Positions 1-64,000 of a stretch of DNA of 64,000 nt are shown here, in pieces (position 1 is the first letter of the stretch; each line of letters begins with the position of its first letter). Origin of the DNA: an uncultured Elusimicrobia bacterium (GTDB lineage Bacteria; Elusimicrobiota; Elusimicrobia; Elusimicrobiales; UBA9959); contig CAIRNJ010000013.1 in the NCBI GenBank assembly GCA_903879915.1, positions 833 through 64,832 of the forward strand, in the 5' to 3' direction. Under the pieces are notes generated by a model. It was not told the DNA's origin. It saw only the letters and a list, made by a program, of their open reading frames with translations, and made no database searches. Both the position numbers and the translations under genes were made by a program.

Positions 1-22
1 TCCCGGAGAGGCTAGACTATCA

Positions 23-1075
23 GTGAAGGGACGGCAGCGGTTAGCGCCGGACCGGATAGAGAGAGCGGCGGAGACGGGAGAAAATATAAAAAAGCGGATA
101 CTGGCGGCGATGATCCTGGGGATAGCGGTCTCTGGCGGCACCTGCCGCGCGGGCGGAGCAGCGTTAGGCGCCCTCAGCGCCGGCTCGAAAACACCGGAAG
201 TCCCGGCCGCGGCCGTGCCCGCACCGGAGCAGAACAGCGTTCTGGCAGACACGCTGCGTTCAGTGGCTTCGGACGTGGTTTTCCTTAAGGAGCGCGGCTT
301 CAAGGGCGAACTGAACCCGGCCTTCACCAAGCTGCTGGTGGACCGCCACTATAAAGCCGCCGGCGCGGACCGGGCCGCCATAAAGGCTGAGCTGGACAAA
401 CTCTACCGCCTGCTGGGCGCGCGGCCGGTCAACGAGGCCGCGCTCGCGGCACAGTATCCGCGGACGGTGTCCGCGGCCGGCCGTATAGACTGCCTGGATG
501 AAGCCCTCAGGGATGAACTGGCGGACATCAACGGCCGGCTCGTCTGGCTGCGCCAGGGCGCCGAACTCTATAACCTGAAAGAGCGGAAGCAGGAGGAAGG
601 CTGGTTCTACGCCAGGATGGTGGAGGAGCTGGAGGACCTGGCCTACGCGAAGCGGATCGGCTACCCGGGGGTAGACCTGGACGTTCTCACTGAGCGGCTG
701 GCAGGCAGGCACTACGCGCAACGCTGCACTGACCGCGCCGCTATCATAGCCGCGCTGGATGCCATGGACGCGAAACTGGCCGCCGCCAAACCCGGCCTCC
801 AGGCCATCAAGGCCGCCTATCCCGGGTTCATACGGACCGTCTCGAAAGTGGATCCGTTCGACAAGGAGCTTATGGACCGGCTGTATGGAACGCATAACCG
901 CGTGGCCGATATCGACGACGGCGAGCTCTCGCTCGGTATGATGTTCGATCTGATGGACGTACTCAAAGAGAAGAGCTCCAAGTCCCAGTGGTTCCTGCTG
1001 GACCTGTTCAAGTTCTACCTCGAGCCGAGCCTGCAGGAGGGCATACAGAACCTGCAGGCGATGGGCGCCAGGTGA
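23..1075 (+). CDS. hypothetical membrane-anchored/exported protein with two internal ~110-aa repeats
   Basis: 350-aa ORF with GTG start; hydrophobic N-terminal segment ILAAMILGIAVSGG; duplicated block RHYKAAGADRAAIKAELD...YPRTVS / RHYAQRCTDRAAIIAALD...YPGFIRTVS; no family recognised. Confidence 0.5.
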   Translation: MKGRQRLAPDRIERAAETGENIKKRILAAMILGIAVSGGTCRAGGAALGALSAGSKTPEVPAAAVPAPEQNSVLADTLRSVASDVVFLKERGFKGELNPAFTKLLVDRHYKAAGADRAAIKAELDKLYRLLGARPVNEAALAAQYPRTVSAAGRIDCLDEALRDELADINGRLVWLRQGAELYNLKERKQEEGWFYARMVEELEDLAYAKRIGYPGVDLDVLTERLAGRHYAQRCTDRAAIIAALDAMDAKLAAAKPGLQAIKAAYPGFIRTVSKVDPFDKELMDRLYGTHNRVADIDDGELSLGMMFDLMDVLKEKSSKSQWFLLDLFKFYLEPSLQEGIQNLQAMGAR

Positions 1076-1095
1076 ACGGCCGGGCTCCCTGGCGT

Positions 1096-1151
1096 CACGG
1101 TTTCGGGTTGCGGGGAAGAGGGGTTTATCCGGCGGGCCGCAGGCGTGTTCA
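1096..1151 (-). mobile_element. short remnant of the C-terminus-coding end of an IS91-family transposase gene
   Basis: 1128-1151 is identical over 24 nt to 6534-6557 (tccggcgggccgcaggcgtgttca, minus-strand EHACGPPD); the ~30 nt to its left resemble 6505-6533. Confidence 0.45.
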
Positions 1152-1189
1152 GCTAGCTCCAAGCAAAGAGAGCCCGCCTGGTAAAGGTG

Positions 1190-2026
1190 TCAGGGGGTTA
1201 TGTCGCTTTTGCCCCAGTGCGCCGTGAACGCGGAGGCATCGCCAACCGGCGCCAGCCTGGAAGGGGCGCATTCGGGGCGCGACGCGGGCGGGGTCTTGTA
1301 TTTATGGGGCCATTCATGGTACCCGGCTTCCGACCAGTCGATCTTATTATCGGCTTCTCCGGGAAATGCGCTGTCGCCCTTGCGCGCGAGATTTTTGTAG
1401 TAGTACATTAAATACGCCCTGATCTTTAATTTAGACCAGACGAGCGACTTGCCGCAAAGGCGCGTCATCGCTCCCCACATTATGTAATTAACCTCTTCGT
1501 TTCTATAACATTTCCCGTCTACCGCCAGGGTCATCCTGCACTTTCCCGCCAGCGGCAGGCTGCCGCTCAGGACGGATGGGTACCCCAGGTCCGGGCGAAG
1601 GTCCTGGATGTCCCAGGCGGTTATCACCGCTCGCTCAGTGCCCATATCCAGCGCGGCGCAGTTTTCCTCCCGCAGGGCAGGCGGCCAGGAATTATAGGCG
1701 GCGTTAATTCTGTCAAGGAAGCCGCTTAAAGGCCGGGTAATATCCGGGCCGCAATCCCCGGCGGCGCCGGTCTTTGCCATGGAAACATCCTTGTTGCCGC
1801 CCGATCTCTTGTATGCGGGGGAAGGCGGGGGCGGTGCTTCTCCGGCCGGAGCGGAATTGGCCAGTACATCTAACGCGCTGCCGGAATTGACGGCATCCCT
1901 CAGGTCGGAAGGATGATGGACGTAATTGCCGCGGCTGGGGATATAATACGCCGCCGACAAGATAAGGAACATGAAAACGGCCGGTACCCGGGCACACATA
2001 AACAGCCTCCGCGTCCTGCGATCCAA
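1190..2026 (-). CDS. hypothetical exported protein
   Basis: 278-aa ORF; N-terminal hydrophobic segment VPAVFMFLILSAAYY; Pro-rich linker; several Cys; non-shadow amino-acid composition; no family recognised. Confidence 0.45.
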   Translation of the reverse strand: MDRRTRRLFMCARVPAVFMFLILSAAYYIPSRGNYVHHPSDLRDAVNSGSALDVLANSAPAGEAPPPPSPAYKRSGGNKDVSMAKTGAAGDCGPDITRPLSGFLDRINAAYNSWPPALREENCAALDMGTERAVITAWDIQDLRPDLGYPSVLSGSLPLAGKCRMTLAVDGKCYRNEEVNYIMWGAMTRLCGKSLVWSKLKIRAYLMYYYKNLARKGDSAFPGEADNKIDWSEAGYHEWPHKYKTPPASRPECAPSRLAPVGDASAFTAHWGKSDITP

Positions 2027-2172
2027 GGGAGTCTTCTGTTAATTATACATGGCCGCCCTTGACATGTCAATGACGCCCCCCCCTTTTTTTGGGGCAAAGA
2101 ATTCTTCTTACTTCCAGAGAAAGAAACTGCTGTGGGATCAGAGCTGCCCACCGGCAGCGGGACGCCGCGGGT

Positions 2173-2208
2173 GGCCCCGGCGGGTTTATTTTGCGCGGGC
2201 GGCCGGCG
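2173..2208. repeat. copy 1 of a 3-copy ~40-nt motif (GC hairpin + tttattttgcg.gggcgg)
   Basis: ggccccggcgggtttattttgcgcgggcggccggcg resembles 4847-4888 and 7749-7790; the minus strand would encode ...PAARAK-stop, like the kinase C-terminus KAPSAPAK-stop. Confidence 0.4.
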
Positions 2209-2397
2209 ATGAGATAATTATCCGCGCGGCTTTGTTTCGCCCGGCCAAAGTCTTTAAGACGGGCACGCTGCGCGGGATAACTTCTCCGGACACGGATATC
2301 GTTCAATTGACCTTCACAGGTTTTGAGGAGTTTAAAATAAACCTTGCGGCCATAAGCCGGGAGGACAGAGATCCGCTGTTACAGTTATCGGCAGCGC

Positions 2398-3588
2398 CTA
2401 AAAATAAACCGATACTATCCCTTCGACGATCACTTGCGGGAAGGAGAATTGCTGTAATAACTCTCCGCTCCATACACCGGATACGCCGCCATAACTCTTA
2501 TAATCCTTGCGCGTAAAATTGTAGGCGCCGCGTACCGAGGCCCCTATGCGGGCCTGAGGTTTCCACTCCAGCGCTACAGAGGCGAAATTAGTCCTATAGT
2601 TCACTTTTTCGCTTTCTATACCGCAGTAAGCGCTTCCGCCGCTCTGGCTCTCATTTTTTTCAGAGACGGCAACCGACATTGCCAGCATTCCTAAGCCGGC
2701 CTTCATTTTAAACTTGCGGGAGAGCGGGAAGGAGTGATTTATGGAGACCCTGGTCATGCTGTTCTTCCGATCGCCGCCTTTATAATAATTCGTGACCGGC
2801 CCGGAAGGGTCATAGTTTGAAAAAACACTGCTCCCGCCGCTAAATTTCGCGCTAAGCATAAAAGCCGCGTCAATATCCCAAGCCGGCAGGAAGGTATAAT
2901 TCGCGCCCACGCCCGCATAGGTAAAAGCATCGATACCGTTAGTCGGGATGAGGCGATTCCCCGCGTGGGTAGTCGAATCGCGCGCCTGCAATTTTTTTGA
3001 TTTGACGGGAGCGTACCCGGCGGCAAGATATAACCCTATTGCCTGAGTATCAGGGACCAGCACCAGGTATCGCCCGGCATCCTCGTCAAATGTTTTAACG
3101 GGTATTTCAAATATCTCAGAGCCGAGCATTTCGCCCGTTTCCGCATCGATGAGTTTTGCGGTTACCTGGTAGGAATTGCCCAACTGTACGACGTTCCCCA
3201 GCAGCAGGAGCTTCGCCCCGATTAGTTTCCCTACTTCGGCAGCGGTCCTGGAATCCATCGCTCCGGAAAGCGCGAGTTTCTGTTCTTTAAGTATCTCTTC
3301 AAACTGGGAGCGTTCTGCGATCTTAAAGGTTCCCTGTTTAAGAATGGCGGCGGAAAACAACTCGCTTATAGCAAGGTTTACCCTTTTCATGGCCAGCGGC
3401 TTATCCGCCTGAAAGGGAAAGACCGCGAGCGCGGCACCGCTGAAAATGCGGCCTGAAGACGCCAACTTCTGCGCGGCCTTGTCTATTTTAGAGGAAAGCT
3501 CTTTAGCGCAAAGCGGAACACTGAAGAAAAGCAGTGCGGTAAGTACTGCGGTTGCGGTTCTTTTTAAGAGCATCATATCGTGGTTCAC
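2398..3588 (-). CDS. outer-membrane beta-barrel protein with N-terminal CsgG/LpoB/FlgO-like periplasmic domain
   Basis: 396 aa; signal-like N-terminus; FPF...NLAISELFSAAILKQGTFKIAERSQFEEILKEQKL...LLLLGNVVQLGNSYQVTAKLIDAETGE resembles the CsgG/LpoB-type fold; C-terminal half has alternating beta-strand pattern ending ...VSVYF (aromatic OMP terminus). Confidence 0.55.
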   Translation of the reverse strand: MNHDMMLLKRTATAVLTALLFFSVPLCAKELSSKIDKAAQKLASSGRIFSGAALAVFPFQADKPLAMKRVNLAISELFSAAILKQGTFKIAERSQFEEILKEQKLALSGAMDSRTAAEVGKLIGAKLLLLGNVVQLGNSYQVTAKLIDAETGEMLGSEIFEIPVKTFDEDAGRYLVLVPDTQAIGLYLAAGYAPVKSKKLQARDSTTHAGNRLIPTNGIDAFTYAGVGANYTFLPAWDIDAAFMLSAKFSGGSSVFSNYDPSGPVTNYYKGGDRKNSMTRVSINHSFPLSRKFKMKAGLGMLAMSVAVSEKNESQSGGSAYCGIESEKVNYRTNFASVALEWKPQARIGASVRGAYNFTRKDYKSYGGVSGVWSGELLQQFSFPQVIVEGIVSVYF

Positions 3589-3651
3589 ATTCTTTTTCTA
3601 AGCATGTCACTCACTATCTTTGTCATAGGCAGCGCAGCACATATCCATAGC

Positions 3652-3686
3652 ATTTAAATTGTAATATCAAAGGTCGGGGCAGCTTC
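3652..3686. repeat. partial copy of an intergenic repeat family (see 4028 and 6311)
   Basis: atttaaattgtaatatcaaaggtcggggcagcttc resembles atttattgtaatcccaaaagccggggcagtttcc at 6361-6394. Confidence 0.4.
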
Positions 3687-3817
3687 TTAAAATCCTGAAA
3701 AGCGCCGCCTGAGGGGCTGGCTCTAACTCAGGCTATTCAGCGGGCAGGCTCAGGTGAGCTAAGCTGCCTTTCCCCCCATCTAAACCCCAATTCCCCCTGC
3801 TATCCCCTCTTTACCCC

Positions 3818-4000
3818 TTAATGCCCGGTCTTGCGAAGCACTTTTATTATCACGAACAGCGCCAGGCCGAGGCCAATCAATGTCCCGAAGAAGTACTTCT
3901 CAACATTAGTGGCATTCTGGAAGTTAGCGGAGGTAAAGGCAAAAACAGGGTGATGCCAGAACAAAAGCGCTGCGCACAGAACCAGTTTTTTTAATTTCAT
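3818..4000 (-). CDS. small hypothetical membrane protein (60 aa)
   Basis: Signal-like N-terminus MKLKKLVLCAALLF and a C-terminal TM segment FFGTLIGLGLALFVIIKVL; lies in a lower-GC region; short, so weakly supported. Confidence 0.3.
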   Translation of the reverse strand: MKLKKLVLCAALLFWHHPVFAFTSANFQNATNVEKYFFGTLIGLGLALFVIIKVLRKTGH

Positions 4001-4027
4001 GGGCCGGTCTCCTTAGTACTATAGGAC

Positions 4028-4115
4028 GCTCTTTTCTCTGCTCGAAAATTTTTAAAAACAGCTTCGCACCCGTCTATTTATTATATTACAAAAAACCGTG
4101 TAGTTGGGGTACGCT
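4028..4115. repeat. intergenic repeat, ~85 nt, copy A
   Basis: gctcttttctctgctcgaaaattttt...atttatt... aligns with 6311-6395 (first 26 nt 24/26 identical by eye). Confidence 0.45.
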
Positions 4116-4234
4116 GCATGATAACTCGGCCATTTCCTCGTCCGGCAGCAGCCGGGCGCAGGGGTTTTTGGGACGGGTGGCATAAAAATTGCACTGTTTA
4201 CGCTGAAGATAGAAATGACCGCTTAAAGGAAACT

Positions 4235-4816
4235 ATGAAAAAGACCACGCTAGCGTTTCTTCTGGTTTTCGGCCCGGGAACGGTTTTTTCCCACGCTAAA
4301 GAAACAAACACGGATTTCAATTACCTGCATGGCGCCGAAATTAATAAAACAATAGAAATTATCTCTGCCTCAGCCGTGGCAGCACCCAGCGCTCCTTCAA
4401 TAGATAAGAGCACCCATTCCGCCGAGGGCCTTTTTAACTACAACTTGAAGAGAGAGTATACCTATCAGAACCTTGCGGAAAGGGACGGTAAAGCAGCGGC
4501 CAGGAAGCTGAAAACCGCCGGCTATAAGATCCTGGCGGAAAAGGTACGGCAGAATGATGACGGTACCTGGGGATACAGCATCGAATACGCGACGCCGCCG
4601 GATGCTTCTTCAGAAACTGTTAAGACTTACTGTCTGGCCGGTTTAAACGATTACCGGTATACTTACCAGAACCTGGCGGAAGCGGATGGCAGGGCGGTAG
4701 TCGCTAAGCTGCAGGCTGCCCGCTATATCATCCTTGAACAAAGGGTTCAAATGGAGAACGGCTACTGGAGCTGCTATATCGAATATCTTCCTCCGGCAGG
4801 TGTTTCCGCCGGCTAG
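4235..4816 (+). CDS. hypothetical exported protein with a duplicated ~50-aa module
   Basis: ~193 aa from ATG 4235 (MKKTTLAFLLVFG signal-like; the upstream 39 codons of the track ORF look non-coding); two copies of YTYQNLAE.DG.A...KL..A.Y.ILE..V....G.W...IEY. Confidence 0.5.
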   Translation: MKKTTLAFLLVFGPGTVFSHAKETNTDFNYLHGAEINKTIEIISASAVAAPSAPSIDKSTHSAEGLFNYNLKREYTYQNLAERDGKAAARKLKTAGYKILAEKVRQNDDGTWGYSIEYATPPDASSETVKTYCLAGLNDYRYTYQNLAEADGRAVVAKLQAARYIILEQRVQMENGYWSCYIEYLPPAGVSAG

Positions 4817-4836
4817 CTTGTTCCGGCTTGCGGGAA

Positions 4837-4866
4837 GCCGCCCGGAGGGCCCGGCGGCTTTATTTT
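4837..4866 (+). terminator. candidate intrinsic terminator of 4235-4816
   Basis: GC stem gccgcc(4837-4842)/ggcggc(4853-4858) followed by tttatttt (4859-4866), 20 nt after the stop codon. Confidence 0.45.
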
Positions 4867-4999
4867 GCGGGGGCGGCGGGCGCCTTTGCCCCACGCGCGA
4901 GTCGTCGCCGGCCAGAGGCGGCAGCACCGGCGGCACTTCCAGCGTCATATTGAGATTGCGTTTCTGGGCGGCTATCTTCACGCGCTCGCATATGTCCTG
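4847..4999 (-). pseudogene. internally deleted remnant of a histidine-kinase 3' end (duplicate of 7749-7790 + 8102-8212)
   Basis: Near-identical nucleotide stretches; minus-strand translation VKIAAQKRNLNMTLEVPPVLPPLAGDDSRVGQ matches the intact kinase (7763-9742), then jumps to the tail KAPAAPAK-stop; ~311 bp missing relative to the intact gene. Confidence 0.65.
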
Positions 5000-5142
5000 A
5001 TCTGGTTGAGTTGGGCGCTGAATAGACTAGTGGCAGGGTAGCCTATCTGTTTTCGTCTATTTTGATTGACGGTGCCTCAACAGCCATTCCATTCCTGAAT
5101 ATCCAACTTTATCCAAAAAACCAGGCAGCCTCCGTCCGCCTC

Positions 5143-5192
5143 TTGACGCTTAAAGCTCGGGCTTGATATACTGAATGTAATATATTTATTAC
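5143..5192 (+). promoter_or_regulatory. candidate sigma70-type promoter plus palindromic operator for the MNT/HEPN operon
   Basis: TTGACG (5143-5148), 18-nt spacer, TATACT (5167-5172); inverted repeat gtaata-tatt-tattac at 5177-5192, about 24 nt upstream of ATG 5216. Confidence 0.4.
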
Positions 5193-5215
5193 ACTTGTTA
5201 GTGTAGGTTAACAAT

Positions 5216-5845
5216 ATGACGCCAAAGCTATCTGCTCTTTCCGTACTCAACCAAAAATCCCAGGCGCTGGTCCTGCGTTTCCTCTGGAAAAGCCGCTCTG
5301 AATGGAGCGGCCGGGAGATCTCCCGGCAGACGGGCCTTAGCGCGCCGGCCTGCCACCAGGCGCTTAAGCAGCTCGATGCCCGGGGCCTCGCGCTTTTCCG
5401 GCGCGTCTCCAACGTCCACCTTTATAAAATAAATTCTGATAATTATCTGGTCGAGCACGTCTTCGCCCCGCTTTTTGAAACGGAAGCCGCCTTGCCTGGC
5501 CAGGTACTTAAAACAATTAAAGGATTCCTGGCCGTATATCCGGAGAACAAGAAACTTCTATCCGCTGTTGTGTTCGGCAGCATGGCTACGGGCCGGGAAC
5601 GCCTCAACAGTGACATGGATTTACTTGTCATCACTTCCGACACCGCAAGCGCCGGGGAGTTAGAGCAGCACATTCAGGATCTACGGATGTTGGTTTACAA
5701 GAAGTTCAGTATCCCCCTCTCGCCGTATATTCAACCGCTGGCGGAGATCCGGGCCAAGCTTAAAAAGAAGCTTCCGCTGATCCTCCGGATATTGAAAGAA
5801 GGCCAGAGCATATACGGCAAAGACCTTAAGGAGCTTTTACAATGA
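5216..5845 (+). CDS. winged-helix + minimal nucleotidyltransferase (MNT) domain protein, antitoxin-like
   Basis: 209 aa; N-terminal wHTH-like region (GREISRQTGLSAPACHQALKQLDARGL); NTase signature FGSMATGRERLNSDMDLLV (GS...D.D). Confidence 0.65.
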   Translation: MTPKLSALSVLNQKSQALVLRFLWKSRSEWSGREISRQTGLSAPACHQALKQLDARGLALFRRVSNVHLYKINSDNYLVEHVFAPLFETEAALPGQVLKTIKGFLAVYPENKKLLSAVVFGSMATGRERLNSDMDLLVITSDTASAGELEQHIQDLRMLVYKKFSIPLSPYIQPLAEIRAKLKKKLPLILRILKEGQSIYGKDLKELLQ

Positions 5846-6252
5846 CACCCAGGAAACATAAAACCCGGGACGTCTCGCGCGACCATTACACCACTTACCG
5901 TAAAAAGGCCAAGGAGTTCTTAAACTCAATGGAAGCCTCCCTGCGGGTCAGGGAATGGAACGCGGCTGGGCTTAACGCCGTGCATTGCGCCATCTCTTCG
6001 GCCGATGCGCTCTTGGTTTACAACGCCGGCATCCGCTCCGCCGGCGACTCACATCATGACATTACCTTTCTCCTGGTCCAGCATGTAAAAGATAAAGACA
6101 CCGCCCCGAAAGCCAAGACGCTCTCGAAGATACTCGATTACAAGTACCTCGCGGCCTATGAGGACCGGGAGATAACGGAAGCGGAAGCCCTGGAGCTGGC
6201 GAAGATCACCAGAAGATTCTTCGAATGGATGGAATCCCTGCTGGCCGGCTAG
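5842..6252 (+). CDS. HEPN domain protein (partner of the MNT gene)
   Basis: 136 aa; 4-nt ATGA overlap with the upstream NTase gene; helical HEPN-like pattern (AKEFLNSMEASL...WNAAGLNAVHCAISSADALL...HHDITFLL). Confidence 0.55.
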   Translation: MTPRKHKTRDVSRDHYTTYRKKAKEFLNSMEASLRVREWNAAGLNAVHCAISSADALLVYNAGIRSAGDSHHDITFLLVQHVKDKDTAPKAKTLSKILDYKYLAAYEDREITEAEALELAKITRRFFEWMESLLAG

Positions 6253-6310
6253 CGCCGGCAAAATCTGTAGTAAACATAAGGCCTATTATCGGAAGCTCTT
6301 TCCTTGTTTC

Positions 6311-6395
6311 GCTCTTTTCTCTGCCTGAAAATTTTTCAGAAAACTGTTTCCCTTCCATCAATTTATTGTAATCCCAAAAGCCGGGGCAGTTTCCT
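6311..6395. repeat. intergenic repeat, ~85 nt, copy B
   Basis: gctcttttctctgcctgaaaatttttcagaaaactg...atttattgtaatcccaaaagccggggcagtttcc aligns with 4028-4115 and, in its 3' half, 3652-3686. Confidence 0.45.
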
Positions 6396-6463
6396 GCAAT
6401 TTTAGTATGCTCTGCCGCGCCCAGCAGCTGCAGGGCGTCACAAAATTTTCGGGAGAGCTTATT

Positions 6464-7431
6464 TCAGTCGTCGGCCGGGGCGGGTTCTATTACTTCGTAT
6501 AAGTCACCTTTCGGGTCCGGCTGGCAGTCTTCGTCCGGCGGGCCGCAGGCGTGTTCATATAGCGCCGCTTGAGTTGCTGGCTTAAACTTAGGTAATTCAG
6601 AGGGCAGGCCAAGGTGGGTTAAGAGTCTTACAAGTTCTTTGTCGTTCAGAATAACCGCAACCGGCCTCATTTCCAGTTTGCATTGGGGGCATTATGCCGA
6701 TATCGGCATAAGGGGCAGATAAGCGGGTAGACTTCAAAAATGCGCGCCAGGCAGGCAGCCCAGGAGTTGTTTTTCTTTTGCGGCTTATCATCCCTTTCCT
6801 CCTGTGCAAGCTTCTGCGCCTCTTTTTCCGCCTGCAGCACTACCGCCGGGCGCAGCGGTGACCGGGGAGCGAGTGCGCCATAATAATGAATTAAGTTCTT
6901 ATTAGGCGGTGGCATCAGCAGCGTCCAGCGCCGCAGGAACTCAATGGGCGACATTACTAAGATATCCGACTTTCCCTCCTTGGGCGCTGTGCGGTAGATA
7001 ACCGTATTGGTTTTTTCTGCGTAGACCAATCTCTGTTGTGAAAGCGCAGGCCGCGCGCAATATCCTACCAGGTGCTTAAGGCCTTTCCGGTCACCGGCGT
7101 TAATATTCACCTCTTTATGTATTAAAAACCCTGAGTTCTTCCAGGATAACAGGTCTGCCGCCGCTTCCCGGCTTAAACCACTGGTCCTGCAAATGCGCCT
7201 GATCAGCTTTTTGCGCACTGCCGTTACAATAGCGGCCAGTTGTTCTGCTGTGGGGCAGGCAACCGGCGTAAATGCGAGTTCACGCCGCCCTAGCACATTT
7301 GTTTTTAAATTAAAGACCCCGTCCGAAACCACCGCGTGCACATGGATGTGCAGATTCAGCGACCCGCCGAACCTTTGAATGAAATGAAGCTGCGCCGGGG
7401 TATGGGCGGGGCTGCGAATCCGGCGGGCGTT
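6464..7431 (-). pseudogene. IS91-family (Y2/HUH rolling-circle) transposase, N-terminally truncated and frameshifted
   Basis: Open frame extends above the annotated start to 7431 and reads ...IQRFGGSLNLHIHVHAVVSDGVF (IS91-type H.H...DG motif). The C-terminal zinc-ribbon ...CPLC breaks by frameshift near 6670-6715, and the reading continues in ORF 6464-6670 (MRPVAVILNDKELVRLLTHLGLP). Confidence 0.6.
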
Positions 7432-7740
7432 TCAGCCATTGTTAAAATTCCGATAGATTATTTAGGACTATTTTTGATAGCGGGCTTTCCTCCGGGTTTC
7501 TGGCGCGGTAGCCGGCCTTTTCCCGGCTAGAAGCTGCACGGCAGATACGCCCGGGTTCTTCGGGTGCAATAACCTGCGCCGTATTATCAGACAGCCTTTC
7601 GCCAGCGCACATGCCACCCCCCGGTAATTGCGCACTCTCCAAGACCGTTTATAGCGTAGCAGAACATCCCGACAGCATACTGTCGGGTTTCAAGGAGTTA
7701 TTTTGGGTTGGGGCTGCAACTTTTATCCGGCAGGGTGGCG

Positions 7741-7769
7741 CCGCCGGGAAGGCCCGGCGGGGTTATTTT
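7741..7769. terminator. hairpin + T-tract overlapping the kinase stop codon (plus-oriented terminator-like; copy 3 of the 40-nt motif)
   Basis: Perfect 8-bp stem ccgccggg(7741-7748)/cccggcgg(7753-7760), loop aagg, then ggttatttt; same element as 4837-4866. Confidence 0.4.
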
Positions 7770-9742
7770 GCGGGGGCGGAGGGCGCCTTTAACGGGATGT
7801 GGAAGAAGAAGCGCGAGCCTACGCCGAGTTCGGATTCTATGCCCATCTCGCCGCCGTGGCGCTGCACGATCTCGCGGGCTATCTTGAGGCCCAGGCCGAA
7901 GCCGGCCTTGCGCATGCCCTGGGCTTCCTTGGTCTGGAAGAACCGTTCCCACACGCGCGGCAGGTCTTCCTTGGAAATACCGATGCCGGTGTCTATAACG
8001 CTGACCACTATCCGGTCGGGCTGGGCTTCCGCTTTAATGGTGATCTTGCCGCCTTCCTTGGTGTACTGGATGGCGTTGGTGCAGAGGTTCTGCACCACCT
8101 GGCCCACGCGCGAGTCGTCGCCGGCCAACGGCGGCAGCACCGGCGGCACTTCCAGCGTCATATTCAGATTGCGTTTCTGGGCGGCTATCTTCACACGCTC
8201 GAACACGTCCTGCACCACGGCCAGCAGGTTCAGGGTACCTATCTCCACGCGCAGCTTGCCGGATTCTATCGCGGCCAGGTCCACCAGGTCGGAAATAAGC
8301 ACGTTGAGCGTCTTGGCGGAAGTGTTGATATTGGAGGCGTAGCGCTGCTCGTTGGGCATGGCTTTGAGCTTCATGTTCAGCACTTCGGAGTAGCCGAGGA
8401 TGGCGGTCAGCGGGCTCTTCACGTCGTGGGCCACCGTGGCGAAGAATTTTTTCTGGAAGCCGTTGATCAGCTCCAGCTGGCCTTTCTGTTCCTGCGTTTC
8501 TTTAAGCAGGCGCGCGTTCTCCAGCATAAGGAACCGGCGCTCCAGCGCCTTTTCCACCGAGAAGATCAGGCGGGAGGCCTCCACGGGCTTGAGGATGGCG
8601 TCGTCGAGGCCCAGCTCCACCACCTGGCTGACGCCCTTCAGCGCCGCCTGCAGCGGGTACTGGTCCACCATGAAAATAATGCGCAGGTCGGGGTCGCGCT
8701 CGCGCAGTTTCTGCGCCAGCTCCGCCCCTGAATGCTCGGCGTAAGTGATGGCGGTGCCTATGACCGCCAGGTGAAAAGCGCCTTTAACGCACAGCCCGAG
8801 GGCCTCTTCGCCGTCCATCGAGGAGGTCACCGCGTAGCCCGCGCCCTGCAGGGCCTGGCCCAGCGTGGTCAGGGCGGGCTTAAAATTGTCCAGAAGCAGG
8901 ATACGTTCGGTGCCCCTGCCTTTAACGCGGATGTCCGCGCCTTCGCTGTTCTCTATCAGTATGCCGGCTATGCGGCCGGCGTGCTCCCGCGAAATGGATA
9001 CGTGGTGCCCGTCCTTGAGCGACTGAATGGCGTAGCGCACCAGGTCCGTGCCCGAGATCATATAACAGACGGTTTCCGGGGAAACGCCGCGGATGGCGGC
9101 GTCCAGCGCGTCGGCCTCTTTCTGGGTGCCGGCGAACTGCGCCACCACCACGTTGATGAGCGGAGGCGCGGCTTCGGACTCTTCTTCTTCGGTGGTGCCG
9201 CCCAGCAGCGACCAGGTTTTTTTTATTTTCTTAGGCTGGGAGGCGGCTATGCGCGCCTCGGTCTGCCGGCGGACGAACTCGGGCAGGTCGGCGGTGGTTT
9301 CCAGGGACATGGGCTGCACCCCGGACTGATGGAAAGCGGTCTGCACGGCCCCGGTGGAGAACAGGACCTGGTCGGCCAGGATGATCACCGTGCGCACAGT
9401 TACCCGCACCTGGTCCGCGAACCCCATGGGCAGCGGCCAGCTGAGCCGGCGCACCGGCGAGCTGAGCGTGGGCGTGATGCTGGCTACCGACTCCAGCATG
9501 AACAGATGCAGCTTCGGGAATTGTTTATGCAGCTCTATAAAAGCTTCGCGCTCGGCCGGGGGCACATGGTTGAAATCCACCACCATGGCGGAACAGTCGC
9601 CGGTGGCCAGCCGGGCGGCGGCGTACTTAAGGGTAGGCACGCAGACCAGCTCCAGGCCCCTGCCCGACATGGACGGCGCCAGCTCGTCAAGGAGCTCTTT
9701 GCCTGTAGTGATGACCAGTACGCGGCCTTTGGATTCTGCCAT
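7763..9742 (-). CDS. hybrid sensor histidine kinase with N-terminal receiver-like domains
   Basis: 659 aa; H-box FFATVAHDVKSPLTAILGYSE; HATPase N/G1/G2 boxes (QNLCTNAIQYT, VIDTGIGI, GFGLGLKIAREIV); N-terminal CheY-like segments (RVLVITTG..., ILLLDNFK...), at least one apparently lacking the acceptor Asp. Confidence 0.8.
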   Translation of the reverse strand: MAESKGRVLVITTGKELLDELAPSMSGRGLELVCVPTLKYAAARLATGDCSAMVVDFNHVPPAEREAFIELHKQFPKLHLFMLESVASITPTLSSPVRRLSWPLPMGFADQVRVTVRTVIILADQVLFSTGAVQTAFHQSGVQPMSLETTADLPEFVRRQTEARIAASQPKKIKKTWSLLGGTTEEEESEAAPPLINVVVAQFAGTQKEADALDAAIRGVSPETVCYMISGTDLVRYAIQSLKDGHHVSISREHAGRIAGILIENSEGADIRVKGRGTERILLLDNFKPALTTLGQALQGAGYAVTSSMDGEEALGLCVKGAFHLAVIGTAITYAEHSGAELAQKLRERDPDLRIIFMVDQYPLQAALKGVSQVVELGLDDAILKPVEASRLIFSVEKALERRFLMLENARLLKETQEQKGQLELINGFQKKFFATVAHDVKSPLTAILGYSEVLNMKLKAMPNEQRYASNINTSAKTLNVLISDLVDLAAIESGKLRVEIGTLNLLAVVQDVFERVKIAAQKRNLNMTLEVPPVLPPLAGDDSRVGQVVQNLCTNAIQYTKEGGKITIKAEAQPDRIVVSVIDTGIGISKEDLPRVWERFFQTKEAQGMRKAGFGLGLKIAREIVQRHGGEMGIESELGVGSRFFFHIPLKAPSAPAK

Positions 9743-9812
9743 GAATAACTATTATAGCCGTAGCAAAGACTCTATGCAAATCTTTCCGGCGGCTTAAAAC
9801 CGTCAGAAGCCG

Positions 9813-11630
9813 CTACGGCTTCGGCTTCGCCCCCGCGGCAAGGGCGTCCAGCACCAGGCCTTTGGTAAGCAGTTCGGGCAGCAGCACCGCCGGCCCGCCG
9901 CCGGGATGCACCACGTAAAGCGGCACGCCGTTGCGCCCGTACCTGGCTAGCTCGTCCTGTATGGCCTTGTCGCGCCCCGTCCAGTCGGCGCGGAAGGCGG
10001 AAACGCCGGGGCTGGAGAGCGCCGCGCGCACTTCCGGCGCGGCCAGCGCCGTGCGCTCGTTCACCTGGCAGGACAGGCACCAGGCGGCGGTAAAATCCAC
10101 CACCACGGTATCCCCGGCCGCGCGCGCCCGCTCCACGGCCTGGGCCGACCAGGGCTGCCACAGCGCGTCGGCGGGCGCGGGAACGGCCGCCAGCAGGTGC
10201 CAGCACACCCACAGCAGCCAGGCCGCGGTGGCGAACATGGGCAGCGACAGGAATTTTTTCAGCATCACCATCCAGTTGCCCGGCCGCGGCAGCAGCCGGG
10301 TAAGCGCGGGCCAGGAAGAAAGGCAGGCGTACGGCGCGGCCGCGCCCGCGCCCAGCGCCCCGAACACGGCCAGCACTTCTATGGCGGGCCGCGTCAGCGC
10401 CCAGCCCAGCGTGGCGCCCATGAACGGCGCGGTGCACGGCGCGCCGGCGGCCATGGCGAAAACGCCGGAGAAGAACGAGCCTATCCTGCCTTCGCGGGCG
10501 GTGAGCGCGCGCCCCGCGCCCATCCACCTGGCGCCGAACTCGAAAACGCCGAACAGGCTCAGGCCGGCGAAAATGAACAGCGCGGCCAGCGAGGAGACCG
10601 CCCAGGGCGACTGGAACTGGGTGCCCCAGCCGAGGGTCGCGCCGGCGCGGCGCGCGGCCAGCAGCACGACAGCCAGGGCTTCGCAGCTCAGCACCACGCC
10701 GGCTGCGTAGGCCAGCGCCTCGCAGCGCACCTGCGCAGGGTGATGGTCTTTGCGGTTCAGCAGCCCCAGCGCCTTGAAAGTGAGCACGGGCAGCACGCAG
10801 GGCATCAGGTTCAGCAGCAGCCCCCCCGCGAAAGCCAGGAAGAAAAAACGCGCTACGGCGCCGCCGGCGCTGACCGGGACGGAGATCTCCGCCGGCGCGA
10901 AACCCGGGCGGACCACGACGCCTTCCACCCGCGCCGGCAGCGCCTCGCCAGGGGCCTGCTTCAGGGTCAGTTCCGTTTCCACCGGGCTTACGCTTACGCC
11001 GGAACGCGCGTTGGCGAAAGTGCAGGGGTCTTTCGGGAAGAATTCGGCCCGCGGATGGCGGCCCCGCAGCCGCAGCAGCACCGTATCCCCGCTGCGCGCC
11101 GCCGCCACGGCCGCGCCGGCGTCCGGGCGCGGCACCCCGGCCAGGGCCGCGGCCAAAGCCGCGGCATCGGCGGCTTTTACAAGCGGCTCCCCGGCCACCC
11201 CGATGTTAAGCGTCAGCTCCGCCTCGCCGGGTTCGCACCCTTCGCGGCATTCCAGCCACTCGGCATGCGCGCGCAGCGCGGCGCGGGTCCCCGGGCGCGC
11301 GGCAGCGGGCACGGTAAGCGTCAGCGGCAGTATCACCTCTCCGTTGTAGCCGAAATTGGTCAGCGGCGGGAACTCCAGGCGTTCCGGGACCGGCCAGCTT
11401 AAAGGCGCGGCGTTCCAGCCCCGGGGCAGCCGCCAGGCAAGGCTGGGCGCCAGCCCGGCGTCGCCCGGATTTCGCCAGTACACGTGCCAGCCGTCCCTCA
11501 TTTTAAGTTTCAGCCCGGCCGCGAAGCTCTCTCCGGGCGCGGCGGCGGCGCGCGCCGAGAGCAGCGAAGCGTCCACATGCCCCGCCCGAGCGGGCAGGGA
11601 GAACAGCAGCAGCAGGGCGAGTGTTCTCAT
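9813..11630 (-). CDS. dsbD: DsbD/ScsB-family protein-disulfide reductase
   Basis: 605 aa; signal peptide; N-terminal DsbD-alpha-like domain (GWHVYWRNPGDAGLAP); multi-TM core with Cys (LNLMPCVLPV); C-terminal thioredoxin fold AAWCLSCQVNE. Confidence 0.8.
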   Translation of the reverse strand: MRTLALLLLFSLPARAGHVDASLLSARAAAAPGESFAAGLKLKMRDGWHVYWRNPGDAGLAPSLAWRLPRGWNAAPLSWPVPERLEFPPLTNFGYNGEVILPLTLTVPAAARPGTRAALRAHAEWLECREGCEPGEAELTLNIGVAGEPLVKAADAAALAAALAGVPRPDAGAAVAAARSGDTVLLRLRGRHPRAEFFPKDPCTFANARSGVSVSPVETELTLKQAPGEALPARVEGVVVRPGFAPAEISVPVSAGGAVARFFFLAFAGGLLLNLMPCVLPVLTFKALGLLNRKDHHPAQVRCEALAYAAGVVLSCEALAVVLLAARRAGATLGWGTQFQSPWAVSSLAALFIFAGLSLFGVFEFGARWMGAGRALTAREGRIGSFFSGVFAMAAGAPCTAPFMGATLGWALTRPAIEVLAVFGALGAGAAAPYACLSSWPALTRLLPRPGNWMVMLKKFLSLPMFATAAWLLWVCWHLLAAVPAPADALWQPWSAQAVERARAAGDTVVVDFTAAWCLSCQVNERTALAAPEVRAALSSPGVSAFRADWTGRDKAIQDELARYGRNGVPLYVVHPGGGPAVLLPELLTKGLVLDALAAGAKPKP

Positions 11631-11653
11631 TTATGGGTCCGAAGAGCCGGCCG

Positions 11654-12844
11654 TCAGCGGCCGGGGCTGTCCGTGTCCCCTGCAGGTCCGGCTTCGAGCA
11701 GTTCGATAGTGCGCGCGGCCGGCACCAGGGTTATGCCGAACTGCGCCTTGAGGGCGGCGGCTACGGCGTCATTGTCCGCGCCCGTCCATTCCAGCTTCAT
11801 ATCGTAGATCCCGGCCAGGCCGGTCTCGTCCAGCACCGGCTGTCCGAACCTGGACTCCAGGAATTCCAGCAGCTTGTCCATTCTGGCGCCCGCGGAGCGG
11901 ACATAGCTCCGCCCCTCGCTCCAGCCCCCCGCGTCCCCGGCGGGGGAGAACCCTGCATGCGGCGCGTTATCGTACTGCGCCAGCAGGACCTGCCTGGCGC
12001 CGGACACCTTACGCACTTGCGCGCCGTAAGCGGCCAGCACCGCCTGCCGCAGCAGGGGCTTGAGCATGTTTTCCGCCGCCTTTGGCGCCCGCACCAGGAA
12101 ACTGAACCTTTGCGCGGGCAGCGCCGAAGAGATCTCCACCCGCTGCTCGCCCACCCCGTAAGCCTGGGCGAGCATGGCGCGCAGGTCCAGCCGTGTATAT
12201 TCCTCGTACACAGTCCCGTTAAGGGAGCCGTGGCCGTAGCCCATATCGCCGTTCTCCGTGACGCTGGCCACCCGCACTTCGAACAGGGCGGGGTTCTCCG
12301 GCGCTTTTTCAGGCGCCGCGGCCTTGCTGTTGTTGATCTTTTCTATGGCTTCAGCTGAGCCGAGGTCCATCAGCTGCCGCAGCGCCTTCTCGGAAAGCTG
12401 CTCCGGAGAAGTATACCGCAACACCGCGCCGGCCTTGCCTATTATTACCGTCTGCGGGACCCCGGTCACGCCGAAAGCGCGCCAGGCGTTATTTCCGTCC
12501 ACGGCTACGCTGCCGGCCATAGGATGCGTCTTCAGGAATTTCTTGACCGTGTCGGCGCTTTCGACCGTGACGGAGATGAATTCAACAGGTTTCCCCCGGA
12601 AAGCCTTCGCCAGGTCGCTCATATGCGGGATATTGGCCACGCAGGGCACGCACCAGGTGGCCCAGAACTCCAGCACCACCACCTTGCCTTTGTACGCCGG
12701 CCAGCCGGGGAAGTCGGCGACGGCGCCGTTCCTGAGCAGCTTCATGCTCACCCGCGGCGCGGGCCGCCCTTCAGGCACCGCCGCGGCTAAAAAGGCCGGC
12801 AGCAGCGCAAGCACGGCCAGGAACACGGAAAGTTTTGTTTTCAT
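11654..12844 (-). CDS. TlpA/redoxin-type thioredoxin fused to a TIGR03435-like C-terminal domain
   Basis: 396 aa; signal peptide; WATWCVPC active site; C-terminal region (...YDMKLEWTG...LKAQFGITLVPAARTIELL) resembles the TIGR03435 family as I recall it. Confidence 0.65.
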   Translation of the reverse strand: MKTKLSVFLAVLALLPAFLAAAVPEGRPAPRVSMKLLRNGAVADFPGWPAYKGKVVVLEFWATWCVPCVANIPHMSDLAKAFRGKPVEFISVTVESADTVKKFLKTHPMAGSVAVDGNNAWRAFGVTGVPQTVIIGKAGAVLRYTSPEQLSEKALRQLMDLGSAEAIEKINNSKAAAPEKAPENPALFEVRVASVTENGDMGYGHGSLNGTVYEEYTRLDLRAMLAQAYGVGEQRVEISSALPAQRFSFLVRAPKAAENMLKPLLRQAVLAAYGAQVRKVSGARQVLLAQYDNAPHAGFSPAGDAGGWSEGRSYVRSAGARMDKLLEFLESRFGQPVLDETGLAGIYDMKLEWTGADNDAVAAALKAQFGITLVPAARTIELLEAGPAGDTDSPGR

Positions 12845-12919
12845 AAGCGATAATACTATTTTACTTTTATCCCGCCGGGGAACAATACCCCCCGGCCGCG
12901 ACCCGGCCAGGCCCGCTCC

Positions 12920-12949
12920 TTGACAATACGACGGTGAAATACATTTAAT
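12920..12949 (+). promoter_or_regulatory. candidate sigma70 promoter of ygeW-like gene
   Basis: TTGACA (12920-12925), 18-nt spacer, TTTAAT (12944-12949); about 40 nt upstream of ATG 12991, which has a GGAG 10 nt upstream. Confidence 0.4.
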
Positions 12950-12990
12950 TGAATAGCTATTTGCAGAACGAACCTCTGGAGATCAAAAAA

Positions 12991-14181
12991 ATGCCTATCG
13001 ATATAGAGAAGTCTTTGACTGAACTTGCCGGGCTCGGGGCCGACCTTTACGGCAAGGATTTCCTGCTTACCTGGGAAAAATCCGACGCGGAGCTTAACTC
13101 CGTGTTCATCATAGCGGAGCTGCTCAAAGAGCTGCACGCGAAGAACGTACCGCTCGACATGTTCAAGACGGGCCTCGCCGTCTCCAACTTCCGGGACAAC
13201 TCCACCCGCACCCGCTTCTCGTTCGCCTCCGCCTGCAACCTGCTGGGCCTGGCCGTGCAGGACCTTGACGAAGGGAAGTCCCAGATAGCCCACGGCGAGA
13301 CCGTGCGCGAAACGGCGAACATGATCTCTTTCCTGACCGAGGCCATCGGCATCCGGGACGATATGTTCATCGGCAAGGGCCACACCTATATGAAGGAAGT
13401 GGCGGAAGCGCTGGACGACGGTTTCAAGAACGGCGTGCTCAACCAGCGCCCGGCCGTGGTGAACCTCCAGTGCGACCTCGACCACCCGACGCAGTCGATG
13501 TCGGACATGCTGTTCATCAAGAACCATTTCGGCGGCTTCGACAAGCTGAAAGGCCGTAAGATCGCCATGACCTGGGCGTACTCGCCCAGCTACGGCAAGC
13601 CCCTCAGCGTGCCGCAGGGCGTGATAGCCCTGATGACCCGCTACGGGATGAACGTGGAACTGGCCTATCCCGAAGGGTACGACCTGCTGCCCGAGACCAT
13701 AAAAGTGGCCGGCGACAACGCCGCGAAGTCAGGCGGCACGTTCAAGGTCTCGAACAGCATGGAAAGCGCGTTCAGGGACGCCGACATCGTTTACCCGAAG
13801 AGCTGGGCGCCGTACAAAGTGATGGAGCGCCGCACCGCGCTGCTCGAGAAGAACGACCACCCGGGCCTGAAGGAGCTGGAGAAAGAATGCCTCGCGCAGA
13901 ACGCCCGGCACATGGGCTGGATCTGCGACGAGGAGATGATGAAGCTCACGAAGGGCGGCGAGGGCCTTTACCTGCACTGCCTGCCCGCGGACATCAAGGA
14001 CGTCTCCTGCAAGCACGGCGAAGTCACCGCCGGGGTGTTCGACAAGTACCGCATAGGCACCTACAAGGAAGCCGGGTACAAGCCCTTCATCATAGCGGCC
14101 ATGATAACCGCCTGCACCAAGAAGAACCCCGCGAAAGTGATAGAAGCGCTGTATAAGACCGGGCAGAAGCGCGTTCTGTAG
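12991..14181 (+). CDS. ygeW: YgeW-type knotted carbamoyltransferase
   Basis: 396 aa from ATG 12991; long near-colinear similarity to E. coli YgeW as I recall it (FRDNSTRTRFSFASACNLLGL, DLDEGKSQIAHGETVRETANMISF, VNLQCDLDHPTQSM, MTWAYSPSYGKPLSVPQG, HCLPADI). Confidence 0.8.
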   Translation: MPIDIEKSLTELAGLGADLYGKDFLLTWEKSDAELNSVFIIAELLKELHAKNVPLDMFKTGLAVSNFRDNSTRTRFSFASACNLLGLAVQDLDEGKSQIAHGETVRETANMISFLTEAIGIRDDMFIGKGHTYMKEVAEALDDGFKNGVLNQRPAVVNLQCDLDHPTQSMSDMLFIKNHFGGFDKLKGRKIAMTWAYSPSYGKPLSVPQGVIALMTRYGMNVELAYPEGYDLLPETIKVAGDNAAKSGGTFKVSNSMESAFRDADIVYPKSWAPYKVMERRTALLEKNDHPGLKELEKECLAQNARHMGWICDEEMMKLTKGGEGLYLHCLPADIKDVSCKHGEVTAGVFDKYRIGTYKEAGYKPFIIAAMITACTKKNPAKVIEALYKTGQKRVL

Positions 14182-14205
14182 ATCCGGGAACAGTTCCTTA
14201 AAAGT

Positions 14206-14237
14206 AAAAACCGGGCACCCGTGTGCCCGGTTTTTTT
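14206..14237. terminator. bidirectional intrinsic terminator between convergent ygeW and ygeY
   Basis: aaaaa-ccgggcac-ccgt-gtgcccgg-ttttttt: 8-bp perfect stem (14211-14218/14223-14230) flanked by an A-run and a T-run. Confidence 0.75.
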
Positions 14238-14290
14238 ACGCGCCGGAGATCCGGGGCCGCCGCCTGCCGCGGCCGGCCCCCGGGATCAAG

Positions 14291-15481
14291 TTACAGGTAC
14301 TGCGGGATGGCTGCGTAGAACGCGGCGGCCTTCACCAGGTCTTCCGCCGGCATGAACTCGTTGACGGTATGAGCGTAGACCTCGTTGCCGGGGCCGAAGC
14401 CTATCGTGGGAATGCCGAGGCGGCCGGCCGAGGCCACGCCGTTGGTGGAGAACACCCATCTGTCCACCACGGGCATTTTGTTAAGCGCCACTTTGCCCGC
14501 TTCCACGCCGGCGTTCACCAGCTTATGTTCGCGCGGCAGCACCCAGGTGGGGAAATATTTTTCCTGGCCCACTTTCAGTCCCGTCCAGGCCACGGCGTCG
14601 TAATGCAGAACCTCAACCTTGGCCTTGGCTTTTTTAACCGAAGGCAGGCACTGTATCTCGGCTACCGAGCTCTTCAGCGTCTCGCCTATGGTGAGGCGGC
14701 GGTCCAGGTAGATGGTGCATTCGTCCGGCACGGCGTTGTAGGACGGGGTCTTGCACTCTATGCAGGTGACGGCCACGGTGCCCTTGCCGATGAACTTGTC
14801 GTTCTTCAGCTTTTTGTTAAGCGCGGTTATTTCCTTGGTTATGTCGGCCATTTTCACCACGGCGTTGTCGCCGCGCTCGGGGGCGGAGGCGTGGCAGGAA
14901 CGGCCCTTGGTCACCACCTTCATCTCCATGCGGCCGCGGTGGCCGCGGTAGACTTTCAGGTCGGTCGGCTCGGTTATCACCACGAAATCCGGACGGATCT
15001 TCTCTTTGTTTATGATATGCAGCAGCGGCAGGCCGTCGCAGTCCTCTTCCATCACGGAGCCCACCACCATCAGCGTGTAGTCGCCCTCCAGTTTCAGGTC
15101 CTTAATTATCTTGCCGGCGTAGACCATGGAAGCCATGGAAAGCTTCTGGTCGGTGGCGCCGCGGCCGTAAATGGTGTCGTTCTTGTAGATCCCGGCGAAG
15201 GGGTCTATCTTCCAGGCGGTCCTGTCACCTATGCCCACGGTGTCTATGTGGGCGTCCATCATTATTTTCTTTTTGCCGTGGCCGATGAAGCCGATGATAT
15301 TGCCCATCGCGTCGATCTTCACTTTGTCGAAGCCGACCTTCACCATTTCCTTCTTTATCAGGTCAACCAGCTTGCCTTCCTGGCAGGAAAAGCTGGGCGT
15401 GCGGATGATGTTCCTGGCGAAAGCCACTATATCTTTTTTATATTTTCGCGCGGCGTCGCGTATAAGTTCGGCGTTGTTCAT
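14291..15481 (-). CDS. ygeY: YgeY-type M20 family metallo-hydrolase
   Basis: 396 aa; M20 motifs (MMDAHIDTV, RGATDQK, MEEDCDG); convergent neighbour of ygeW as in enterobacterial ygeW-ygeY. Confidence 0.75.
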   Translation of the reverse strand: MNNAELIRDAARKYKKDIVAFARNIIRTPSFSCQEGKLVDLIKKEMVKVGFDKVKIDAMGNIIGFIGHGKKKIMMDAHIDTVGIGDRTAWKIDPFAGIYKNDTIYGRGATDQKLSMASMVYAGKIIKDLKLEGDYTLMVVGSVMEEDCDGLPLLHIINKEKIRPDFVVITEPTDLKVYRGHRGRMEMKVVTKGRSCHASAPERGDNAVVKMADITKEITALNKKLKNDKFIGKGTVAVTCIECKTPSYNAVPDECTIYLDRRLTIGETLKSSVAEIQCLPSVKKAKAKVEVLHYDAVAWTGLKVGQEKYFPTWVLPREHKLVNAGVEAGKVALNKMPVVDRWVFSTNGVASAGRLGIPTIGFGPGNEVYAHTVNEFMPAEDLVKAAAFYAAIPQYL

Positions 15482-15610
15482 TTGTTCCTCCGTAAAGATT
15501 CTGAGCGTGCTTACATTCTATTTAAAGCGAAAGGCCTTGTAAAACGTTTTCATAAGGACCCGCCGAAAATAAAATATAATGACGGTACTGTGAAGATCCG
15601 TCAGAAAACC

Positions 15611-16558
15611 ATGCCGGTCCCCGGCGAGGCGGCCAAAAACGCGGCGCGCGGCGCGCCCGGGATCGTTTTCCTGGGCTCGGCCTGCAATTACGACTGCCTG
15701 TTCTGTTCGGGAGGGCCCGACGACAAGACCCAGACCGCGGCCGAGATCCGCGCCGTCATCGCGGCGCGGCCCGATACGCTTTCCATCGAGGGCGGCGAAC
15801 CGACCCTGGACCGCGGGCTGCCGGAGTGGGTGCGGCTGGCCCGCAAGACCGGCGTGCGCGACATCATCCTGTGCACCAACGGCGCGCGCTTCGGGAACGC
15901 CGCCTATGTGCGCGAGCTCTGCGGGGCCGGGGTGACGCTCTTCAACGTGAACTTCCCGTCGCACATCGAGAAGGTTTTCGGCGCGATCACGCGCACGAGC
16001 GGGGTGTTCCCCCGGTGCCTCAGGGCGCTGCGCGTCCTGATCGACACGGCCGGAGGCCCCCGGGTGCGGCTTAACTGCGTGGTGCACCTCCTCAGCGCGC
16101 CGGTACTCGAGGATTACGTGCGTTTCGTGCGCAGGAACTTCCCCGAGGTCTTCTACATCGAGTTCAACCTGGTCAAGGTGCTGGGCCATGTGAAGCGCCG
16201 CCGGTACCTGGTGCCGCGCCTCGGCTATATCCTCCCCCGGCTTTCCGCCGCGCTGGCGCTCGCGGACCGTTTCAAAATGCAGTGCATCTGCGACGGTTTC
16301 CCGCTCTGTCTCCTGCCGGGGCACGAGCATTGCGCCATCGACGCCCGCAAGCTGCTTACCGGGGACCTGCTCTATATGAAGGAGAAAATAAAATCGCCCC
16401 GCTGCGCGGGCTGCACGCTGGGCGCGCTGTGCGCGGGCCTGCGCGCGGACTACCTGCGCATCCATGGCGACGGCGAGATCAGGGCGTCCTCCCTCGACCC
16501 CGCGCCCATAGAGGCGCGCGTGAGGAAATTTCTTGCCGGGCCGCAGGGTCCGCGCTGA
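15611..16558 (+). CDS. radical SAM protein, short HxsC-like paralogue family ('fam1')
   Basis: 315 aa from ATG 15611 (GTG 15590 also possible; the 5' 1.2 kb of the 729-aa track ORF is antisense to ygeY); CNYDCLFC; SIEGGEPT; C-terminal CAGCTLGALCAGLRADYLRIHGDGEI tail. Confidence 0.7.
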   Translation: MPVPGEAAKNAARGAPGIVFLGSACNYDCLFCSGGPDDKTQTAAEIRAVIAARPDTLSIEGGEPTLDRGLPEWVRLARKTGVRDIILCTNGARFGNAAYVRELCGAGVTLFNVNFPSHIEKVFGAITRTSGVFPRCLRALRVLIDTAGGPRVRLNCVVHLLSAPVLEDYVRFVRRNFPEVFYIEFNLVKVLGHVKRRRYLVPRLGYILPRLSAALALADRFKMQCICDGFPLCLLPGHEHCAIDARKLLTGDLLYMKEKIKSPRCAGCTLGALCAGLRADYLRIHGDGEIRASSLDPAPIEARVRKFLAGPQGPR

Positions 16559-16595
16559 CGGCCCGGAGTTAAGCCGGTATCAGGATCAACGGCCC

Positions 16596-17537
16596 ATGTC
16601 TTTCCTAAAACTTAAAAAACCGCTCAACGGCCTCAAAGAGCTCAGGGACTTCGACCCGGGCCTCTCCGATCTTGCCGCCCTGCTCATCGGGGCGAAGCCG
16701 GTGCTTTACACGGACTTTTCCGCCGCCGGCTGGCCCTACATAAAGGAGCTGTGCGGGGCGCTTAAGCTCAGGTATCTCCTGCCTGAAGCCGTTTACGGGC
16801 GGGCGGGCTTCAAGGCCGCGCCGAAGTCCGGGAAACGGATGCTGCTCATAGGCAAGACCCCAAAAGTCCTGAAGGAAGCCGCGGAAAGCTGGAACCGTTC
16901 CCCCACCGACCCGGCCTGGGGCCGCCTGCTCGGCTACCCTGACTGCTGCGTTAAGGCCTACATAGACTGGCGCGCGGTGGCGCACAAGACCGACCTAGTC
17001 AATTTCACCTTTGCCAGGACCGTCAAAAAGGAGCGGCTGCACTTCGGGCTGAACAACGTTTTTAACTATTTCTCGCGGTTGACCGGCGAACCGGCCGACA
17101 TGGCGGATTTCGCGCGCATAAGGGCGGCCAACAAGGACCTGGGTATTTCCACTTTGCAGGTGATAAGCTGGCACCCCTGCGCCTATGATTGCGGGCGCAG
17201 CGTAAAACTTGCCGGCGAGATCTTCGCTTTCCTGCTCGAGCACCTGCCGGAGCGCGCGGCGGAGCTGAAAAGCCGCCTGGCAAAGCCGGTGCTTTTCAGG
17301 GATAAATACGAATACCTTCTCCTGAACGGACGGGAGAAGAACTCTAAAGTCTATTATTTAGGCATCGCCAGGCCTGAAGGCCTGCTGCCGGAAGAGATAA
17401 AGCGCAGGATAGCGGCCGGGAACGTCCTTTGCGCCGGGAAAGGCCGCGTCGCCGTGTTCAGCGGCGCCAGGCCGCTTTATGAAATAACCTCCGCCAAACC
17501 TTTTTCGCTGCTTAATTTCACGGCGGCTCAAAAATAA
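16596..17537 (+). CDS. hypothetical Cys-motif protein co-transcribed with rSAM 15611
   Basis: 313 aa from ATG 16596; conserved-looking motifs LLGYPDCCVKAY and WHPCAYDCGRS (possible metal site); no family confidently recognised. Confidence 0.5.
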   Translation: MSFLKLKKPLNGLKELRDFDPGLSDLAALLIGAKPVLYTDFSAAGWPYIKELCGALKLRYLLPEAVYGRAGFKAAPKSGKRMLLIGKTPKVLKEAAESWNRSPTDPAWGRLLGYPDCCVKAYIDWRAVAHKTDLVNFTFARTVKKERLHFGLNNVFNYFSRLTGEPADMADFARIRAANKDLGISTLQVISWHPCAYDCGRSVKLAGEIFAFLLEHLPERAAELKSRLAKPVLFRDKYEYLLLNGREKNSKVYYLGIARPEGLLPEEIKRRIAAGNVLCAGKGRVAVFSGARPLYEITSAKPFSLLNFTAAQK

Positions 17538-17547
17538 ATACCTGGCG

Positions 17548-18249
17548 TCAGCAGCCGCGCGCCTTCAGGCAGCGGGGAGTGAAGACGAGCCGTTCGACCG
17601 CCTTATGCGGGCAGGGCGCGTTGCCCCTGAAGTAAGCGTTAGCGCGAAGGACAAGGCTCTCCCCCCCGGGGCGGGTCAGCCCGGCCTGGACGCCGGCGCA
17701 GCCGCGCCCGCAAGCCGCGGACAGTTCCCCGGTATGCGCGCAGAGCCGGCTCATGGCCAGGTATTCCAGCGGGTAATGGAAGGAAATTTTAAGCGGCGAC
17801 GAGGCGGGCAGGTTACCCACCATGCCCGCCTCGTCGCTTTCGAGCAGTTTTATCCCGTACTCCCTGAAGAACTTTTTCAGGAATTCCGGGGACATGCGCA
17901 GGAAATCATGCGACACCGGCCTGCCCAGCAGAGGAACGGCCCGACCGCGGAAACGCCGCCGCAGCGCCGCCAGCAGGCCCAGGTCGTTGACCGACACTTC
18001 CACCTCTTTTTCCGTCTCGAGCACCCGCTCCAGCGTCTTGATGAATTTTTTAAGCGCCGCGCCGGTAAGCAGCGGGGTGGCCAGGGTCAGCGCGCGCGCG
18101 CCCGCCGCGCGCAGGCGGCGCACGTCGTCCGCGGCCGGCAGCAGGTTCTGGCAGAAGGAGCTGCCGATATAGACCCGGCCGTAGCAGCGGAGAAACCCCG
18201 GCTTGATCAGCAGCGCCTCGGGCGGGGTAAGGGAGACGGCCAGTTCCAT
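17548..18249 (-). CDS. peptidase-U32-family small paralogue (UbiV-like)
   Basis: 233 aa; start overlaps upstream stop (TGATG); TIM-barrel-like N-terminus (RVYIGSSFCQNLLP...ALTLATPLL) and Cys cluster CAHTGELSAACGRGCAG. Confidence 0.5.
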   Translation of the reverse strand: MELAVSLTPPEALLIKPGFLRCYGRVYIGSSFCQNLLPAADDVRRLRAAGARALTLATPLLTGAALKKFIKTLERVLETEKEVEVSVNDLGLLAALRRRFRGRAVPLLGRPVSHDFLRMSPEFLKKFFREYGIKLLESDEAGMVGNLPASSPLKISFHYPLEYLAMSRLCAHTGELSAACGRGCAGVQAGLTRPGGESLVLRANAYFRGNAPCPHKAVERLVFTPRCLKARGC

Positions 18250-19148
18250 CAGAATCCCTCCTTCAGGCGCAGGTACGCTCTGTCCATGGCGGTCCTTACC
18301 CGCAAAGCCTCGGCGGTGAAGCGTTCGCGCGAAAGCCCCGCGGCCAGCAGGCCCGCGAGGAGGCGTCCTTCGGCGAAGATCACGCGGGAGATCTCGGCCA
18401 CGGGAGAACGCCCCACTTTCAGGGTGCCGACGCCCAGGCGGTGATAATCGTGCAGCTGCGCCAGGTGCTCGGCCGGCGAGAACGCCGGCATGACGAAGCC
18501 GCGCCCGCGCAGGAGGAATTTCTTCTTGCAGGTGTTGGAATCTTTACCGCGGCATTCCAGGAAACACAGCCCGTTAAAGTTGCGGCAGCATTCCCTGGCC
18601 TTCAAAAAAACCTCCGTGCCTATGCCCCAGCGGTTGCGCACCAGTTCGGCGGCCTCGGCCGGCAGCAGCTGCTCCGGCAGGGCGAGGCGCGTCACGCCGT
18701 AGCGGCGGTAAAAGCCCAGCGCGGCGGCGTTGAGGCAGCAGGAAAGCGTGCTCAGTATCAGCGGGGTCCTTATGCGGCGCCGCCGGAGCAGGTCCATCAG
18801 CGCGAGGTCCCTGATTATCACGCCGTCTATGCCGCCGCCGGCCAGCTCCGCTATCACCCCGGCCGTCCTTTCCAGCAGGGCCGCGTGGACCTCGTTGGCG
18901 GCAAAGAACATTTTCGCCCCGGCGGCGCGGGCCAGCGCCGCGGCTTTCAGTATCTCGCCGGTCGAAGCGAAATTCCTGGCGCCTTCGACATGGCTCGGGA
19001 TATATTCAAGGCCGCAATAAAGCTCCGCCGCGCCTTCGCGGAGGTAATATTCGAGATCGCGGAAGGAGCCTATTCCCACCTGCAGGTTCATCGGCGCGGG
19101 TTCCGCGCCCCGCGTTCCGGTCGTCCTCCGGTTTGTTGTTCCCGTCAT
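18249..19148 (-). CDS. peptidase U32 family protein (UbiU/RlhA/TrhP-like)
   Basis: 299 aa (ATG 19091 is an alternative start); U32-like N-terminus (AAELYCGLEYIPSHVEGARNF...AGAKMFFAANEV) and Cys cluster CCRNFNGLCFLECRGKDSNTC. Confidence 0.6.
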   Translation of the reverse strand: MTGTTNRRTTGTRGAEPAPMNLQVGIGSFRDLEYYLREGAAELYCGLEYIPSHVEGARNFASTGEILKAAALARAAGAKMFFAANEVHAALLERTAGVIAELAGGGIDGVIIRDLALMDLLRRRRIRTPLILSTLSCCLNAAALGFYRRYGVTRLALPEQLLPAEAAELVRNRWGIGTEVFLKARECCRNFNGLCFLECRGKDSNTCKKKFLLRGRGFVMPAFSPAEHLAQLHDYHRLGVGTLKVGRSPVAEISRVIFAEGRLLAGLLAAGLSRERFTAEALRVRTAMDRAYLRLKEGF

Positions 19149-19163
19149 ATGGTCAAAGGCGGA

Positions 19164-20357
19164 TCAAAGCCATTTTTCTATCTCGGCGTACGGCCTGGAC
19201 AGGGACCAGTAATAGGTCCCGCGCGAAAAGCGGCTCTTTACAAAGCCCTTCTGCGTAAGCCGGGCGGCGGAATTCATCACGGCGTTGCCGTCCGAGCAGT
19301 CCCGGCAGAGCACTATTTTTTTCGACAGCCGCAGCGCCTCCCTGGTCGACGCTTCTTTTTTCAGCCGCAGTATCTCCACCAGGCAGCGCTCGTTGTCCGA
19401 AAGGAAAACCCTGCCGGCGGCCGGAGTATCCCCGGGCCTGCCCGGCGCCTTGACCGGAGCAAACCCGTTCCAGCCGAAAAGTTTCACGTAATTCCGGTCC
19501 GCCCCGCGGCATTTCCCGGCCAGGGCGCAGCGGCGGCAGGGCGGGCCTTTCACCTTGGCCGCGTCGGCGCCGGCGTCCAGGTCGGTGCGCTTCCCGTCGG
19601 GGTCGGTGACCACGGTGTTGAAGGCGTCGAGCCCTATGGCCAGGTTCTCGCGGCCGCTTATGAAGCAGGGCGGGGTGTTCAGGAAAAGTATCTCGCCCGG
19701 CAGGCCCGCTGCCTCCATGGTCCTGACCGCCCTGAGGAAATGCGGGGCGCATTGCGGCAGGCTGACGCCCAGCTTCCCGGCGTTAGCGGCCATGGACCCC
19801 ATATACACGGGATAAATTATGACGAAGTTGGTTATGCCGCGTTCCAGGAAGAATTTTATTATCTCCGGCAGGCGCCTGTAGTTCCGGCGGTTCACCAGGA
19901 TATTGGTGCCGACGCGTATCTTAAGGCGGCGGAGGTGCTCGAGCCCGGCCAGCGCCTTTTTGAAGGCCCCCGGCGCCCCCGTCAGCGCGTCGTGGTCTTT
20001 TTCCCTGTCGGTGGTGAAGGAGAATTTGCAGAAAGTGAGCCCGGCCTTGACCAGGCCGGCGCAGAACGCGGCGTCGGCCAGTTCTATCCCGTTGGTCTGC
20101 ACACGGATAAAATCGAAACCCACCGACTTGCCCAGCGCTATGACCTTGAGTATGTCCGGACGTATAAGCGGCTCCCCGCCGGTCAGGCCCAGTCGGCCGT
20201 AGCCGGCCTTGCGGGCGGCGTAGATATTGCGCGCTATGGCGGCGAACGGGGCGTTGCGCGACTTGTCGAAGCCGCCCTGCGAGCAGAAAAGGCAGCGCGC
20301 GTTGCAGTTATAGTTGAGTATCAGCTCGAAGCATTTTTCGCCGGCGGTCTTTTTCAT
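19164..20357 (-). CDS. radical SAM protein (fam1) with extra C-terminal winged-helix-like domain
   Basis: 397 aa from ATG 20357 (ATGA overlap with upstream stop); CNARCLFC; LTGGEPL; fam1 tail CRRCALAGKCRGADRNYVKLFGWNGFAPVK. A further ~80 aa follows (ERCLVEILRLKKEASTREALRLS...ARLTQKGFVKS), which looks like a wHTH. Confidence 0.7.
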   Translation of the reverse strand: MKKTAGEKCFELILNYNCNARCLFCSQGGFDKSRNAPFAAIARNIYAARKAGYGRLGLTGGEPLIRPDILKVIALGKSVGFDFIRVQTNGIELADAAFCAGLVKAGLTFCKFSFTTDREKDHDALTGAPGAFKKALAGLEHLRRLKIRVGTNILVNRRNYRRLPEIIKFFLERGITNFVIIYPVYMGSMAANAGKLGVSLPQCAPHFLRAVRTMEAAGLPGEILFLNTPPCFISGRENLAIGLDAFNTVVTDPDGKRTDLDAGADAAKVKGPPCRRCALAGKCRGADRNYVKLFGWNGFAPVKAPGRPGDTPAAGRVFLSDNERCLVEILRLKKEASTREALRLSKKIVLCRDCSDGNAVMNSAARLTQKGFVKSRFSRGTYYWSLSRPYAEIEKWL

Positions 20358-21367
20358 ATCACCCCGTGGAGGCGCCGGAATACGGGGCTTGAAAGCCCTG
20401 CTTCGGCCGCGGCCTTCAGCCAGCGCGCGGCTATCTTCCCGGCCGCGGCCTGCCCGGCGGGGACCGGGCCGCCGGCCGGCCTGAACCGCGCCGCCGCCCA
20501 GGGCGCGGCCGGGCACGCGGACTGCGAGGAACTTATGCCGCCGCGCGCGGCCAGCCTGAAGAATTTTTCACGGCCCTTTCCGTCCGCCCCCGCGCGGAAA
20601 GGGCGCAGCATGGCGGCCGGGCCGGAGAGCATCTTATCGCAGGGATAAAAATAGCCGTCGGGCGCCAGCGTCAGGTTGCGGCAGGGCCCCGGCCGGGCGC
20701 CGCCGGAGGCCGCGGCTATCGCTTCGTAGCCGTTGGCGAGTTCCCACAGGCCGCGCCCGCTCCTGAGCCGGACCAGGTACTCCAGCAGCAGGGCTTTCGA
20801 CGAGGCCCGGAGGCGGGCCAGAGCGGCCCCGTCCCAGGCGGCGGTAATGTCCGGGGACCAGGCCACCCGCCCGAAACCCAGGCCGAGCAGGCAAAGGACG
20901 GCGGCGGCAAGTTCCCCCGCGCCGGCCGGGGTAGCCACCACGGCGGCGCTGACCCTTTTGCGCAGGGCGCGCGGGATATTGGCCGCGCCGGTCCGCGCGC
21001 GCCCGGGCACGCCGGGACCGGCCGGACCGAAGCTCACCGTCAGTTTAACCCCGCGCTTAAGGAGTTTTTGCGCCTCCCCTTTTTTCAGCAGGAGGCCGTT
21101 AGTGAAGAGCTGCACGGGCGCGCCGGGGCCGAAAAGTTCTTCTATCCGGGCCAGCGCCGCGTACGCGAGGTCCCTGCAAAGCAGCGGCTCGCCGCCGAGT
21201 ATGGTGAACCGGGGGGCGGCGGGGCGGGCGGCGGCGAAAGCGCCCAGAGCGGCGAAGAGGGCGGCCCTGGAGATGGTGCGCCTGGAGACGCCGGCGGCGT
21301 AGCAGCAGGGACAGGACAGGTTGCAGCGCCCGCTCAGGTAAATTACCAGATGGTCAGGTTTTAGCAT
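20354..21367 (-). CDS. radical SAM protein, anSME-like with partial SPASM/twitch element ('fam2')
   Basis: 337 aa from ATG 21367; CNLSCPCC; ILGGEPL; CRNLTLAPDGYFYPC auxiliary-cluster-like motif. Confidence 0.65.
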   Translation of the reverse strand: MLKPDHLVIYLSGRCNLSCPCCYAAGVSRRTISRAALFAALGAFAAARPAAPRFTILGGEPLLCRDLAYAALARIEELFGPGAPVQLFTNGLLLKKGEAQKLLKRGVKLTVSFGPAGPGVPGRARTGAANIPRALRKRVSAAVVATPAGAGELAAAVLCLLGLGFGRVAWSPDITAAWDGAALARLRASSKALLLEYLVRLRSGRGLWELANGYEAIAAASGGARPGPCRNLTLAPDGYFYPCDKMLSGPAAMLRPFRAGADGKGREKFFRLAARGGISSSQSACPAAPWAAARFRPAGGPVPAGQAAAGKIAARWLKAAAEAGLSSPVFRRLHGVI

Positions 21368-22320
21368 GGTCTTATCCGCGCCGCGGCCGCTGGCTTTTTT
21401 ACGGGTTTGAGCTCGCTGTCGCCGTAATTCTTCAGATACTCCACCCAGATGCCTTCGCACTGGTCATAAAGCAGGCAGCCGCGGCAGCGGGCGGTTTTCC
21501 TGCGGCCCACGGCGGCGCGCGACCCGATGGCGTCGGTGTTGATGAAATCCGGGGCCCAGTGCTCGGTCAGGAAAAGCGTCCGCTCGTTCGTCTCGCTTAT
21601 CTGGTCCAGGCAGTCCCTGAAATGGCAGAGCGGCACGTACCTGGCCTTCCACTGGTCCATGCCGGCGCGCCGCCCGAAGGCCAGCGCGCGCCGCATGAAC
21701 GGCGCGGCTTTTGAAATGCGCGGCACCAGGGCGCTGAAATTCCTCTTCGCGCCGCCGTAATTGGGGTCCACGAAGATATACTCCACGTTGCGCACGCCGC
21801 TGGCGGCGTAGAACCGCGCGAGCTCCGGCAGCGCGGCCAGATTCTGTTTTACCACGGTGGTATTGCCGCTGATCTTTTCGAACCCGAGCGCTTTCAGGTT
21901 TTTCAGCCCTTTCACCAGCTGGGCGAAGCTGCCCGGCACGCGCGTGAGCGCGTCATGCACGCGCGCGCCCGGGCCGTGCACCGAGAAGATCAGCGAATCT
22001 ATGCCGGAAGCGACTATTCGTTTCGCCGCCGCCATGTCGGCGAAGACGCGGCCGTTGGTGGCGCAGGCCACCTCGGCGATGCCGAGTTTTTTAGCGGCCG
22101 CCACCACGCGGCTGAAATCGGGGCGTATGGTGGCCTCGCCGCCTATTATCTCCAGGATGTCGGCGCCCTTGCTCCCGGCCCGCATTATCCCGGCCAGCAG
22201 CTCCGCCGTGCTTTTCTGCGGCAGGCCGCGCTTATCCTCGTCTATGCAGAAGGCGCAGTTGTTGTTGCAGGCGTAGCCGGTGAAGAGGACTATCTTAAGT
22301 TTTTTCCCGTTCTTTTTCAT
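21361..22320 (-). CDS. radical SAM protein (fam1)
   Basis: 319 aa from ATG 22320 (ATGA overlap); CNNNCAFC; IIGGEAT; SVHG; tail CRGCLLYDQCEGIWVEYLKNYGDSELKPVK. Confidence 0.7.
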   Translation of the reverse strand: MKKNGKKLKIVLFTGYACNNNCAFCIDEDKRGLPQKSTAELLAGIMRAGSKGADILEIIGGEATIRPDFSRVVAAAKKLGIAEVACATNGRVFADMAAAKRIVASGIDSLIFSVHGPGARVHDALTRVPGSFAQLVKGLKNLKALGFEKISGNTTVVKQNLAALPELARFYAASGVRNVEYIFVDPNYGGAKRNFSALVPRISKAAPFMRRALAFGRRAGMDQWKARYVPLCHFRDCLDQISETNERTLFLTEHWAPDFINTDAIGSRAAVGRRKTARCRGCLLYDQCEGIWVEYLKNYGDSELKPVKKPAAAARIRPC

Positions 22321-23468
22321 TTCAGCAGCCCCGTCAGGCTGCGGTCCAGCACCAGCAGGAGCACGGCCCCCGCGAAGATCCACAGCGCGAAAGGCCTGCC
22401 GCGCACCGCTTCCACCTTGGCGTCGGGCACGGGCAGGCTCTTCAGCCAGTCCTTCAGTTCCGCCACCTGCTCGACGGTGAGGCCGTCCTTGAAGCAATCG
22501 TCGAAGGCGCCTTCGAAGACCGGGTTGCTCCTCAGGATGCGCGCGGCCTTCGAGGACAGCATCACGCCCGGCTCAAGCTCGCCGGCCGAAAGGCAATACG
22601 TGTCTTTTTTCTCCATCAGGAATTCCAGCATGAACCGCCCGAAGAAAAGCAGCAGGCTGAACGTCAGGACATTGCGAAGGGCCCCGGTGGCGAGCAGCCA
22701 CAGGTGCTCCGGGAAGTAAAAGAACCCGCCGATGAAATACACCGCGTAGCAGACGGCGCTTATGTAAACCCAGCGCCGGCTGCCGAACACGCCCCCGATC
22801 TTGTCCCACAGCATGAACAGGAAGAAGAACAGGATATCGGGGCGGGAAAAGAACCCGCCTATAAAGCCGCGGGCCTCCATGGCGAAGATCTGCTGCAGCA
22901 GGAAAAAGAGGCCCAGGTTGAACAGGCAGGCCGCCGCGGCCAATTTGTTCGTCCCGGCGCTCAGGGCGGACAGGCGCTTCCTGATATCGCCCCAGGTCTC
23001 CGCGAAAAAATCCCCGGGCGAGGCGGAAGCGAACCCGGAAGCGATGAAGCCGCCGAGTATCCACAGCGCGGCCGTCACGAAGATGTTTATCAGCAGGCTC
23101 AAAAAAAGATAGTGCGGGAAGCCGCGCAGGTACGGGTTGGCCAGCGGCAGGGCGGCCGAGACCAGCATGAAGAACTTGGCGTCCCCGGCGGGCCAGATCT
23201 CCGCGTACCAGAGTATCAGCCCGGCCAGCACCGACCAGAAAACGTGCATGGCGAGCAGCAGGTAAAAATAACAGTTCATGAAGCTCTGGGCGCGGCCGGC
23301 GTAGCCGAGCCCGGTGTAGACCGCAAAGGCCGCGAGCGCGGCGGCGAACAGCTTCAGCCCCGTCTTTATGGCGGCGTTGGGGATCTTCCTGGTGGCCAGG
23401 TCGCGGCTTACCACGGAAACCGACCAGGCGGTGAAGGCCGCGAGGAACAGCAGGGACACGCTCTTCAT
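22317..23468 (-). CDS. polytopic membrane protein with N-terminal A24 (prepilin/TadV-type) aspartyl-peptidase-like domain
   Basis: 383 aa from ATG 23468 (ATGA overlap); SRDLATRKIPN and WPAGDAKFFML resemble the two catalytic-Asp motifs (D...IPN; G.GD.KL) of A24 peptidases; many further TM segments and a ~70-aa soluble insert near the C-terminus. Confidence 0.5.
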   Translation of the reverse strand: MKSVSLLFLAAFTAWSVSVVSRDLATRKIPNAAIKTGLKLFAAALAAFAVYTGLGYAGRAQSFMNCYFYLLLAMHVFWSVLAGLILWYAEIWPAGDAKFFMLVSAALPLANPYLRGFPHYLFLSLLINIFVTAALWILGGFIASGFASASPGDFFAETWGDIRKRLSALSAGTNKLAAAACLFNLGLFFLLQQIFAMEARGFIGGFFSRPDILFFFLFMLWDKIGGVFGSRRWVYISAVCYAVYFIGGFFYFPEHLWLLATGALRNVLTFSLLLFFGRFMLEFLMEKKDTYCLSAGELEPGVMLSSKAARILRSNPVFEGAFDDCFKDGLTVEQVAELKDWLKSLPVPDAKVEAVRGRPFALWIFAGAVLLLVLDRSLTGLLK

Positions 23469-24358
23469 CTTCCCACCGGCTTCAGTTCGGCGGCGCCGAA
23501 CAGCTTGTAATATTCGCTCATCAGCCCGAGGCATTTTCTCCTGAGCCGGCAGCCGCGGCAGGCCGCCGGATAGACCCTGTCCTCCGGGGGCAGCGTCACC
23601 CGGCAGAGCGGCCTGAGCTCCGGCCTTACCTGGCAGAGCGGGAAATGGTAAAGCCTGAGGTCGGCGAAGCGCTTTATCAGCGGCAGGGCGGCGTCCACCG
23701 CTGCGGCGGAGGAGGAGAGCTTAAGCCCCACGGAGCGGTGGTTCTCCAGCGACATCCCCTCTATCTCGTAATGGATGGCCGTCACGCGGTAACGCCCGGT
23801 GTCCGGGAAGGTCTTGAGCAGGAATTCCAGCGTTTTGCGGAAATACGGCAGACTTATCTTGTGCAGCACCAGGCGTATCTCCACCCCGAGGCCGGGCCCC
23901 AGCGCGAAAAGGTTCCTGAGCCCGGCCACGGTCTGGGAGAAAGAGCCCCTGACCCCGGCCACGCCGTCGTGCGCGCCGGCCGTCGGGCCGTGCAGGGCTA
24001 TGGCCACGAAAAAAGGCGGCCGGGCGGCCGCGCAGAATTTCTCCGCGAATTTCCTGTCGGCGAAGCGCCGGCCGTTGGAAAGCAGCGTGATGGGCACGCG
24101 CGGCAGGCGGCGGCGGAAATAGGTCAGCAGCGGGAAAAAATCGGGATGGATGGTGGGCTCGCCGCCGGTGAGGCTGACGAAACCGGCGAGGTCCGCGTTC
24201 TTCAGGTATACCGGCCCCTGCCCCCTGAGGTAGCGCTCCATTTTTTCGATCTGCCCTTTAAGCCGGTACTGCGCGGAGTCCTGCCGGGAGAAGGAGGCCA
24301 TGTTGGTGCACATCACGCATTTACTGTTGCACTTGTTCCAGAAAGCTATGTCGGGCAT
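23465..24358 (-). CDS. radical SAM protein, HxsC-like (fam1), directly downstream of an HxsB-like gene
   Basis: 297 aa; CNSKCVMC; LTGGEPT; ALHG; tail CRGCRLRRKCLGLMSEYYKLFGAAELKPV. Confidence 0.7.
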   Translation of the reverse strand: MPDIAFWNKCNSKCVMCTNMASFSRQDSAQYRLKGQIEKMERYLRGQGPVYLKNADLAGFVSLTGGEPTIHPDFFPLLTYFRRRLPRVPITLLSNGRRFADRKFAEKFCAAARPPFFVAIALHGPTAGAHDGVAGVRGSFSQTVAGLRNLFALGPGLGVEIRLVLHKISLPYFRKTLEFLLKTFPDTGRYRVTAIHYEIEGMSLENHRSVGLKLSSSAAAVDAALPLIKRFADLRLYHFPLCQVRPELRPLCRVTLPPEDRVYPAACRGCRLRRKCLGLMSEYYKLFGAAELKPVGR

Positions 24359-24361
24359 AGG

Positions 24362-25801
24362 TCAGACGGCGGCTCCTTTTTCCAGCCAGCCTTCTATTAT
24401 CTTCCTGGTCTTTTTCTTTTCCAGCAGGGCGAAAACGGTCTTGAACATCCCTTTCTGCAGCGCGCACCAGGACCCGCCGGGGATATTGCCCCACGGCGAG
24501 CCCTGCACGGAGTAATTATGCACCGGGCAGACCCCGCAGAACGGCTTGAAGGCGCAGCGCGCGCAGTACGGCTGGCTTTCCAGGCAGGAGGCCATGGCGC
24601 AGAGCCTGGCGGCCGGCGCGGTCATCAGGTCCTCGAACCGGCCGGCGCGCACGCTGCCCAGGCGGAAAAGCTCGTCGCCGCAGGCGGCCGCCATGCGGCC
24701 CTCGTCGCAGGTATACACGTCGCCGTTGAAATTGTAGGCCAGCTGGCCGATGGCCGCGCCGCAGGGCGAGCGCAGGTCGAGGAAATTCGGGTCTTCCGCG
24801 CGCAGCATTTTGCGGGCCAGCAGCGCGGCGTTCCTTTCCACGAACTTCTCCCCCGCCCCGTTCACCGCCATTATGTAAGCCAGGGCGGCGCGATAGAAGC
24901 CCAGGAATTCCTCCGGGCCGTAGCCTATCTCCGGCCACGCGCCGCCGGCGTAGCCTATGGGCGAAAGCGGCCTGAGGAAGATCCCGCCCAGGCCCAGCTT
25001 TCTGTACTCGTCGACTATGCCGCGCGGGTCCGCGAGCGACAGCCGGGTGGTGGTCATCAGCGCGGAGGGCAAAGTGTCCGCGCGCCCGTCACGGCCGGCC
25101 GCGGCCGCGAACCTTTTAAGCCAGTGCACGGCCTTCGCGTGAGAGGACCCGCCGGACCAGCGCCGGTTGGCGTCGTGCAGCCGGGCGGGGCCGTCCAGGG
25201 AGGTGCAGACGGACACTCCTTCCTTTACCAAAAAATTAAATTTATCCTCGTCCATCAGGCTCAGGTTCGTCACCACGGAGAGCGCCAGGTCCTTGCCCGC
25301 TTTCAGGTTCTTTTTTTTCGCGTAAAGCACGGTGTCCCTGAGCACCGGCCAGTTCAGCAGGGCCTCGCCGCCCTGGAACTCCAGCGAGAGCTTGTTATTG
25401 GGAGAGGCAAAGGCGGTATCCACTGACTTTCTGGCGGTGGCGCGGCTCATGTCCGAGTTCTTCCCCGCCCCGCCGGCCGTGGCCCGGCAGTAGACGCAGG
25501 CGTGGTTGCACTTCAGCGTGAGCACCAGGATGTGCAGGCCCGGCCCGCCGTAAACGCCGGCCGAGAGCCCCCTGGCCCGCGCGGCCTCGGCCTCGAAATC
25601 AAGCCGCCCGCGCAGCAGGCCGGCCGCCTCGAGCCTGCGGAAAAGAACGGACCCTTCTTTGACCTTGCCCGCCCCGAAAAGCCGGAATTCCGCCGGGGTC
25701 AGCCGCAGCGCCGGCCCGAAAGGGCCGCTCACTATATAGCCGGCTCCGTCCCGCTCGAAACGGAAGTCAAAAGGCGCGGCGGAGTTTTTCATGGTTCTCA
25801 T
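24362..25801 (-). CDS. HxsB-like radical SAM/SPASM maturase (N-terminal ~90-aa extension)
   Basis: 479 aa; FDFRFERDGAGYIVS... extension; LTLKCNHACVYC; EFQGGEALLN; C-terminal SPASM-type cysteines CARCAFKPFCGVCPVHNY; paralogue of 39085 and 53323. Confidence 0.7.
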   Translation of the reverse strand: MRTMKNSAAPFDFRFERDGAGYIVSGPFGPALRLTPAEFRLFGAGKVKEGSVLFRRLEAAGLLRGRLDFEAEAARARGLSAGVYGGPGLHILVLTLKCNHACVYCRATAGGAGKNSDMSRATARKSVDTAFASPNNKLSLEFQGGEALLNWPVLRDTVLYAKKKNLKAGKDLALSVVTNLSLMDEDKFNFLVKEGVSVCTSLDGPARLHDANRRWSGGSSHAKAVHWLKRFAAAAGRDGRADTLPSALMTTTRLSLADPRGIVDEYRKLGLGGIFLRPLSPIGYAGGAWPEIGYGPEEFLGFYRAALAYIMAVNGAGEKFVERNAALLARKMLRAEDPNFLDLRSPCGAAIGQLAYNFNGDVYTCDEGRMAAACGDELFRLGSVRAGRFEDLMTAPAARLCAMASCLESQPYCARCAFKPFCGVCPVHNYSVQGSPWGNIPGGSWCALQKGMFKTVFALLEKKKTRKIIEGWLEKGAAV

Positions 25802-25802
25802 T

Positions 25803-26525
25803 TTACCCGCGGTTCCACGCCCCGGCGCGCCTGCGGCCGCGGACCACCCTGAATTTCTCGACCTTCAGCAGCTCCTGCCCCGCTATGCGGCCCGGGACCA
25901 GCTTCAAAGGGATCACCCGCCCGGCAAAAGCCGGGCTTTCCAGCACCAGCGTCTGGAGGTCGCTGCCGTCCACGGTGCGGCCGGCCTTCTTTTCCGCGGA
26001 GAGATAAGCGAGGAATTCCCCGTCCAGCTCGCGGCCCAGCCAGCGCCTGTCCACTTTTTTCGCCTCGACCCCGGTAATGAGGGCGCGCACGCCCAGTTCC
26101 AGGCAGAGCCGCACCGCGTAGATCAGGTCGAAGCCTATTACCGGGGCGTCCAGGCCGAACCCCGCCCTGGCCGCCGCCTTCCGCCAGGAGTCTATCTTCC
26201 CGCCGCAGCGGCAGCGCGCCACGCCCGAGACCAGCGTGTCCGCCCCGCAGGCTTCGCGGGCCGCGCGCGCCATAAGCGCCACGTTCCGCGCCAGGGCTTT
26301 TACCCTGAAGTCCGGCCCGGTCTTCAGGATAACGGCCGGGACGCCCAGCAGCCCGGCGTGGGCCGCCACGAGCTCCGGTTTCCTGTAGTCGTTGAAATAT
26401 TCCGCGTGCCCGGCGCCTCCGTCGAAACTGACAAGGCAGGCGATCTTCGCCCCGGAGGACGCGGCTTCGAGCAAAGCCAGGTGGCTGTCCTTGCCGCCGC
26501 TGTAGATCACCGCGCATTTTTTCAT
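25803..26525 (-). CDS. PP-loop ATP pyrophosphatase, DUF71 / diphthine-ammonia-ligase (Dph6)-like
   Basis: 240 aa from ATG 26525; MKKCAVIYSGGKDS PP-loop; preferred over two overlapping alternative-frame ORFs. Confidence 0.6.
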   Translation of the reverse strand: MKKCAVIYSGGKDSHLALLEAASSGAKIACLVSFDGGAGHAEYFNDYRKPELVAAHAGLLGVPAVILKTGPDFRVKALARNVALMARAAREACGADTLVSGVARCRCGGKIDSWRKAAARAGFGLDAPVIGFDLIYAVRLCLELGVRALITGVEAKKVDRRWLGRELDGEFLAYLSAEKKAGRTVDGSDLQTLVLESPAFAGRVIPLKLVPGRIAGQELLKVEKFRVVRGRRRAGAWNRG

Positions 26526-26638
26526 TTGCCGCCCGTTGTTTTCCACGCGCTTTTTACCGCCCAGGCCGGCCGCAAGGCCCGCCGCCGCTTTATATTGTAC
26601 TACATTGTTTTTTTGCGGCGGGCGGAAGGCCCGGCCCG

Positions 26639-28072
26639 TCAATCGTAGAGGGCGCGCACCATTTCCCACGGATGCGCGGCCTTCGCCGGGGTGACCGACA
26701 GCACGGACCTGGCCATGTTCAGGTACAGGGTCCGGTACCACTCCCGCTGCACCGGCGTACCGAACAGCAGCTTTTTGAACTGTTTAGGATGCAGCAGGTA
26801 GTTCCGGTGGAACCTGCGGTACTGCTTAAGGATGTGGGCCTTGCTCGGGATGAACTTCACGGTGTTATGGTAGAACATGTCGCCGCCGGGCAGGTCGAGC
26901 TGGGCCGTGGCGCGCGAGAAATCCGCCGTGCCGTGGCGCGGCTCGAAGATGGAGATGATCGGATAATCCGTCAGCTCGTCCGCGGCGCGGAACACGGCGT
27001 CCGTCTCCTCCTGCGTTTCATCCATGTAGCCTACCATCATGAAGCCGGCTATGAAGATGCCGGCCGCGCGCAGTATCTCCACGGCCCTGCGGCTGGTCTC
27101 CCCGTCGCTGGCCTTGGCGAAATCGGTCAGGATGCGGTTCACCGTGGTCTCTATGCCCAGCAGCGCCACGCGCATGCCGGCCCTGTAGGCGAGCTTCATC
27201 AGCTCCGGCGACCTGGCCACGGTGTCCGGGCGTATGAAAACTATGAAGTTCAGCTTGAGGTTCTCCCGCAGAATGCCCTCGAATATTTCGGTATAGCGCG
27301 CGGGGTCCGCGCAGAAGTTGTCGTCGGAGAACCAGATCCTGGTGAAGCCCAGGCGGTTCAGCGTGCGCAATTCCTCCAGCACGCGCGCCGGGCTCTTGAA
27401 GCGCTGCGTGTGCCCCCACATCTCGCTGGCCGCGCAGAAGCGGCAGCGGTGCTGGCAGCCGCGCGAGGTTTCGGCCGTGGTCGCGTAGCCTTTTATGGGC
27501 AGCGGCAGGCCGTAAAGCCCCGGGTCGTAAATGGTCCAGTCCGGCATCGGCAGGTCGTCCAGGTCGGCCGCCAGCTGTCTGGCCGGGTTCCGCCTGTAAT
27601 TCCTTTCGCCGTCCTTCCAGGACAGGCCAGCTATGCCGTCGTAAGGCCCGCCCTTCCCGATGGCGGCGAGCAGCTCCGTTATGGTCCGCTCGCCTTCGTT
27701 CCTGACCACGAAATGCGCGCCGCGGCCGAGCCATTCGAAATCGTAAGCGGTGGCGTGGTGGCCGCCCAGTATTATCGGCTTGCCGGGCGCCGTGTCCAGC
27801 AGGTGCCTGACGTTCGCCTCCACGTTGAGCGCGCCTATGCTGGAATGCGCGTTGACCAGCACCGCGTCGGCCTCCCGGGCCCGCCGCGTGAGCTCGGCCA
27901 GCGTATAGTCGCCGGCCAGGCCGTCCATGAACTCCGCGTCGTAGCCCTTCAGCGCGCCGCGCAGCTGCGCGAAGGCCAGCGTGGGAGAATTGCCGAGCAG
28001 CCCGGTGAAATCGTCCGGCATGGGCCAGCGCTCGTAAACGCGCAGCGGCTGCAGCATCAGTATCTTCTTCAT
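26639..28072 (-). CDS. B12-binding-domain (class B) radical SAM protein, subtype A
   Basis: 477 aa from ATG 28072 (overlaps upstream stop, TGATG); ILGGHHAT in N-terminal Rossmann-like domain; SRGCQHRCRFC. Confidence 0.75.
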   Translation of the reverse strand: MKKILMLQPLRVYERWPMPDDFTGLLGNSPTLAFAQLRGALKGYDAEFMDGLAGDYTLAELTRRAREADAVLVNAHSSIGALNVEANVRHLLDTAPGKPIILGGHHATAYDFEWLGRGAHFVVRNEGERTITELLAAIGKGGPYDGIAGLSWKDGERNYRRNPARQLAADLDDLPMPDWTIYDPGLYGLPLPIKGYATTAETSRGCQHRCRFCAASEMWGHTQRFKSPARVLEELRTLNRLGFTRIWFSDDNFCADPARYTEIFEGILRENLKLNFIVFIRPDTVARSPELMKLAYRAGMRVALLGIETTVNRILTDFAKASDGETSRRAVEILRAAGIFIAGFMMVGYMDETQEETDAVFRAADELTDYPIISIFEPRHGTADFSRATAQLDLPGGDMFYHNTVKFIPSKAHILKQYRRFHRNYLLHPKQFKKLLFGTPVQREWYRTLYLNMARSVLSVTPAKAAHPWEMVRALYD

Positions 28073-29508
28073 CAGCTCTCCTTGAGGCGGCGGAAAGAGG
28101 CGTAATTGCGGAACAGGTTGAATACCCGCGCCGGGATCTCCCAGCCGAAAGGGCCGTCCCTGACTATGCGGTAAGCCCGCGCGGGGTTGAGATAGAAACC
28201 GTAATAGGCCCACCGGTAAAGCATGCGGTAGGTGCGGTCGGACATGGCGCTGGCGTTGAAGGGCGCGCCGAAATACTCAAAATCGATCGGGTTCACGTCG
28301 GAACGCAGCTTGCCGGCCTTCGCGAACATGTCGTACATCTCGGTATTGCGGAAAGGGTTGGGGTTGAAGAACATCGCGAGGTGCAGGCGCGAGGCGTGCG
28401 CGAAGCGTATGGTGGCGCGCAGCTCGGCCTCGGTCTCCGTCGGCAGGCCCAGCATGAAGAAGCCGCGGGTAAAGATGCGCCGGTCGGCCAGCATGTCTAT
28501 GGTGCGGCTTACCCTGGCCAGGGAAAGGTTCTTCTTCAGCAGCTTCTGCAGGCGCTCCGAGACCGTTTCCACCGCCACGGACACCTCGCCGACCCCGACG
28601 CGCTTGAGCAGGTCCACGGAGGATTCGCGGATCAGGTCGGCGCGCACGGCGTTGGGGAAGCTCAGCACCGACTGCAGGTTCCGCTCCAGCAGCATTTCCA
28701 GCATGCGGTCGAAGCGGTCCGGGTCGAAATTGGAGATATCGTCCAGCACCTCTATGCTCTTCGTGCCCAGCCGGTGTATCATGGCCACTTCTTCGGCCAC
28801 GTTCTCGGGGGAGCGGGCGCGGAAGGTCTTGCCGAAGATCTGGTGGCAGAACACGCAATGGTACGGGCAGCCGCGCGAGGTGAAGATCGGCATGTACGGC
28901 CTTATGCCCACCGAGGCCATGCCGCCTATTTTCCAGAACTTTTTATAGTCTATCAGGTCCCAGGCCGGGAAGGGCAGCGAGTCCAGGTCCGTTATGGGGG
29001 CCCGGGGCGCGGAAAGCTCCGTTCTTCCGTCGCAGCGGAAAGCCAGGCCGGCCACCGCGCGCAGCGCCGCCGGCTCGAGCCAGCGCGGGCCTTCTTCCGC
29101 GATGACGCGCACCAGCTCGGTGAAAGTCTCCTCGCCCTCGCCTATAACGGCCGCGTCCACGCTGGCGTCCGCAAGCGCGCCGGCCGGGTCCGAAGTGGCG
29201 TGCGGACCGCCCATGACCACCGGCGTACCCGGGCTTTCGGCCTTTACGGCGGCGGCTATCCTGTGGGCCAGGAAGGATTCGGCCGTGAGCGAGCTTATGC
29301 CCACGACGTCAGGCTTCAGCCCGCGCAGCGCCGAGCGCACGGCCCCGAGCGCGTCAGGCTCCAGCGCCGCGTCCACCACGCGCACCACGGCGCCGAGGCG
29401 CTGCCTGAGGCGGGCGGCGATGTAAAGTATGCCCAGCGGCGGCGTGGTTCCGTTTATCTTGGAGACCAGGCTGCGGCTTTTGACCAGCAGCACCAGCGGT
29501 TTTTTCAT
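28072..29508 (-). CDS. B12-binding-domain (class B) radical SAM protein, subtype B
   Basis: 478 aa; VMGGPHAT; SRGCPYHCVFC; about two-thirds identical by eye to 34029-35477. Confidence 0.75.
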   Translation of the reverse strand: MKKPLVLLVKSRSLVSKINGTTPPLGILYIAARLRQRLGAVVRVVDAALEPDALGAVRSALRGLKPDVVGISSLTAESFLAHRIAAAVKAESPGTPVVMGGPHATSDPAGALADASVDAAVIGEGEETFTELVRVIAEEGPRWLEPAALRAVAGLAFRCDGRTELSAPRAPITDLDSLPFPAWDLIDYKKFWKIGGMASVGIRPYMPIFTSRGCPYHCVFCHQIFGKTFRARSPENVAEEVAMIHRLGTKSIEVLDDISNFDPDRFDRMLEMLLERNLQSVLSFPNAVRADLIRESSVDLLKRVGVGEVSVAVETVSERLQKLLKKNLSLARVSRTIDMLADRRIFTRGFFMLGLPTETEAELRATIRFAHASRLHLAMFFNPNPFRNTEMYDMFAKAGKLRSDVNPIDFEYFGAPFNASAMSDRTYRMLYRWAYYGFYLNPARAYRIVRDGPFGWEIPARVFNLFRNYASFRRLKES

Positions 29509-30923
29509 GATACCCTGGCCCTCCAGCCGAGAGCCTGGGCGGCCTTCCCCAGCACGAAATAGACGGCGCCGCGGTAAGCCCGGCGCATGAAGGTGCGTAT
29601 TACCCGGTTGGGATGCGCCAGCGTGAAAAGCGTGTCCGGCAGGGCGTAATGCAGGGCCAGCAGGCCGAAATAGCCCAGCTGCACCAGTCCCGGGTTATGG
29701 GCGCCGCTGATGAGGTATTTGCCCTCGTAAAAATCGGCCGGGTCCCTTGAGCTGAGCTGCCCGGAGCCGGCCAGGTCCTCATAGAGCCGCGAGCCCGGCA
29801 CCGGCGTGTAGATGGTCATGCGGAAAACATCCGAGTTGCGCCGGCCGTGGAAGAAAGTGGCCAGGTTGTCCCTGAGCCCGCTGGCCGGCCCGCCGAACAC
29901 GTGCGTGCCGTATACCGCCACGCCGTTGCGGCGCAGTATCCGGGAGGCCTCGCGGTTTATCCGCGCGGAGTTGCCCTTGGCGTACTCCTCCTGCACGGCG
30001 GAGGTGTAGCCCTCGAAGCCCACCACGGCCATGAACATGCCGGCGCGCGCGCCCGCTTCTACCAGGTCCGGGTTGGCGAGTATAATGTCGGCGCGCATCT
30101 GCACGCCGAAGCGCAGGTCCATCCTTTCGCGCAGCATGGTCTCGAAGATCTCGCGGGCTATCTGCGGCCTGGTCGCGAAAGAGTCGTCGTTGAACGAGAA
30201 CTCGGTGACGCCCAGGGCCTTCAGCCGGCGCAGCTCGTCCAGTATCCGCCCGGCGGATTTATAGCGCGGCGCCCCGTAGTAGCCGGGGATCGAGCAAAAG
30301 GTGCAGCGGAACGGGCAGCCGCGCGTGGTCTCCACGGCGGCGAAAAGGCCGTTCGAGAAGGAGGCCTTTTTCAGCGAGCCTTCCCAGCAGGGCATCGGCA
30401 GGCTGTCCAGGTCGCAGGCCACGCGCTCCGTCGCGGAGCGCTTCATGGTGCCGTCGGCCGCGCGCCAGGCGCAGCCTTTCAGGCCGTCGAGAGAGGCGCC
30501 GGAGAGCAGGGCTTCCGCCAGGGGGACCACGGTAGCCTCGGCTTCGTACAGCGCCACGGCGTCGAAGGGGCCGGCGGGACCGAGAAAGAGCTCGGGACAG
30601 AAAGTGGGGGCCTGGCCGCCGGCCAGCAGCTTCACCCGGGGATAGCGGCGCCGTACCGCGCGGGCGGTCGCTATCACTACCGGCGCGTTGGCCAGCTCGG
30701 AGTTGGAGAAGCCTATTATGTCCGGCTTGAATTCGTCTATCGCCCGCAGGAGCTCCGGGTGCATGGGCGGCAAATGCTGCACGTCCGCTATCCTCGCCTC
30801 GTGGCCGGCGGCGCGCAGCACGCCGGCGAGTATCTGCAGGCCCAGCGGCGGGATGTTGGGGAACAGCACCTGAAGGGTGTGGAACGGAAGCCAGGGGGGC
30901 GTAGTAAGGAGTATTTTTGCCAT
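29505..30923 (-). CDS. B12-binding-domain (class B) radical SAM protein, subtype C
   Basis: 472 aa; LLAGGQAPT; TRGCPFRCTFC; ATGA overlap with the downstream gene. Confidence 0.75.
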   Translation of the reverse strand: MAKILLTTPPWLPFHTLQVLFPNIPPLGLQILAGVLRAAGHEARIADVQHLPPMHPELLRAIDEFKPDIIGFSNSELANAPVVIATARAVRRRYPRVKLLAGGQAPTFCPELFLGPAGPFDAVALYEAEATVVPLAEALLSGASLDGLKGCAWRAADGTMKRSATERVACDLDSLPMPCWEGSLKKASFSNGLFAAVETTRGCPFRCTFCSIPGYYGAPRYKSAGRILDELRRLKALGVTEFSFNDDSFATRPQIAREIFETMLRERMDLRFGVQMRADIILANPDLVEAGARAGMFMAVVGFEGYTSAVQEEYAKGNSARINREASRILRRNGVAVYGTHVFGGPASGLRDNLATFFHGRRNSDVFRMTIYTPVPGSRLYEDLAGSGQLSSRDPADFYEGKYLISGAHNPGLVQLGYFGLLALHYALPDTLFTLAHPNRVIRTFMRRAYRGAVYFVLGKAAQALGWRARVS

Positions 30924-30943
30924 TGCAGCTGTTTTTAACTATA

Positions 30944-32503
30944 TCACATGCGGCCGCCGCGTAAAAGTCCCCGGCCCGGATGCCGGCCGGTACGGCGGGC
31001 CAAAGCGGCCATGCGCTCTTCGGAAGTATGCTTGCGCACCAGCGCGTCCTGCAGCCCGGCGGGCGGGACCCCTTTGAAATTGAGCAGCGTCAGGTAATCC
31101 TTCAGGCCGTCCAGCGTGAGCGCCGCGAATTCCTTCAGCAGGAAACGGTACATGTGCCGCACGAAGAGGCGCTTGGACTCCTTGCCCGAGAAGGCCTGGA
31201 ACGGGAGCCTGAAGAGCAGCTGCCGCATGAACAGCTGCATCGCTCTCGGCACGTTCTTCTCTGCGCCCTTCAGGCTGGGGATGCGCACGTCGTGGTAGAA
31301 CATGTCCTTGGCCAGCAGGCCGCGCTGCTCGTAGTCGTCGTAATCCGGCGTGCCCTTCATCGGCTGCAGGGCGTTCACCAGCGGGATATCGCACCACTGC
31401 TGGTGCAGCCGCATCGTCTCCGGGATATCCTCCACGCGCTCGCCCGGGTGGCCTACCAGCAGGAAACCGAAAACCAGTATCCCCGCCCTGTCCAGCAGGC
31501 GGAAGATCTCCGGGTAGGTGGACACCTCGGCGCCGCCGTCCGGGCCCTTGCCCCAGCGGCTGAGCATTTGCTGGCTGGGCGATTCAAAACCGACGAAGAC
31601 CGACTTGCAGCCGGAGCGGGCCAGCAGTTCCGGCAGCGCGGGCTCCCTGATTATGGAATCCACGCGCATGAACGACATCCAGTGCATGTCTATGCCGGCC
31701 TTTATCATCGCGCGCGCCAGCTCCATGTGGTACTCCGGCGGGTTGCCGAAGCCGTCGCCGACGAAGAGCAGCTGGTCCGCCCCCATGGCCGCCAGCTTCT
31801 TAAGGTCGTCCAGCACCCTGGGGATGGCCCGGTAGCGCTGCCTGCCGTCCCACATGCGCGTGGCCAGACAGAAGGAACAGCTGTTGGTGCAGCCGCGCGA
31901 GGTCTCGAGCGAGACGGTGAGGCCGCGGCGGCGGGTGAACTGGCGGTAGCAGCCGAGGTCCATCAGGTCCCAGCGCGGAAAAGGCAGGCTGTCCAGGTCC
32001 GGCACGAGTTCGCGCGCGGGAGTGCGCACGATCTTTCCGCCCTCGGCGAAAGAGATCCCGTTCACGCCGTGGAAGCTGCGCTTTTTTTCAATACATTCGA
32101 GCAGTTCCGCCATGGTATGCTCGCCTTCGCCGTGCACGATCACGGAGGCCCCGCGCGCCAGCCACTCGCCCGGGTAGAAGGTCGGGTGGTGTCCGCCCAT
32201 TATTATCGGCACGCCGGGCCTGAGCCGGCGCACAAGGCGCACGGTTATCTCGGCGTTGAGCGCCAGCTGCGAAGCCGAGCAGGTGATGCCCACCGCGTCG
32301 GCCTCCGCCACCCAGCGCCCGAATTCCTTCAGGTCGATACCGGAGGCTATCGGGTCCAGTATGCGCACCTTCCAGGACGGGCCGGCCATGGCCGCCAGCT
32401 GGGCCAGCGTGACGGGCGGATGCGGGCCCCAGACCATGGGGAAGTCGTTGGCGGACATGAAGCGCGGGACCGCCCGCAGCGGGGTCGTGAGCAGAAGGTT
32501 CAT
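30944..32503 (-). CDS. B12-binding-domain (class B) radical SAM protein, subtype A
   Basis: 519 aa; IMGGHHPT; SRGCTNSCSFC; similar to 26639 and 32500 (GEGEHTMAELL / DLDSLPFPRWDL). Confidence 0.75.
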   Translation of the reverse strand: MNLLLTTPLRAVPRFMSANDFPMVWGPHPPVTLAQLAAMAGPSWKVRILDPIASGIDLKEFGRWVAEADAVGITCSASQLALNAEITVRLVRRLRPGVPIIMGGHHPTFYPGEWLARGASVIVHGEGEHTMAELLECIEKKRSFHGVNGISFAEGGKIVRTPARELVPDLDSLPFPRWDLMDLGCYRQFTRRRGLTVSLETSRGCTNSCSFCLATRMWDGRQRYRAIPRVLDDLKKLAAMGADQLLFVGDGFGNPPEYHMELARAMIKAGIDMHWMSFMRVDSIIREPALPELLARSGCKSVFVGFESPSQQMLSRWGKGPDGGAEVSTYPEIFRLLDRAGILVFGFLLVGHPGERVEDIPETMRLHQQWCDIPLVNALQPMKGTPDYDDYEQRGLLAKDMFYHDVRIPSLKGAEKNVPRAMQLFMRQLLFRLPFQAFSGKESKRLFVRHMYRFLLKEFAALTLDGLKDYLTLLNFKGVPPAGLQDALVRKHTSEERMAALARRTGRHPGRGLLRGGRM

Positions 32504-34032
32504 CGGCCGGCCTTCCGCGCGAGCCGCGCGATATTTTTTCCCGAAAGATATTTCCCGCGCAGGTATTCGATAAGCCCCTCTTCGCCGGCGCGGCGGCCTT
32601 TTAAAAGGAACCAGAAAAAGTCTCCCAGGTTCTGCGGGTTCGCCCTGGGGAGGCCGCCGGCGAACCAGGAGTACAGGGCTATTTCCACCGGCCGCAGCTC
32701 CGGGTCCAGCATGCGCCGCAGCGCGCGGACGGGATTCAAAAGGTAGCGCAGGAAAAAGCGGTTGTAGGCGGCCAGTATAGGCCTGGTGCCGCGCACCGCC
32801 ACCGTGAAGGAGTCGTGGTAGAACATCTCCTTGGCCAGCAGGCCGTCCTGCCTGGTCTTGCGGTAGCCGGCCGTGCCGGGCAGCGGCTTGTACACCGTTA
32901 CCACGGGGTAATCGCAGAAGCGGTGGGCGTTCTCAAGGGTCTGTACGGCCGAAGCCTGGCTCTGGCCCGGGTAGCCGATAACGAAAAAGCCGAAAACGGC
33001 GATCCCGGCGCTTTTAAGAAAACGGTACTCCTCCTCGTAAGACGGCAGGCCGGTGAAAGCCGCGTTGCCCTTGTTGAACTGCCTGAGATCGGCGCCCTCC
33101 ACGCTTTCGAAGCCCACGCAGGCGAACTTGAGCCCCGAGCCGGCGGCTTCGCGCAGCAGGCCGTGGTTGGCGCGAATGTAGTCATGGCGGAAAAAACCGC
33201 CCCAGTCGAAGCGCAGGTCCTCGCGGCGCATGCCTTCGTAAACTTTCGCCTGCCGGCCGGTGTCCAGGCTCGAGCCGTAATTATCGTCCACCACGAAAAG
33301 CTGCGTCACGCCGTTCTTCCTGAGCAGGCGCATTTCCTCCAGCACGCGTTCGGGGGATTTGAAGCGGTGGGTGTTCTTCCACATCGGGCCGACCTGGCAG
33401 AAAGCGCAGTGCTGCTCGCAGCCGCGCCCGGTCTCCAGGCAGGCGGCCCGGCCCGGCCTGCGGAAATAAAGGTTATAGCCGGAGAAATCGACCAGGTCCC
33501 AGCGCGGCAGCGGCAGGCTGTCCAGGTCCTGTATGAAAGGCCGGTCCGGGTTCCTGCGCGCCGCCCCGCCGCGGTCCCGCCAGGAGAGCCCGGCGACCCC
33601 GGCAAGCGGGGCGCCGGACTCCAGCGCGCCCACCAGTTCCGGGAAGGTCCGCTCGCCCTCGCTGCGCACTACGGCGTCGGCGCCGCGCTCCAGCCACTGG
33701 ACGTCCTGGAAGGTGGCGTGGTGCCCGCCCAGCACCACGGGCAGCGCCGGCCTGAGCTCCTTTATAAAGCGCAGGTTCAGCTCCGTGTTGAGCGCCGCGT
33801 AGGAGCACATCACGTTCATGCCGATAACGTCCGCCCAGCGTATCAGCGCGGCGTATTCTTTAAGCGGGACGTCGTAGGCGTTGCCGTCGTGTATGCGCAC
33901 CTCGTGCCCTTTCAGGGAGGCGGCCAGCTGCGGCATGGTGACAGGCGCGGCGTTGGTCACCATCTTGGTGGTGTCCGGGGTGGTGGGCCAGCGCCTGTAC
34001 AGGGCCTGCGGCGTGAGTATCAGTACTTTCAT
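32500..34032 (-). CDS. B12-binding-domain (class B) radical SAM protein, subtype A
   Basis: 510 aa; VLGGHHAT; GRGCEQHCAFC; ATGA overlaps at both ends. Confidence 0.75.
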   Translation of the reverse strand: MKVLILTPQALYRRWPTTPDTTKMVTNAAPVTMPQLAASLKGHEVRIHDGNAYDVPLKEYAALIRWADVIGMNVMCSYAALNTELNLRFIKELRPALPVVLGGHHATFQDVQWLERGADAVVRSEGERTFPELVGALESGAPLAGVAGLSWRDRGGAARRNPDRPFIQDLDSLPLPRWDLVDFSGYNLYFRRPGRAACLETGRGCEQHCAFCQVGPMWKNTHRFKSPERVLEEMRLLRKNGVTQLFVVDDNYGSSLDTGRQAKVYEGMRREDLRFDWGGFFRHDYIRANHGLLREAAGSGLKFACVGFESVEGADLRQFNKGNAAFTGLPSYEEEYRFLKSAGIAVFGFFVIGYPGQSQASAVQTLENAHRFCDYPVVTVYKPLPGTAGYRKTRQDGLLAKEMFYHDSFTVAVRGTRPILAAYNRFFLRYLLNPVRALRRMLDPELRPVEIALYSWFAGGLPRANPQNLGDFFWFLLKGRRAGEEGLIEYLRGKYLSGKNIARLARKAGR

Positions 34033-35477
34033 GCGCCCGCCCCCGGCTCTTTCAGCCTGCGGAAGGAGACCACGTTGCGCAGCAGCTTGTAGGCGCGCGC
34101 CGGAATGTCGGAAAGGAAAGGCCGGTCCCTGGCTATCCGCCAGATACGGCGCGGGTCGAAATAGAAGCCGTAATACGCCCAGCGGTACAGCATGCGGTAG
34201 CGGCGGTCCGGGACCTCGCTGCCGTTGAAAGGCGCGCCGTAATACTCGAAGTCCACGGTCCTGGCTTCGGCCGGCAGCTTCCCCGCCCCGGCGAACATCC
34301 CGTAAAGCCCGGTGTTGCGGAACGGGTTCGGAGTGAAGAAAAGGGCGAGATGCAGCCTGGAAGCGTGGGCGAAGCGTATGGTGGAGCGCATCTCGGCCTC
34401 CGTCTCGGTAGGCAGGCCCAGCATGAAGAAGCCCCGCGTAAAAATGCGCTTTGAGACCAGCAGGTCGATGGCCCGCCCGGCCTTCTCCGGCGAAAGGTTC
34501 TTGTTCAGCAGCTTCTGCAGGCGCTCCGAGGCGGTCTCCACGGCCACCGAGACCTCGCCGGCGCCCACGCGTTTAAGCAGGTCCACCGAGCTTTCGCGCA
34601 GCAGGTCGGCGCGCACCGCGTTCGGGAAGCTGAGCACCGGGCGCAGGTCCCTTTCCAGCAGCAGCCCCAGCATGCGGTCAAAGCGGTCCGGGTCGAAATT
34701 GGCGATATCGTCAAGCACCTCTATATGTCCCGCGCCGAGCTTTTTTATCTCGGCCGCCTCGTCCGCCACGCTCTCCGGAGAGCGGGCGCGGAAGACCTTG
34801 CCGAAGAGCTGGTGACAGAACACGCAGCGGTAGGGGCAGCCCCTGGAGGTGAACATCGTGAGGTAGGGCCTTATGCCCAGGCTGGCCATGCTGGGCCGCG
34901 TCCAGAACTTGCGGTAGTCTATCAGGTCCCACGCGGGGAAAGGCAGCGCGTCCAGGTCCCTTATCGGTTCGCGCGGCGCGGAAAGCTCCACCCCGTTCCC
35001 GCCGCGGAAAGCGACGCCTTTCACGGCGCGCAGCGCCTCCGGGCCGAGCCCGGCCCGCCCCTCTTCGGTCAGAAGCCGCGTCAGCTCGGTGAAGGTCTCC
35101 TCCCCCTCGCCTATAACTGCCGCGTCCACGTTGGGGTCCTTAAGGGCCAGCTCCGGGTCGGCCGAGGGGTAGGGGCCGCCCATGACCACCGGGACGGCCG
35201 GGCCCTCCGCCTTTACCGCCGCGGCCAGGGCGTGCGCGGGGAAAGCTTCGGCCGTCAGCGCGCTTATGCCGGCCACGTCGGGCTTGCATGTCCGCACGGC
35301 GTCGCGCACGGCCCTGAGCGGGTCGGTCTCCAGCGCCGCGTCGATGATGCGCACTTCCGCCCCGAGGCTCTTGCGCAGGCAGGCGGCTATATATAGCAGG
35401 CCCAGCGGCGGGGTGCTGCCGCTGACCTTCGAAGCCACGCTGCGGCTCTTTATAAGAAGTACTGCCGGACGCCTCAT
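34029..35477 (-). CDS. B12-binding-domain (class B) radical SAM protein, subtype B (first gene of the operon)
   Basis: 482 aa; VMGGPYPS; SRGCPYRCVFC; paralogue of 28072-29508. Confidence 0.75.
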   Translation of the reverse strand: MRRPAVLLIKSRSVASKVSGSTPPLGLLYIAACLRKSLGAEVRIIDAALETDPLRAVRDAVRTCKPDVAGISALTAEAFPAHALAAAVKAEGPAVPVVMGGPYPSADPELALKDPNVDAAVIGEGEETFTELTRLLTEEGRAGLGPEALRAVKGVAFRGGNGVELSAPREPIRDLDALPFPAWDLIDYRKFWTRPSMASLGIRPYLTMFTSRGCPYRCVFCHQLFGKVFRARSPESVADEAAEIKKLGAGHIEVLDDIANFDPDRFDRMLGLLLERDLRPVLSFPNAVRADLLRESSVDLLKRVGAGEVSVAVETASERLQKLLNKNLSPEKAGRAIDLLVSKRIFTRGFFMLGLPTETEAEMRSTIRFAHASRLHLALFFTPNPFRNTGLYGMFAGAGKLPAEARTVDFEYYGAPFNGSEVPDRRYRMLYRWAYYGFYFDPRRIWRIARDRPFLSDIPARAYKLLRNVVSFRRLKEPGAGA

Positions 35478-35567
35478 AATACAATAATATAATAATATGA
35501 GCTTTCGGCATAAGGCCTTCTAATAAAGCCGGGCTGCCGCGGCGGCAGGAATTTGTACAATATTTTC
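35478..35567. promoter_or_regulatory. AT-rich divergent promoter region between the B12-rSAM operon and the polyferredoxin gene
   Basis: Only AT-rich stretch for many kb (aatacaataatataataatatga ... ttgtacaatatttt); small hairpin ctgccg-cgg-cggcag at 35534-35548; exact -10/-35 elements not assignable with confidence. Confidence 0.4.
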
Positions 35568-36704
35568 ATGGGAACGCGCTCCGTCCTGCGGACAACGCTG
35601 CTGGCGCTGCCGATGCTGGCGGTCACGGCCGCCGTATTCGCTGGCGGCGGGCTGCCGGCCGCCCCCGCCCGGCTGGCGGCGCTGGCGCTCATCTACGCCG
35701 CCTTCAACGCCGCTTTCATTTTAACGGTACATACCGGCAAGACCGACCGCTGGCGCGCCCCCGTCTATATTTCCTGCGCGTTCCTTTTCGCCGTCTCGTT
35801 CCTGGGCAACCTGCTGGAATTGAGCTCCGCCCCGGGCTACACGGCCGATTTCCTGTTCAAAGACGGGGCGTCCATCTGCCATATCGCCCTGCCGATGCTC
35901 CTTCTCCCGGCCGCTATCACAAGAACGCTGCTCTGGCCGGGCTCCGTTTCCGGCTCTTACGCCTCGGCCGCGTCGGTGCTGGTCGCCTGGCTGGGAGCCT
36001 CGCTGGCCCTGGGCCGCGGCTGGTGCAGCTGGGGCTGCTTTTTCGGGGGATTCGAGGACGGCTTCTCGCGTATCCTGCCGGTCCCGGTCATTAAAGATCC
36101 GCCTAAATGGCTCCTCAACCTCCCGCTGGCCCTGCTGATAATGTTCACGCTGCTTTCGGCCGCCACGCTGTTCCCGGCCTACTGCGTGGCGCTCTGCCCG
36201 TTCAAGACCGTGACCGAGCTGCCGGCCGGGAGTTCTCCGGGAGAGCTGGTCCGCGTCGGGATATACCTCTCGGTCTTCCTTTCCATGGTGGTGGCGCTGC
36301 CGCTGCTGTTGAAGCGGCGCGCGCAGTGCTCTTTCCTCTGCCCGCTCGGAGCGCTGCAGACCGGGGCCAATTTCATAGACCCTTTCGCCGTTAAAGTGGA
36401 CGCCGGAGCCTGCGTCAGATGCGGCGCCTGCGTGAAGGCCTGCCCCGCTTTCGCCATGACCGAAGAAAGCCTGGCCCTGGGCCGGGCCGGCAGGGCCTGC
36501 ATGACATGCGGAAAATGCGCGGATGTCTGTCCCGCCGGCGCCGTATATTTTCACGTGAAAGGGACCCCGGCGGACTCCGGCAGGGAATTGGCGCGCGTGC
36601 TGTTCCTGTACCCTGCTTTCCTTTTTCTGGCGGCCTTTGCCGGCGGAACCTGCGTTGACGGCGCGGCCAGGCTGATAAATCTTTTCGCGGGGAGGCTGTT
36701 CTGA
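35568..36704 (+). CDS. membrane-bound polyferredoxin (NapH/MauN/NosR-like 4Fe-4S protein)
   Basis: 378 aa from ATG 35568 (TTG 35553 possible); multiple TM segments; CSWGCFFGG motif; two ferredoxin motifs CVRCGACVKACP and CMTCGKCADVCP. Confidence 0.65.
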   Translation: MGTRSVLRTTLLALPMLAVTAAVFAGGGLPAAPARLAALALIYAAFNAAFILTVHTGKTDRWRAPVYISCAFLFAVSFLGNLLELSSAPGYTADFLFKDGASICHIALPMLLLPAAITRTLLWPGSVSGSYASAASVLVAWLGASLALGRGWCSWGCFFGGFEDGFSRILPVPVIKDPPKWLLNLPLALLIMFTLLSAATLFPAYCVALCPFKTVTELPAGSSPGELVRVGIYLSVFLSMVVALPLLLKRRAQCSFLCPLGALQTGANFIDPFAVKVDAGACVRCGACVKACPAFAMTEESLALGRAGRACMTCGKCADVCPAGAVYFHVKGTPADSGRELARVLFLYPAFLFLAAFAGGTCVDGAARLINLFAGRLF

Positions 36705-36784
36705 AGCCCCGCCTCAGGACGGTTCTCGGCTACGCCTGGGCCGCGCTGGCCGCGCCCCTGGTCGTTGCCGCGGCGACGCAGGCC

Positions 36785-37165
36785 GTGTTCTTAGGCGGGG
36801 CGCTGGCAGGCCGTACCGGCGTTAAGGTCTCGCCGCGCTTCACCGGCGGGGAAGTGGCCCGGGTGAAGGACCACGGCGCCTACAGGACCAGCGTGCACCG
36901 CCCGGTCTTCTACGGGCTGTTCGGCGAGAGGCGCGAGGGGTTCGTGCAGGTGGACTGGGAGCCGGTCACCGCGCTGCCGGAAAGCATACGCGAGGAAATA
37001 GACGTTTTCGGGGACGGGGCGTCCGGTTTCTATATCTCGCTTAACACCGCCGACGGCAGGGCCGGGTACGAGAACAAGCCGCCCGGCGTGAGAGGGAACC
37101 CCAAGCCGGCGCGGCTGCGGTCCGGCTGGGCCATACGCATAAAGGTCAGGAATCCCGGGAAATAG
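36785..37165 (+). CDS. hypothetical protein (start uncertain)
   Basis: 126-aa ORF from GTG 36785; the same frame is open from 36659 and encodes a signal/TM-like KPRLRTVLGYAWAALAAPLVVAAATQA with only a CTG (36701) as possible start. Confidence 0.3.
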   Translation: MFLGGALAGRTGVKVSPRFTGGEVARVKDHGAYRTSVHRPVFYGLFGERREGFVQVDWEPVTALPESIREEIDVFGDGASGFYISLNTADGRAGYENKPPGVRGNPKPARLRSGWAIRIKVRNPGK

Positions 37166-37172
37166 CGCCCGT

Positions 37173-37934
37173 TTATTGGATCGCTTCAAGCGCGTTCTTT
37201 TGCTGCTCCCGGAGCAGCTTTTCGCTCCGCTTCGTTTCCTCGTCTTTCTTCTGCTCCAGCGCGCGAGCGACGCCGCTTTTAAATTCCCCGAAGATATCCG
37301 CGCCCAGGTAGGTGATCTCGTAATTTATCTCCGGCTCCGTCCCGGGGTACAGCTTTTCCGTACCCAGGATAATTACGGTTTTCTTTTTCTCCCACAGCTC
37401 CAGGTTATAGGAGCCGATCACCGTGTTTTCGACGGGATCGGTATTCTCGAACGAGAGAGAGCGCGAACTGCCGCCATGGATGGATATTATCTTCTGCCTG
37501 TAGTCCGAGACCGGCAGGATCTTGTCCAGTGTTCCGGTATAGGCGAAGAACCGGCCTTTGTAAAAGCCGAATACCGCGTCCTGCGGCCCGTTGGAAAACC
37601 ATTCCATATCGCCGCCCAGCAGCTCGTCGGGGTCGGACTCGGAAAGACCGGACAGGCGCAGGATCTCCCACGGCATCTCCATAATCGAATGGGACGGTTC
37701 CGAACGCGCGAAATCCACATGCAGACCGGCTTTGACCTGGTCTTTTGACATTCCCCAGGCGGCCTGTTTATACCCGTTCAATTCCGGCCCGGCAGCGGCT
37801 TTATCCTTCACCGGCTGAGCGGCGCCGCCCGCGGCCCCGACGACAGGGCCTGTTGAAGTCCCCTGCGCGTCCGCTATAGCCGGAGGAACGCTGAGAATGA
37901 ACAGAATGAATACCGCTTTGAATGAACCGGACAT
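37173..37934 (-). CDS. hypothetical exported protein
   Basis: 253 aa; AGGAGG 5 nt upstream of ATG; signal peptide MSGSFKAVFILFILSVPPAIADA; ordinary amino-acid composition. Confidence 0.55.
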   Translation of the reverse strand: MSGSFKAVFILFILSVPPAIADAQGTSTGPVVGAAGGAAQPVKDKAAAGPELNGYKQAAWGMSKDQVKAGLHVDFARSEPSHSIMEMPWEILRLSGLSESDPDELLGGDMEWFSNGPQDAVFGFYKGRFFAYTGTLDKILPVSDYRQKIISIHGGSSRSLSFENTDPVENTVIGSYNLELWEKKKTVIILGTEKLYPGTEPEINYEITYLGADIFGEFKSGVARALEQKKDEETKRSEKLLREQQKNALEAIQ

Positions 37935-38040
37935 GCCGCCTCCTGACCTTCACTTTGCCAACGACTCGCCTGATCGTGCGAATAATTACCGGAACTGCCG
38001 CGCCTGAAGCCTGTCCTGCCGTCTGACCGCTGCCCCGCGG

Positions 38041-39072
38041 TCAGAAATAAACGGGGCCGGGCCCGAGCGGGACGGGCCTGGACTTAAGGGGTTTGAATTC
38101 GGCCGCGCCGTAAAGCGCGAAATATTCCTTCTCGAAGCCGGCGCAGGCGCGGTTATAGACGCAGGCGCGGCAGGACGGGCCTTTCATGCGCAGATTTTCG
38201 GTTATCATGTGGTACATCCTGTCGCGGTGCGCCGCCCCGGGAAGGAACAGGTCGTCGTCCAGCTCGGGGTATTTCCAGTCGCTCATCACGTTCTCCCGGC
38301 CCGGCAGCAGGCAGGGCAGGTAATTGCTGAGCAGGTTGAACGCGGGCCGGGCGACGCTGCCGTAGAACGCGCGCAGCGCGGCCTCGACGTATGGAAGCTG
38401 TTCTTTATAGGCTATCCGCAGCCGCGACCTGTTCTTATAAGCGGCGCCGATGTAATGCGTGGAAATTATATGGCAGGAATCCACCCCGAAATTCCCGGTG
38501 ACGAACCTGGTCAGGCGCGGCAGGTTCTTATAGTTAATGCCGGTCACCGCCGTGCCGGTATTAAGATAAACTCCGCTGCGCAGCAGGTTTTCTGCGGCCC
38601 GCAGGGTTTTCCTGAACGACCCTTTTATCCCGGTTATGGAATCGTGCAGGGCGGCGCTGTCGCCGTGTATGGAAAGCAGCGCCGTGTTAAGGCCCGCGCC
38701 GGCCAGCTCCCGCGCGTAGTCCGGGTCGGACAGGCGCAGGCCGTTGGAAACTATCTGTATGGCGGGATACCCGATCTTGGCCGCCAGCCGTATGAGCCTG
38801 GGAAGGCCTTCATAGATGGTCGGCTCCCCGCCGATGAACTGCACCATGCGCGCGCCGGTCTTATAGGAGGACAGCAGGTAGCCGGCCGCCTTCTTAAGGT
38901 CCAGGCCTTCCTTGTCCTTCCAGGCGTCCAGGTCCGGGGAGCTGTAGCAGAAAACGCAGCGCGCGTTGCAGGCGAAGCTCAGCGTCAGCTCGCACACCTT
39001 CATGCGGCTCAAAGGCCAGCCGAATTTCCGGGCGGCGGTCCCGATATCCATGCTTTTAACGGCTGAGCTCAT
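38041..39072 (-). CDS. radical SAM protein, HxsC-like (fam1), downstream of an HxsB-like gene
   Basis: 343 aa; CNARCVFC; FIGGEPT; SIHG; tail CRACVYNRACAGFEKEYFALYGAAEFKPLK. Confidence 0.7.
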   Translation of the reverse strand: MSSAVKSMDIGTAARKFGWPLSRMKVCELTLSFACNARCVFCYSSPDLDAWKDKEGLDLKKAAGYLLSSYKTGARMVQFIGGEPTIYEGLPRLIRLAAKIGYPAIQIVSNGLRLSDPDYARELAGAGLNTALLSIHGDSAALHDSITGIKGSFRKTLRAAENLLRSGVYLNTGTAVTGINYKNLPRLTRFVTGNFGVDSCHIISTHYIGAAYKNRSRLRIAYKEQLPYVEAALRAFYGSVARPAFNLLSNYLPCLLPGRENVMSDWKYPELDDDLFLPGAAHRDRMYHMITENLRMKGPSCRACVYNRACAGFEKEYFALYGAAEFKPLKSRPVPLGPGPVYF

Positions 39073-39084
39073 GGTCAGATTCTA

Positions 39085-40494
39085 TCATAATCCCTCTGCC
39101 AGCCATTTCCTGAAAACACGGCGCCGGCGCGGCTGCCGCCGGCCCTCCGCGAGCAGCCGGAACACGCCCTTGAAAACGGCGCAGCGCTGGCTTGACGCCA
39201 TATCTCCCCAGAAGGAGCCCTGGGCGGCGTAATTGTAGACGGGGGAAACCCTGCAGTATGGGCTGAAGGCGCAGCGCGCGCAGGCGGGCTGCGTAAGCTC
39301 CGGAAAACAGGACAGCAGCAGCGCCCTGGCCAGCGGACGGCCCAGCACGTCCCGGAAAGTATCGCGCCCGGCCGTGCCCAGCCTGAAGAACTCGTCGCCC
39401 CCGCCGGCCAGCATCCGTCCTTCGTCGGAGCCGTAAATCCCCCCGTCCCAGTTGTAAGCCAGGCGGAAGGCAAGGTCCAGGTTCCTTGAAGAAGGCCGCC
39501 GGCCGCTCTCCGTTTCCCGCAGGAAGCCCAGCGCGCCCTTCTCGTAGACGGCCCGGCCGGTCCTGATAGTGAGCGTCTCCATCCGGGCCAGCGCGCGGGC
39601 GTAGAATTTCAGGAATTCCCCGGAAGTATAACCCAGCCGGTCCCAGCCGGCCCGGGCCCGGCCCAGCGGGTCCAGCGGCCCCAGCTGCACGCGGTCTATG
39701 CCGTTGGCCGCGAACTCGTCCACTATCTCCTCCGGGCGGGAAAGGGCGGCGCGGGTAACGGTGCAGATGGCGTTAGGCGGTTCTGTCTCCGGGTGTTTTT
39801 TCCGGTAATCGTTTATCCGGCCCAGCCATTTGACCGCGGCGGCGTGGGCGCCGCGGCCCCTGTTGGCGTCGTGGAGGTCGCGCGGCCCGTCCAAAGAAGT
39901 GCATACCGTGACGCGGTGTTCCATGAGGAAGCGGAACTTGGCCTCGTCCATGGAGGCCAGGTTGGTGACGACGGAAAAACGGACCTCCCGGCCGGTCCGG
40001 GCCGCCAGGGCGGAAGCGCCTTCCACGGCGGCCTTCAGCGCGCCGAAGTTAAGCAGCGGCTCGCCGCCCTGGAATTCCAGCACCAGGCGCGGTACGTCTA
40101 TCGAGAAGATAAAATCGAGCACGCGGCGCACCGTGGCGGGCTTCATGCTGCCGAGGTTCGACCGGGAATTGGAGGCGGCCGAGCAGTAAGAGCAGGCAAG
40201 GCCGCAATGGCCCGTAAGCGTGAGTATGTGCACGTACGGCCCGCGCCAGCCGGCCAGGAACCTGGCGCGCAGCGCGGAGTCCAGCGCCGCCAGGTCCAGG
40301 CGGCCGCGCAGGAACCCCGCCCGCGCCAGTCCGGCGGACGCGGGGCCTGGCCGGCCCGCGAGCAGGGCCGCCAGCCCGGCGCCGGACACGTCCGAGCAAT
40401 TGCCGGCCAGGCCGGAAATAAAAACGCCGCCAGGCAGCCGCTCGAAATTGAGGTCGAAAAGCGGGCCGGCGGCCGGTCTTTGCGGCATGCTCAA
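39085..40494 (-). CDS. HxsB-like radical SAM/SPASM maturase
   Basis: 469 aa; LFDLNFERLPGGVFIS extension; LTLTGHCGLACSYC; EFQGGEPLLN; CARCAFSPYCRVSPVYNY. Confidence 0.7.
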   Translation of the reverse strand: MSMPQRPAAGPLFDLNFERLPGGVFISGLAGNCSDVSGAGLAALLAGRPGPASAGLARAGFLRGRLDLAALDSALRARFLAGWRGPYVHILTLTGHCGLACSYCSAASNSRSNLGSMKPATVRRVLDFIFSIDVPRLVLEFQGGEPLLNFGALKAAVEGASALAARTGREVRFSVVTNLASMDEAKFRFLMEHRVTVCTSLDGPRDLHDANRGRGAHAAAVKWLGRINDYRKKHPETEPPNAICTVTRAALSRPEEIVDEFAANGIDRVQLGPLDPLGRARAGWDRLGYTSGEFLKFYARALARMETLTIRTGRAVYEKGALGFLRETESGRRPSSRNLDLAFRLAYNWDGGIYGSDEGRMLAGGGDEFFRLGTAGRDTFRDVLGRPLARALLLSCFPELTQPACARCAFSPYCRVSPVYNYAAQGSFWGDMASSQRCAVFKGVFRLLAEGRRQPRRRRVFRKWLAEGL

Positions 40495-41567
40495 ATGCCC
40501 CCTCTTTTAAAAAGTTTTATCAGCAGCCTGAGGTAGTCCCGGATCGGGCCCTCGCAGGAGGAGCGCGCGACAAGGCCGCGCGCCGCCTCCAGGCAGATGT
40601 CAGTGCGCAGGCGGTAAGCCCGGCTTCCGCCTTCAAGCCCCGGCAGCCGGTAATAGCCGGCGACGCAGCCCGAGCAGGCGGCCGAGCCCGGATCGGGCCG
40701 GCAATCCCGGAACCGCGGGATCAGGCCGCTTTCAACGGAGCCGACCGATATTTTTTTTCGCTGCGCGGGAGTTTTGACGAACGGGTAAGGATAGAGGGAC
40801 AGCGTCCCGTCCGGATACATCTCGAGGTCCCGCAGGAACGGGCAGAACGAGCGGCTTTTATCGCAGAACAGCTCCATGAGCGGTTCCAGTACGATAAAAT
40901 CTCCGGCGGCCGCTTTTTCGGCGGTGAAAGCGGTTATGCCCCTCATAGCGCGGCCGAACGCGGAGTAGTCCCGTTCCCGCCACGGGAAGCCGTGCACGCA
41001 CTCTATGCCGATATTGCGGAACCCCAGCGCTACCAGGCGCTTAAAATCCCCCAGCGCCGAAGCCGCGCGCAGCGGGTGCACGCAGAAGATAACGTGCAGG
41101 CCGAGGCCCGGGACCGACAGCAGCAGCGGGAGCTTCTTTTCAAGCGCCGGGAAAGCGCCCCGCCCGGACGGCAAGCGGCGCGTAAGGTCGTTCGTCTTCC
41201 TGCCGCCGGAAAAACTGACGGAGAACCTTATCCCGTTCTCCGCCATATACTCGAGGTGCCGCCGCTCGGCAAGCATGCCGTTGCTGGCCACTGAGACCGC
41301 CAGGTCTTTCCCGAGCCTGCGGGCCGCCGCGCGCGCCGCGGTTATTATTTTTTTTACCAGAGCGAACTCCATAAGGGGTTCGCCGCCGTAAATTTCCAGG
41401 GTTTTGCTGGCGCCCGGAGAACGCAGGAAGGCGTCCGCCGCCCTCAGCGCGGCGGCCAACGGGATGGTCTCGTCGCGGCTCTTGTCTATAAAGCAGTGAG
41501 TGCAGCGCAGGCAGCAGCGCGACGTGACGGCGATCTTGAATTTTGCTATTTCCTTGTTGAACTTCAT
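40491..41567 (-). CDS. radical SAM protein, anSME-like (fam2)
   Basis: 358 aa; SRCCLRCTHC; IYGGEPL; C-terminal Cys-rich region (CPFLRDLEMYPDGTLSLYPYP...CSGC). Confidence 0.65.
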   Translation of the reverse strand: MKFNKEIAKFKIAVTSRCCLRCTHCFIDKSRDETIPLAAALRAADAFLRSPGASKTLEIYGGEPLMEFALVKKIITAARAAARRLGKDLAVSVASNGMLAERRHLEYMAENGIRFSVSFSGGRKTNDLTRRLPSGRGAFPALEKKLPLLLSVPGLGLHVIFCVHPLRAASALGDFKRLVALGFRNIGIECVHGFPWRERDYSAFGRAMRGITAFTAEKAAAGDFIVLEPLMELFCDKSRSFCPFLRDLEMYPDGTLSLYPYPFVKTPAQRKKISVGSVESGLIPRFRDCRPDPGSAACSGCVAGYYRLPGLEGGSRAYRLRTDICLEAARGLVARSSCEGPIRDYLRLLIKLFKRGGI

Positions 41568-42694
41568 TTTTTTCGGCGGGAATCCCGGCTTTTCCCGGCC
41601 AGCTGCGCGGCGCTCCCGTTCCCGAACAGGGTCCTTATCCGGAAGGCACCGGGGGCGCGCTTAAGCGGCTTGAATTCCCCGCCGCCCATCAGCGCCAGGT
41701 ACTCCCTGTCGAAGCCGCGGCACCGCGCGCCGAGCGCGCACCCGGCGCAGCGCGGAGTTTTGGCGCTCTGGGCGTTCTTCATCTCCGCCATGTTGACCGT
41801 GATCCCGTCCGCCGGCATCAGCGGGTCCGCGCCGCGGGTGTCCGACTCCCAGTCCGCCAGCAGGTTCATGTACCCGGGCAACAGGCAGGGCGTAAAATTC
41901 ACCAGCAGGCGGGACAGAGCGGGGAACCCGGAGCGTTCCAGCGTCTCAAGGCCTTTCTTTATGGCCGGCAGCGTGCGCGAGATCTTTACTTTGAGCATGT
42001 CTTTATTGGCGGCCATGACGCCGCGGTAATGCCCGTATATGATGTTGTAATAGTTGATACCCAGTCCGTTGTAGGCGAAACGGAAGAACTCCGGGAAATG
42101 CCGGTAGTTCAGCGCGTTGATCACCTGATTGGTGCCGGCTTCGCAGCCGAGCCGCCTGACGTTTTTCACCGCGCGCACGGCAAGGTCGAAAGCGCCAGGC
42201 ACCCCCACCAGCCTGTCGTGCAGCGCTGCCTCGTGGCCGTGCAGGGAGATGTCGAACATGTTGAAGCCGGCCTCGGCCAGCCCGGCGGCATAGGCGGGGT
42301 CGGCCAGTTTCGCCCCGTTGGTGCAGAGCTTGACGCAGGCGTAGCCGGCCTTGCGGGCGAAAGCGGCTATCTTGCGGATGTCGCCGCGCAGCGTCGGTTC
42401 GCCGCCTATGACGGCGGCTATCCAGCAGCCCTGCCGGCGCCCGCGGTAAAGCGCCCTGAAGACCGCTTCGAGCCCGGGTTCCGGGCCGCCGGGGCCGAAA
42501 GAGCCGGGCTCGCTGTAGCAGAAAAGGCACTTATTATTGCAGGCGGAATTTATCGTGACCTCGCAGACCCTGGCCTTAAGACTGACCGGCCACCTGATAT
42601 TGGCGAGGCGCGCGGCCAGCGCGGCCCTGTCCAGACCGGGCATTTTGCCCAGCGCGTATTCAAGATTTTTTTCCAGGAAAGGATTCATCAGCAT
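41564..42694 (-). CDS. radical SAM protein (fam1), first gene of module B
   Basis: 376 aa; CNNKCLFC; VIGGEPT; SLHG; tail CAGCALGARCRGFDREYLALMGGGEFKPLK. Confidence 0.7.
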   Translation of the reverse strand: MLMNPFLEKNLEYALGKMPGLDRAALAARLANIRWPVSLKARVCEVTINSACNNKCLFCYSEPGSFGPGGPEPGLEAVFRALYRGRRQGCWIAAVIGGEPTLRGDIRKIAAFARKAGYACVKLCTNGAKLADPAYAAGLAEAGFNMFDISLHGHEAALHDRLVGVPGAFDLAVRAVKNVRRLGCEAGTNQVINALNYRHFPEFFRFAYNGLGINYYNIIYGHYRGVMAANKDMLKVKISRTLPAIKKGLETLERSGFPALSRLLVNFTPCLLPGYMNLLADWESDTRGADPLMPADGITVNMAEMKNAQSAKTPRCAGCALGARCRGFDREYLALMGGGEFKPLKRAPGAFRIRTLFGNGSAAQLAGKSRDSRRKK

Positions 42695-42788
42695 AGTCGG
42701 CGAAATTTGAACATATGACCGGCTCTCCCAGAACCCGCGCTTACGGGGCTGGAGAGATTAATTATTATATAATTTACGGCGTAAGCAC
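42695..42788. promoter_or_regulatory. divergent promoter region (module B vs HemN-like gene)
   Basis: 94-bp gap containing an AT-rich block gagattaattattatataatttacgg immediately upstream of ATG 42789. Confidence 0.35.
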
Positions 42789-44138
42789 ATGCCGGAACTT
42801 AACGAACCTGTTTTTGACGCCTTCCTGGCCGCCCTCAGGCGCCTGGACTACACCGGCTACGCCGAGCAATACCCGCCTTTCGGCAGCTGGACGGATTTTA
42901 CCGGGCGGCAGGCCGACATACTGGCGGCCTGGCGCAGAAGCCTGGCGCGCGTGCGGGAGGCCGGGCTCTTCGTAAACATCCCTTTCTGCAGGTCCAGGTG
43001 CAGGTTCTGTTTCCTGCCGGTTACGCCCATAGGCTCGTCCGGCCCGGGGAGGGAGCGCTCTTTCGCGCAATACCTGGAGGCCCTGGACGGCGAAGCCTCC
43101 GTCTTTTCCCCGGTCTTTAAAAAGATCCGCATGTCGACGCTCTACATAGGCGGCGGCACGCCTTCGCTGATGACCCCGGCCGAGACCGCCCGCTTCTTCG
43201 CCCTGCTGCGCGGGCACTTCAATATTCCGCCCGGCTGCCAGGTGGTCCTGGAGCTGCACCCCGACGACGTTACCGGCGAAAAGCTTTCAGTTTACAGGGC
43301 CTGCGGCGTGAACCGGGTCTGCATAGGCGTGCAATCCATGGACAAGGCGGTGCTCACGAAGAACGCCAGGCGCCAGGAGCTGGGCCGCGTGGCCGCCGCC
43401 CACGCCGCGCTCAAGGCGCACGGCATAAGCGGCGTCAACATCGACCTTATCTGCGGCCTGCCCGGGCAGGGGAAAGCCAGCTTCCTGAGGGACCTGGCCA
43501 GTGTGATAGCCCTGCGCCCCGACCAGGTGCACCTGAACACGTTCATCAACACGCCTTACACCCTTCACGCCATGGCCGGCGGCCGCGCCGGGAACGAACG
43601 CGCGGTCGAGGCCGTCAGGAGCGAGGGCTTCAGGGAGCTTGCCAAAGCCGGCTATCAGAAGATCGATTCGGACTCTATGGGCCTGACCCCGGACTCGCGC
43701 AACCGCCAGACCGCGGACCTGAGCGGCAGGCGGTCCGTGCTGGGCCTGGGCCCCGGCGCCGTTTCGCGCGCTTTCGGCGCGGCGCGCTACATAAACCGGC
43801 CGGATTGGGAAGGCTACAGGGAGCTGGCCGCCAAGGGCAGGCCCCCGGTCGTGAAAGGCGTACTGTGCGGGCCGCGCGACGAGATGATCTATTCAGCCGT
43901 CACAAAACTCACCGACGGCCTGTCCGTAGACCTGGGGGAATTCCGCCGGACCTACGGCAAAAGTTTCAGCGAAGCTTTCCCCGCCGAGACCGCAGAACTC
44001 AGGCGCGCCGGCGCCCGCTTCTCCGGCGGCAGGCTTAAACTGGCGCGGAACATGTGGGGGCTCGTCAGGCGGGTTTTTTACCAGCCTGACGTCATAGCCC
44101 GCGGCCTCGCCAACCTCAGGTCAGCGCGAAAGGGCTGA
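42789..44138 (+). CDS. HemN/HemW-family (class C-like) radical SAM protein
   Basis: 449 aa; FVNIPFCRSRCRFCF; LYIGGGTPS; IGVQS; DLICGLPGQ. Confidence 0.75.
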   Translation: MPELNEPVFDAFLAALRRLDYTGYAEQYPPFGSWTDFTGRQADILAAWRRSLARVREAGLFVNIPFCRSRCRFCFLPVTPIGSSGPGRERSFAQYLEALDGEASVFSPVFKKIRMSTLYIGGGTPSLMTPAETARFFALLRGHFNIPPGCQVVLELHPDDVTGEKLSVYRACGVNRVCIGVQSMDKAVLTKNARRQELGRVAAAHAALKAHGISGVNIDLICGLPGQGKASFLRDLASVIALRPDQVHLNTFINTPYTLHAMAGGRAGNERAVEAVRSEGFRELAKAGYQKIDSDSMGLTPDSRNRQTADLSGRRSVLGLGPGAVSRAFGAARYINRPDWEGYRELAAKGRPPVVKGVLCGPRDEMIYSAVTKLTDGLSVDLGEFRRTYGKSFSEAFPAETAELRRAGARFSGGRLKLARNMWGLVRRVFYQPDVIARGLANLRSARKG

Positions 44139-45764
44139 AACTATTTTCTCGTTGGCTATCCTGAACAGGCCGCCGGCGCCGGCTATATAGAGATATTTTT
44201 TCGTCGCGCCCAGCGCCTCCACCCTCGGTGTCACATAAAAAACCCCGAGCTTTTTAGACGCGGCCGCGTCGTAAACCGCCACATCTCCGCCAAGATACGA
44301 CCCGGCGTAAAGGTATTTCCCGTCGGCGGAGAATTCCAGCTTCCTCACGTGGAAAGGCGCCCGCATAATGCCGGTTATCTTAAGGGTCTGGGCGTCCAGC
44401 TTGTATATGTCCCGCGTGAAAATGGACGGCGCGTATATGCGGCGCCCGTCCGGGGACAAGACCAGGTCCATGAAAGCCCTGGAGGGGTCCGAGGCGTTCA
44501 CGAGCGCCAGCGTCCGCTCATCCAGTTCGAATACGCGCCGGCCCGGCAGCACGCCCGGACCGTGCATAAGCCAGAGGAAGCGCCGGAACGCCGGCTTAGC
44601 CGCGGGATCCCTGCCGTAAACCGAGATCAGCAGGGTATGCCTGCGCGGGTTCCGCTTGACCTGAAAAACAACTCCGCCCATCTCCACCAGCCCGGCCTCC
44701 GCCAGCGACAGCGAGCGCAGCAGGCGGCCGGAGGGATCCAGTTCAAAAATGGCCGGGTTCAGGTTGTTGACCGCGTAAACCCTGCCGCAGGCGTTATGCA
44801 CGGCAAAAAGTTCCTCCACCGGCCAGCCGGCCGCGGAAGCCGGAAGAGGCAGGCGCTTTACGGTATCCGCACCCGGGACATATTCCAGCAGGTAATTCTC
44901 GTGCCAGGGGGCGAAATAAAGTTTAGCCGGGCATTCGGAGGAAAACCGGCGCACCTGCGAGTTTTCATGAAAAGCCCTGAACTCCGGCCGGCGCAGGTTC
45001 ACCCAGACGAAACTCGGCGGGAGGGCGTCCTTGCTCCCGAAGGTGGCACCGAAAGAAAGCGCCGCCCAGCCGTCGCCGGGATCCGCGTACAGGTCATGCG
45101 GGAACATGACGCCCTCCGGCCAGCGCTCCCCGTTCAGGCCGGAATAACCGGCAGCCGGAAAAACCTTTTCCACCCCGGCCGGCGGGCGGCGCCATTCGCG
45201 CAGCGGCCCGCCCGGGTGAAAATAAAGCAGCAGGAACAGCGTCAGTGTTGCCGCGCCGGGCGCAAGCACGGTAACGGTCAGCCGGAAAGCCGCGCGCCTG
45301 TAAGGCAGCAGCCAGTAGGCGGCGGCCAGCCCGAGCCCGAGGACAACTGCCGGGATGGGACTTGCCGTCCAGGTTATCCACAGCACGAAAGGCCACAGCC
45401 CTATCAGCGGCGCGAAAATAGACGGCTGCCCGTAAGCCCTGAGCGGGTACCAGAAGAACAGGGCGCTGAGAGCCAGCAGGAAAAGCATACGGCCGGCCAG
45501 CTGCGGCCATACCGCCGGCCCCGGCCCCAGCCGGCGGGCCTCTATAAGGCGGGTGGCGGCGTATTCAAAAGCCAGCAGCGGCAATGCCGCCGCCGCCGCG
45601 GCCCAGCCGGGCAGCGGCAGCAGGTACAGGAAATAACAGTGCACGGAACGTATGTAGTATAATTGTGCGAGCGTTACAACGGCCGGCGCGGCAAAATAAA
45701 AAGCAGCCGCGCCGAACCCCGCCGGAAGCGGGGCTTTCCTGAAGACCGAAGCTGTTCCTCTCAT
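44121..45764 (-). CDS. polytopic membrane protein with C-terminal beta-propeller (YVTN-like) domain
   Basis: 547 aa from ATG 45764 (the upstream 97 codons of the track ORF are Arg/Gly/Ala-rich shadow); about 6 TM segments, then repeats such as GRRIYAPS..., DGKYLYAGS..., KKYLYIAG. Confidence 0.5.
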   Translation of the reverse strand: MRGTASVFRKAPLPAGFGAAAFYFAAPAVVTLAQLYYIRSVHCYFLYLLPLPGWAAAAAALPLLAFEYAATRLIEARRLGPGPAVWPQLAGRMLFLLALSALFFWYPLRAYGQPSIFAPLIGLWPFVLWITWTASPIPAVVLGLGLAAAYWLLPYRRAAFRLTVTVLAPGAATLTLFLLLYFHPGGPLREWRRPPAGVEKVFPAAGYSGLNGERWPEGVMFPHDLYADPGDGWAALSFGATFGSKDALPPSFVWVNLRRPEFRAFHENSQVRRFSSECPAKLYFAPWHENYLLEYVPGADTVKRLPLPASAAGWPVEELFAVHNACGRVYAVNNLNPAIFELDPSGRLLRSLSLAEAGLVEMGGVVFQVKRNPRRHTLLISVYGRDPAAKPAFRRFLWLMHGPGVLPGRRVFELDERTLALVNASDPSRAFMDLVLSPDGRRIYAPSIFTRDIYKLDAQTLKITGIMRAPFHVRKLEFSADGKYLYAGSYLGGDVAVYDAAASKKLGVFYVTPRVEALGATKKYLYIAGAGGLFRIANEKIVSALSR

Positions 45765-45767
45765 AAA

Positions 45768-46502
45768 ATGCCTGAACTCGCGGTAATTATCCCGGCCTAC
45801 AACTCCGAAGCCGTACTGCCCGGCACCCTGGCGCGCCTGGCCGCCGTGCGGTCCGCCCTGCCCGGCGCGGCGGTGCTGCTGGTGGACGACGGCAGCACGG
45901 ACGGGACTGCCGCGGCCGCGCGCCGCGCCGCCCAGAAACTGGGCCTGGAGCTCCGCGTGCTGCCCCACCCGGGCAACCGGGGCTACGGCGCGGCCCAGAA
46001 GACCGGGCTGCGCGCCGCGCTGGACCTCGGCTGCCGCGCCGCCGTGCTGCTGCACGCCGACGGCCAGTACGCCCCGGAAGAGCTGCCGGTCATGGTCCGC
46101 CCGCTGCTTGACGGCTCGGCCGACGTGGCCGCCGGCTCCCGGCTCGCGTCGGGCAAAGCCCTGGCGCAGGGCATGCCCCTTGCCAGGTATCTGGCGAACC
46201 GCTGGCTGACGGCGCTAGAGAACGCCGTGTTCGGGCTGAACTTCTTCGAGTACCACTCGGGCTACATGGCCTACTCGGCCGGAGCGCTGCGCGCGATAAA
46301 ATTCGAAACGCTGACGGACAGGTTCCATTTCGACGGGGAAATGCTGCTCTGCGCCGGCAAGCTCGGGCTGCGCGTGGCCCAGCTGCCCGTCTCCGCCCAC
46401 TACGGTCCCGAATCGTCCAGCCTGGCCCCGCTGCCTTACCTGGCCGAGATAGCCGGCGTGCTGCTGCGGTACCTGCGCCGCGGCTACTTCTTCCAGCGCT
46501 AG
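45768..46502 (+). CDS. family 2 glycosyltransferase (polyprenyl-phosphate glycosyltransferase-like)
   Basis: 244 aa from ATG 45768; IIPAYNSE; LLVDDGSTDGT; GNRGYGAAQKTG; LHADGQY. Confidence 0.7.
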   Translation: MPELAVIIPAYNSEAVLPGTLARLAAVRSALPGAAVLLVDDGSTDGTAAAARRAAQKLGLELRVLPHPGNRGYGAAQKTGLRAALDLGCRAAVLLHADGQYAPEELPVMVRPLLDGSADVAAGSRLASGKALAQGMPLARYLANRWLTALENAVFGLNFFEYHSGYMAYSAGALRAIKFETLTDRFHFDGEMLLCAGKLGLRVAQLPVSAHYGPESSSLAPLPYLAEIAGVLLRYLRRGYFFQR

Positions 46503-47965
46503 CCCGTCCGCCCGCAAATTTTCTTCAGGAGCCCGTAGGCCCGGCGCTCCGGCAGCGGTTTTAAAAAACCCGTGCGCAGCCTGAACCAGGCCACGGGCCG
46601 GTAAGCGTTATACAGCGCTTTCAGCAGCCGGGCGCCCGAGCCGTAATCGTCCATTTTGCGGTCCAGGAACCTGCTGACGAAGCAGGCGCGTTCCAGGAAG
46701 TCCTTCAGCGCCGGGCTGCTTTCGTGCATATGGGAGCTGTCCCACTCGTACCTGCCCCAATCTTCGAGCCTGCCCGGGAAGACCGCGCCGCCGCGCTCCA
46801 GCGAGGAAAAGATCTCCGTGCCGGGATAAGGCGAAAAAATAAAGAACTGCGGTATGCGGAAATTCCCGCCCAGCCGCAGTATCTCGAGCCCGAGATCGAT
46901 GGTGGCGCGTATCTCCGCCCTGGTTTCGCCGGGAAGCCCCACTATGAAGGAGCAGAGCACGGCTATTTTCCTGTTCCTGAACCGGGCCAGCTGTTCGCGC
47001 GCCAGGCGCAGGTCGCCGGACTTGTTCAGGACCTCGGTCCGGACCCTGTCCACCCCGGATTCCACGCCTATGGACATCCGCACCACCCCGGCCGCTTCTA
47101 TAAGGTCCAGCTCGGCGTCGGACAGCCTGGCCAGCGTCTCTATGTCCACGCCCTGCAGCACGCAGCCCAGCCCCAGCTCTTTAAGTCCGGAAAGTATCGC
47201 CATGGCCCGGCGCTGGTCTATGAAAAAATTATCGTCGAGCAGGTAGACCAGCGAGAACTCGTAGCGGGAACGCAGGTCCTTCAGTTCCGCCAGCACGCGC
47301 GCCGCGCTTTTGGCGCGCAGGCGGCCCAGGTTGAAGGCGCGGTTATAGCAGTAAGCGCACTTGCACGGGCAGCCGCGGCTGGACTGGTAAAAGAACATTT
47401 TTTCGCCGCGGTAGGTCTGCGCGTATTTCGCCATGTCCACAAGATGGTATGGCACCGGCGGCAGGGCGTCCAGGTCGAGCAGCGGCCCGCGCGGCGCGCC
47501 CGTTACCCGCCCGTCTTTCCTGCGCCAGACCCCCGGTATCCCGCCGGTATCGGTCCCGGCCGCCAGCCGCCGCGCCAACTCGGCCAGCGCCAGCTCGCCT
47601 TCCCCCTCCACCACGTAATCCGCCAGGCCGTGGGCGGCCGTCTGCGCCGGCCTCAGCGAGGCGTGAATGCCGCCCCAGATAAGCGGCGCCCCGCACAGCC
47701 CGCGCGCGAGGCGCGCGGCCTCTAGCGCGTTAAGGATCATCCCCCCCGTCATGGCGGTAAGCCCGACGGCTACCGTGCCTCCGTCTATGGCCCGGGCCAG
47801 CGCGGCGCGCCAGTCGGCTTCGGCGCGCTGGTCGACTATGCGGACCTCGAACTCCGCGCAGACGAGCGAAGCGGCGCAAAGCAGGCCCAGCGGCGGGGTG
47901 GGGTTGGCGCGGAACATGTCCATGTCCCCGATGCCCGGCTGTATAAGAACGAGATTTTTTTTCAT
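46499..47965 (-). CDS. B12-binding-domain (class B) radical SAM protein (seventh, separate subtype)
   Basis: 488 aa; LIWGGIHAS; SRGCPCKCAYC; last gene of a 3-gene coupled unit. Confidence 0.75.
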   Translation of the reverse strand: MKKNLVLIQPGIGDMDMFRANPTPPLGLLCAASLVCAEFEVRIVDQRAEADWRAALARAIDGGTVAVGLTAMTGGMILNALEAARLARGLCGAPLIWGGIHASLRPAQTAAHGLADYVVEGEGELALAELARRLAAGTDTGGIPGVWRRKDGRVTGAPRGPLLDLDALPPVPYHLVDMAKYAQTYRGEKMFFYQSSRGCPCKCAYCYNRAFNLGRLRAKSAARVLAELKDLRSRYEFSLVYLLDDNFFIDQRRAMAILSGLKELGLGCVLQGVDIETLARLSDAELDLIEAAGVVRMSIGVESGVDRVRTEVLNKSGDLRLAREQLARFRNRKIAVLCSFIVGLPGETRAEIRATIDLGLEILRLGGNFRIPQFFIFSPYPGTEIFSSLERGGAVFPGRLEDWGRYEWDSSHMHESSPALKDFLERACFVSRFLDRKMDDYGSGARLLKALYNAYRPVAWFRLRTGFLKPLPERRAYGLLKKICGRTG

Positions 47966-48906
47966 GAGCCCGCCCCGGCGGGGACCGTAAAGCCGGGCAG
48001 CACGAGGGAATTTAAAACGGAAGCCCCGGCCGGAACGCGCCCGCCCGGGAAGACCACCGTGCGCACGAGGCGCGCCCCGGCGCCGGCCGAACCGCCGCGG
48101 GCCACCACGGAACCTTCCAGTTCAACTCCCGCCCCGACCTCGGCCTCCGGGTGCGCGAAACCGGACAGCCCTTTGTCCTCCAGCCAGGCCGCGTTGGCCG
48201 TCAGTATATCTTCCGGGTAGGTGATATTCACGTCCAGTTTGAGCGTTTCCATGGCCTTGACCGTGCCGCCGCCGGCGATAAGCCCCTGTATGGCGTCCGT
48301 AAGCTCTATCTCCCCGCGCAGCGCCGACGGGCGGGTCCGCCCGAGCGCCGCCATGAACCTGGGGCCGAAAAAATATACGCCGCAGGGTTTGACCAGGCTG
48401 AGCGCGCGCGCCGGCTTTTCCACTATCCGGAGCACCGTATCCGCGGCGTCCAGCTCTATCGTGCATTCTTTAAGTATCGCGGCCTCGTCCGCGACCTTCC
48501 TCACGGAGAGCACGGCGTCGGGTCCGCCGCCGCTTATCGCCCGTACCGCGCCGGCCAGGTCCGGCCGGGAGTAATAAGTGTCGCCCAGCACCAGCGCGAA
48601 AGGCCCGCCTTTCACCCAGGGCCCGGCCAGCAGCGCGGCGTGCCCTATGCCCCTGCGTTCGGCCTGGTGGACGACCGCGAGCTCCGCTCCGGAGCCTTCG
48701 AGGGCCCTCCTGGCGGCGCTCTCGACCTCTCCCGACGAAGGGTCGGTCACTATAACGAAAAGTTTCGTCCCGAGGGCTATAAAGACGCGCAGGTGGAGTT
48801 CCAGCAGCGGGCAGTCCCCGACGGGGAGCAGCGCTTTCGGGAAGAGCTTGCCGATTTCGCCGAGCCGCGTGCCGCTGCCGGCGGTCAGGATAACGACCGG
48901 GATCAT
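47962..48906 (-). CDS. sugar-phosphate nucleotidyltransferase with C-terminal left-handed beta-helix
   Basis: 314 aa; MIPVVILTAGSGTRLG...KALLPV signature; C-terminal hexapeptide-like repeats. Confidence 0.7.
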   Translation of the reverse strand: MIPVVILTAGSGTRLGEIGKLFPKALLPVGDCPLLELHLRVFIALGTKLFVIVTDPSSGEVESAARRALEGSGAELAVVHQAERRGIGHAALLAGPWVKGGPFALVLGDTYYSRPDLAGAVRAISGGGPDAVLSVRKVADEAAILKECTIELDAADTVLRIVEKPARALSLVKPCGVYFFGPRFMAALGRTRPSALRGEIELTDAIQGLIAGGGTVKAMETLKLDVNITYPEDILTANAAWLEDKGLSGFAHPEAEVGAGVELEGSVVARGGSAGAGARLVRTVVFPGGRVPAGASVLNSLVLPGFTVPAGAGS

Positions 48907-50264
48907 GAGAGTGTTTTTTCGGCCGCCGAAATGCCGGCCTCTATGCTGTGGTCCATGTTATAAATGGCCCATTCCCCGAAACGCCCGGCGGATATTATGC
49001 CGGCCTCCTCCAGGCGGCGCAGGCAGAACGGCACGTCCTCCCCGTGCCCGGCGTGCGGCACCGGGTATGCCGGGAAATGGTCATAAGCCCGCAGCGTCTT
49101 TATGTCCTTCTTTCTTATGACGCCGAGCTTTACGAGGCCGGCCGTGACGCGCGGGGCCAGGCCCGCCGCGGCGCGGTTCGCCCCGCCCGGGGGCAGGGCG
49201 CATTCCACCAGCAGCGCATGGCCGCCCGGCGCGGCGCCCGGGTTTATCAGGTCCGCGCGGGTGAGGCGGTAGAAAGGCGCGGCCGGGTCCGGCACGTAGA
49301 TCCAGTGATACGGCGGCAGGTTCACCCCGGACAGCACGTATTGCAGGCAGAGCACCCTCGTAGCGCGCAGGCGGGAGGCGGGCCCGGAACATTCCTTAAG
49401 GCCGGCCAGCCGTACGGCCCGGTCCAGCGGCAGCGTGGAGATCAGGCGGCCGTAGCCCACCTCGCCGCGCGACGTGAGAACGGTCTTGCGCCGCGCGTCT
49501 ATTTTCAGCACTTCGGCGCCGCAGACCGGCGCCGCGGGTTTCAGGCTCCCGAGCAGTCCCTCCACCAGCGACTCTATGCCGCCGCGCTTCGGGTAAACGA
49601 ATTCGGCGTGCGGGGCCGCGTCCCCGCGGCCGGCCCGCCGGCCGCCGAGTATGCTGTCGGCCAGGCCGGCGGCTCCGGGCAGGCGTATTTTAGCGGCCAG
49701 CCATTTATGGTCCATGCCGGCCAGCGGCGTCTGCCAGAGCTTCTCGTTGTAAGGCCGGAAGAACAGGTCCGTTATGCCGCCGCCCAGCTCCCGGACGGCC
49801 AGCTCCTCGAGGTTGCGCGGCCCGGCCGGGACGCTTTTAAAACGCGCTTCCAGCAAACCGCGCAGCGCCGTTTTCCTGTCTTCAAGGCCCAGCTGGTGTA
49901 TATTGTCCTGGAAAGGGAAATCCACGTAGCCGCCCTTCCACATTACGCCGAGGCGGTGCCTGTAGCTGTAAACCGGGCCGGCCATTTCCCTGAAGATGGC
50001 GGCGGCGCGTTTATTCCTGGTGAAAAAAACGTGGGGCAGTTCGTCGATCGTCACGCCGGCCGAGCGGTCGGTCTTAAGCAGGCCGCCGGGACGGGGACCG
50101 CGCTCCAGCAGCAGTACGTCCCGCGCTCCGGAGCGCAGCAGTTCCCTGGCCGCTATAAGCCCGGTCAGTCCGGCGCCCAGTATTACGACCTCGGCGCTGT
50201 CAGGCAGGCCGCCGGAACGGTTGATTTTTCGCTTTCTCCCCGTCATTTTAAATAATGTTAGCAA
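48903..50264 (-). CDS. FAD/NAD(P)-binding oxidoreductase (amine-oxidase / UDP-galactopyranose-mutase-like fold)
   Basis: 453 aa; dinucleotide-binding motif VVILGAGLTGLIAARELL...LLLERGPRPGG. Confidence 0.6.
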   Translation of the reverse strand: MLTLFKMTGRKRKINRSGGLPDSAEVVILGAGLTGLIAARELLRSGARDVLLLERGPRPGGLLKTDRSAGVTIDELPHVFFTRNKRAAAIFREMAGPVYSYRHRLGVMWKGGYVDFPFQDNIHQLGLEDRKTALRGLLEARFKSVPAGPRNLEELAVRELGGGITDLFFRPYNEKLWQTPLAGMDHKWLAAKIRLPGAAGLADSILGGRRAGRGDAAPHAEFVYPKRGGIESLVEGLLGSLKPAAPVCGAEVLKIDARRKTVLTSRGEVGYGRLISTLPLDRAVRLAGLKECSGPASRLRATRVLCLQYVLSGVNLPPYHWIYVPDPAAPFYRLTRADLINPGAAPGGHALLVECALPPGGANRAAAGLAPRVTAGLVKLGVIRKKDIKTLRAYDHFPAYPVPHAGHGEDVPFCLRRLEEAGIISAGRFGEWAIYNMDHSIEAGISAAEKTLS

Positions 50265-50450
50265 ATCTCCCGCGGCGCCATTTCAGTTTCCGAGCAGAGC
50301 ATGGTCCATTTCCCCGGCTTCAGGGTCCTTGTAAGTTTCCAGCCGGCGGCAGTATTTCCCCGGAGGACAGGGCCGGGACCAGCACCACCCTGAATTCCCG
50401 GCGCTGTCCGGAGGACGGGATACTTTCTTTCATGGAGGCGGGCGCGGGGG

Positions 50451-51596
50451 CTACCGGCGTTTCTCCGCCGGCAGGTCCGGATTTTCAAACCCCATCCCCT
50501 CTTCGCGCAGCGCGCGGACGATGTCGGCGCTGCTTTTCAGCAGCGGCTTAAGGCCGCCGCGCTCAAGAAGGTCCTTGTAATAGATACAAAGCAGGCAGGC
50601 GAGGAAAACGCGCTGCCCGCAGGCCATTACGGCCTTGAAAGCCCGCTCCCTCGAAGCGCGTACTTTTTGCAGGTCGAGCCCGGAGCGCCAGTCGCCCACG
50701 GCGTAAACGGCCCGCAGGGCGGGGTCCTGGGCCGCGCGGGAGGCCGAAAGTATGGAGCACGGGTAGAACACCCCGTCGGGGCCTATGGAGACCTCGCCCT
50801 GGGCGCAAAAAGAGTCAAGCCAGGCGCGGCCTTTTTCCAGGCGCTTGTAGCCGAATTTAGGGACCTCCAGGAAGGCGCCGCGGCCGGCGCCCTTGAGATA
50901 GAGCGCCGTCTTGCGCAGCTCACGCCGCAACGCCGCCAGGTCGCGAGCGCTCCACGCCTCCTGCACCGCGAAGGAAAGGCCGAGGTCGCCGGCGCCGAGC
51001 GAAGCCAGGAACCGGACGTTCTCGGCCAGGCGCGGGGCCGTGGTTTTGGTGACCGTGGCGGAAATGCCCAGGGCTTTCCTGGCCTCGGCGGGCAAAGCCC
51101 GGATGTTGCTTATTACCCGCCTGAAACTGGGCCTGCCGCCGCGCATAACCCTGTTCAGGTTCTGGCTGAGGGGCGCGCCGTCCAGGCTGATCTTAAGATG
51201 TACGGCGCTGCGCCTGAAAAGCTCCGCGGTGGGCGCGTCCAGCAGCAGGCCGTTCGAGAAGCACTCGATATCCACCGCCGGGCCCGCCGTCTTCCTGAGC
51301 CAGGGCAGCAGGCCGGCCAGCAGTTTTTTATCCAGCAGCGGCTCGCCGCCGGAAATACTTATCTTCTCCACTTTGCCGCCGCGGGCGGCGCGCAGGTAAT
51401 GCAGCACCGCCAGCTTTATCCGGCGCAGGTCCAGTTTTTGCACGCGGGCGCGGTCGAGATCGCCGGAATAGCAATAGCGGCAGCGCATGTTGCACTGGTT
51501 GGAAACGCAGATATCAAGCTCCGCCGGGAACGCCGGCAGGCGGCCCTGGGCCGCCTGCGCGGGACCGGCTACGGATCTGTGGGCTGGAAATGGCAT
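50451..51596 (-). CDS. radical SAM protein, anSME-like (fam2), last gene of the Hxs-type operon
   Basis: 381 aa; CNMRCRYC; ISGGEPLL; CAQGEVSIGPDGVFYPC partial SPASM. Confidence 0.7.
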   Translation of the reverse strand: MPFPAHRSVAGPAQAAQGRLPAFPAELDICVSNQCNMRCRYCYSGDLDRARVQKLDLRRIKLAVLHYLRAARGGKVEKISISGGEPLLDKKLLAGLLPWLRKTAGPAVDIECFSNGLLLDAPTAELFRRSAVHLKISLDGAPLSQNLNRVMRGGRPSFRRVISNIRALPAEARKALGISATVTKTTAPRLAENVRFLASLGAGDLGLSFAVQEAWSARDLAALRRELRKTALYLKGAGRGAFLEVPKFGYKRLEKGRAWLDSFCAQGEVSIGPDGVFYPCSILSASRAAQDPALRAVYAVGDWRSGLDLQKVRASRERAFKAVMACGQRVFLACLLCIYYKDLLERGGLKPLLKSSADIVRALREEGMGFENPDLPAEKRR

Positions 51597-51691
51597 CTTT
51601 AGGCGCTGACGTACGCGGAGCTTACCGCCGCCGGCGCGCCCGCGAAACCGCGGGCGCTGCGGGCGAACCCGTGAAACCGCTCAACTCCGCG

Positions 51692-51982
51692 CTAACACCA
51701 GCCGCCCCGGGAGTGCGAGCCGTGGCTGCCGTGGGAACCGTGCGAGGCGTGAGAGCCGTGGGAACCGTGGGAACCGTGGCTCAGGTGGCTGGTGTGGCTC
51801 GTCTCGTTGAAGGCGTTCGTGTGGAACGAGATCGCCGCCGCGTTAGCCTGGTCCGCCATGGCGGCCCCGATGATTCCAAGGGCGAGGCCGGTTTTCACTA
51901 TATCCGCGTCCAGCATCTTTCCCTCTTCGCTGTTGAGAAAGAGTCTTATGTTCTTGCCTGTCCGTGGTTCTTTCTTTTTCAT
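51692..51982 (-). CDS. hxsA: His-Xaa-Ser repeat peptide (HxsA-like candidate precursor)
   Basis: 96 aa; strong SD (GAAGGAG, 6-nt spacer); basic N-terminus, hydrophobic segment TGLALGIIGAAMA, C-terminal SHTSHLSHGSHGSHGSHASHGSHGSHGSHSRGGWC; flanked by HxsB/HxsD-like genes. Confidence 0.6.
   Translation of the reverse strand: MKKKEPRTGKNIRLFLNSEEGKMLDADIVKTGLALGIIGAAMADQANAAAISFHTNAFNETSHTSHLSHGSHGSHGSHASHGSHGSHGSHSRGGWC
51710..51799 (-). repeat. 10 x 9-nt imperfect tandem repeat (gtg-gNN-NNc on the plus strand) encoding the S-H-x repeat
   Basis: His codons (gtg on plus strand) at 51713, 51722, 51731 ... 51794, exactly 9 nt apart. Confidence 0.85.
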
Positions 51983-51993
51983 AACCGGCTCCT

Positions 51994-53022
51994 TCAGTTT
52001 TTTTTGAGAATTTCCCTGACCTTTTTATTGGTCTCGTCTATGGACGTTCTCTCCGCCCTGGACAAGTGGTTGGAGAGGCTCTGGCAATAAGCCTCGCCCA
52101 GCTTTTCAAGGACGCCCGCACAGCCCGCCGGGGATTTCGAGAAGAACGCGCTGCACTCGCCCGCGTACGCTTTCGGACAGGCGGCCCTGTTGCCGTCCTG
52201 GAGGGCGCTGTAAAGCTGAAAATTCTCGACGCATTCCGGATTTTTGCAATCGTCACGGCTGCTGGGGAAGGCCATGCGGCACCTGGCCTTGCTGCTTCCC
52301 GCCTTATCGCAGACCCAGGCGAAACCCTTCGCGGCCTCGCGGCAGAACTCGGGCGGAACGGAGGCGCCGGACACGTTATCCCCGGCCAGGTATTTCCGGC
52401 AGGGCTGTTCGCTTTTATACTTGCCGGCGGCGTAGGCGAAGAACAGCACCCTGGTGGAGGGACCCACGCACTGGTAATTCGGGGAATGGAAATAATTCTC
52501 TTTGCCGCTCTGCGCCCCGGGCAGGAAATTGCACATATCAGGATTGTCGGCGGCCACGGCCTGGCAGGAGAAATACTTCGCCAGCAGGGCGTAAACCGCG
52601 TCGTTCTCGTTCTTATAAAAAGCTTCCGGCCCGGAAGCGGAATAGCCCCAGAGCCTCCCGTGGGAGGACAGGATATCGTTGAGCGACTTGCCGTCGCGGC
52701 AGACCGGGGCGTTCGCGAAATTACTCAGGATGGAGGGCATGGGTCCCTTGCCGGCCATGACCGCCGGGGGAGTGAACCCGCCCTGCATCAAAGGCCGCAC
52801 GAACTGCGCGGGTTCCGCGCCGGAGGCCGCGGGCTGCGCGGACACAGCGGAGTAAGAGGCCGCATCGGCCGGCAGCGGCACCCCGCCCGGCTGGGCCGGC
52901 GCGGCCTGGCCCGGCATAGTCCGGTCCGGCCCGGACGGCGCCGCGTTCTTCCTCTGCATATACTGAAGGAAAAGCAGCACCGCGAGAAGCCCCACTACCG
53001 ATATAATAACTGGCTTTTTCAT
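51994..53022 (-). CDS. Cys-rich membrane-anchored/exported protein
   Basis: 342 aa from ATG 53022 (ATGA overlap with hxsD-like stop); N-terminal TM KKPVIISVVGLLAVLLFL; about 15 Cys in the C-terminal 230 aa. Confidence 0.5.
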   Translation of the reverse strand: MKKPVIISVVGLLAVLLFLQYMQRKNAAPSGPDRTMPGQAAPAQPGGVPLPADAASYSAVSAQPAASGAEPAQFVRPLMQGGFTPPAVMAGKGPMPSILSNFANAPVCRDGKSLNDILSSHGRLWGYSASGPEAFYKNENDAVYALLAKYFSCQAVAADNPDMCNFLPGAQSGKENYFHSPNYQCVGPSTRVLFFAYAAGKYKSEQPCRKYLAGDNVSGASVPPEFCREAAKGFAWVCDKAGSSKARCRMAFPSSRDDCKNPECVENFQLYSALQDGNRAACPKAYAGECSAFFSKSPAGCAGVLEKLGEAYCQSLSNHLSRAERTSIDETNKKVREILKKN

Positions 53023-53336
53023 TGTCCCCTCCCGTTCTTCGCCTGTGTTCTTTCGCCGCAAGCCGACAGCAGCGCCCTGGTGACTATCATACCGGCCAGC
53101 CTGGAATTCTTTTTGGCCAGGTCTATCCTGCACTGCTGGTTCAAAGCCTCGTTGGCCAGTTCCCCGGCCAGGCGCCCGTCCGCGTCCCCGTTCAGCAGCA
53201 CCCGCGTGACCGCCCTGCCCGGCAGCACTTTTACGCGGCATTTCCCGGAGAAAACATAAGCCGCCAGCTCCACGGCTTCCCTCGAATAGACCGCGGCCTC
53301 AAAAACGAGCTCCCTGCCGCTTTTACGCTCTTTCAT
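53019..53336 (-). CDS. hxsD: HxsD-like small protein
   Basis: 105 aa; ELANEALNQQCRIDL resembles the LLNDYxLRE signature I recall for HxsD (TIGR03976); start overlaps HxsB-like stop by 14 nt. Confidence 0.45.
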   Translation of the reverse strand: MKERKSGRELVFEAAVYSREAVELAAYVFSGKCRVKVLPGRAVTRVLLNGDADGRLAGELANEALNQQCRIDLAKKNSRLAGMIVTRALLSACGERTQAKNGRGQ

Positions 53337-54792
53337 TTGTCCTCACCCATTTTTCAAGAATTTCCCTGTCTCCGGCTTTCCTTAGCTTCGAGAAGAGCGT
53401 CCCGAAAACGCCCTTGAAAAGCCTGCACCTGTCGTTCGACCGCATGTTTCCCCAGAGCGAGCCCTGCGACTCGTAGTTATACACCGGGCAGACCCCGCAG
53501 TAGGGCTTATAGGCGCAGCGGGCGCAGTCCGGCTGCGCCTCTAGGTTCGAGGACAGCGAGCAGGCCCTGGCGGCCGGGCTTGAAAGGGCCTGCTTGAAGG
53601 TACTGGTGAAGACGTTGCCCATGCGGAAAATATCGTCGCCTTCCCAGCCCACCATGCGCCCCTCGTCGCAGGTGTAAAGGTCGCCGTTATAGTTATAAGC
53701 TATCTGGCCTATGGCCGCGCCGCAGGGGCCGCGCGCGTCCAGGTAGCCGGGCTCCCGGAAATCAAGGATCTTTTCCAGCATCATGGCCGCCATCTTCTCG
53801 CGTATGACAACGCCGCGGCGGTTCAGCGCTATTATGTAGTCAAGGCACTTCGCGTAAAAATCGGAGAACTCGGCCGGGGTAAAGCCTATCTTTTCCCAGA
53901 GGGTTTTGGCGTAGCCTATGGGGGAGAGCGGCCGTATAAAGATGTCCCCGAAGCCGAGCGCCGCGTACTCGTCGATGATCTCCTTGTGCCTGGAAAGGGA
54001 ATAGCGCGAAACGGTGAGCAGGGCGCTGGGCTTGAAAACGCGGTATTCGGGGACCTGGACCGCGTATCTCTTCCTGAAATATTTTATCCACCTCACCGCG
54101 CCGGCGTGGGAATTGCCGGCGGAGTACACGCGGTTCCTGTTGTGCAGGTCCGCCGGACCGTCCAGCGAGGTGCACAGAGAGACCTCGTTCTCAAGAAGGA
54201 ACCGCGCCTTCTCTTCCGTCATCAGCGTAAAATTGGAGACCAGCGCCAGCTTTAGTTCCTTTTTCGCGGCCGCGGCTTTTTTGCGCGCGTACTTCGTAAC
54301 GGCCTTGAGGACCTCCCAGTTAAGCAGCGGCTCTCCGCCCTGGAACTCTATGGTTATGGCCGGGTTGGGAGAGCTGAAGGCGAAATCCACGCTCCTGAGC
54401 GCGGTCTTAAGCGGCATGTCGGTCTTTTTTGCGCCAACGCCGGCGGCGCTGGACTGGCAGTAAAGGCATTTATGGTTGCACCTGAGCGTGAGGACCAGAA
54501 TGTGCAGCCCGGGGCCCTGGTCGAGGTGCCCGTTGCGGGTCCGCCACTTCGCGGCGAGCCCGTCCAGGTCCATGCGGTCGCGCACGAACCCGCCGGCGGC
54601 GAGGTCCGCGAACAGCGGGTCGCTCTTCGCCAGCCGGCCGCCTATCACGCGCCCGAAATCTTTCTCTTTCAGCCAGGCGTGGCAGCCGGCCTCGTTGGTC
54701 AGCAGGCGGCCGCCTGTCGTCCTTTCCCAGAGCGCCTGCGGCGCGGGCGAGACGGACCTATTTATTTTTTTTCGCGCTTGTTTTGCCGCCAT
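53323..54792 (-). CDS. hxsB: HxsB-like radical SAM/SPASM maturase
   Basis: 489 aa; N-terminal extension; LTLRCNHKCLYC; EFQGGEPLLN; CARCAYKPYCGVCPVYNY; next to His-Xaa-Ser peptide and HxsD-like genes. Confidence 0.7.
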   Translation of the reverse strand: MAAKQARKKINRSVSPAPQALWERTTGGRLLTNEAGCHAWLKEKDFGRVIGGRLAKSDPLFADLAAGGFVRDRMDLDGLAAKWRTRNGHLDQGPGLHILVLTLRCNHKCLYCQSSAAGVGAKKTDMPLKTALRSVDFAFSSPNPAITIEFQGGEPLLNWEVLKAVTKYARKKAAAAKKELKLALVSNFTLMTEEKARFLLENEVSLCTSLDGPADLHNRNRVYSAGNSHAGAVRWIKYFRKRYAVQVPEYRVFKPSALLTVSRYSLSRHKEIIDEYAALGFGDIFIRPLSPIGYAKTLWEKIGFTPAEFSDFYAKCLDYIIALNRRGVVIREKMAAMMLEKILDFREPGYLDARGPCGAAIGQIAYNYNGDLYTCDEGRMVGWEGDDIFRMGNVFTSTFKQALSSPAARACSLSSNLEAQPDCARCAYKPYCGVCPVYNYESQGSLWGNMRSNDRCRLFKGVFGTLFSKLRKAGDREILEKWVRTNERA

Positions 54793-55228
54793 ACGTGTCT
54801 TCCCAGGTCCTGGTTATTCCCAAAGGGTCTTCCTGCCGCCCGTTCAGCGCGTCCTTCTTTATTTCTCCCTCGACCTGCGCGATAAGCTCTTCAAGCTCTT
54901 TTTCCTGCTCGGCGGTAAGGCCCGGGTCCGCGGCGGCCTCCGGTTTCTTCGCCGGGGAAAGCGCCTTCATCACCAGGAATTCGCGCAGTTCCCTGTTATT
55001 GTCGGCGACGGCCTCCCGCAGCTTCTCGTCGGCGAGCTCGGACAGGAACCGGGCCCTGAGCCCGGCAGGCGGCTTGCCGTCCCTTGCGGACAGCTCCACC
55101 GCCATGCCGGTTTTTCCGGCACCCCGCACCATAACGAAAGCCGCGCCGCTGACCGCGTAGGCCGCGTAGCGCACGGCGTCGGCGCTGTACTTCTTCAGAT
55201 CCACTTTTACGATGATCGTCTTAGTCAA
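54758..55228 (-). CDS. HxsD-like protein with acidic C-terminal extension
   Basis: 156 aa; FLSELADEKLRE matches the LLNDYxLRE-type motif; about 60-aa charged tail (EQEKELEELIAQVEGEIKKD...). Confidence 0.45.
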   Translation of the reverse strand: MTKTIIVKVDLKKYSADAVRYAAYAVSGAAFVMVRGAGKTGMAVELSARDGKPPAGLRARFLSELADEKLREAVADNNRELREFLVMKALSPAKKPEAAADPGLTAEQEKELEELIAQVEGEIKKDALNGRQEDPLGITRTWEDTYGGKTSAKKNK

Positions 55229-55276
55229 AGCCCGCTCCTTTAACGGCCGGAACGCCGCGCGCCCGGTCGATCGGGG

Positions 55277-55963
55277 CTACCAAAGATTACAGCAGATCAT
55301 GGTACCGCCCCAGTCCCCGCCAAGACCGATAGCGCCGGGTTCGGCGCCGGCGCCCAGCGTTGCACTCACCGGCAAATACCCGACCTGTCTCGTAGTGCCG
55401 TCGCCCCTGAAACCGACGACCCTCGTGCTGCCCGGGCAGGTCCCCCAGCCCAGGCCGTAGCCTGTGGTGAAACAGACGTTATACATTTTCCCCTGGATCT
55501 CCAGACCCCCGTTCGTGGGGTCGGAGGTCTCCACCCTCAGGCGGGAGGCCTGCGACAGGATGACCCTGGCCGAAAAGTCCTCCGCCCCCTGGGCGAAATC
55601 TATATACGGCGTTCCGAGTCCCCCAAGCTCCAGGGAGGCACCCTGGTCCGAGGACAGCATCCCCTTGCTGACGGTGGGGCCCCATTTTATGGCGCCGATG
55701 ACGTTCAATTTCGTGGTGGTCGGGTTCCCGGAATTCGCGCCTATGCTAACGGTGGAATTCACCGAATCGCGGGCAAGGAAGGTATTGCCGGTGGTCAGGA
55801 GACTGGCATAGCCGCCGTAAGGGGCCGGATAGTAAGTAGTAAGGGTCAGGGTCTCGGAACCCAGCGTCCCGGGATGCCAGGCAAGGAACAAAAATGTCAG
55901 GATAAGCAGGGCTTTTTCCCTCGTCAGCCTGAACTCAATAACTATATTTCGGGTAGTTTCCAT
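55277..55963 (-). CDS. hypothetical exported Gly/Thr-rich protein
   Basis: 228 aa; TM/signal ALLILTFLFLAW; TTYYPAPYGGYASL; C-terminal GGDWGGTMICCNLW; 48 nt upstream of the Hxs-type operon on the same strand. Confidence 0.45.
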   Translation of the reverse strand: METTRNIVIEFRLTREKALLILTFLFLAWHPGTLGSETLTLTTYYPAPYGGYASLLTTGNTFLARDSVNSTVSIGANSGNPTTTKLNVIGAIKWGPTVSKGMLSSDQGASLELGGLGTPYIDFAQGAEDFSARVILSQASRLRVETSDPTNGGLEIQGKMYNVCFTTGYGLGWGTCPGSTRVVGFRGDGTTRQVGYLPVSATLGAGAEPGAIGLGGDWGGTMICCNLW

Positions 55964-56119
55964 AAAACCCCCCCCCGGACTCGTAGTCTACGCTATTGCG
56001 CCGGAAAGATGAACCGTCCGCTCCAGCCGGAGCTTGACGGCGCGAACCTGTTTAATACGCGTTTATAACTGTTATAGTCTACCACAAATACTCCCGCTAT
56101 TCAATGGCACGGGGGGCAC

Positions 56120-56776
56120 TCACGCCAGGACTTCGGCGGCAAAGGCTTTGACCTCTTCCATGAAGCTCTGCCATGAGCTTACCGGCAGACAGCCTGTACG
56201 GAAGATGACAAGATGGCCGCCGGCGCCCTGCACCCGCAGGCCCAGGTTGGCCTCGAACCAGGCGGCGCGCCGCGGCGTAAAGAACAGGTGCACCGCGGCC
56301 TCGTCGGGCCCGGTCAGGCGGTACTTATCGGAGAACAGCGGAAAGGCGGGCAGGTCGATGTCCTTGAACCCCAGGGCCTCGCCTATCTTGTAGACAAAGG
56401 TCTCGGGCTTCAGGTCGAAAGCCGGCACCGCGAAGCCCTGGCAGGCTATCAGCGCCAGCGTGAAATTATGGCTCTGGCTGTTCTTGCCGCCGCCTGTGAC
56501 ATAGCGGTAGTCGAAAAAACTTATATTCCCGGCCCGGGATTGCGTCTGTATCAGGTTAGAGGATTTGCGCGAACGCCCCAGCCTGAAGATCTCGAGCCCG
56601 GTGCCTTCCAGCGCGTAAGCGTCCGGACCTTCGGGAGAAAAAAGCAGGCCTATCGAGGCCGCCAGCTGTTCAAGGTCCTTGCGGCGCCGCCATTTCGAAT
56701 AAAAAGAAAAGGCGATCACGACCGCCGGTATGGCCAGGAATATCCACAGCATATTAGATTGAAGACTGGTTTCCAT
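56120..56776 (-). CDS. hypothetical N-terminally anchored protein
   Basis: 218 aa; TM MLWIFLAIPAVVIAFSFY; no family recognised. Confidence 0.45.
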   Translation of the reverse strand: METSLQSNMLWIFLAIPAVVIAFSFYSKWRRRKDLEQLAASIGLLFSPEGPDAYALEGTGLEIFRLGRSRKSSNLIQTQSRAGNISFFDYRYVTGGGKNSQSHNFTLALIACQGFAVPAFDLKPETFVYKIGEALGFKDIDLPAFPLFSDKYRLTGPDEAAVHLFFTPRRAAWFEANLGLRVQGAGGHLVIFRTGCLPVSSWQSFMEEVKAFAAEVLA

Positions 56777-56785
56777 TACCCCTCC

Positions 56786-57520
56786 TTAAAAGCGGCGCAG
56801 CGCGCGCCGCAGGGCCAGGCTGCCTTTTATATTGCGGGCCGCCAGCCCCAGGCGGTCGCCCAGCCCGCGGTTCCAGCTCGAAACGCCGCTGGTCCTTTCA
56901 CCCAGCCGCATAGGCACGCGCAGCACCGTGAACCCCAGCTTTCTGGCCAGCGCGTAAGCGTAAAGGTCCAGCAGGAAATTCTCCGGAGCTCCCGCCCAGT
57001 GCCCGAGCAGCGAGCGGTGGAAGAGGGTGGGCTGGCCGTTTATGTCCCGGAGCACGGTCCCGAAAAGCAGCGACTCGAAGACCGCCATGCCCGCGGTAAA
57101 GAAAGTTTCGGCCGGCGGCCGCGCGCCGCGCAGGCCTTTCAGGAATATTTTTTCCCCGCGGCCGGAGCGCAGCCTGTCCACCGCGGCCAGGATCTCCGCC
57201 GGGTCGTACTGGAGGTCGCCGTGCGCCCAGCCGGCGTACAGCCCGCGGGCGGTTTTCAGCCCTTCGTTTATGCCGTGGCCGTAGCCCCGGTTCTCAGGCA
57301 CGGTCACGACGCGCAGGAAGGGGAACTCCGGCGCCAGCGCGCGCAGCGCGGCGCCGGAGGCGTCGGTGGAGCCGTTGTCCACCACTATCAGCTCGAAATC
57401 CGGCGCGCTAAGCGCGGCGGCGAACCCGCCCACCAGGCGCGCCAGGTTCCCTTCCTCGTTGTAGCAGGGGATGACCAGGGAGCAGAAGATCTCCCGGGCG
57501 GAGCTATCCGTCGAGGCCAT
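56786..57520 (-). CDS. family 2 glycosyltransferase
   Basis: 244 aa; SLVIPCYNEEGNL; VVDNGSTD; ENRGYGHGI. Confidence 0.7.
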   Translation of the reverse strand: MASTDSSAREIFCSLVIPCYNEEGNLARLVGGFAAALSAPDFELIVVDNGSTDASGAALRALAPEFPFLRVVTVPENRGYGHGINEGLKTARGLYAGWAHGDLQYDPAEILAAVDRLRSGRGEKIFLKGLRGARPPAETFFTAGMAVFESLLFGTVLRDINGQPTLFHRSLLGHWAGAPENFLLDLYAYALARKLGFTVLRVPMRLGERTSGVSSWNRGLGDRLGLAARNIKGSLALRRALRRF

Positions 57521-58265
57521 GAGTTTTCACCTTCTCCACGTCTTCGGGCGTGCCCAGCGGCGTTATGCCGCGGGCCTCGTCCAGCACGAATTCCCGCCCG
57601 GCGGCGATGAGCGTATTGTAAAGCGGTGCCACGTATAGCTCGCCCGCCGCGGGCCCGGCCAGCGCCTCCCCGGCGGCGGAGAAAAAATCCGCGGCGTCCG
57701 TGAAATGATAAAGGCCGGTCAGGGCGTTGTCCGAGATCTGTATCTTTTCGGCCACGGCCAGCACCATTCCGCCGGGGCCGAGGCGCGCGAAGCTCCACTT
57801 GGGGTCTTTGGCCGCGAGCTTGAAGGACCCCAGCACGCCGTCTTTTTTACCGGGGCCGGAGAGTTTTCCGAGCAGCGTGTCCGACAGAAAACGCGTGTCG
57901 ATATTGTAAATGGCGAGCCCGGAGCCGGGCGGCACCGCGTCTTTCGCCCTCATCACGGTCTCGGCCTGCCCGCGCGTGGGCGCGTCCAGCAGAACCAGCT
58001 CGAAGTCAGGCCGGAAAGCCGCGCCGCCGCAGATGCCGTCCAGCGCCGAGACGATAAAGCCCTCCAGGCCGTATCGTTCCTGGTGCTCTTTCAGGGCGAT
58101 GAAGATTATTTTGCGCGCCGGTTCCAGCGGAAGGCTCCGCAGGGAATGCTCGAACAGCGTGGCGCCGGCGGCGCGCAGCATGTACTTGGGCAAAGTATAG
58201 CCGGCCCTGGTGAATCTTGTACCAAGGCCGGCCATGGCTACGGCGTAAACGAGGTTCTTTTTCAT
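57504..58265 (-). CDS. nucleotidyltransferase-fold (sugar-phosphate/capsule-type) protein
   Basis: 253 aa; AMAGLGTRF...LPKYML signature of GT-A-fold nucleotidyltransferases. Confidence 0.55.
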   Translation of the reverse strand: MKKNLVYAVAMAGLGTRFTRAGYTLPKYMLRAAGATLFEHSLRSLPLEPARKIIFIALKEHQERYGLEGFIVSALDGICGGAAFRPDFELVLLDAPTRGQAETVMRAKDAVPPGSGLAIYNIDTRFLSDTLLGKLSGPGKKDGVLGSFKLAAKDPKWSFARLGPGGMVLAVAEKIQISDNALTGLYHFTDAADFFSAAGEALAGPAAGELYVAPLYNTLIAAGREFVLDEARGITPLGTPEDVEKVKTHGLDG

Positions 58266-58287
58266 CCGCGCTCCGCCCGCGTACGGT

Positions 58288-59589
58288 CTACAGCAGTTCC
58301 GCCACCAGGGCCGCCAGCGGGCTGCGCTCGGTCTTGGTGAACGTTACATGGCCGTAAAGTTTCTGGCCGCGCATCCGGTCCACTATGTAGGTGAGGCCGT
58401 TGGACGCGATATCCAGGTAGGGGTTGTCTATCTGGTACGGGTCGCCGGTCACCACCACCTTGGTGCCCTCTCCGGCGCGCGAAAGGATGGTCTTTATCTC
58501 GTGCGGGGTGAGGTTCTGCGCGTCGTCCACGATCATGTACTGCTTGGGCAGCGAGCGGCCGCGGATATGGGTGACCGAGGCGATCTCTATCTTCTCGTTC
58601 TGCAGCAGGTATTCGAACTTCTCCATGGCGCTTTCCTGGTGGCGCTTGTCCATGATGAACTCCAGGTTGTCGTAGATGGCGCCCATCCAGGTGGAAAGCT
58701 TCTCTTCCTTGGTGCCGGGGATGAAGCCGATATCCTTGCCCACGGGCACTATCGGGCGGCAGATGATGAGCTTCCTGTAGATGTTCTCCTCCACCGATTT
58801 CTGCAGGCCGCAGACCAGCGTTATCAGCGTTTTGCCGGTGCCGGCCGCGCCCAGCAGCGTGACGAGCTTGACGGAGTCGTCCATCAGCAGTTCCATCGCG
58901 CAGCGCTGCTCCTTATTGAGCGGCCTGATGCCCCAGGGAGAGGGCTCCGGGTTAAGGGCGCGCAGCTTGGTGATATCGGCCGGGTCCACGCGGCCTATGG
59001 CCGATTTCTTGGCGTCTTCCTTGGAATGCAGCACCACGAATTCGTTGGGCGAAAGGTCCGGGGAGGGGCTGGCTATGACATGGTCCTTGTAGAACTTGTC
59101 CACCGTGTCGGAAGTGACGTCCTCCGCGACTATGCCGGAGTAAAGCTCGTCCACGTTGACCTTGCCGGCCTCGTAGTCCTGCGCCACCAGGCCCACGGCC
59201 TCGGCTTTCAGGCGCAGGTTGATGTCCTTGGTGACCAGGATGATGGTGTGCTTCTTCTGCGCGTGCCAGAACGCGTTGTTCAGGATGCGGTTATCCATCT
59301 CCACCAGCTTGAATTCCTTGGGCAGCACCTGCGGGCGGTCCAGCTCCACTATCAGCGTGCCGCCGTGCTCGGTCTTCACGCCCGTGCTCAGCTTGCCCTT
59401 GACGCGGTAGCCGTCCAGCTTGCGCGAAACTATGCGCGCGCTGCGGCCGCGCTCGTCGCCGGCGTTCTTGAAGGTGTCCAGCTCCTCGATGACGGAGATC
59501 GGGATGACCACCGTATTATCCTCGAATTTGGTGAAAGAAAGGGGGTCGTGGATAAGAACGTTGGTGTCGAGAATATAGAATTTTTTCAT
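58288..59589 (-). CDS. PIN-domain + PhoH-like ATPase (YlaK-type)
   Basis: 433 aa from ATG 59589; N-terminal PIN (FYILDTNVLIHDP); Walker A GAAGTGKT; Walker B-like MIVDDAQN. Confidence 0.8.
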   Translation of the reverse strand: MKKFYILDTNVLIHDPLSFTKFEDNTVVIPISVIEELDTFKNAGDERGRSARIVSRKLDGYRVKGKLSTGVKTEHGGTLIVELDRPQVLPKEFKLVEMDNRILNNAFWHAQKKHTIILVTKDINLRLKAEAVGLVAQDYEAGKVNVDELYSGIVAEDVTSDTVDKFYKDHVIASPSPDLSPNEFVVLHSKEDAKKSAIGRVDPADITKLRALNPEPSPWGIRPLNKEQRCAMELLMDDSVKLVTLLGAAGTGKTLITLVCGLQKSVEENIYRKLIICRPIVPVGKDIGFIPGTKEEKLSTWMGAIYDNLEFIMDKRHQESAMEKFEYLLQNEKIEIASVTHIRGRSLPKQYMIVDDAQNLTPHEIKTILSRAGEGTKVVVTGDPYQIDNPYLDIASNGLTYIVDRMRGQKLYGHVTFTKTERSPLAALVAELL

Positions 59590-59755
59590 TTTTTTCTCCG
59601 GCTTTAAGGCCTTATTTTTATGCACGCTTATTTTAGCATAAAGCGACGCTTTGCCGGGCCGCGGCGGCCGGCGGCCCGGCATTGCGGGGCCGCGTCTGAC
59701 GGTAAAAAATAGTAAAATATAATTATAGGTGCGTTTCTCAATTTTAAGGAGTTCG

Positions 59756-62146
59756 ATGAAAACCGCGACACTGTTTGCCCCCCTGCTGCTGTGCCTTTCC
59801 CTTTCAGGTTTTTCCTACGCCGCCGACCTGCCGGCCGCCGTTCCCGCCGCCGCCCTGCCCTCCCTGCCCGCTGAAGCGGCCGGGACCGCGGGCCGGGGCC
59901 CGTGGGAAGTGGCCGCGACCGCGGTGAAAGGCAACCTCAACGTTAAGGCGAAGGTCATACTTAAGACCGGCAAAGCGAAAACCGGCCGGCTCTACGAGCA
60001 GTCTTTCATCGCCCAGGACATAGAGGCCATCCTGGGCCTGGGCAGCGTGGACAAAGTGTCGGTGGAGCTGGAGGAAATAGAGGGCGGGGCGGTATCGAAG
60101 AAGCTGGCCGCGGTGGCGGGCTCCACCCTGCCGGTGCGCGTCACCTACGCGGTGACCGAGAAACCGATGATAAAGACCGTGACCGTGGCCGGCGCCAAGG
60201 AGCTTTCCAAGACCGCCGTCAAAGACGAAATGACCCTCAAGGAGAAGGATTTTTTCGACGAGCTGAAGATCCGCGAGGACATCGTGAAGATAGCCGACAA
60301 GTACCATGAGAAAGGCTACATAGACGCCGCCGCCAGCTACGAGACGCGCTTCGACACCGCCGCGGCGCTGTGCTACCTGACCGTGCGCGTGACCGAAGGC
60401 AAAAAAGCGAAGGTGGCGGCGGTGGAACTGCCGGGCGCGGCCGGCTTCCCGGTAAAAAAACTGGTGGGCAAGCTGAAGAACCGCCCGAAAAAGATCTACG
60501 CCCCCAAAGAGCTGGACGCGGACATCAAGGCGCTGGAAACCTTCTACAAGAACAACGGCTACGCCGATTTCAAGGTAACGGGGTCCTCGGCCTCCTTTAA
60601 CGAGAACCGCTCCAGCGTGACGCTGCGCCTGACGCTCTCCGAAGGCCGGCGCCAGCGCTTCGGCGCCACCTATTTCTCCGGCAACACCATCTACCTGCCC
60701 AGCGAATTCACGGCCGATATAGCTTACCGCCGCGGGAAGCTGTTCAACCAGGAGCGCTTCGACGACACGCTGCGCGCCATACAGGACCGCTACGCGGACA
60801 AGGGCTACCTCAGGGCCGCCATAACCCCGCAGCCCGAGGTCAATGAAAAGACCGGCGAGACGGATTACACTTTCACCATCGTGGAGAACAACCCCATTTA
60901 CGTGGACCACGTGGACGTGGAAGGCAACAAGGCCACCAAGACCTACGTGCTGCGCCGCGAAGTGGTGCAGAAGGAGGGAGAGGTCTTCAGCTCCTCCAAG
61001 GTGCGCCGCAGCCAGGAAAAGCTCCTCAACCTCGGCTTCATCGACGAGGCGAACCCCGTGATAAACCCCACTCCCGACCCCGACAAGGTGGACCTGATCT
61101 TCGACATCTCCGAAGGCAAGCCGGGCATGCTCACGGCCGGCGCCGGCATCTCCTCCACCGACGGGCTGGTGGGCACCGTGGCGCTGTCGCACATGAACCT
61201 GTTCGGCAGGGCGCAGCGCACGTCGCTGTCCTGGAACTTCGGCAAGAAGGTGCAGGACTACTACCTGAGCTGGTCCACCCCGTGGGTAGGCGGCTCCCCT
61301 ACCACGCTGGGAGCGGACGTCTTCAATACGCGCCATTACAAGCCGTACCGCGACACGCTGTCCGCCTACACCGAGCGCCGCACCGGCGGCAAGGTCACGG
61401 TGGCGCCGCGCTTCTCCGACGATAAATATCACCTCACTACCACCTACACCTACGAGAAGGTCAAGATCTCCGAGGTGGACGCCGTCTACCTCAACGAGCT
61501 CACCCCCGGCACCAGCGTCACCTCCTCGCTGTACGTCGAGATCGCCCGCGACACGCGCGACAACGTCTGGGACCCCACCCGCGGCTGCAGGACCTCGCTG
61601 GGCGTGGATTACGCCGGCGGGCTGCTGGGCGGGCAGGTGAATTATTACAAGCCTACGCTCTCCCACAGCTATAACCTGAAGCTGTTCTCCATAGACGACT
61701 ATCCGTTCGTGATGGCCATCAGCAACAGGCTCGGCTTCGCGGGGCGCTTCGGCTCCACGAAGACGGTGCCGGTGTATGAGCGCTATTTCCTGGGCGGCGC
61801 GGAGACCGTGCGCGGCTACGCGAACAACGGCCAGATAGGCCCCCTCAACGGCGGCAAGGTCTACGACGTGATGAACCTGGAGTTTAAGTTCCCGCTGGCC
61901 AGGGAACGGCGCCGGACCATAGTGCAGTGGGCTTTCTTTTTCGACATCGGGAACTCCTGGAACGGGTTCGACGACGTCTCCGGGCGCTTCGGCACGGGGG
62001 TCACGAACCTGAAAGCGGGCGCGGGCTTCGGCATACGGTTCACCACGCCGGCCTTCCCCATACGGCTGGACTGGGGATACGGCTTCAACCACAAGCCCGG
62101 CGAGCAGCGGTCGGACATTTACTTCACGCTGGGGAACCTGTTCTAA
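59756..62146 (+). CDS. bamA: outer membrane protein assembly factor BamA
   Basis: 796 aa from ATG 59756 (AAGGAG upstream); signal peptide; POTRA-type repeats; C-terminal barrel with VRGY and ...DIYFTLGNLF terminus. Confidence 0.85.
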   Translation: MKTATLFAPLLLCLSLSGFSYAADLPAAVPAAALPSLPAEAAGTAGRGPWEVAATAVKGNLNVKAKVILKTGKAKTGRLYEQSFIAQDIEAILGLGSVDKVSVELEEIEGGAVSKKLAAVAGSTLPVRVTYAVTEKPMIKTVTVAGAKELSKTAVKDEMTLKEKDFFDELKIREDIVKIADKYHEKGYIDAAASYETRFDTAAALCYLTVRVTEGKKAKVAAVELPGAAGFPVKKLVGKLKNRPKKIYAPKELDADIKALETFYKNNGYADFKVTGSSASFNENRSSVTLRLTLSEGRRQRFGATYFSGNTIYLPSEFTADIAYRRGKLFNQERFDDTLRAIQDRYADKGYLRAAITPQPEVNEKTGETDYTFTIVENNPIYVDHVDVEGNKATKTYVLRREVVQKEGEVFSSSKVRRSQEKLLNLGFIDEANPVINPTPDPDKVDLIFDISEGKPGMLTAGAGISSTDGLVGTVALSHMNLFGRAQRTSLSWNFGKKVQDYYLSWSTPWVGGSPTTLGADVFNTRHYKPYRDTLSAYTERRTGGKVTVAPRFSDDKYHLTTTYTYEKVKISEVDAVYLNELTPGTSVTSSLYVEIARDTRDNVWDPTRGCRTSLGVDYAGGLLGGQVNYYKPTLSHSYNLKLFSIDDYPFVMAISNRLGFAGRFGSTKTVPVYERYFLGGAETVRGYANNGQIGPLNGGKVYDVMNLEFKFPLARERRRTIVQWAFFFDIGNSWNGFDDVSGRFGTGVTNLKAGAGFGIRFTTPAFPIRLDWGYGFNHKPGEQRSDIYFTLGNLF

Positions 62147-62218
62147 AGAACGGCCGGGGCGGGAGTCGGGGATCGAGGATCGGAAATCGGGCAGGAACAG
62201 GAAGATGAAAGGCAATTT

Positions 62219-63055
62219 ATGAAGAAGATAATTTTTCTCGCACTTTTGGCGGCCCTGCCGCCCGGAGCCGGGGCGCTGGAGCTGCTGCTGGAAGACAACC
62301 GCGGCGAGTCGGGCACCATAGGCTACGTGGACATCGACAAGGTTTTTAAGGAATACTCCGGCACCTCCGGCGCGCGGGACCAGTTCATTGCCGAGATCAA
62401 GAAAAAAGAAAGCGAGGCCGCGGCCCTGAAGACCGGGATCTACACGCTCAAAGCGGAACTGGACAAGCTGCGCCAGGAGCGCGAATTCGCGCTGACGCTC
62501 CCGTCGCTGATGGAAACGCGCAAAAGCGTGGCTGACGCTGCCGCAGCGGCCGCGGAGCCCCCCGCGCAGCCTGCCGCGCAGCAGCCCCCCCCCGACGCCC
62601 AGGTTTCCACCGCCGCGGCACAGCAAGCCGGCGCCGCCCCGCAGGCCCCCGCCCCCGCGGCACAGGTCCCGGCCCCTGCCCCCGCCGCCGCGCCGGCCCG
62701 GAGGCTTGACACCATAGATCTGCCCGGAGTGGGCGCGGTGCCGCTGCCGAATTTTAAATTCTCCGTTTCCACTTCGGTGCCGGAAATAGACGCCGCCATC
62801 GCTAAAAAGGAAAGCGACCTCAAACAAAGCGAGGACTACCTGCGCGTGTTCCAGCGCCAGGCCGAACGCGAGCTGCTGGACTACGAAAGCCGCAAGAACG
62901 AGGCGCTGCTGGGCAAGATCTACGTAGCGCTCAAAGAACTCGCGCAGAAAGAAGAGGTCAGCGTGGTGGTGGACAAGCGCAACATCCTGTTCGGCCAGAG
63001 CGCGGTGGACCTTACGGACAAACTCCTGGAAAAGCTCGAGGATAACGGACTATGA
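62219..63055 (+). CDS. skp: OmpH/Skp-family periplasmic chaperone with Ala/Pro/Gln-rich insertion
   Basis: 278 aa; signal peptide; [14 protein letters not shown] start typical of Skp; coiled-coil-like arms; position between bamA and lpxD. Confidence 0.65.
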
Positions 63056-64000
63056 ACCTTACAGCCGCCGATATAGCGCGTCTGGCCGCGGGAACGCTGC
63101 GCGGCGACGCCGGAGCGCGGATCACCGGCGCCGCGCCGCTAGAAGCCGCCGGCCCCGGGGACCTTTCTTTCCTGGCCGACGCAGCCATGGCCGCGGCGGC
63201 CGCCGCCTCGAAGGCGGGCTGCCTGCTGGCCCCGGCCGGCGCCGAAGCGCAGCTTAAAGATTTCGCCGGCACCGTAGTTTTCACTAAGAACCCCAGGTAT
63301 GTTTTCATGCTGGCGCTGCGGCTGGTGGAAAAAGAAGCCCGCCCGCTGCCCGCTCCGGGCATCCATCCTTCAGCCTTCGTTTCGCCTGCGGCCGCGCCGG
63401 GCGCCAGCGTGCACGTAGGCGCTTTCGCGGTGATAGAGGAAGGCGCCGTGCTGGGAGACTGGTCCGTTATAGGGGCGCAGTGCTACGTGGGCCGCAACGC
63501 CAAAGTAGGCGCCCGCTCGCGCCTGTACCCGGGCGTAAAGCTGCTGGACGGCTGCGAGGTGGGGCACGACGCTATCCTGCACGCCGGGGCGGTGATAGGC
63601 TCCGACGGCTACGGCTATGTTTCGCCGGAAGGCCGCCACGAAAAAATACCGCAGCTGGGCAAGGTCATAGTGGAGGACGGAGTGGAGATAGGCGCCAACA
63701 CCACCATAGACCGCGCCGCGCTGCAGACCACGGTGATAGGCGCCGGCACCAAGATAGATAATCTAGTGCACATAGCGCACAACGTCCGCGTAGGCAGGAA
63801 CTGCCTTATAATGGCGCAGGCGGCAATAGCCGGCTCCACCGTAATAGGCGACAACGTGATAGTAGCCGGGCAGGCCGGCATCTCGGACCACCTGACCGTG
63901 GGGAACAATACCGTCATCATGGGCAAGACCGGCGTGATGAGCAGCCTGGGGCCGAACGAACTGGTGTTCGGCCATTTCGCCAGGCCGCGCCTGCAGACGC
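63052..64000 (+). CDS. lpxD: UDP-3-O-acylglucosamine N-acyltransferase LpxD (3'-truncated by window end)
   Basis: My own translation from ATG 63052 (ATGA overlap with skp stop): [43 protein letters not shown]..., followed by hexapeptide repeats (IHPSAFVSP...[15 protein letters not shown]...); open to the end of the window. Confidence 0.8.

What the first reader, a model, noticed from the sequence alone, without database searches (positions are those of the whole stretch)
26639..35477. Six consecutive, translationally coupled B12-domain radical SAM genes (order B-A-A-C-B-A)
Six 472-519 aa ORFs in a row each have an N-terminal B12-type domain (GG(H/P)H(A/P)T-like motif) and an (S/T/G)RGCxxxCxFC motif. 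Junctions are ATGA or TGATG overlaps, except one 20-nt gap (30924-30943). By eye they form three subtypes: A is 26639, 30944 and 32500; B is 28072 and 34029, about two-thirds identical over the first 60 residues; C is 29505. Tandem class-B rSAM arrays this long suggest iterative C-methylation or other B12-dependent radical chemistry on one substrate. Known precedents with multiple class-B enzymes include polytheonamide and bottromycin (peptides), MCR modifications, and hopanoid or GDGT lipid tailoring. A lipid or cofactor substrate therefore cannot be excluded.
Basis: partly seen in the sequence, partly recalled or inferred. Interest (0 to 1): 0.82.

Follow-up and report, generated by a model that had tools for sequence, protein, structure and literature searches.

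The report
Six-gene cobalamin radical-SAM operon, Elusimicrobia
Six back-to-back genes for vitamin-B12-dependent radical enzymes are real and conserved in free-living Elusimicrobia, but they are two three-gene modules joined together, match no characterised enzyme family, and most likely tailor a sugar-containing cell-envelope molecule rather than a peptide or pigment.

Summary
Six minus-strand genes (26639-35477; 482/510/519/472/478/477 aa) each carry a B12-binding domain, a radical SAM core and one CxxxCxxC motif. Junctions are ATGA or TGATG overlaps, apart from the 20-nt gap. The B pair is 71% identical, the A trio 34-39%, and C 27-31% to all others.

New findings:
- The source is an Elusimicrobiota genome, 97-99% identical to a Lac Pavin MAG.
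- The array is two conserved triads, B-A-A and C-B-A. They occur separately in other Elusimicrobia, and the 20-nt gap is the seam between them.
- All six are distinct orthogroups. The three searched (B, A, C) are essentially Elusimicrobia-restricted. None reaches any curated family cut-off (BchE, HpnJ/R, PhpK, ApyD, MgmA, RiPP C-methyltransferases).
- The array sits in an island of about 20 radical SAM genes.
- Recurrent non-rSAM partners are nucleotide-sugar enzymes: a UDP-galactopyranose-mutase-like flavoenzyme, an RmlA-like nucleotidylyltransferase translationally coupled to a seventh B12-rSAM, a GT2, and a NapH-like membrane ferredoxin.

Best model (about 0.4): sequential cobalamin-dependent radical tailoring of a nucleotide-sugar-derived envelope glycoconjugate. 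Rivals are peptide (HXS-like neighbours), isoprenoid lipid, and tetrapyrrole cofactor. It is an interesting lead, not a new kind of system.

The parts
34029..35477 (-). g1, class-B radical SAM enzyme, orthogroup B1. First gene of module I.
   Evidence: PF02310 87 bits and PF04055 74 bits. CxxxCxxC at 214-221. AlphaFold2 model pLDDT 90.5, and the best PDB folds are the class-B enzymes MgmA, TsrM, OxsB, CysS and TokK. Orthologues are 63-98% identical in Elusimicrobia.
32500..34032 (-). g2, class-B radical SAM enzyme, orthogroup A1. ATGA overlap with g1.
   Evidence: Orthologues are 65-98% identical and always lie directly after a B-type gene.
30944..32503 (-). g3, class-B radical SAM enzyme, orthogroup A2. 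Last gene of module I here.
   Evidence: Orthologues are 56-98% identical and follow g2-type genes.
30924..30943 (-). 20-nt gap, the seam between module I (B-A-A) and module II (C-B-A). It contains a TATAGT -10-like box.
   Evidence: Sequence. A promoter-like match spans 30965-30938 (a consensus match only). The modules occur separately in L002, L006, L011 and in L014-L016.
29505..30923 (-). g4, class-B radical SAM enzyme, orthogroup C. First gene of module II.
   Evidence: About 46 orthologue clusters at 43% identity or more; every one that carries an organism name is from Elusimicrobia, and the next hits are at 34% or less. C followed by B is the most conserved adjacency.
28072..29508 (-). 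g5, class-B radical SAM enzyme, orthogroup B2. It is 71% identical to g1.
   Evidence: Module-II B genes are 71-74% identical to g5 but 64-66% to g1, so B1 and B2 are separate orthogroups.
26639..28072 (-). g6, class-B radical SAM enzyme, orthogroup A3. Last gene; TGATG overlap with g5.
   Evidence: Orthologues of 477 aa at 70-79% identity in L008 and L014-L016, and 98% in L004.
35478..35552 (.). 75-nt AT-rich divergent intergenic region. Probable promoter region for the array and for the ferredoxin gene.
   Evidence: Sequence. No Rfam family such as a cobalamin riboswitch was found. Promoter function is inferred.
35553..36704 (+). NapH/MauN-like polytopic membrane protein with 4Fe-4S motifs, transcribed divergently from g1. 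Candidate electron donor.
   Evidence: Fer4 family hits and NapH family 49 bits, below cut-off. A copy at 55-58% identity sits in the same divergent position in L002, L003, L006, L007 and L011.
36785..37165 (+). Small conserved protein downstream of the ferredoxin gene. No family match. The upstream frame encodes a hydrophobic segment, so the true start is probably earlier.
   Evidence: 60% identical to the 169-aa protein in the same position in L006. No Pfam or NCBIfam hit.
50451..51596 (-). Non-B12 radical SAM enzyme (type 'rY', PapB-like N-terminus). Probable accessory of the pathway.
   Evidence: PF04055, no curated family. Homologues (34-36% in L008 and L013; same size and domains in L084) lie immediately upstream of the B12 array in L008, L013 and L084.
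48903..50264 (-). UDP-galactopyranose-mutase-like flavoenzyme of the eukaryotic type.
   Evidence: PDB 4dsg aligned over residues 25-451, E 8e-43; 3ute E 5e-43. The motifs PHVFF, FPFQDNI, RPYNxKxW, RGG, WxYxP...PFYR, YPxP and GRFGxW...NxDHS are conserved. Protoporphyrinogen oxidase matches only at the FAD motif (E 1e-3). It recurs next to B12 genes in L001, L008, L084 and L086.
47962..48906 (-). Sugar-1-phosphate nucleotidylyltransferase (RmlA/GalU/AglF-like). ATGA overlap with the mutase gene.
   Evidence: PF00483. NCBIfam hits of 104-114 bits, all below cut-off. PDB RmlA E 1e-15. Junction.
46499..47965 (-). g7, a seventh class-B radical SAM enzyme. ATGA overlap with the nucleotidylyltransferase gene.
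   Evidence: PF02310 and PF04055. 27-31% identical to g1-g6. Orthologues at 54-73% in L001, L006, L009, L014, L019 and L084. Junction.
45768..46502 (+). GT2 glycosyltransferase (244 aa), tail-to-tail with g7. Its N-terminus resembles the polyprenyl-phosphate glycosyltransferases ArnC and DPMS.
   Evidence: ORF and IIPAYN...DDGSTDGT motif. PDB ArnC E 2e-7 and DPMS E 6e-7. A GT2 of 249 aa lies in the same position in L084.
44121..45794 (-). Polytopic membrane protein with a C-terminal beta-propeller-like domain, divergent from the GT2. The start is uncertain.
   Evidence: Translation. Only weak propeller hits. Homologues at 55% next to B12 genes in L009 and L017. Any role is inferred.

Best explanation
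SHOWN:
- The six genes encode six non-redundant class-B radical SAM enzymes. Each has a Rossmann-type B12 domain, a SAM-cleaving [4Fe-4S] core and no auxiliary cluster.
- They are the fusion of two conserved three-gene modules, B1-A1-A2 and C-B2-A3.
- They belong to a radical-SAM-rich island of free-living Elusimicrobiota; the three types searched in the protein database (B, A1, C) are essentially restricted to that phylum.

INFERRED:
- The six enzymes act one after another on one non-peptide substrate. Most likely this is a nucleotide-activated sugar, or the glycoconjugate made from it.
- An RmlA-like nucleotidylyltransferase makes an NDP-hexose. A UDP-galactopyranose-mutase-like flavoenzyme contracts it to the furanose.
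- The class-B enzymes (g1-g6 plus g7) then use 5'-deoxyadenosyl radicals and cobalamin to install C-methyl groups or C-C rearrangements at unactivated carbons.
- The divergently encoded NapH-like membrane ferredoxin supplies the electrons that reduce the clusters and the cobalamin.
- A small ArnC/DPMS-like GT2 and a polytopic membrane protein pass the modified sugar to a polyprenyl carrier and on to an envelope acceptor.

Confidence differs by layer. It is above 0.9 for 'six distinct class-B rSAMs forming two conserved modules of one pathway'. It is about 0.4 for the sugar/glycoconjugate substrate. The type of chemistry (methylation versus rearrangement) is open.
For: Class-B identity:
- Both Pfam domains above cut-off in all six genes.
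- One CxxxCxxC each and no DxHxxG. Per PMC12931638, DxHxxG is the motif of His-on B12 enzymes, whereas solved class-B rSAM enzymes bind cobalamin base-off.
- The g1 model (pLDDT 90.5) superposes on MgmA, TsrM, OxsB, CysS and TokK at TM 0.62-0.70.

Non-redundancy and modules:
- Every gene has its own orthologues at 56-83% identity in other Elusimicrobia, against 27-39% to its paralogues.
- B-A-A, with the ferredoxin gene, stands alone among housekeeping genes in L002, L003, L006, L007 and L011. C-B-A stands alone in L014-L016, 15-29 kb away on the same contigs.
- The modules are fused only in the window, L004 and L008. L013 has the order C-B-A-A.

Restriction to one phylum.

Sugar link:
- The mutase-like gene, the nucleotidylyltransferase and g7 overlap by ATGA.
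- In L008 the mutase and transferase genes follow g6 directly in one same-strand gene run.
- L084 has C-B-(CrtI-like)-mutase-transferase-g7-GT2. In L001 the pair is divergent from g1.
- Mutase active-site motifs are conserved.
- GT2s are present. Relatives add a sugar epimerase/dehydratase, a GT28 and a polysaccharide deacetylase.

No peptide: the minimal loci have no small ORF or peptide-maturation gene.

Precedent, from established knowledge and PMC12931638: the class-B enzymes GenK, GenD1, Fms7 and MoeK5 C-methylate sugars, HpnJ contracts a sugar ring, and OxsB rearranges a deoxynucleotide.
Against: - There is no experimental datum. Class-B chemistry and substrate cannot be read from sequence (PMC12931638).
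- In the window the sugar module lies 11 kb from g1, with a radical SAM cassette and a HemN-like gene in between.
- Module I occurs with no sugar gene within 10 kb in L002, L006 and L011.
- In L001, L009 and L084 the B-type gene is followed by a CrtI-family desaturase, which points to an isoprenoid or lipid chain.
- HxsB/HxsC-like peptide-type maturases flank the array here and in L004, L009, L013 and L018.
- The GT2 matches to ArnC and DPMS are weak and N-terminal only.
- Co-location was assessed on about 15 genomes with flanks of at most 10 kb, without phylogenetic correction.
Confidence: 0.4

Rival explanations
1. Peptide or protein tailoring. The class-B enzymes C-methylate or cross-link a ribosomal peptide or protein belonging to the flanking HXS-like radical SAM systems. 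This would make the island a large RiPP-type or effector-maturation cluster, possibly defensive.
For: - HxsB lies above the NCBIfam cut-off at 24362-25801 (443 bits), 840 nt downstream of g6, and at 53323-54792 (482 bits).
- A 96-aa peptide with nine HxS repeats lies at 51692-51982.
- HxsC-like genes flank the array in the window, L004, L009, L013 and L018.
- In L085 a B-type gene is translationally coupled to an operon of HxsC-like and U32-like genes.
- ApyD and RiPP C-methyltransferase models give E-values of 1e-18 to 1e-35.
- HXS maturation by rSAM enzymes is documented (PMC13128918).
Against: - Module I with its ferredoxin stands alone in L002, L003, L006, L007 and L011, with no Hxs-like gene and no small ORF.
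- The same-strand gene run in L008 carrying all six genes contains none.
- Scores against RiPP methyltransferase families are 3- to 7-fold below cut-off.
- A 116-nt AT-rich spacer separates g6 from the next gene.
- All HxsC-like genes are far below cut-off.
- The published HXS system has no B12 enzyme: the term occurs 0 times in PMC13128918.
Confidence: 0.2
2. Isoprenoid or membrane-lipid tailoring. The enzymes methylate or cyclise unactivated carbons of a lipid chain, in the manner of HpnP/HpnR, GDGT ring synthases or ladderane enzymes.
For: - A CrtI-family desaturase of 516-518 aa directly follows the B-type gene in L001, L009 and L084. It scores 229.8 bits on TIGR02734 against a cut-off of 238, and matches PDB 4rep at E 6e-42.
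- The partner ferredoxin is membrane-bound.
- g1 and g5 align to the HpnJ model along its whole length (101.8 and 113.6 bits), and g4 is closest to HpnR (132 bits).
- This reading is compatible with a glycolipid, so it overlaps the best explanation.
Against: - No CrtI-like gene is in the window.
- No squalene or phytoene synthase, cyclase, fatty-acid or ether-lipid gene was seen in the window or in the annotated relatives.
- HpnJ, HpnR and ladderane scores are 4- to 6-fold below cut-off.
Confidence: 0.15
3. Tetrapyrrole or novel-cofactor biosynthesis. The array is part of the radical SAM suite that Meheust et al. (2020) found around group VI nitrogenase paralogues in groundwater Elusimicrobia. 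It would modify a porphyrinoid, in the manner of BchE, BchQ or BchR.
For: - BchE is the top NCBIfam model for g1, g5 and g6 (136-166 bits).
- A HemN-like rSAM lies at 42789-44138 and recurs in L008 and L013.
- An earlier report describes up to 13 rSAM genes, some B12-fused, next to NflH/D/K (10.1101/765248). That function is still unknown in 2026 (PMC13474568).
Against: - No NifH-type P-loop was found in the window or in any of the 83 loci then held.
- No tetrapyrrole synthesis gene was seen.
- The flavoenzyme partner is a UDP-galactopyranose-mutase homologue, not a protoporphyrinogen oxidase (1e-43 versus 1e-3).
- BchE scores are only about a third of the cut-off.
- HemN-like proteins also include class-C methyltransferases unrelated to haem (established knowledge).
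Confidence: 0.1
4. No common pathway. The genes are neighbours only because paralogues accumulate in a plastic island. The two modules, or even single genes, would serve unrelated substrates.
For: - The modules occur separately, and gene content around them varies strongly between genomes.
- L086 carries eight or more other B12-rSAM genes of unrelated subtypes.
Against: - There is tight translational coupling within each triad.
- The same gene order is conserved at 56-83% identity across genomes.
- Both modules are kept in the same genomes (L006/L016, L007/L014, L011/L015). They are repeatedly fused or rearranged into one operon (window, L008, L013).
Confidence: 0.1

Closest known systems
MgmA, the MCR glutamine C-methyltransferase (PDB 9ccb), with the other solved class-B rSAMs TsrM, OxsB, CysS and TokK
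   Same: Same two-domain architecture: an N-terminal Rossmann B12 domain and a radical SAM barrel. MgmA is the best sequence hit for g1 (60 bits) and the best fold hit (E 4e-24, TM 0.65-0.74).
   Different: Only 17-22% identity. The TIGR04014 score is 64-96 bits against a cut-off of 360. The host is a bacterium without MCR. The C-terminal domains differ.
BchE, the anaerobic Mg-protoporphyrin IX monomethyl ester cyclase (TIGR02026)
   Same: Best-scoring curated model for g1, g5 and g6. It is a class-B enzyme that does non-methylating chemistry.
   Different: Scores are 105-166 bits against a cut-off of 481. The alignments stop before the BchE C-terminal region for g1, g2, g4, g5 and g6 (model end 386-397 of 497); g3 reaches 441. 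There are no photosynthesis or tetrapyrrole genes nearby.
Clusters with several class-B rSAM tailoring enzymes: gentamicin (GenK/GenD1), pactamycin (PctJ/N/O), bottromycin (BotRMT1-3), polytheonamide (PoyB/C), bacteriochlorophyll (BchQ/R)
   Same: Several paralogous class-B enzymes in one cluster, each acting at a different carbon of one scaffold. GenK, GenD1, Fms7 and MoeK5 act on sugars (PMC12931638 and established knowledge).
   Different: Here there are six, plus a seventh nearby, in direct translationally coupled tandem. They form two modules in an uncultivated anaerobic phylum with no known product. Direct sequence comparison with these enzymes could not be run because no sequences were available.
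HpnJ, the hopanoid-associated class-B rSAM (TIGR03471)
   Same: g1 and g5 align to the model over its whole length, including the C-terminus. HpnJ is thought to contract a sugar ring, which is sugar-directed class-B chemistry.
   Different: 102-114 bits against a cut-off of 578. There are no hopanoid genes in the window or in relatives.
Radical SAM suites next to group VI nitrogenase paralogues in Elusimicrobia (Meheust et al. 2020)
   Same: Same phylum and habitat type. Dense clusters of rSAM genes, some B12-fused, of unknown function.
   Different: No NifH-like gene was found in the window or within 10 kb of any orthologous locus examined. The paper does not describe the B-A-A and C-B-A modules or the sugar link.

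Membership tests
Class-B (cobalamin-dependent) radical SAM superfamily | N-terminal Rossmann-type B12-binding domain (PF02310) | tested here: met
   All six genes score above the gathering cut-off, 35.4-87 bits against 32.1. g6 is the weakest at 35.4.
Class-B (cobalamin-dependent) radical SAM superfamily | Radical SAM core with a CxxxCxxC [4Fe-4S] motif (PF04055) | tested here: met
   30.9-79.5 bits against a cut-off of 29.5. One CxxxCxxC per protein, at residues 203-221.
Class-B (cobalamin-dependent) radical SAM superfamily | Fold shared with solved class-B enzymes | tested here: met
   Tested for g1 only. Model pLDDT 90.5 and pTM 0.91. Top Foldseek hits are MgmA, TsrM, OxsB, CysS and TokK. 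AprD4, which does not bind cobalamin, also ranks high, so fold alone does not prove cobalamin binding.
Class-B (cobalamin-dependent) radical SAM superfamily | Actual binding of base-off cobalamin | not testable with these tools
   The absence of DxHxxG is consistent with the base-off/His-off mode (PMC12931638). Binding itself needs biochemistry.
BchE (TIGR02026) | Whole-protein score at or above the curated cut-off of 481 | tested here: not met
   105.7-165.7 bits for the six genes.
Hopanoid enzymes HpnR (TIGR04367) and HpnJ (TIGR03471) | Score at or above cut-off (650 and 578), with hopanoid genes nearby | tested here: not met
   Best HpnR score is 132 bits (g4). Best HpnJ score is 114 bits (g5). 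No squalene-hopene cyclase or hpn gene was found among the scanned window ORFs.
RiPP class-B C-methyltransferases (TIGR03975; ApyD NF050148) | Score at or above cut-off (282 and 750), with an adjacent precursor peptide | tested here: not met
   At most 105 and 122 bits. No small ORF or leader-peptide gene is present in the minimal loci L002, L003, L006 and L011.
MCR glutamine C-methyltransferase MgmA (TIGR04014) | Score at or above a cut-off of 360 | tested here: not met
   64-96 bits.
PhpK / P-methyltransferases (TIGR04479, NF038361) and the ladderane-type lipid rSAM (TIGR04072) | Score at or above cut-off (600, 575 and 360) | tested here: not met
   Best scores are 130, 114 and 110 bits.
Sugar-acting class-B methyltransferases (GenK, GenD1, Fms7, MoeK5) | Sequence clustering with these enzymes | not tested
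   No sequences or curated models of these enzymes were available in the tools. The resemblance rests only on gene context.
UDP-galactopyranose mutase (for the partner gene 48903-50264) | Full-length homology with conserved flavin and UDP-sugar motifs | tested here: inconclusive
   Eukaryotic-type UGMs match at E 1e-43 over residues 25-451, with the His, Arg and Tyr motifs conserved. The bacterial UGM model TIGR00031 gives only 39 bits against a cut-off of 304. Substrate identity is unknown.
HXS antiphage system (for the flanking genes, not the array) | HxsB, HxsC and HxsD together with an HxS-repeat effector | tested here: inconclusive
   HxsB is above cut-off twice (443 and 482 bits). A nine-repeat HxS peptide is present. 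An HxsD-like protein scores 40.9 bits against a cut-off of 50. All HxsC-like genes are below cut-off, and the gene in the HxsC position (51994-53241) has no rSAM hit.
Group VI nitrogenase-paralogue rSAM locus (Meheust 2020) | NflH/D/K genes adjacent to the rSAM suite | tested here: not met
   No KGG[IV]GKS P-loop was found in six-frame translations of the window and the 83 loci then held. No Fer4_NifH or Oxidored_nitro hit appeared among the scanned ORFs. This is only a motif test, limited to flanks of 10 kb.

The most novel reading that the evidence does not exclude
The island makes an envelope glycoconjugate whose furanose sugar is rebuilt by six or seven successive cobalamin-dependent radical steps, giving poly-C-methylation and/or C-C branching. 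That would be the first case of a class-B radical SAM 'assembly line' acting on a nucleotide- or polyprenyl-linked sugar. Its product would be a new class of highly branched sugars or glycolipids, specific to anaerobic Elusimicrobia and a possible biomarker.
Probability: 0.22. Interest if true: 0.75.

Novelty: new member of a known kind. Interest (0 to 1): 0.55.

Why it matters
Class-B radical SAM enzymes carry out some of the hardest C-H functionalisations known. More than 100 sequence groups exist, and most, including the largest, are uncharacterised (PMC12931638). This locus offers six distinct, phylum-restricted orthogroups in a defined order. It also offers a compact variant in L008, where all six genes lie in one same-strand gene run with an accessory rSAM, a UGM-like mutase and a nucleotidylyltransferase. 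That variant could be expressed heterologously.

If the sugar model holds, the locus would extend class-B chemistry to nucleotide-sugar or envelope-glycan tailoring. It would also give a first function to part of the large radical SAM expansions noted in groundwater and lake Elusimicrobia since 2020.

If the model fails, the module structure still helps. B-A-A with its membrane ferredoxin, C-B-A, and the conserved C-to-B pair tell experimenters which proteins to co-express.

Tried and rejected
- Exact-sequence look-up of g1 found nothing on record. The source was instead identified through homologues.
- I compared neighbourhoods of the 20 more distant g1 homologues (34-42% identity: Planctomycetota, Omnitrophota, Deltaproteobacteria, Azospirillum and others). 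The 74 flanking ORFs shared no family except further B12-rSAMs, so this gave no functional hint.
- A NifH P-loop motif scan of the window and the 83 loci then held found nothing. The link to the published nitrogenase-paralogue loci is therefore not supported at this range.
- An Rfam scan of the window found no family, so there is no cobalamin riboswitch.
- PADLOC gave only weak generic radical SAM similarity (PDC-M51A 29-46 bits; pVip 31-52 bits for the non-B12 genes). There is no evidence that the array is a defence system.
- I considered protoporphyrinogen oxidase or phytoene desaturase identity for the flavoenzyme at 48903-50264 and rejected both in favour of UDP-galactopyranose-mutase homology.
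- The 72-aa minus-strand ORF at 35474-35692 upstream of g1 is not a credible precursor peptide. It lies antisense within the start of the ferredoxin gene.
- The promoter and terminator scan is not significantly enriched (3 found against 1.7 expected). I use it only as a remark on the seam.
- My first crude gene map missed the GT2 at 45768-46502 and over-extended the neighbouring membrane protein. Both were corrected.

Full report
**Observation**

The six reading frames exist as described, on the minus strand:

| Gene | Coordinates | Length |
|---|---|---|
| g1 | 34029-35477 | 482 aa |
| g2 | 32500-34032 | 510 aa |
| g3 | 30944-32503 | 519 aa |
| g4 | 29505-30923 | 472 aa |
| g5 | 28072-29508 | 478 aa |
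| g6 | 26639-28072 | 477 aa |

- Third-position GC of 0.85-0.88 against second-position GC of 0.45-0.49 marks them as the coding frames in this 65% GC window.
- All six pass Pfam's gathering cut-offs for both the B12-binding domain and the radical SAM core.
- Each has a single CxxxCxxC at residues 203-221 and a GG(P/H/Q)x(A/P)(T/S) loop near residue 100. None has a second cysteine cluster or a DxHxxG motif. That motif marks the base-off/His-on B12 enzymes; solved class-B radical SAM enzymes bind cobalamin base-off without it (PMC12931638).
- The junctions are ATGA, ATGA, a 20-nt gap, ATGA and TGATG.
- g1 and g5 are 71% identical, with 40 of the first 60 residues matching. g2, g3 and g6 are 34-39% identical to each other. 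g4 is 27-31% identical to all others.
- An AlphaFold2 model of g1 (pLDDT 90.5, pTM 0.91) finds the solved class-B enzymes MgmA, TsrM, OxsB, CysS and TokK as its best structural neighbours.

**Source**

The closest relative of the locus is contig JAPLKJ010000292.1 of 'Elusimicrobia bacterium LacPavin_0920_WC70_MAG_61_9'. It is 97-99% identical at the protein level and syntenic. BamA, OmpH and DsbD genes elsewhere in the window fit a diderm bacterium.

**The array is composite**

I compared all ORFs of 25 Elusimicrobia loci with the window proteins. Each of the six genes has its own orthologues at 56-83% identity, while paralogues stay at 27-39%.

- The two B genes are separable. Module-I copies are 74-79% identical to g1 and 69-70% to g5. 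Module-II copies are 71-74% identical to g5 and 64-66% to g1.
- B-A-A, usually followed by a fourth B12 gene of about 528 aa, lies alone in L002, L003, L006, L007 and L011. In L002, L006 and L011 its flanks are shikimate-pathway, release-factor, MetH and glycogen genes. It is always preceded by a divergent NapH-like membrane ferredoxin gene and, where the flank is long enough, a small conserved ORF.
- C-B-A lies alone in L014-L016. Two of these are on the same contigs as module I, 15 and 29 kb away.
- The two triads are joined only in the window, its near-identical relative L004, and L008. L013 has the order C-B-A-A.
It carries a TATAGT box, which is only a consensus match.
- C followed by B is the most widely conserved adjacency.

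**Distribution**

B-type orthologues form more than 120 clusters at 51% identity or more. Where these carry an organism name they come almost entirely from Elusimicrobia. The exceptions are a few contigs binned as Smithella.

| Type | Orthologue clusters | Next-best hits |
|---|---|---|
| C (g4) | about 46, at 43% identity or more | 34% or less |
| A1 (g2) | about 22, at 45% identity or more | — |

At least 15 of the 23 long contigs carrying a C-type gene appear also to carry a B-type gene. This is inferred from matching contig lengths.

Outside the phylum, g1 homologues are at most 42% identical. They mostly stand alone or beside one or two further B12 genes, and their neighbourhoods share nothing else.

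**No known family**

Against NCBIfam, every gene hits many class-B models at E 1e-10 to 1e-48. None comes near a curated cut-off. PoyB/C, GenK, Fom3, HpnP and GrsA/B could not be compared individually.

| Family | Best score (bits) | Cut-off (bits) |
|---|---|---|
| BchE | 166 | 481 |
| HpnJ | 114 | 578 |
| HpnR | 132 | 650 |
| PhpK | 130 | 600 |
| ApyD | 122 | 750 |
| MgmA | 96 | 360 |
| RiPP C-methyltransferase | 105 | 282 |
| Ladderane type | 110 | 360 |

**Context**

The array sits in an island of about 20 radical SAM genes between roughly 14.4 and 54.8 kb. Seven have B12 domains, the seventh being 46499-47965. Thirteen do not.

The non-B12 genes fall into three paralogous types:
- HxsB-like SPASM enzymes, two of them above the HxsB cut-off.
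- HxsC-like enzymes, all below cut-off.
- A PapB-like 'rY' type.

They form cassettes on both sides of the array. A peptide with nine His-x-Ser repeats lies at 51692-51982. HXS is now known as an antiphage system in which rSAM enzymes mature an HxS-repeat effector (PMC13128918).

Meheust et al. (10.1101/765248) reported suites of up to 13 rSAM genes, some B12-fused, beside group VI nitrogenase paralogues in Elusimicrobia and proposed tetrapyrrole chemistry. That function remains unknown (PMC13474568). I found no NifH-type P-loop in the window or in any of the 83 loci held at that point.

**What the partners say**

The non-rSAM genes that recur next to these B12 genes are nucleotide-sugar enzymes.

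- Gene 48903-50264 aligns over its full length with eukaryotic-type UDP-galactopyranose mutases (E 1e-43). The flavin-histidine motif, FPFQDNI, RPYNxKxW, PFYR, YPxP and GRFGxW...NxDHS motifs are conserved. Protoporphyrinogen oxidases match only at the FAD-binding motif.
- Gene 47962-48906 is an RmlA/GalU/AglF-like sugar-1-phosphate nucleotidylyltransferase.
- These two genes and the seventh B12 gene overlap by ATGA.
- Tail-to-tail with that B12 gene lies a 244-aa GT2. My first gene map missed it. Its N-terminus is closest to ArnC and dolichol-phosphate mannose synthase. A polytopic membrane protein with a beta-propeller-like C-terminus diverges from it.
- The same layout is found in L084.
- In L008 the mutase and transferase genes directly follow g6, and an rY gene directly precedes g1, so there all six genes lie in one same-strand gene run with them. 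In L001 the pair is divergent from the g1 orthologue.
- Relatives add a sugar epimerase/dehydratase, a GT28 and a polysaccharide deacetylase.

Against a pure sugar reading, L001, L009 and L084 place a CrtI-family desaturase directly after the B gene. L008 and L084 insert a YgeY-type M20 hydrolase upstream.

**Mechanism proposed**

Shown:
- Six distinct class-B radical SAM enzymes.
- Two conserved, translationally coupled triads.
- A conserved divergent membrane ferredoxin.
- Recurrent linkage to a mutase, a nucleotidylyltransferase, a B12-rSAM and a GT2 set.

Inferred:
- An NDP-hexose is made and contracted to a furanose.
- The class-B enzymes then act in series at different unactivated carbons. 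Each reductively cleaves SAM to a 5'-deoxyadenosyl radical. Each uses cobalamin either as a methyl carrier (C-methylation) or as a radical partner (rearrangement).
- Electrons come from the NapH-like protein.
- The product is passed through a polyprenyl-phosphate carrier to an envelope acceptor.

I put about 0.4 on this substrate class. The rivals are peptide or protein tailoring tied to the Hxs-like cassettes (0.2), isoprenoid or lipid tailoring, which overlaps with a glycolipid (0.15), tetrapyrrole or cofactor synthesis (0.1), and no common pathway (0.1). Whether the chemistry is methylation cannot be decided from sequence (PMC12931638).

**Cobalamin supply**

No cob, cbi or btu gene appeared among the ORFs scanned in the window. 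In relatives, a B12-dependent methionine synthase lies two genes upstream of the module-I ferredoxin gene. The lineage therefore uses cobalamin.

**Verdict**

The locus is a set of new, phylum-restricted members of a known enzyme kind, with an unusual and experimentally tractable organisation. Interest is moderate, at 0.55.

Noticed in passing
window 50451-55228 (-): An HXS-like system of unusual composition. In order: an HxsD-like protein (54758-55228; 40.9 bits against a cut-off of 50), HxsB (53323-54792; 482 bits), a 415-aa protein with no family hit in the place of HxsC (51994-53241), a 96-aa peptide with nine His-x-Ser repeats ending in SRGGWC (51692-51982), then a PapB-like rSAM. A similar HxsB / unknown / HxS-peptide trio occurs in L018/L085. 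The published HXS antiphage systems are 99.7% from Pseudomonadota.
   Followed up: partly
window 38041-42694 (-) and 19164-25801 (-): Two cassettes of non-B12 radical SAM genes flank the array. They consist of the same three paralogous types: HxsB-like (39085, 24362), HxsC-like (41564, 38041, 23465, 21361, 19164) and PapB-like (40491, 20354). No HxS-repeat peptide is associated with either cassette.
   Followed up: partly
window 17548-19148 (-); L085 5386-7913: A U32-family protein (UbiU-like, 51 bits) and an unknown 233-aa protein end the downstream cassette. In L085 two U32 paralogues bracket the unknown protein, like the UbiU/UbiV pairs used for oxygen-independent hydroxylation.
   Followed up: no
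window 25803-26522 (-): A Dph6-like ATP pyrophosphatase (the diphthine-ammonia ligase family) lies directly upstream of HxsB 24362-25801 and overlaps it. The family recurs in L084. This suggests an ATP-dependent amidation step.
   Followed up: no
window 12949-14181 (+); L008 3316-4503; L084 6262-7449; L085 11523-13970: An aspartate/ornithine-carbamoyltransferase-fold gene of 410 aa lies at the edge of the island. Relatives carry it together with a YgeY-family M20 hydrolase (545 bits), which in L008 and L084 sits directly upstream of the B12 genes. Whether this is functional linkage or mere synteny is unclear.
   Followed up: partly
window 42789-44138 (+): A HemN-like radical SAM gene (best model the STM4012 family, 151 bits against a cut-off of 380; also ChuW/HutW and HemN) lies between the cassette and the membrane protein. 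It recurs in L013, and a more distant HemN-like gene (25%) occurs in L008 as a 746-aa fusion. It could be a class-C methyltransferase rather than a haem enzyme.
   Followed up: no
window 14369-16558 (+): A 729-aa protein whose C-terminal 300 residues are HxsC-like radical SAM. The N-terminal 430 residues have no family match. A homologue at 59% identity occurs in L009.
   Followed up: no
window 2001-8000 and 10001-12000: Composition departs from the window mean of about 0.65 GC. It is 0.52-0.55 across 2-8 kb, which holds a CsgG-like gene at 2398-3588, and 0.72 at 10-12 kb over the DsbD gene. The low-GC stretch may be foreign DNA.
   Followed up: no
L012, L020 (contigs binned as Smithella): B-type genes at 65-68% identity to g1 sit on contigs assigned to Smithella MAGs. 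This is either mis-binning of Elusimicrobia contigs or lateral transfer.
   Followed up: no
L086 (Elusimicrobia GWA2_61_42, MGUE01000023.1): At least nine B12-radical SAM genes lie within 21 kb. Only one is an orthologue of the window's types. One is an 855-aa fusion. They sit with a methyltransferase, a FemAB-like acetyltransferase and a sugar epimerase. Expansion of class-B genes is thus a general trait of these genomes.
   Followed up: no
window 26523-26638 and 35478-35552: Both intergenic regions bounding the array are AT-rich and contain a GTACAA core (TTGTACAAAT upstream of g1; GTAGTACAATATAAAG after g6). This could be a shared regulatory site or chance.
   Followed up: no
window 56786-58265 (-): A second short GT2 (244 aa; DPMS/GtrB/ArnC-like) is followed by a 253-aa protein with faint RmlA similarity. 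They lie at the far edge of the island, next to PhoH and BamA.
   Followed up: partly
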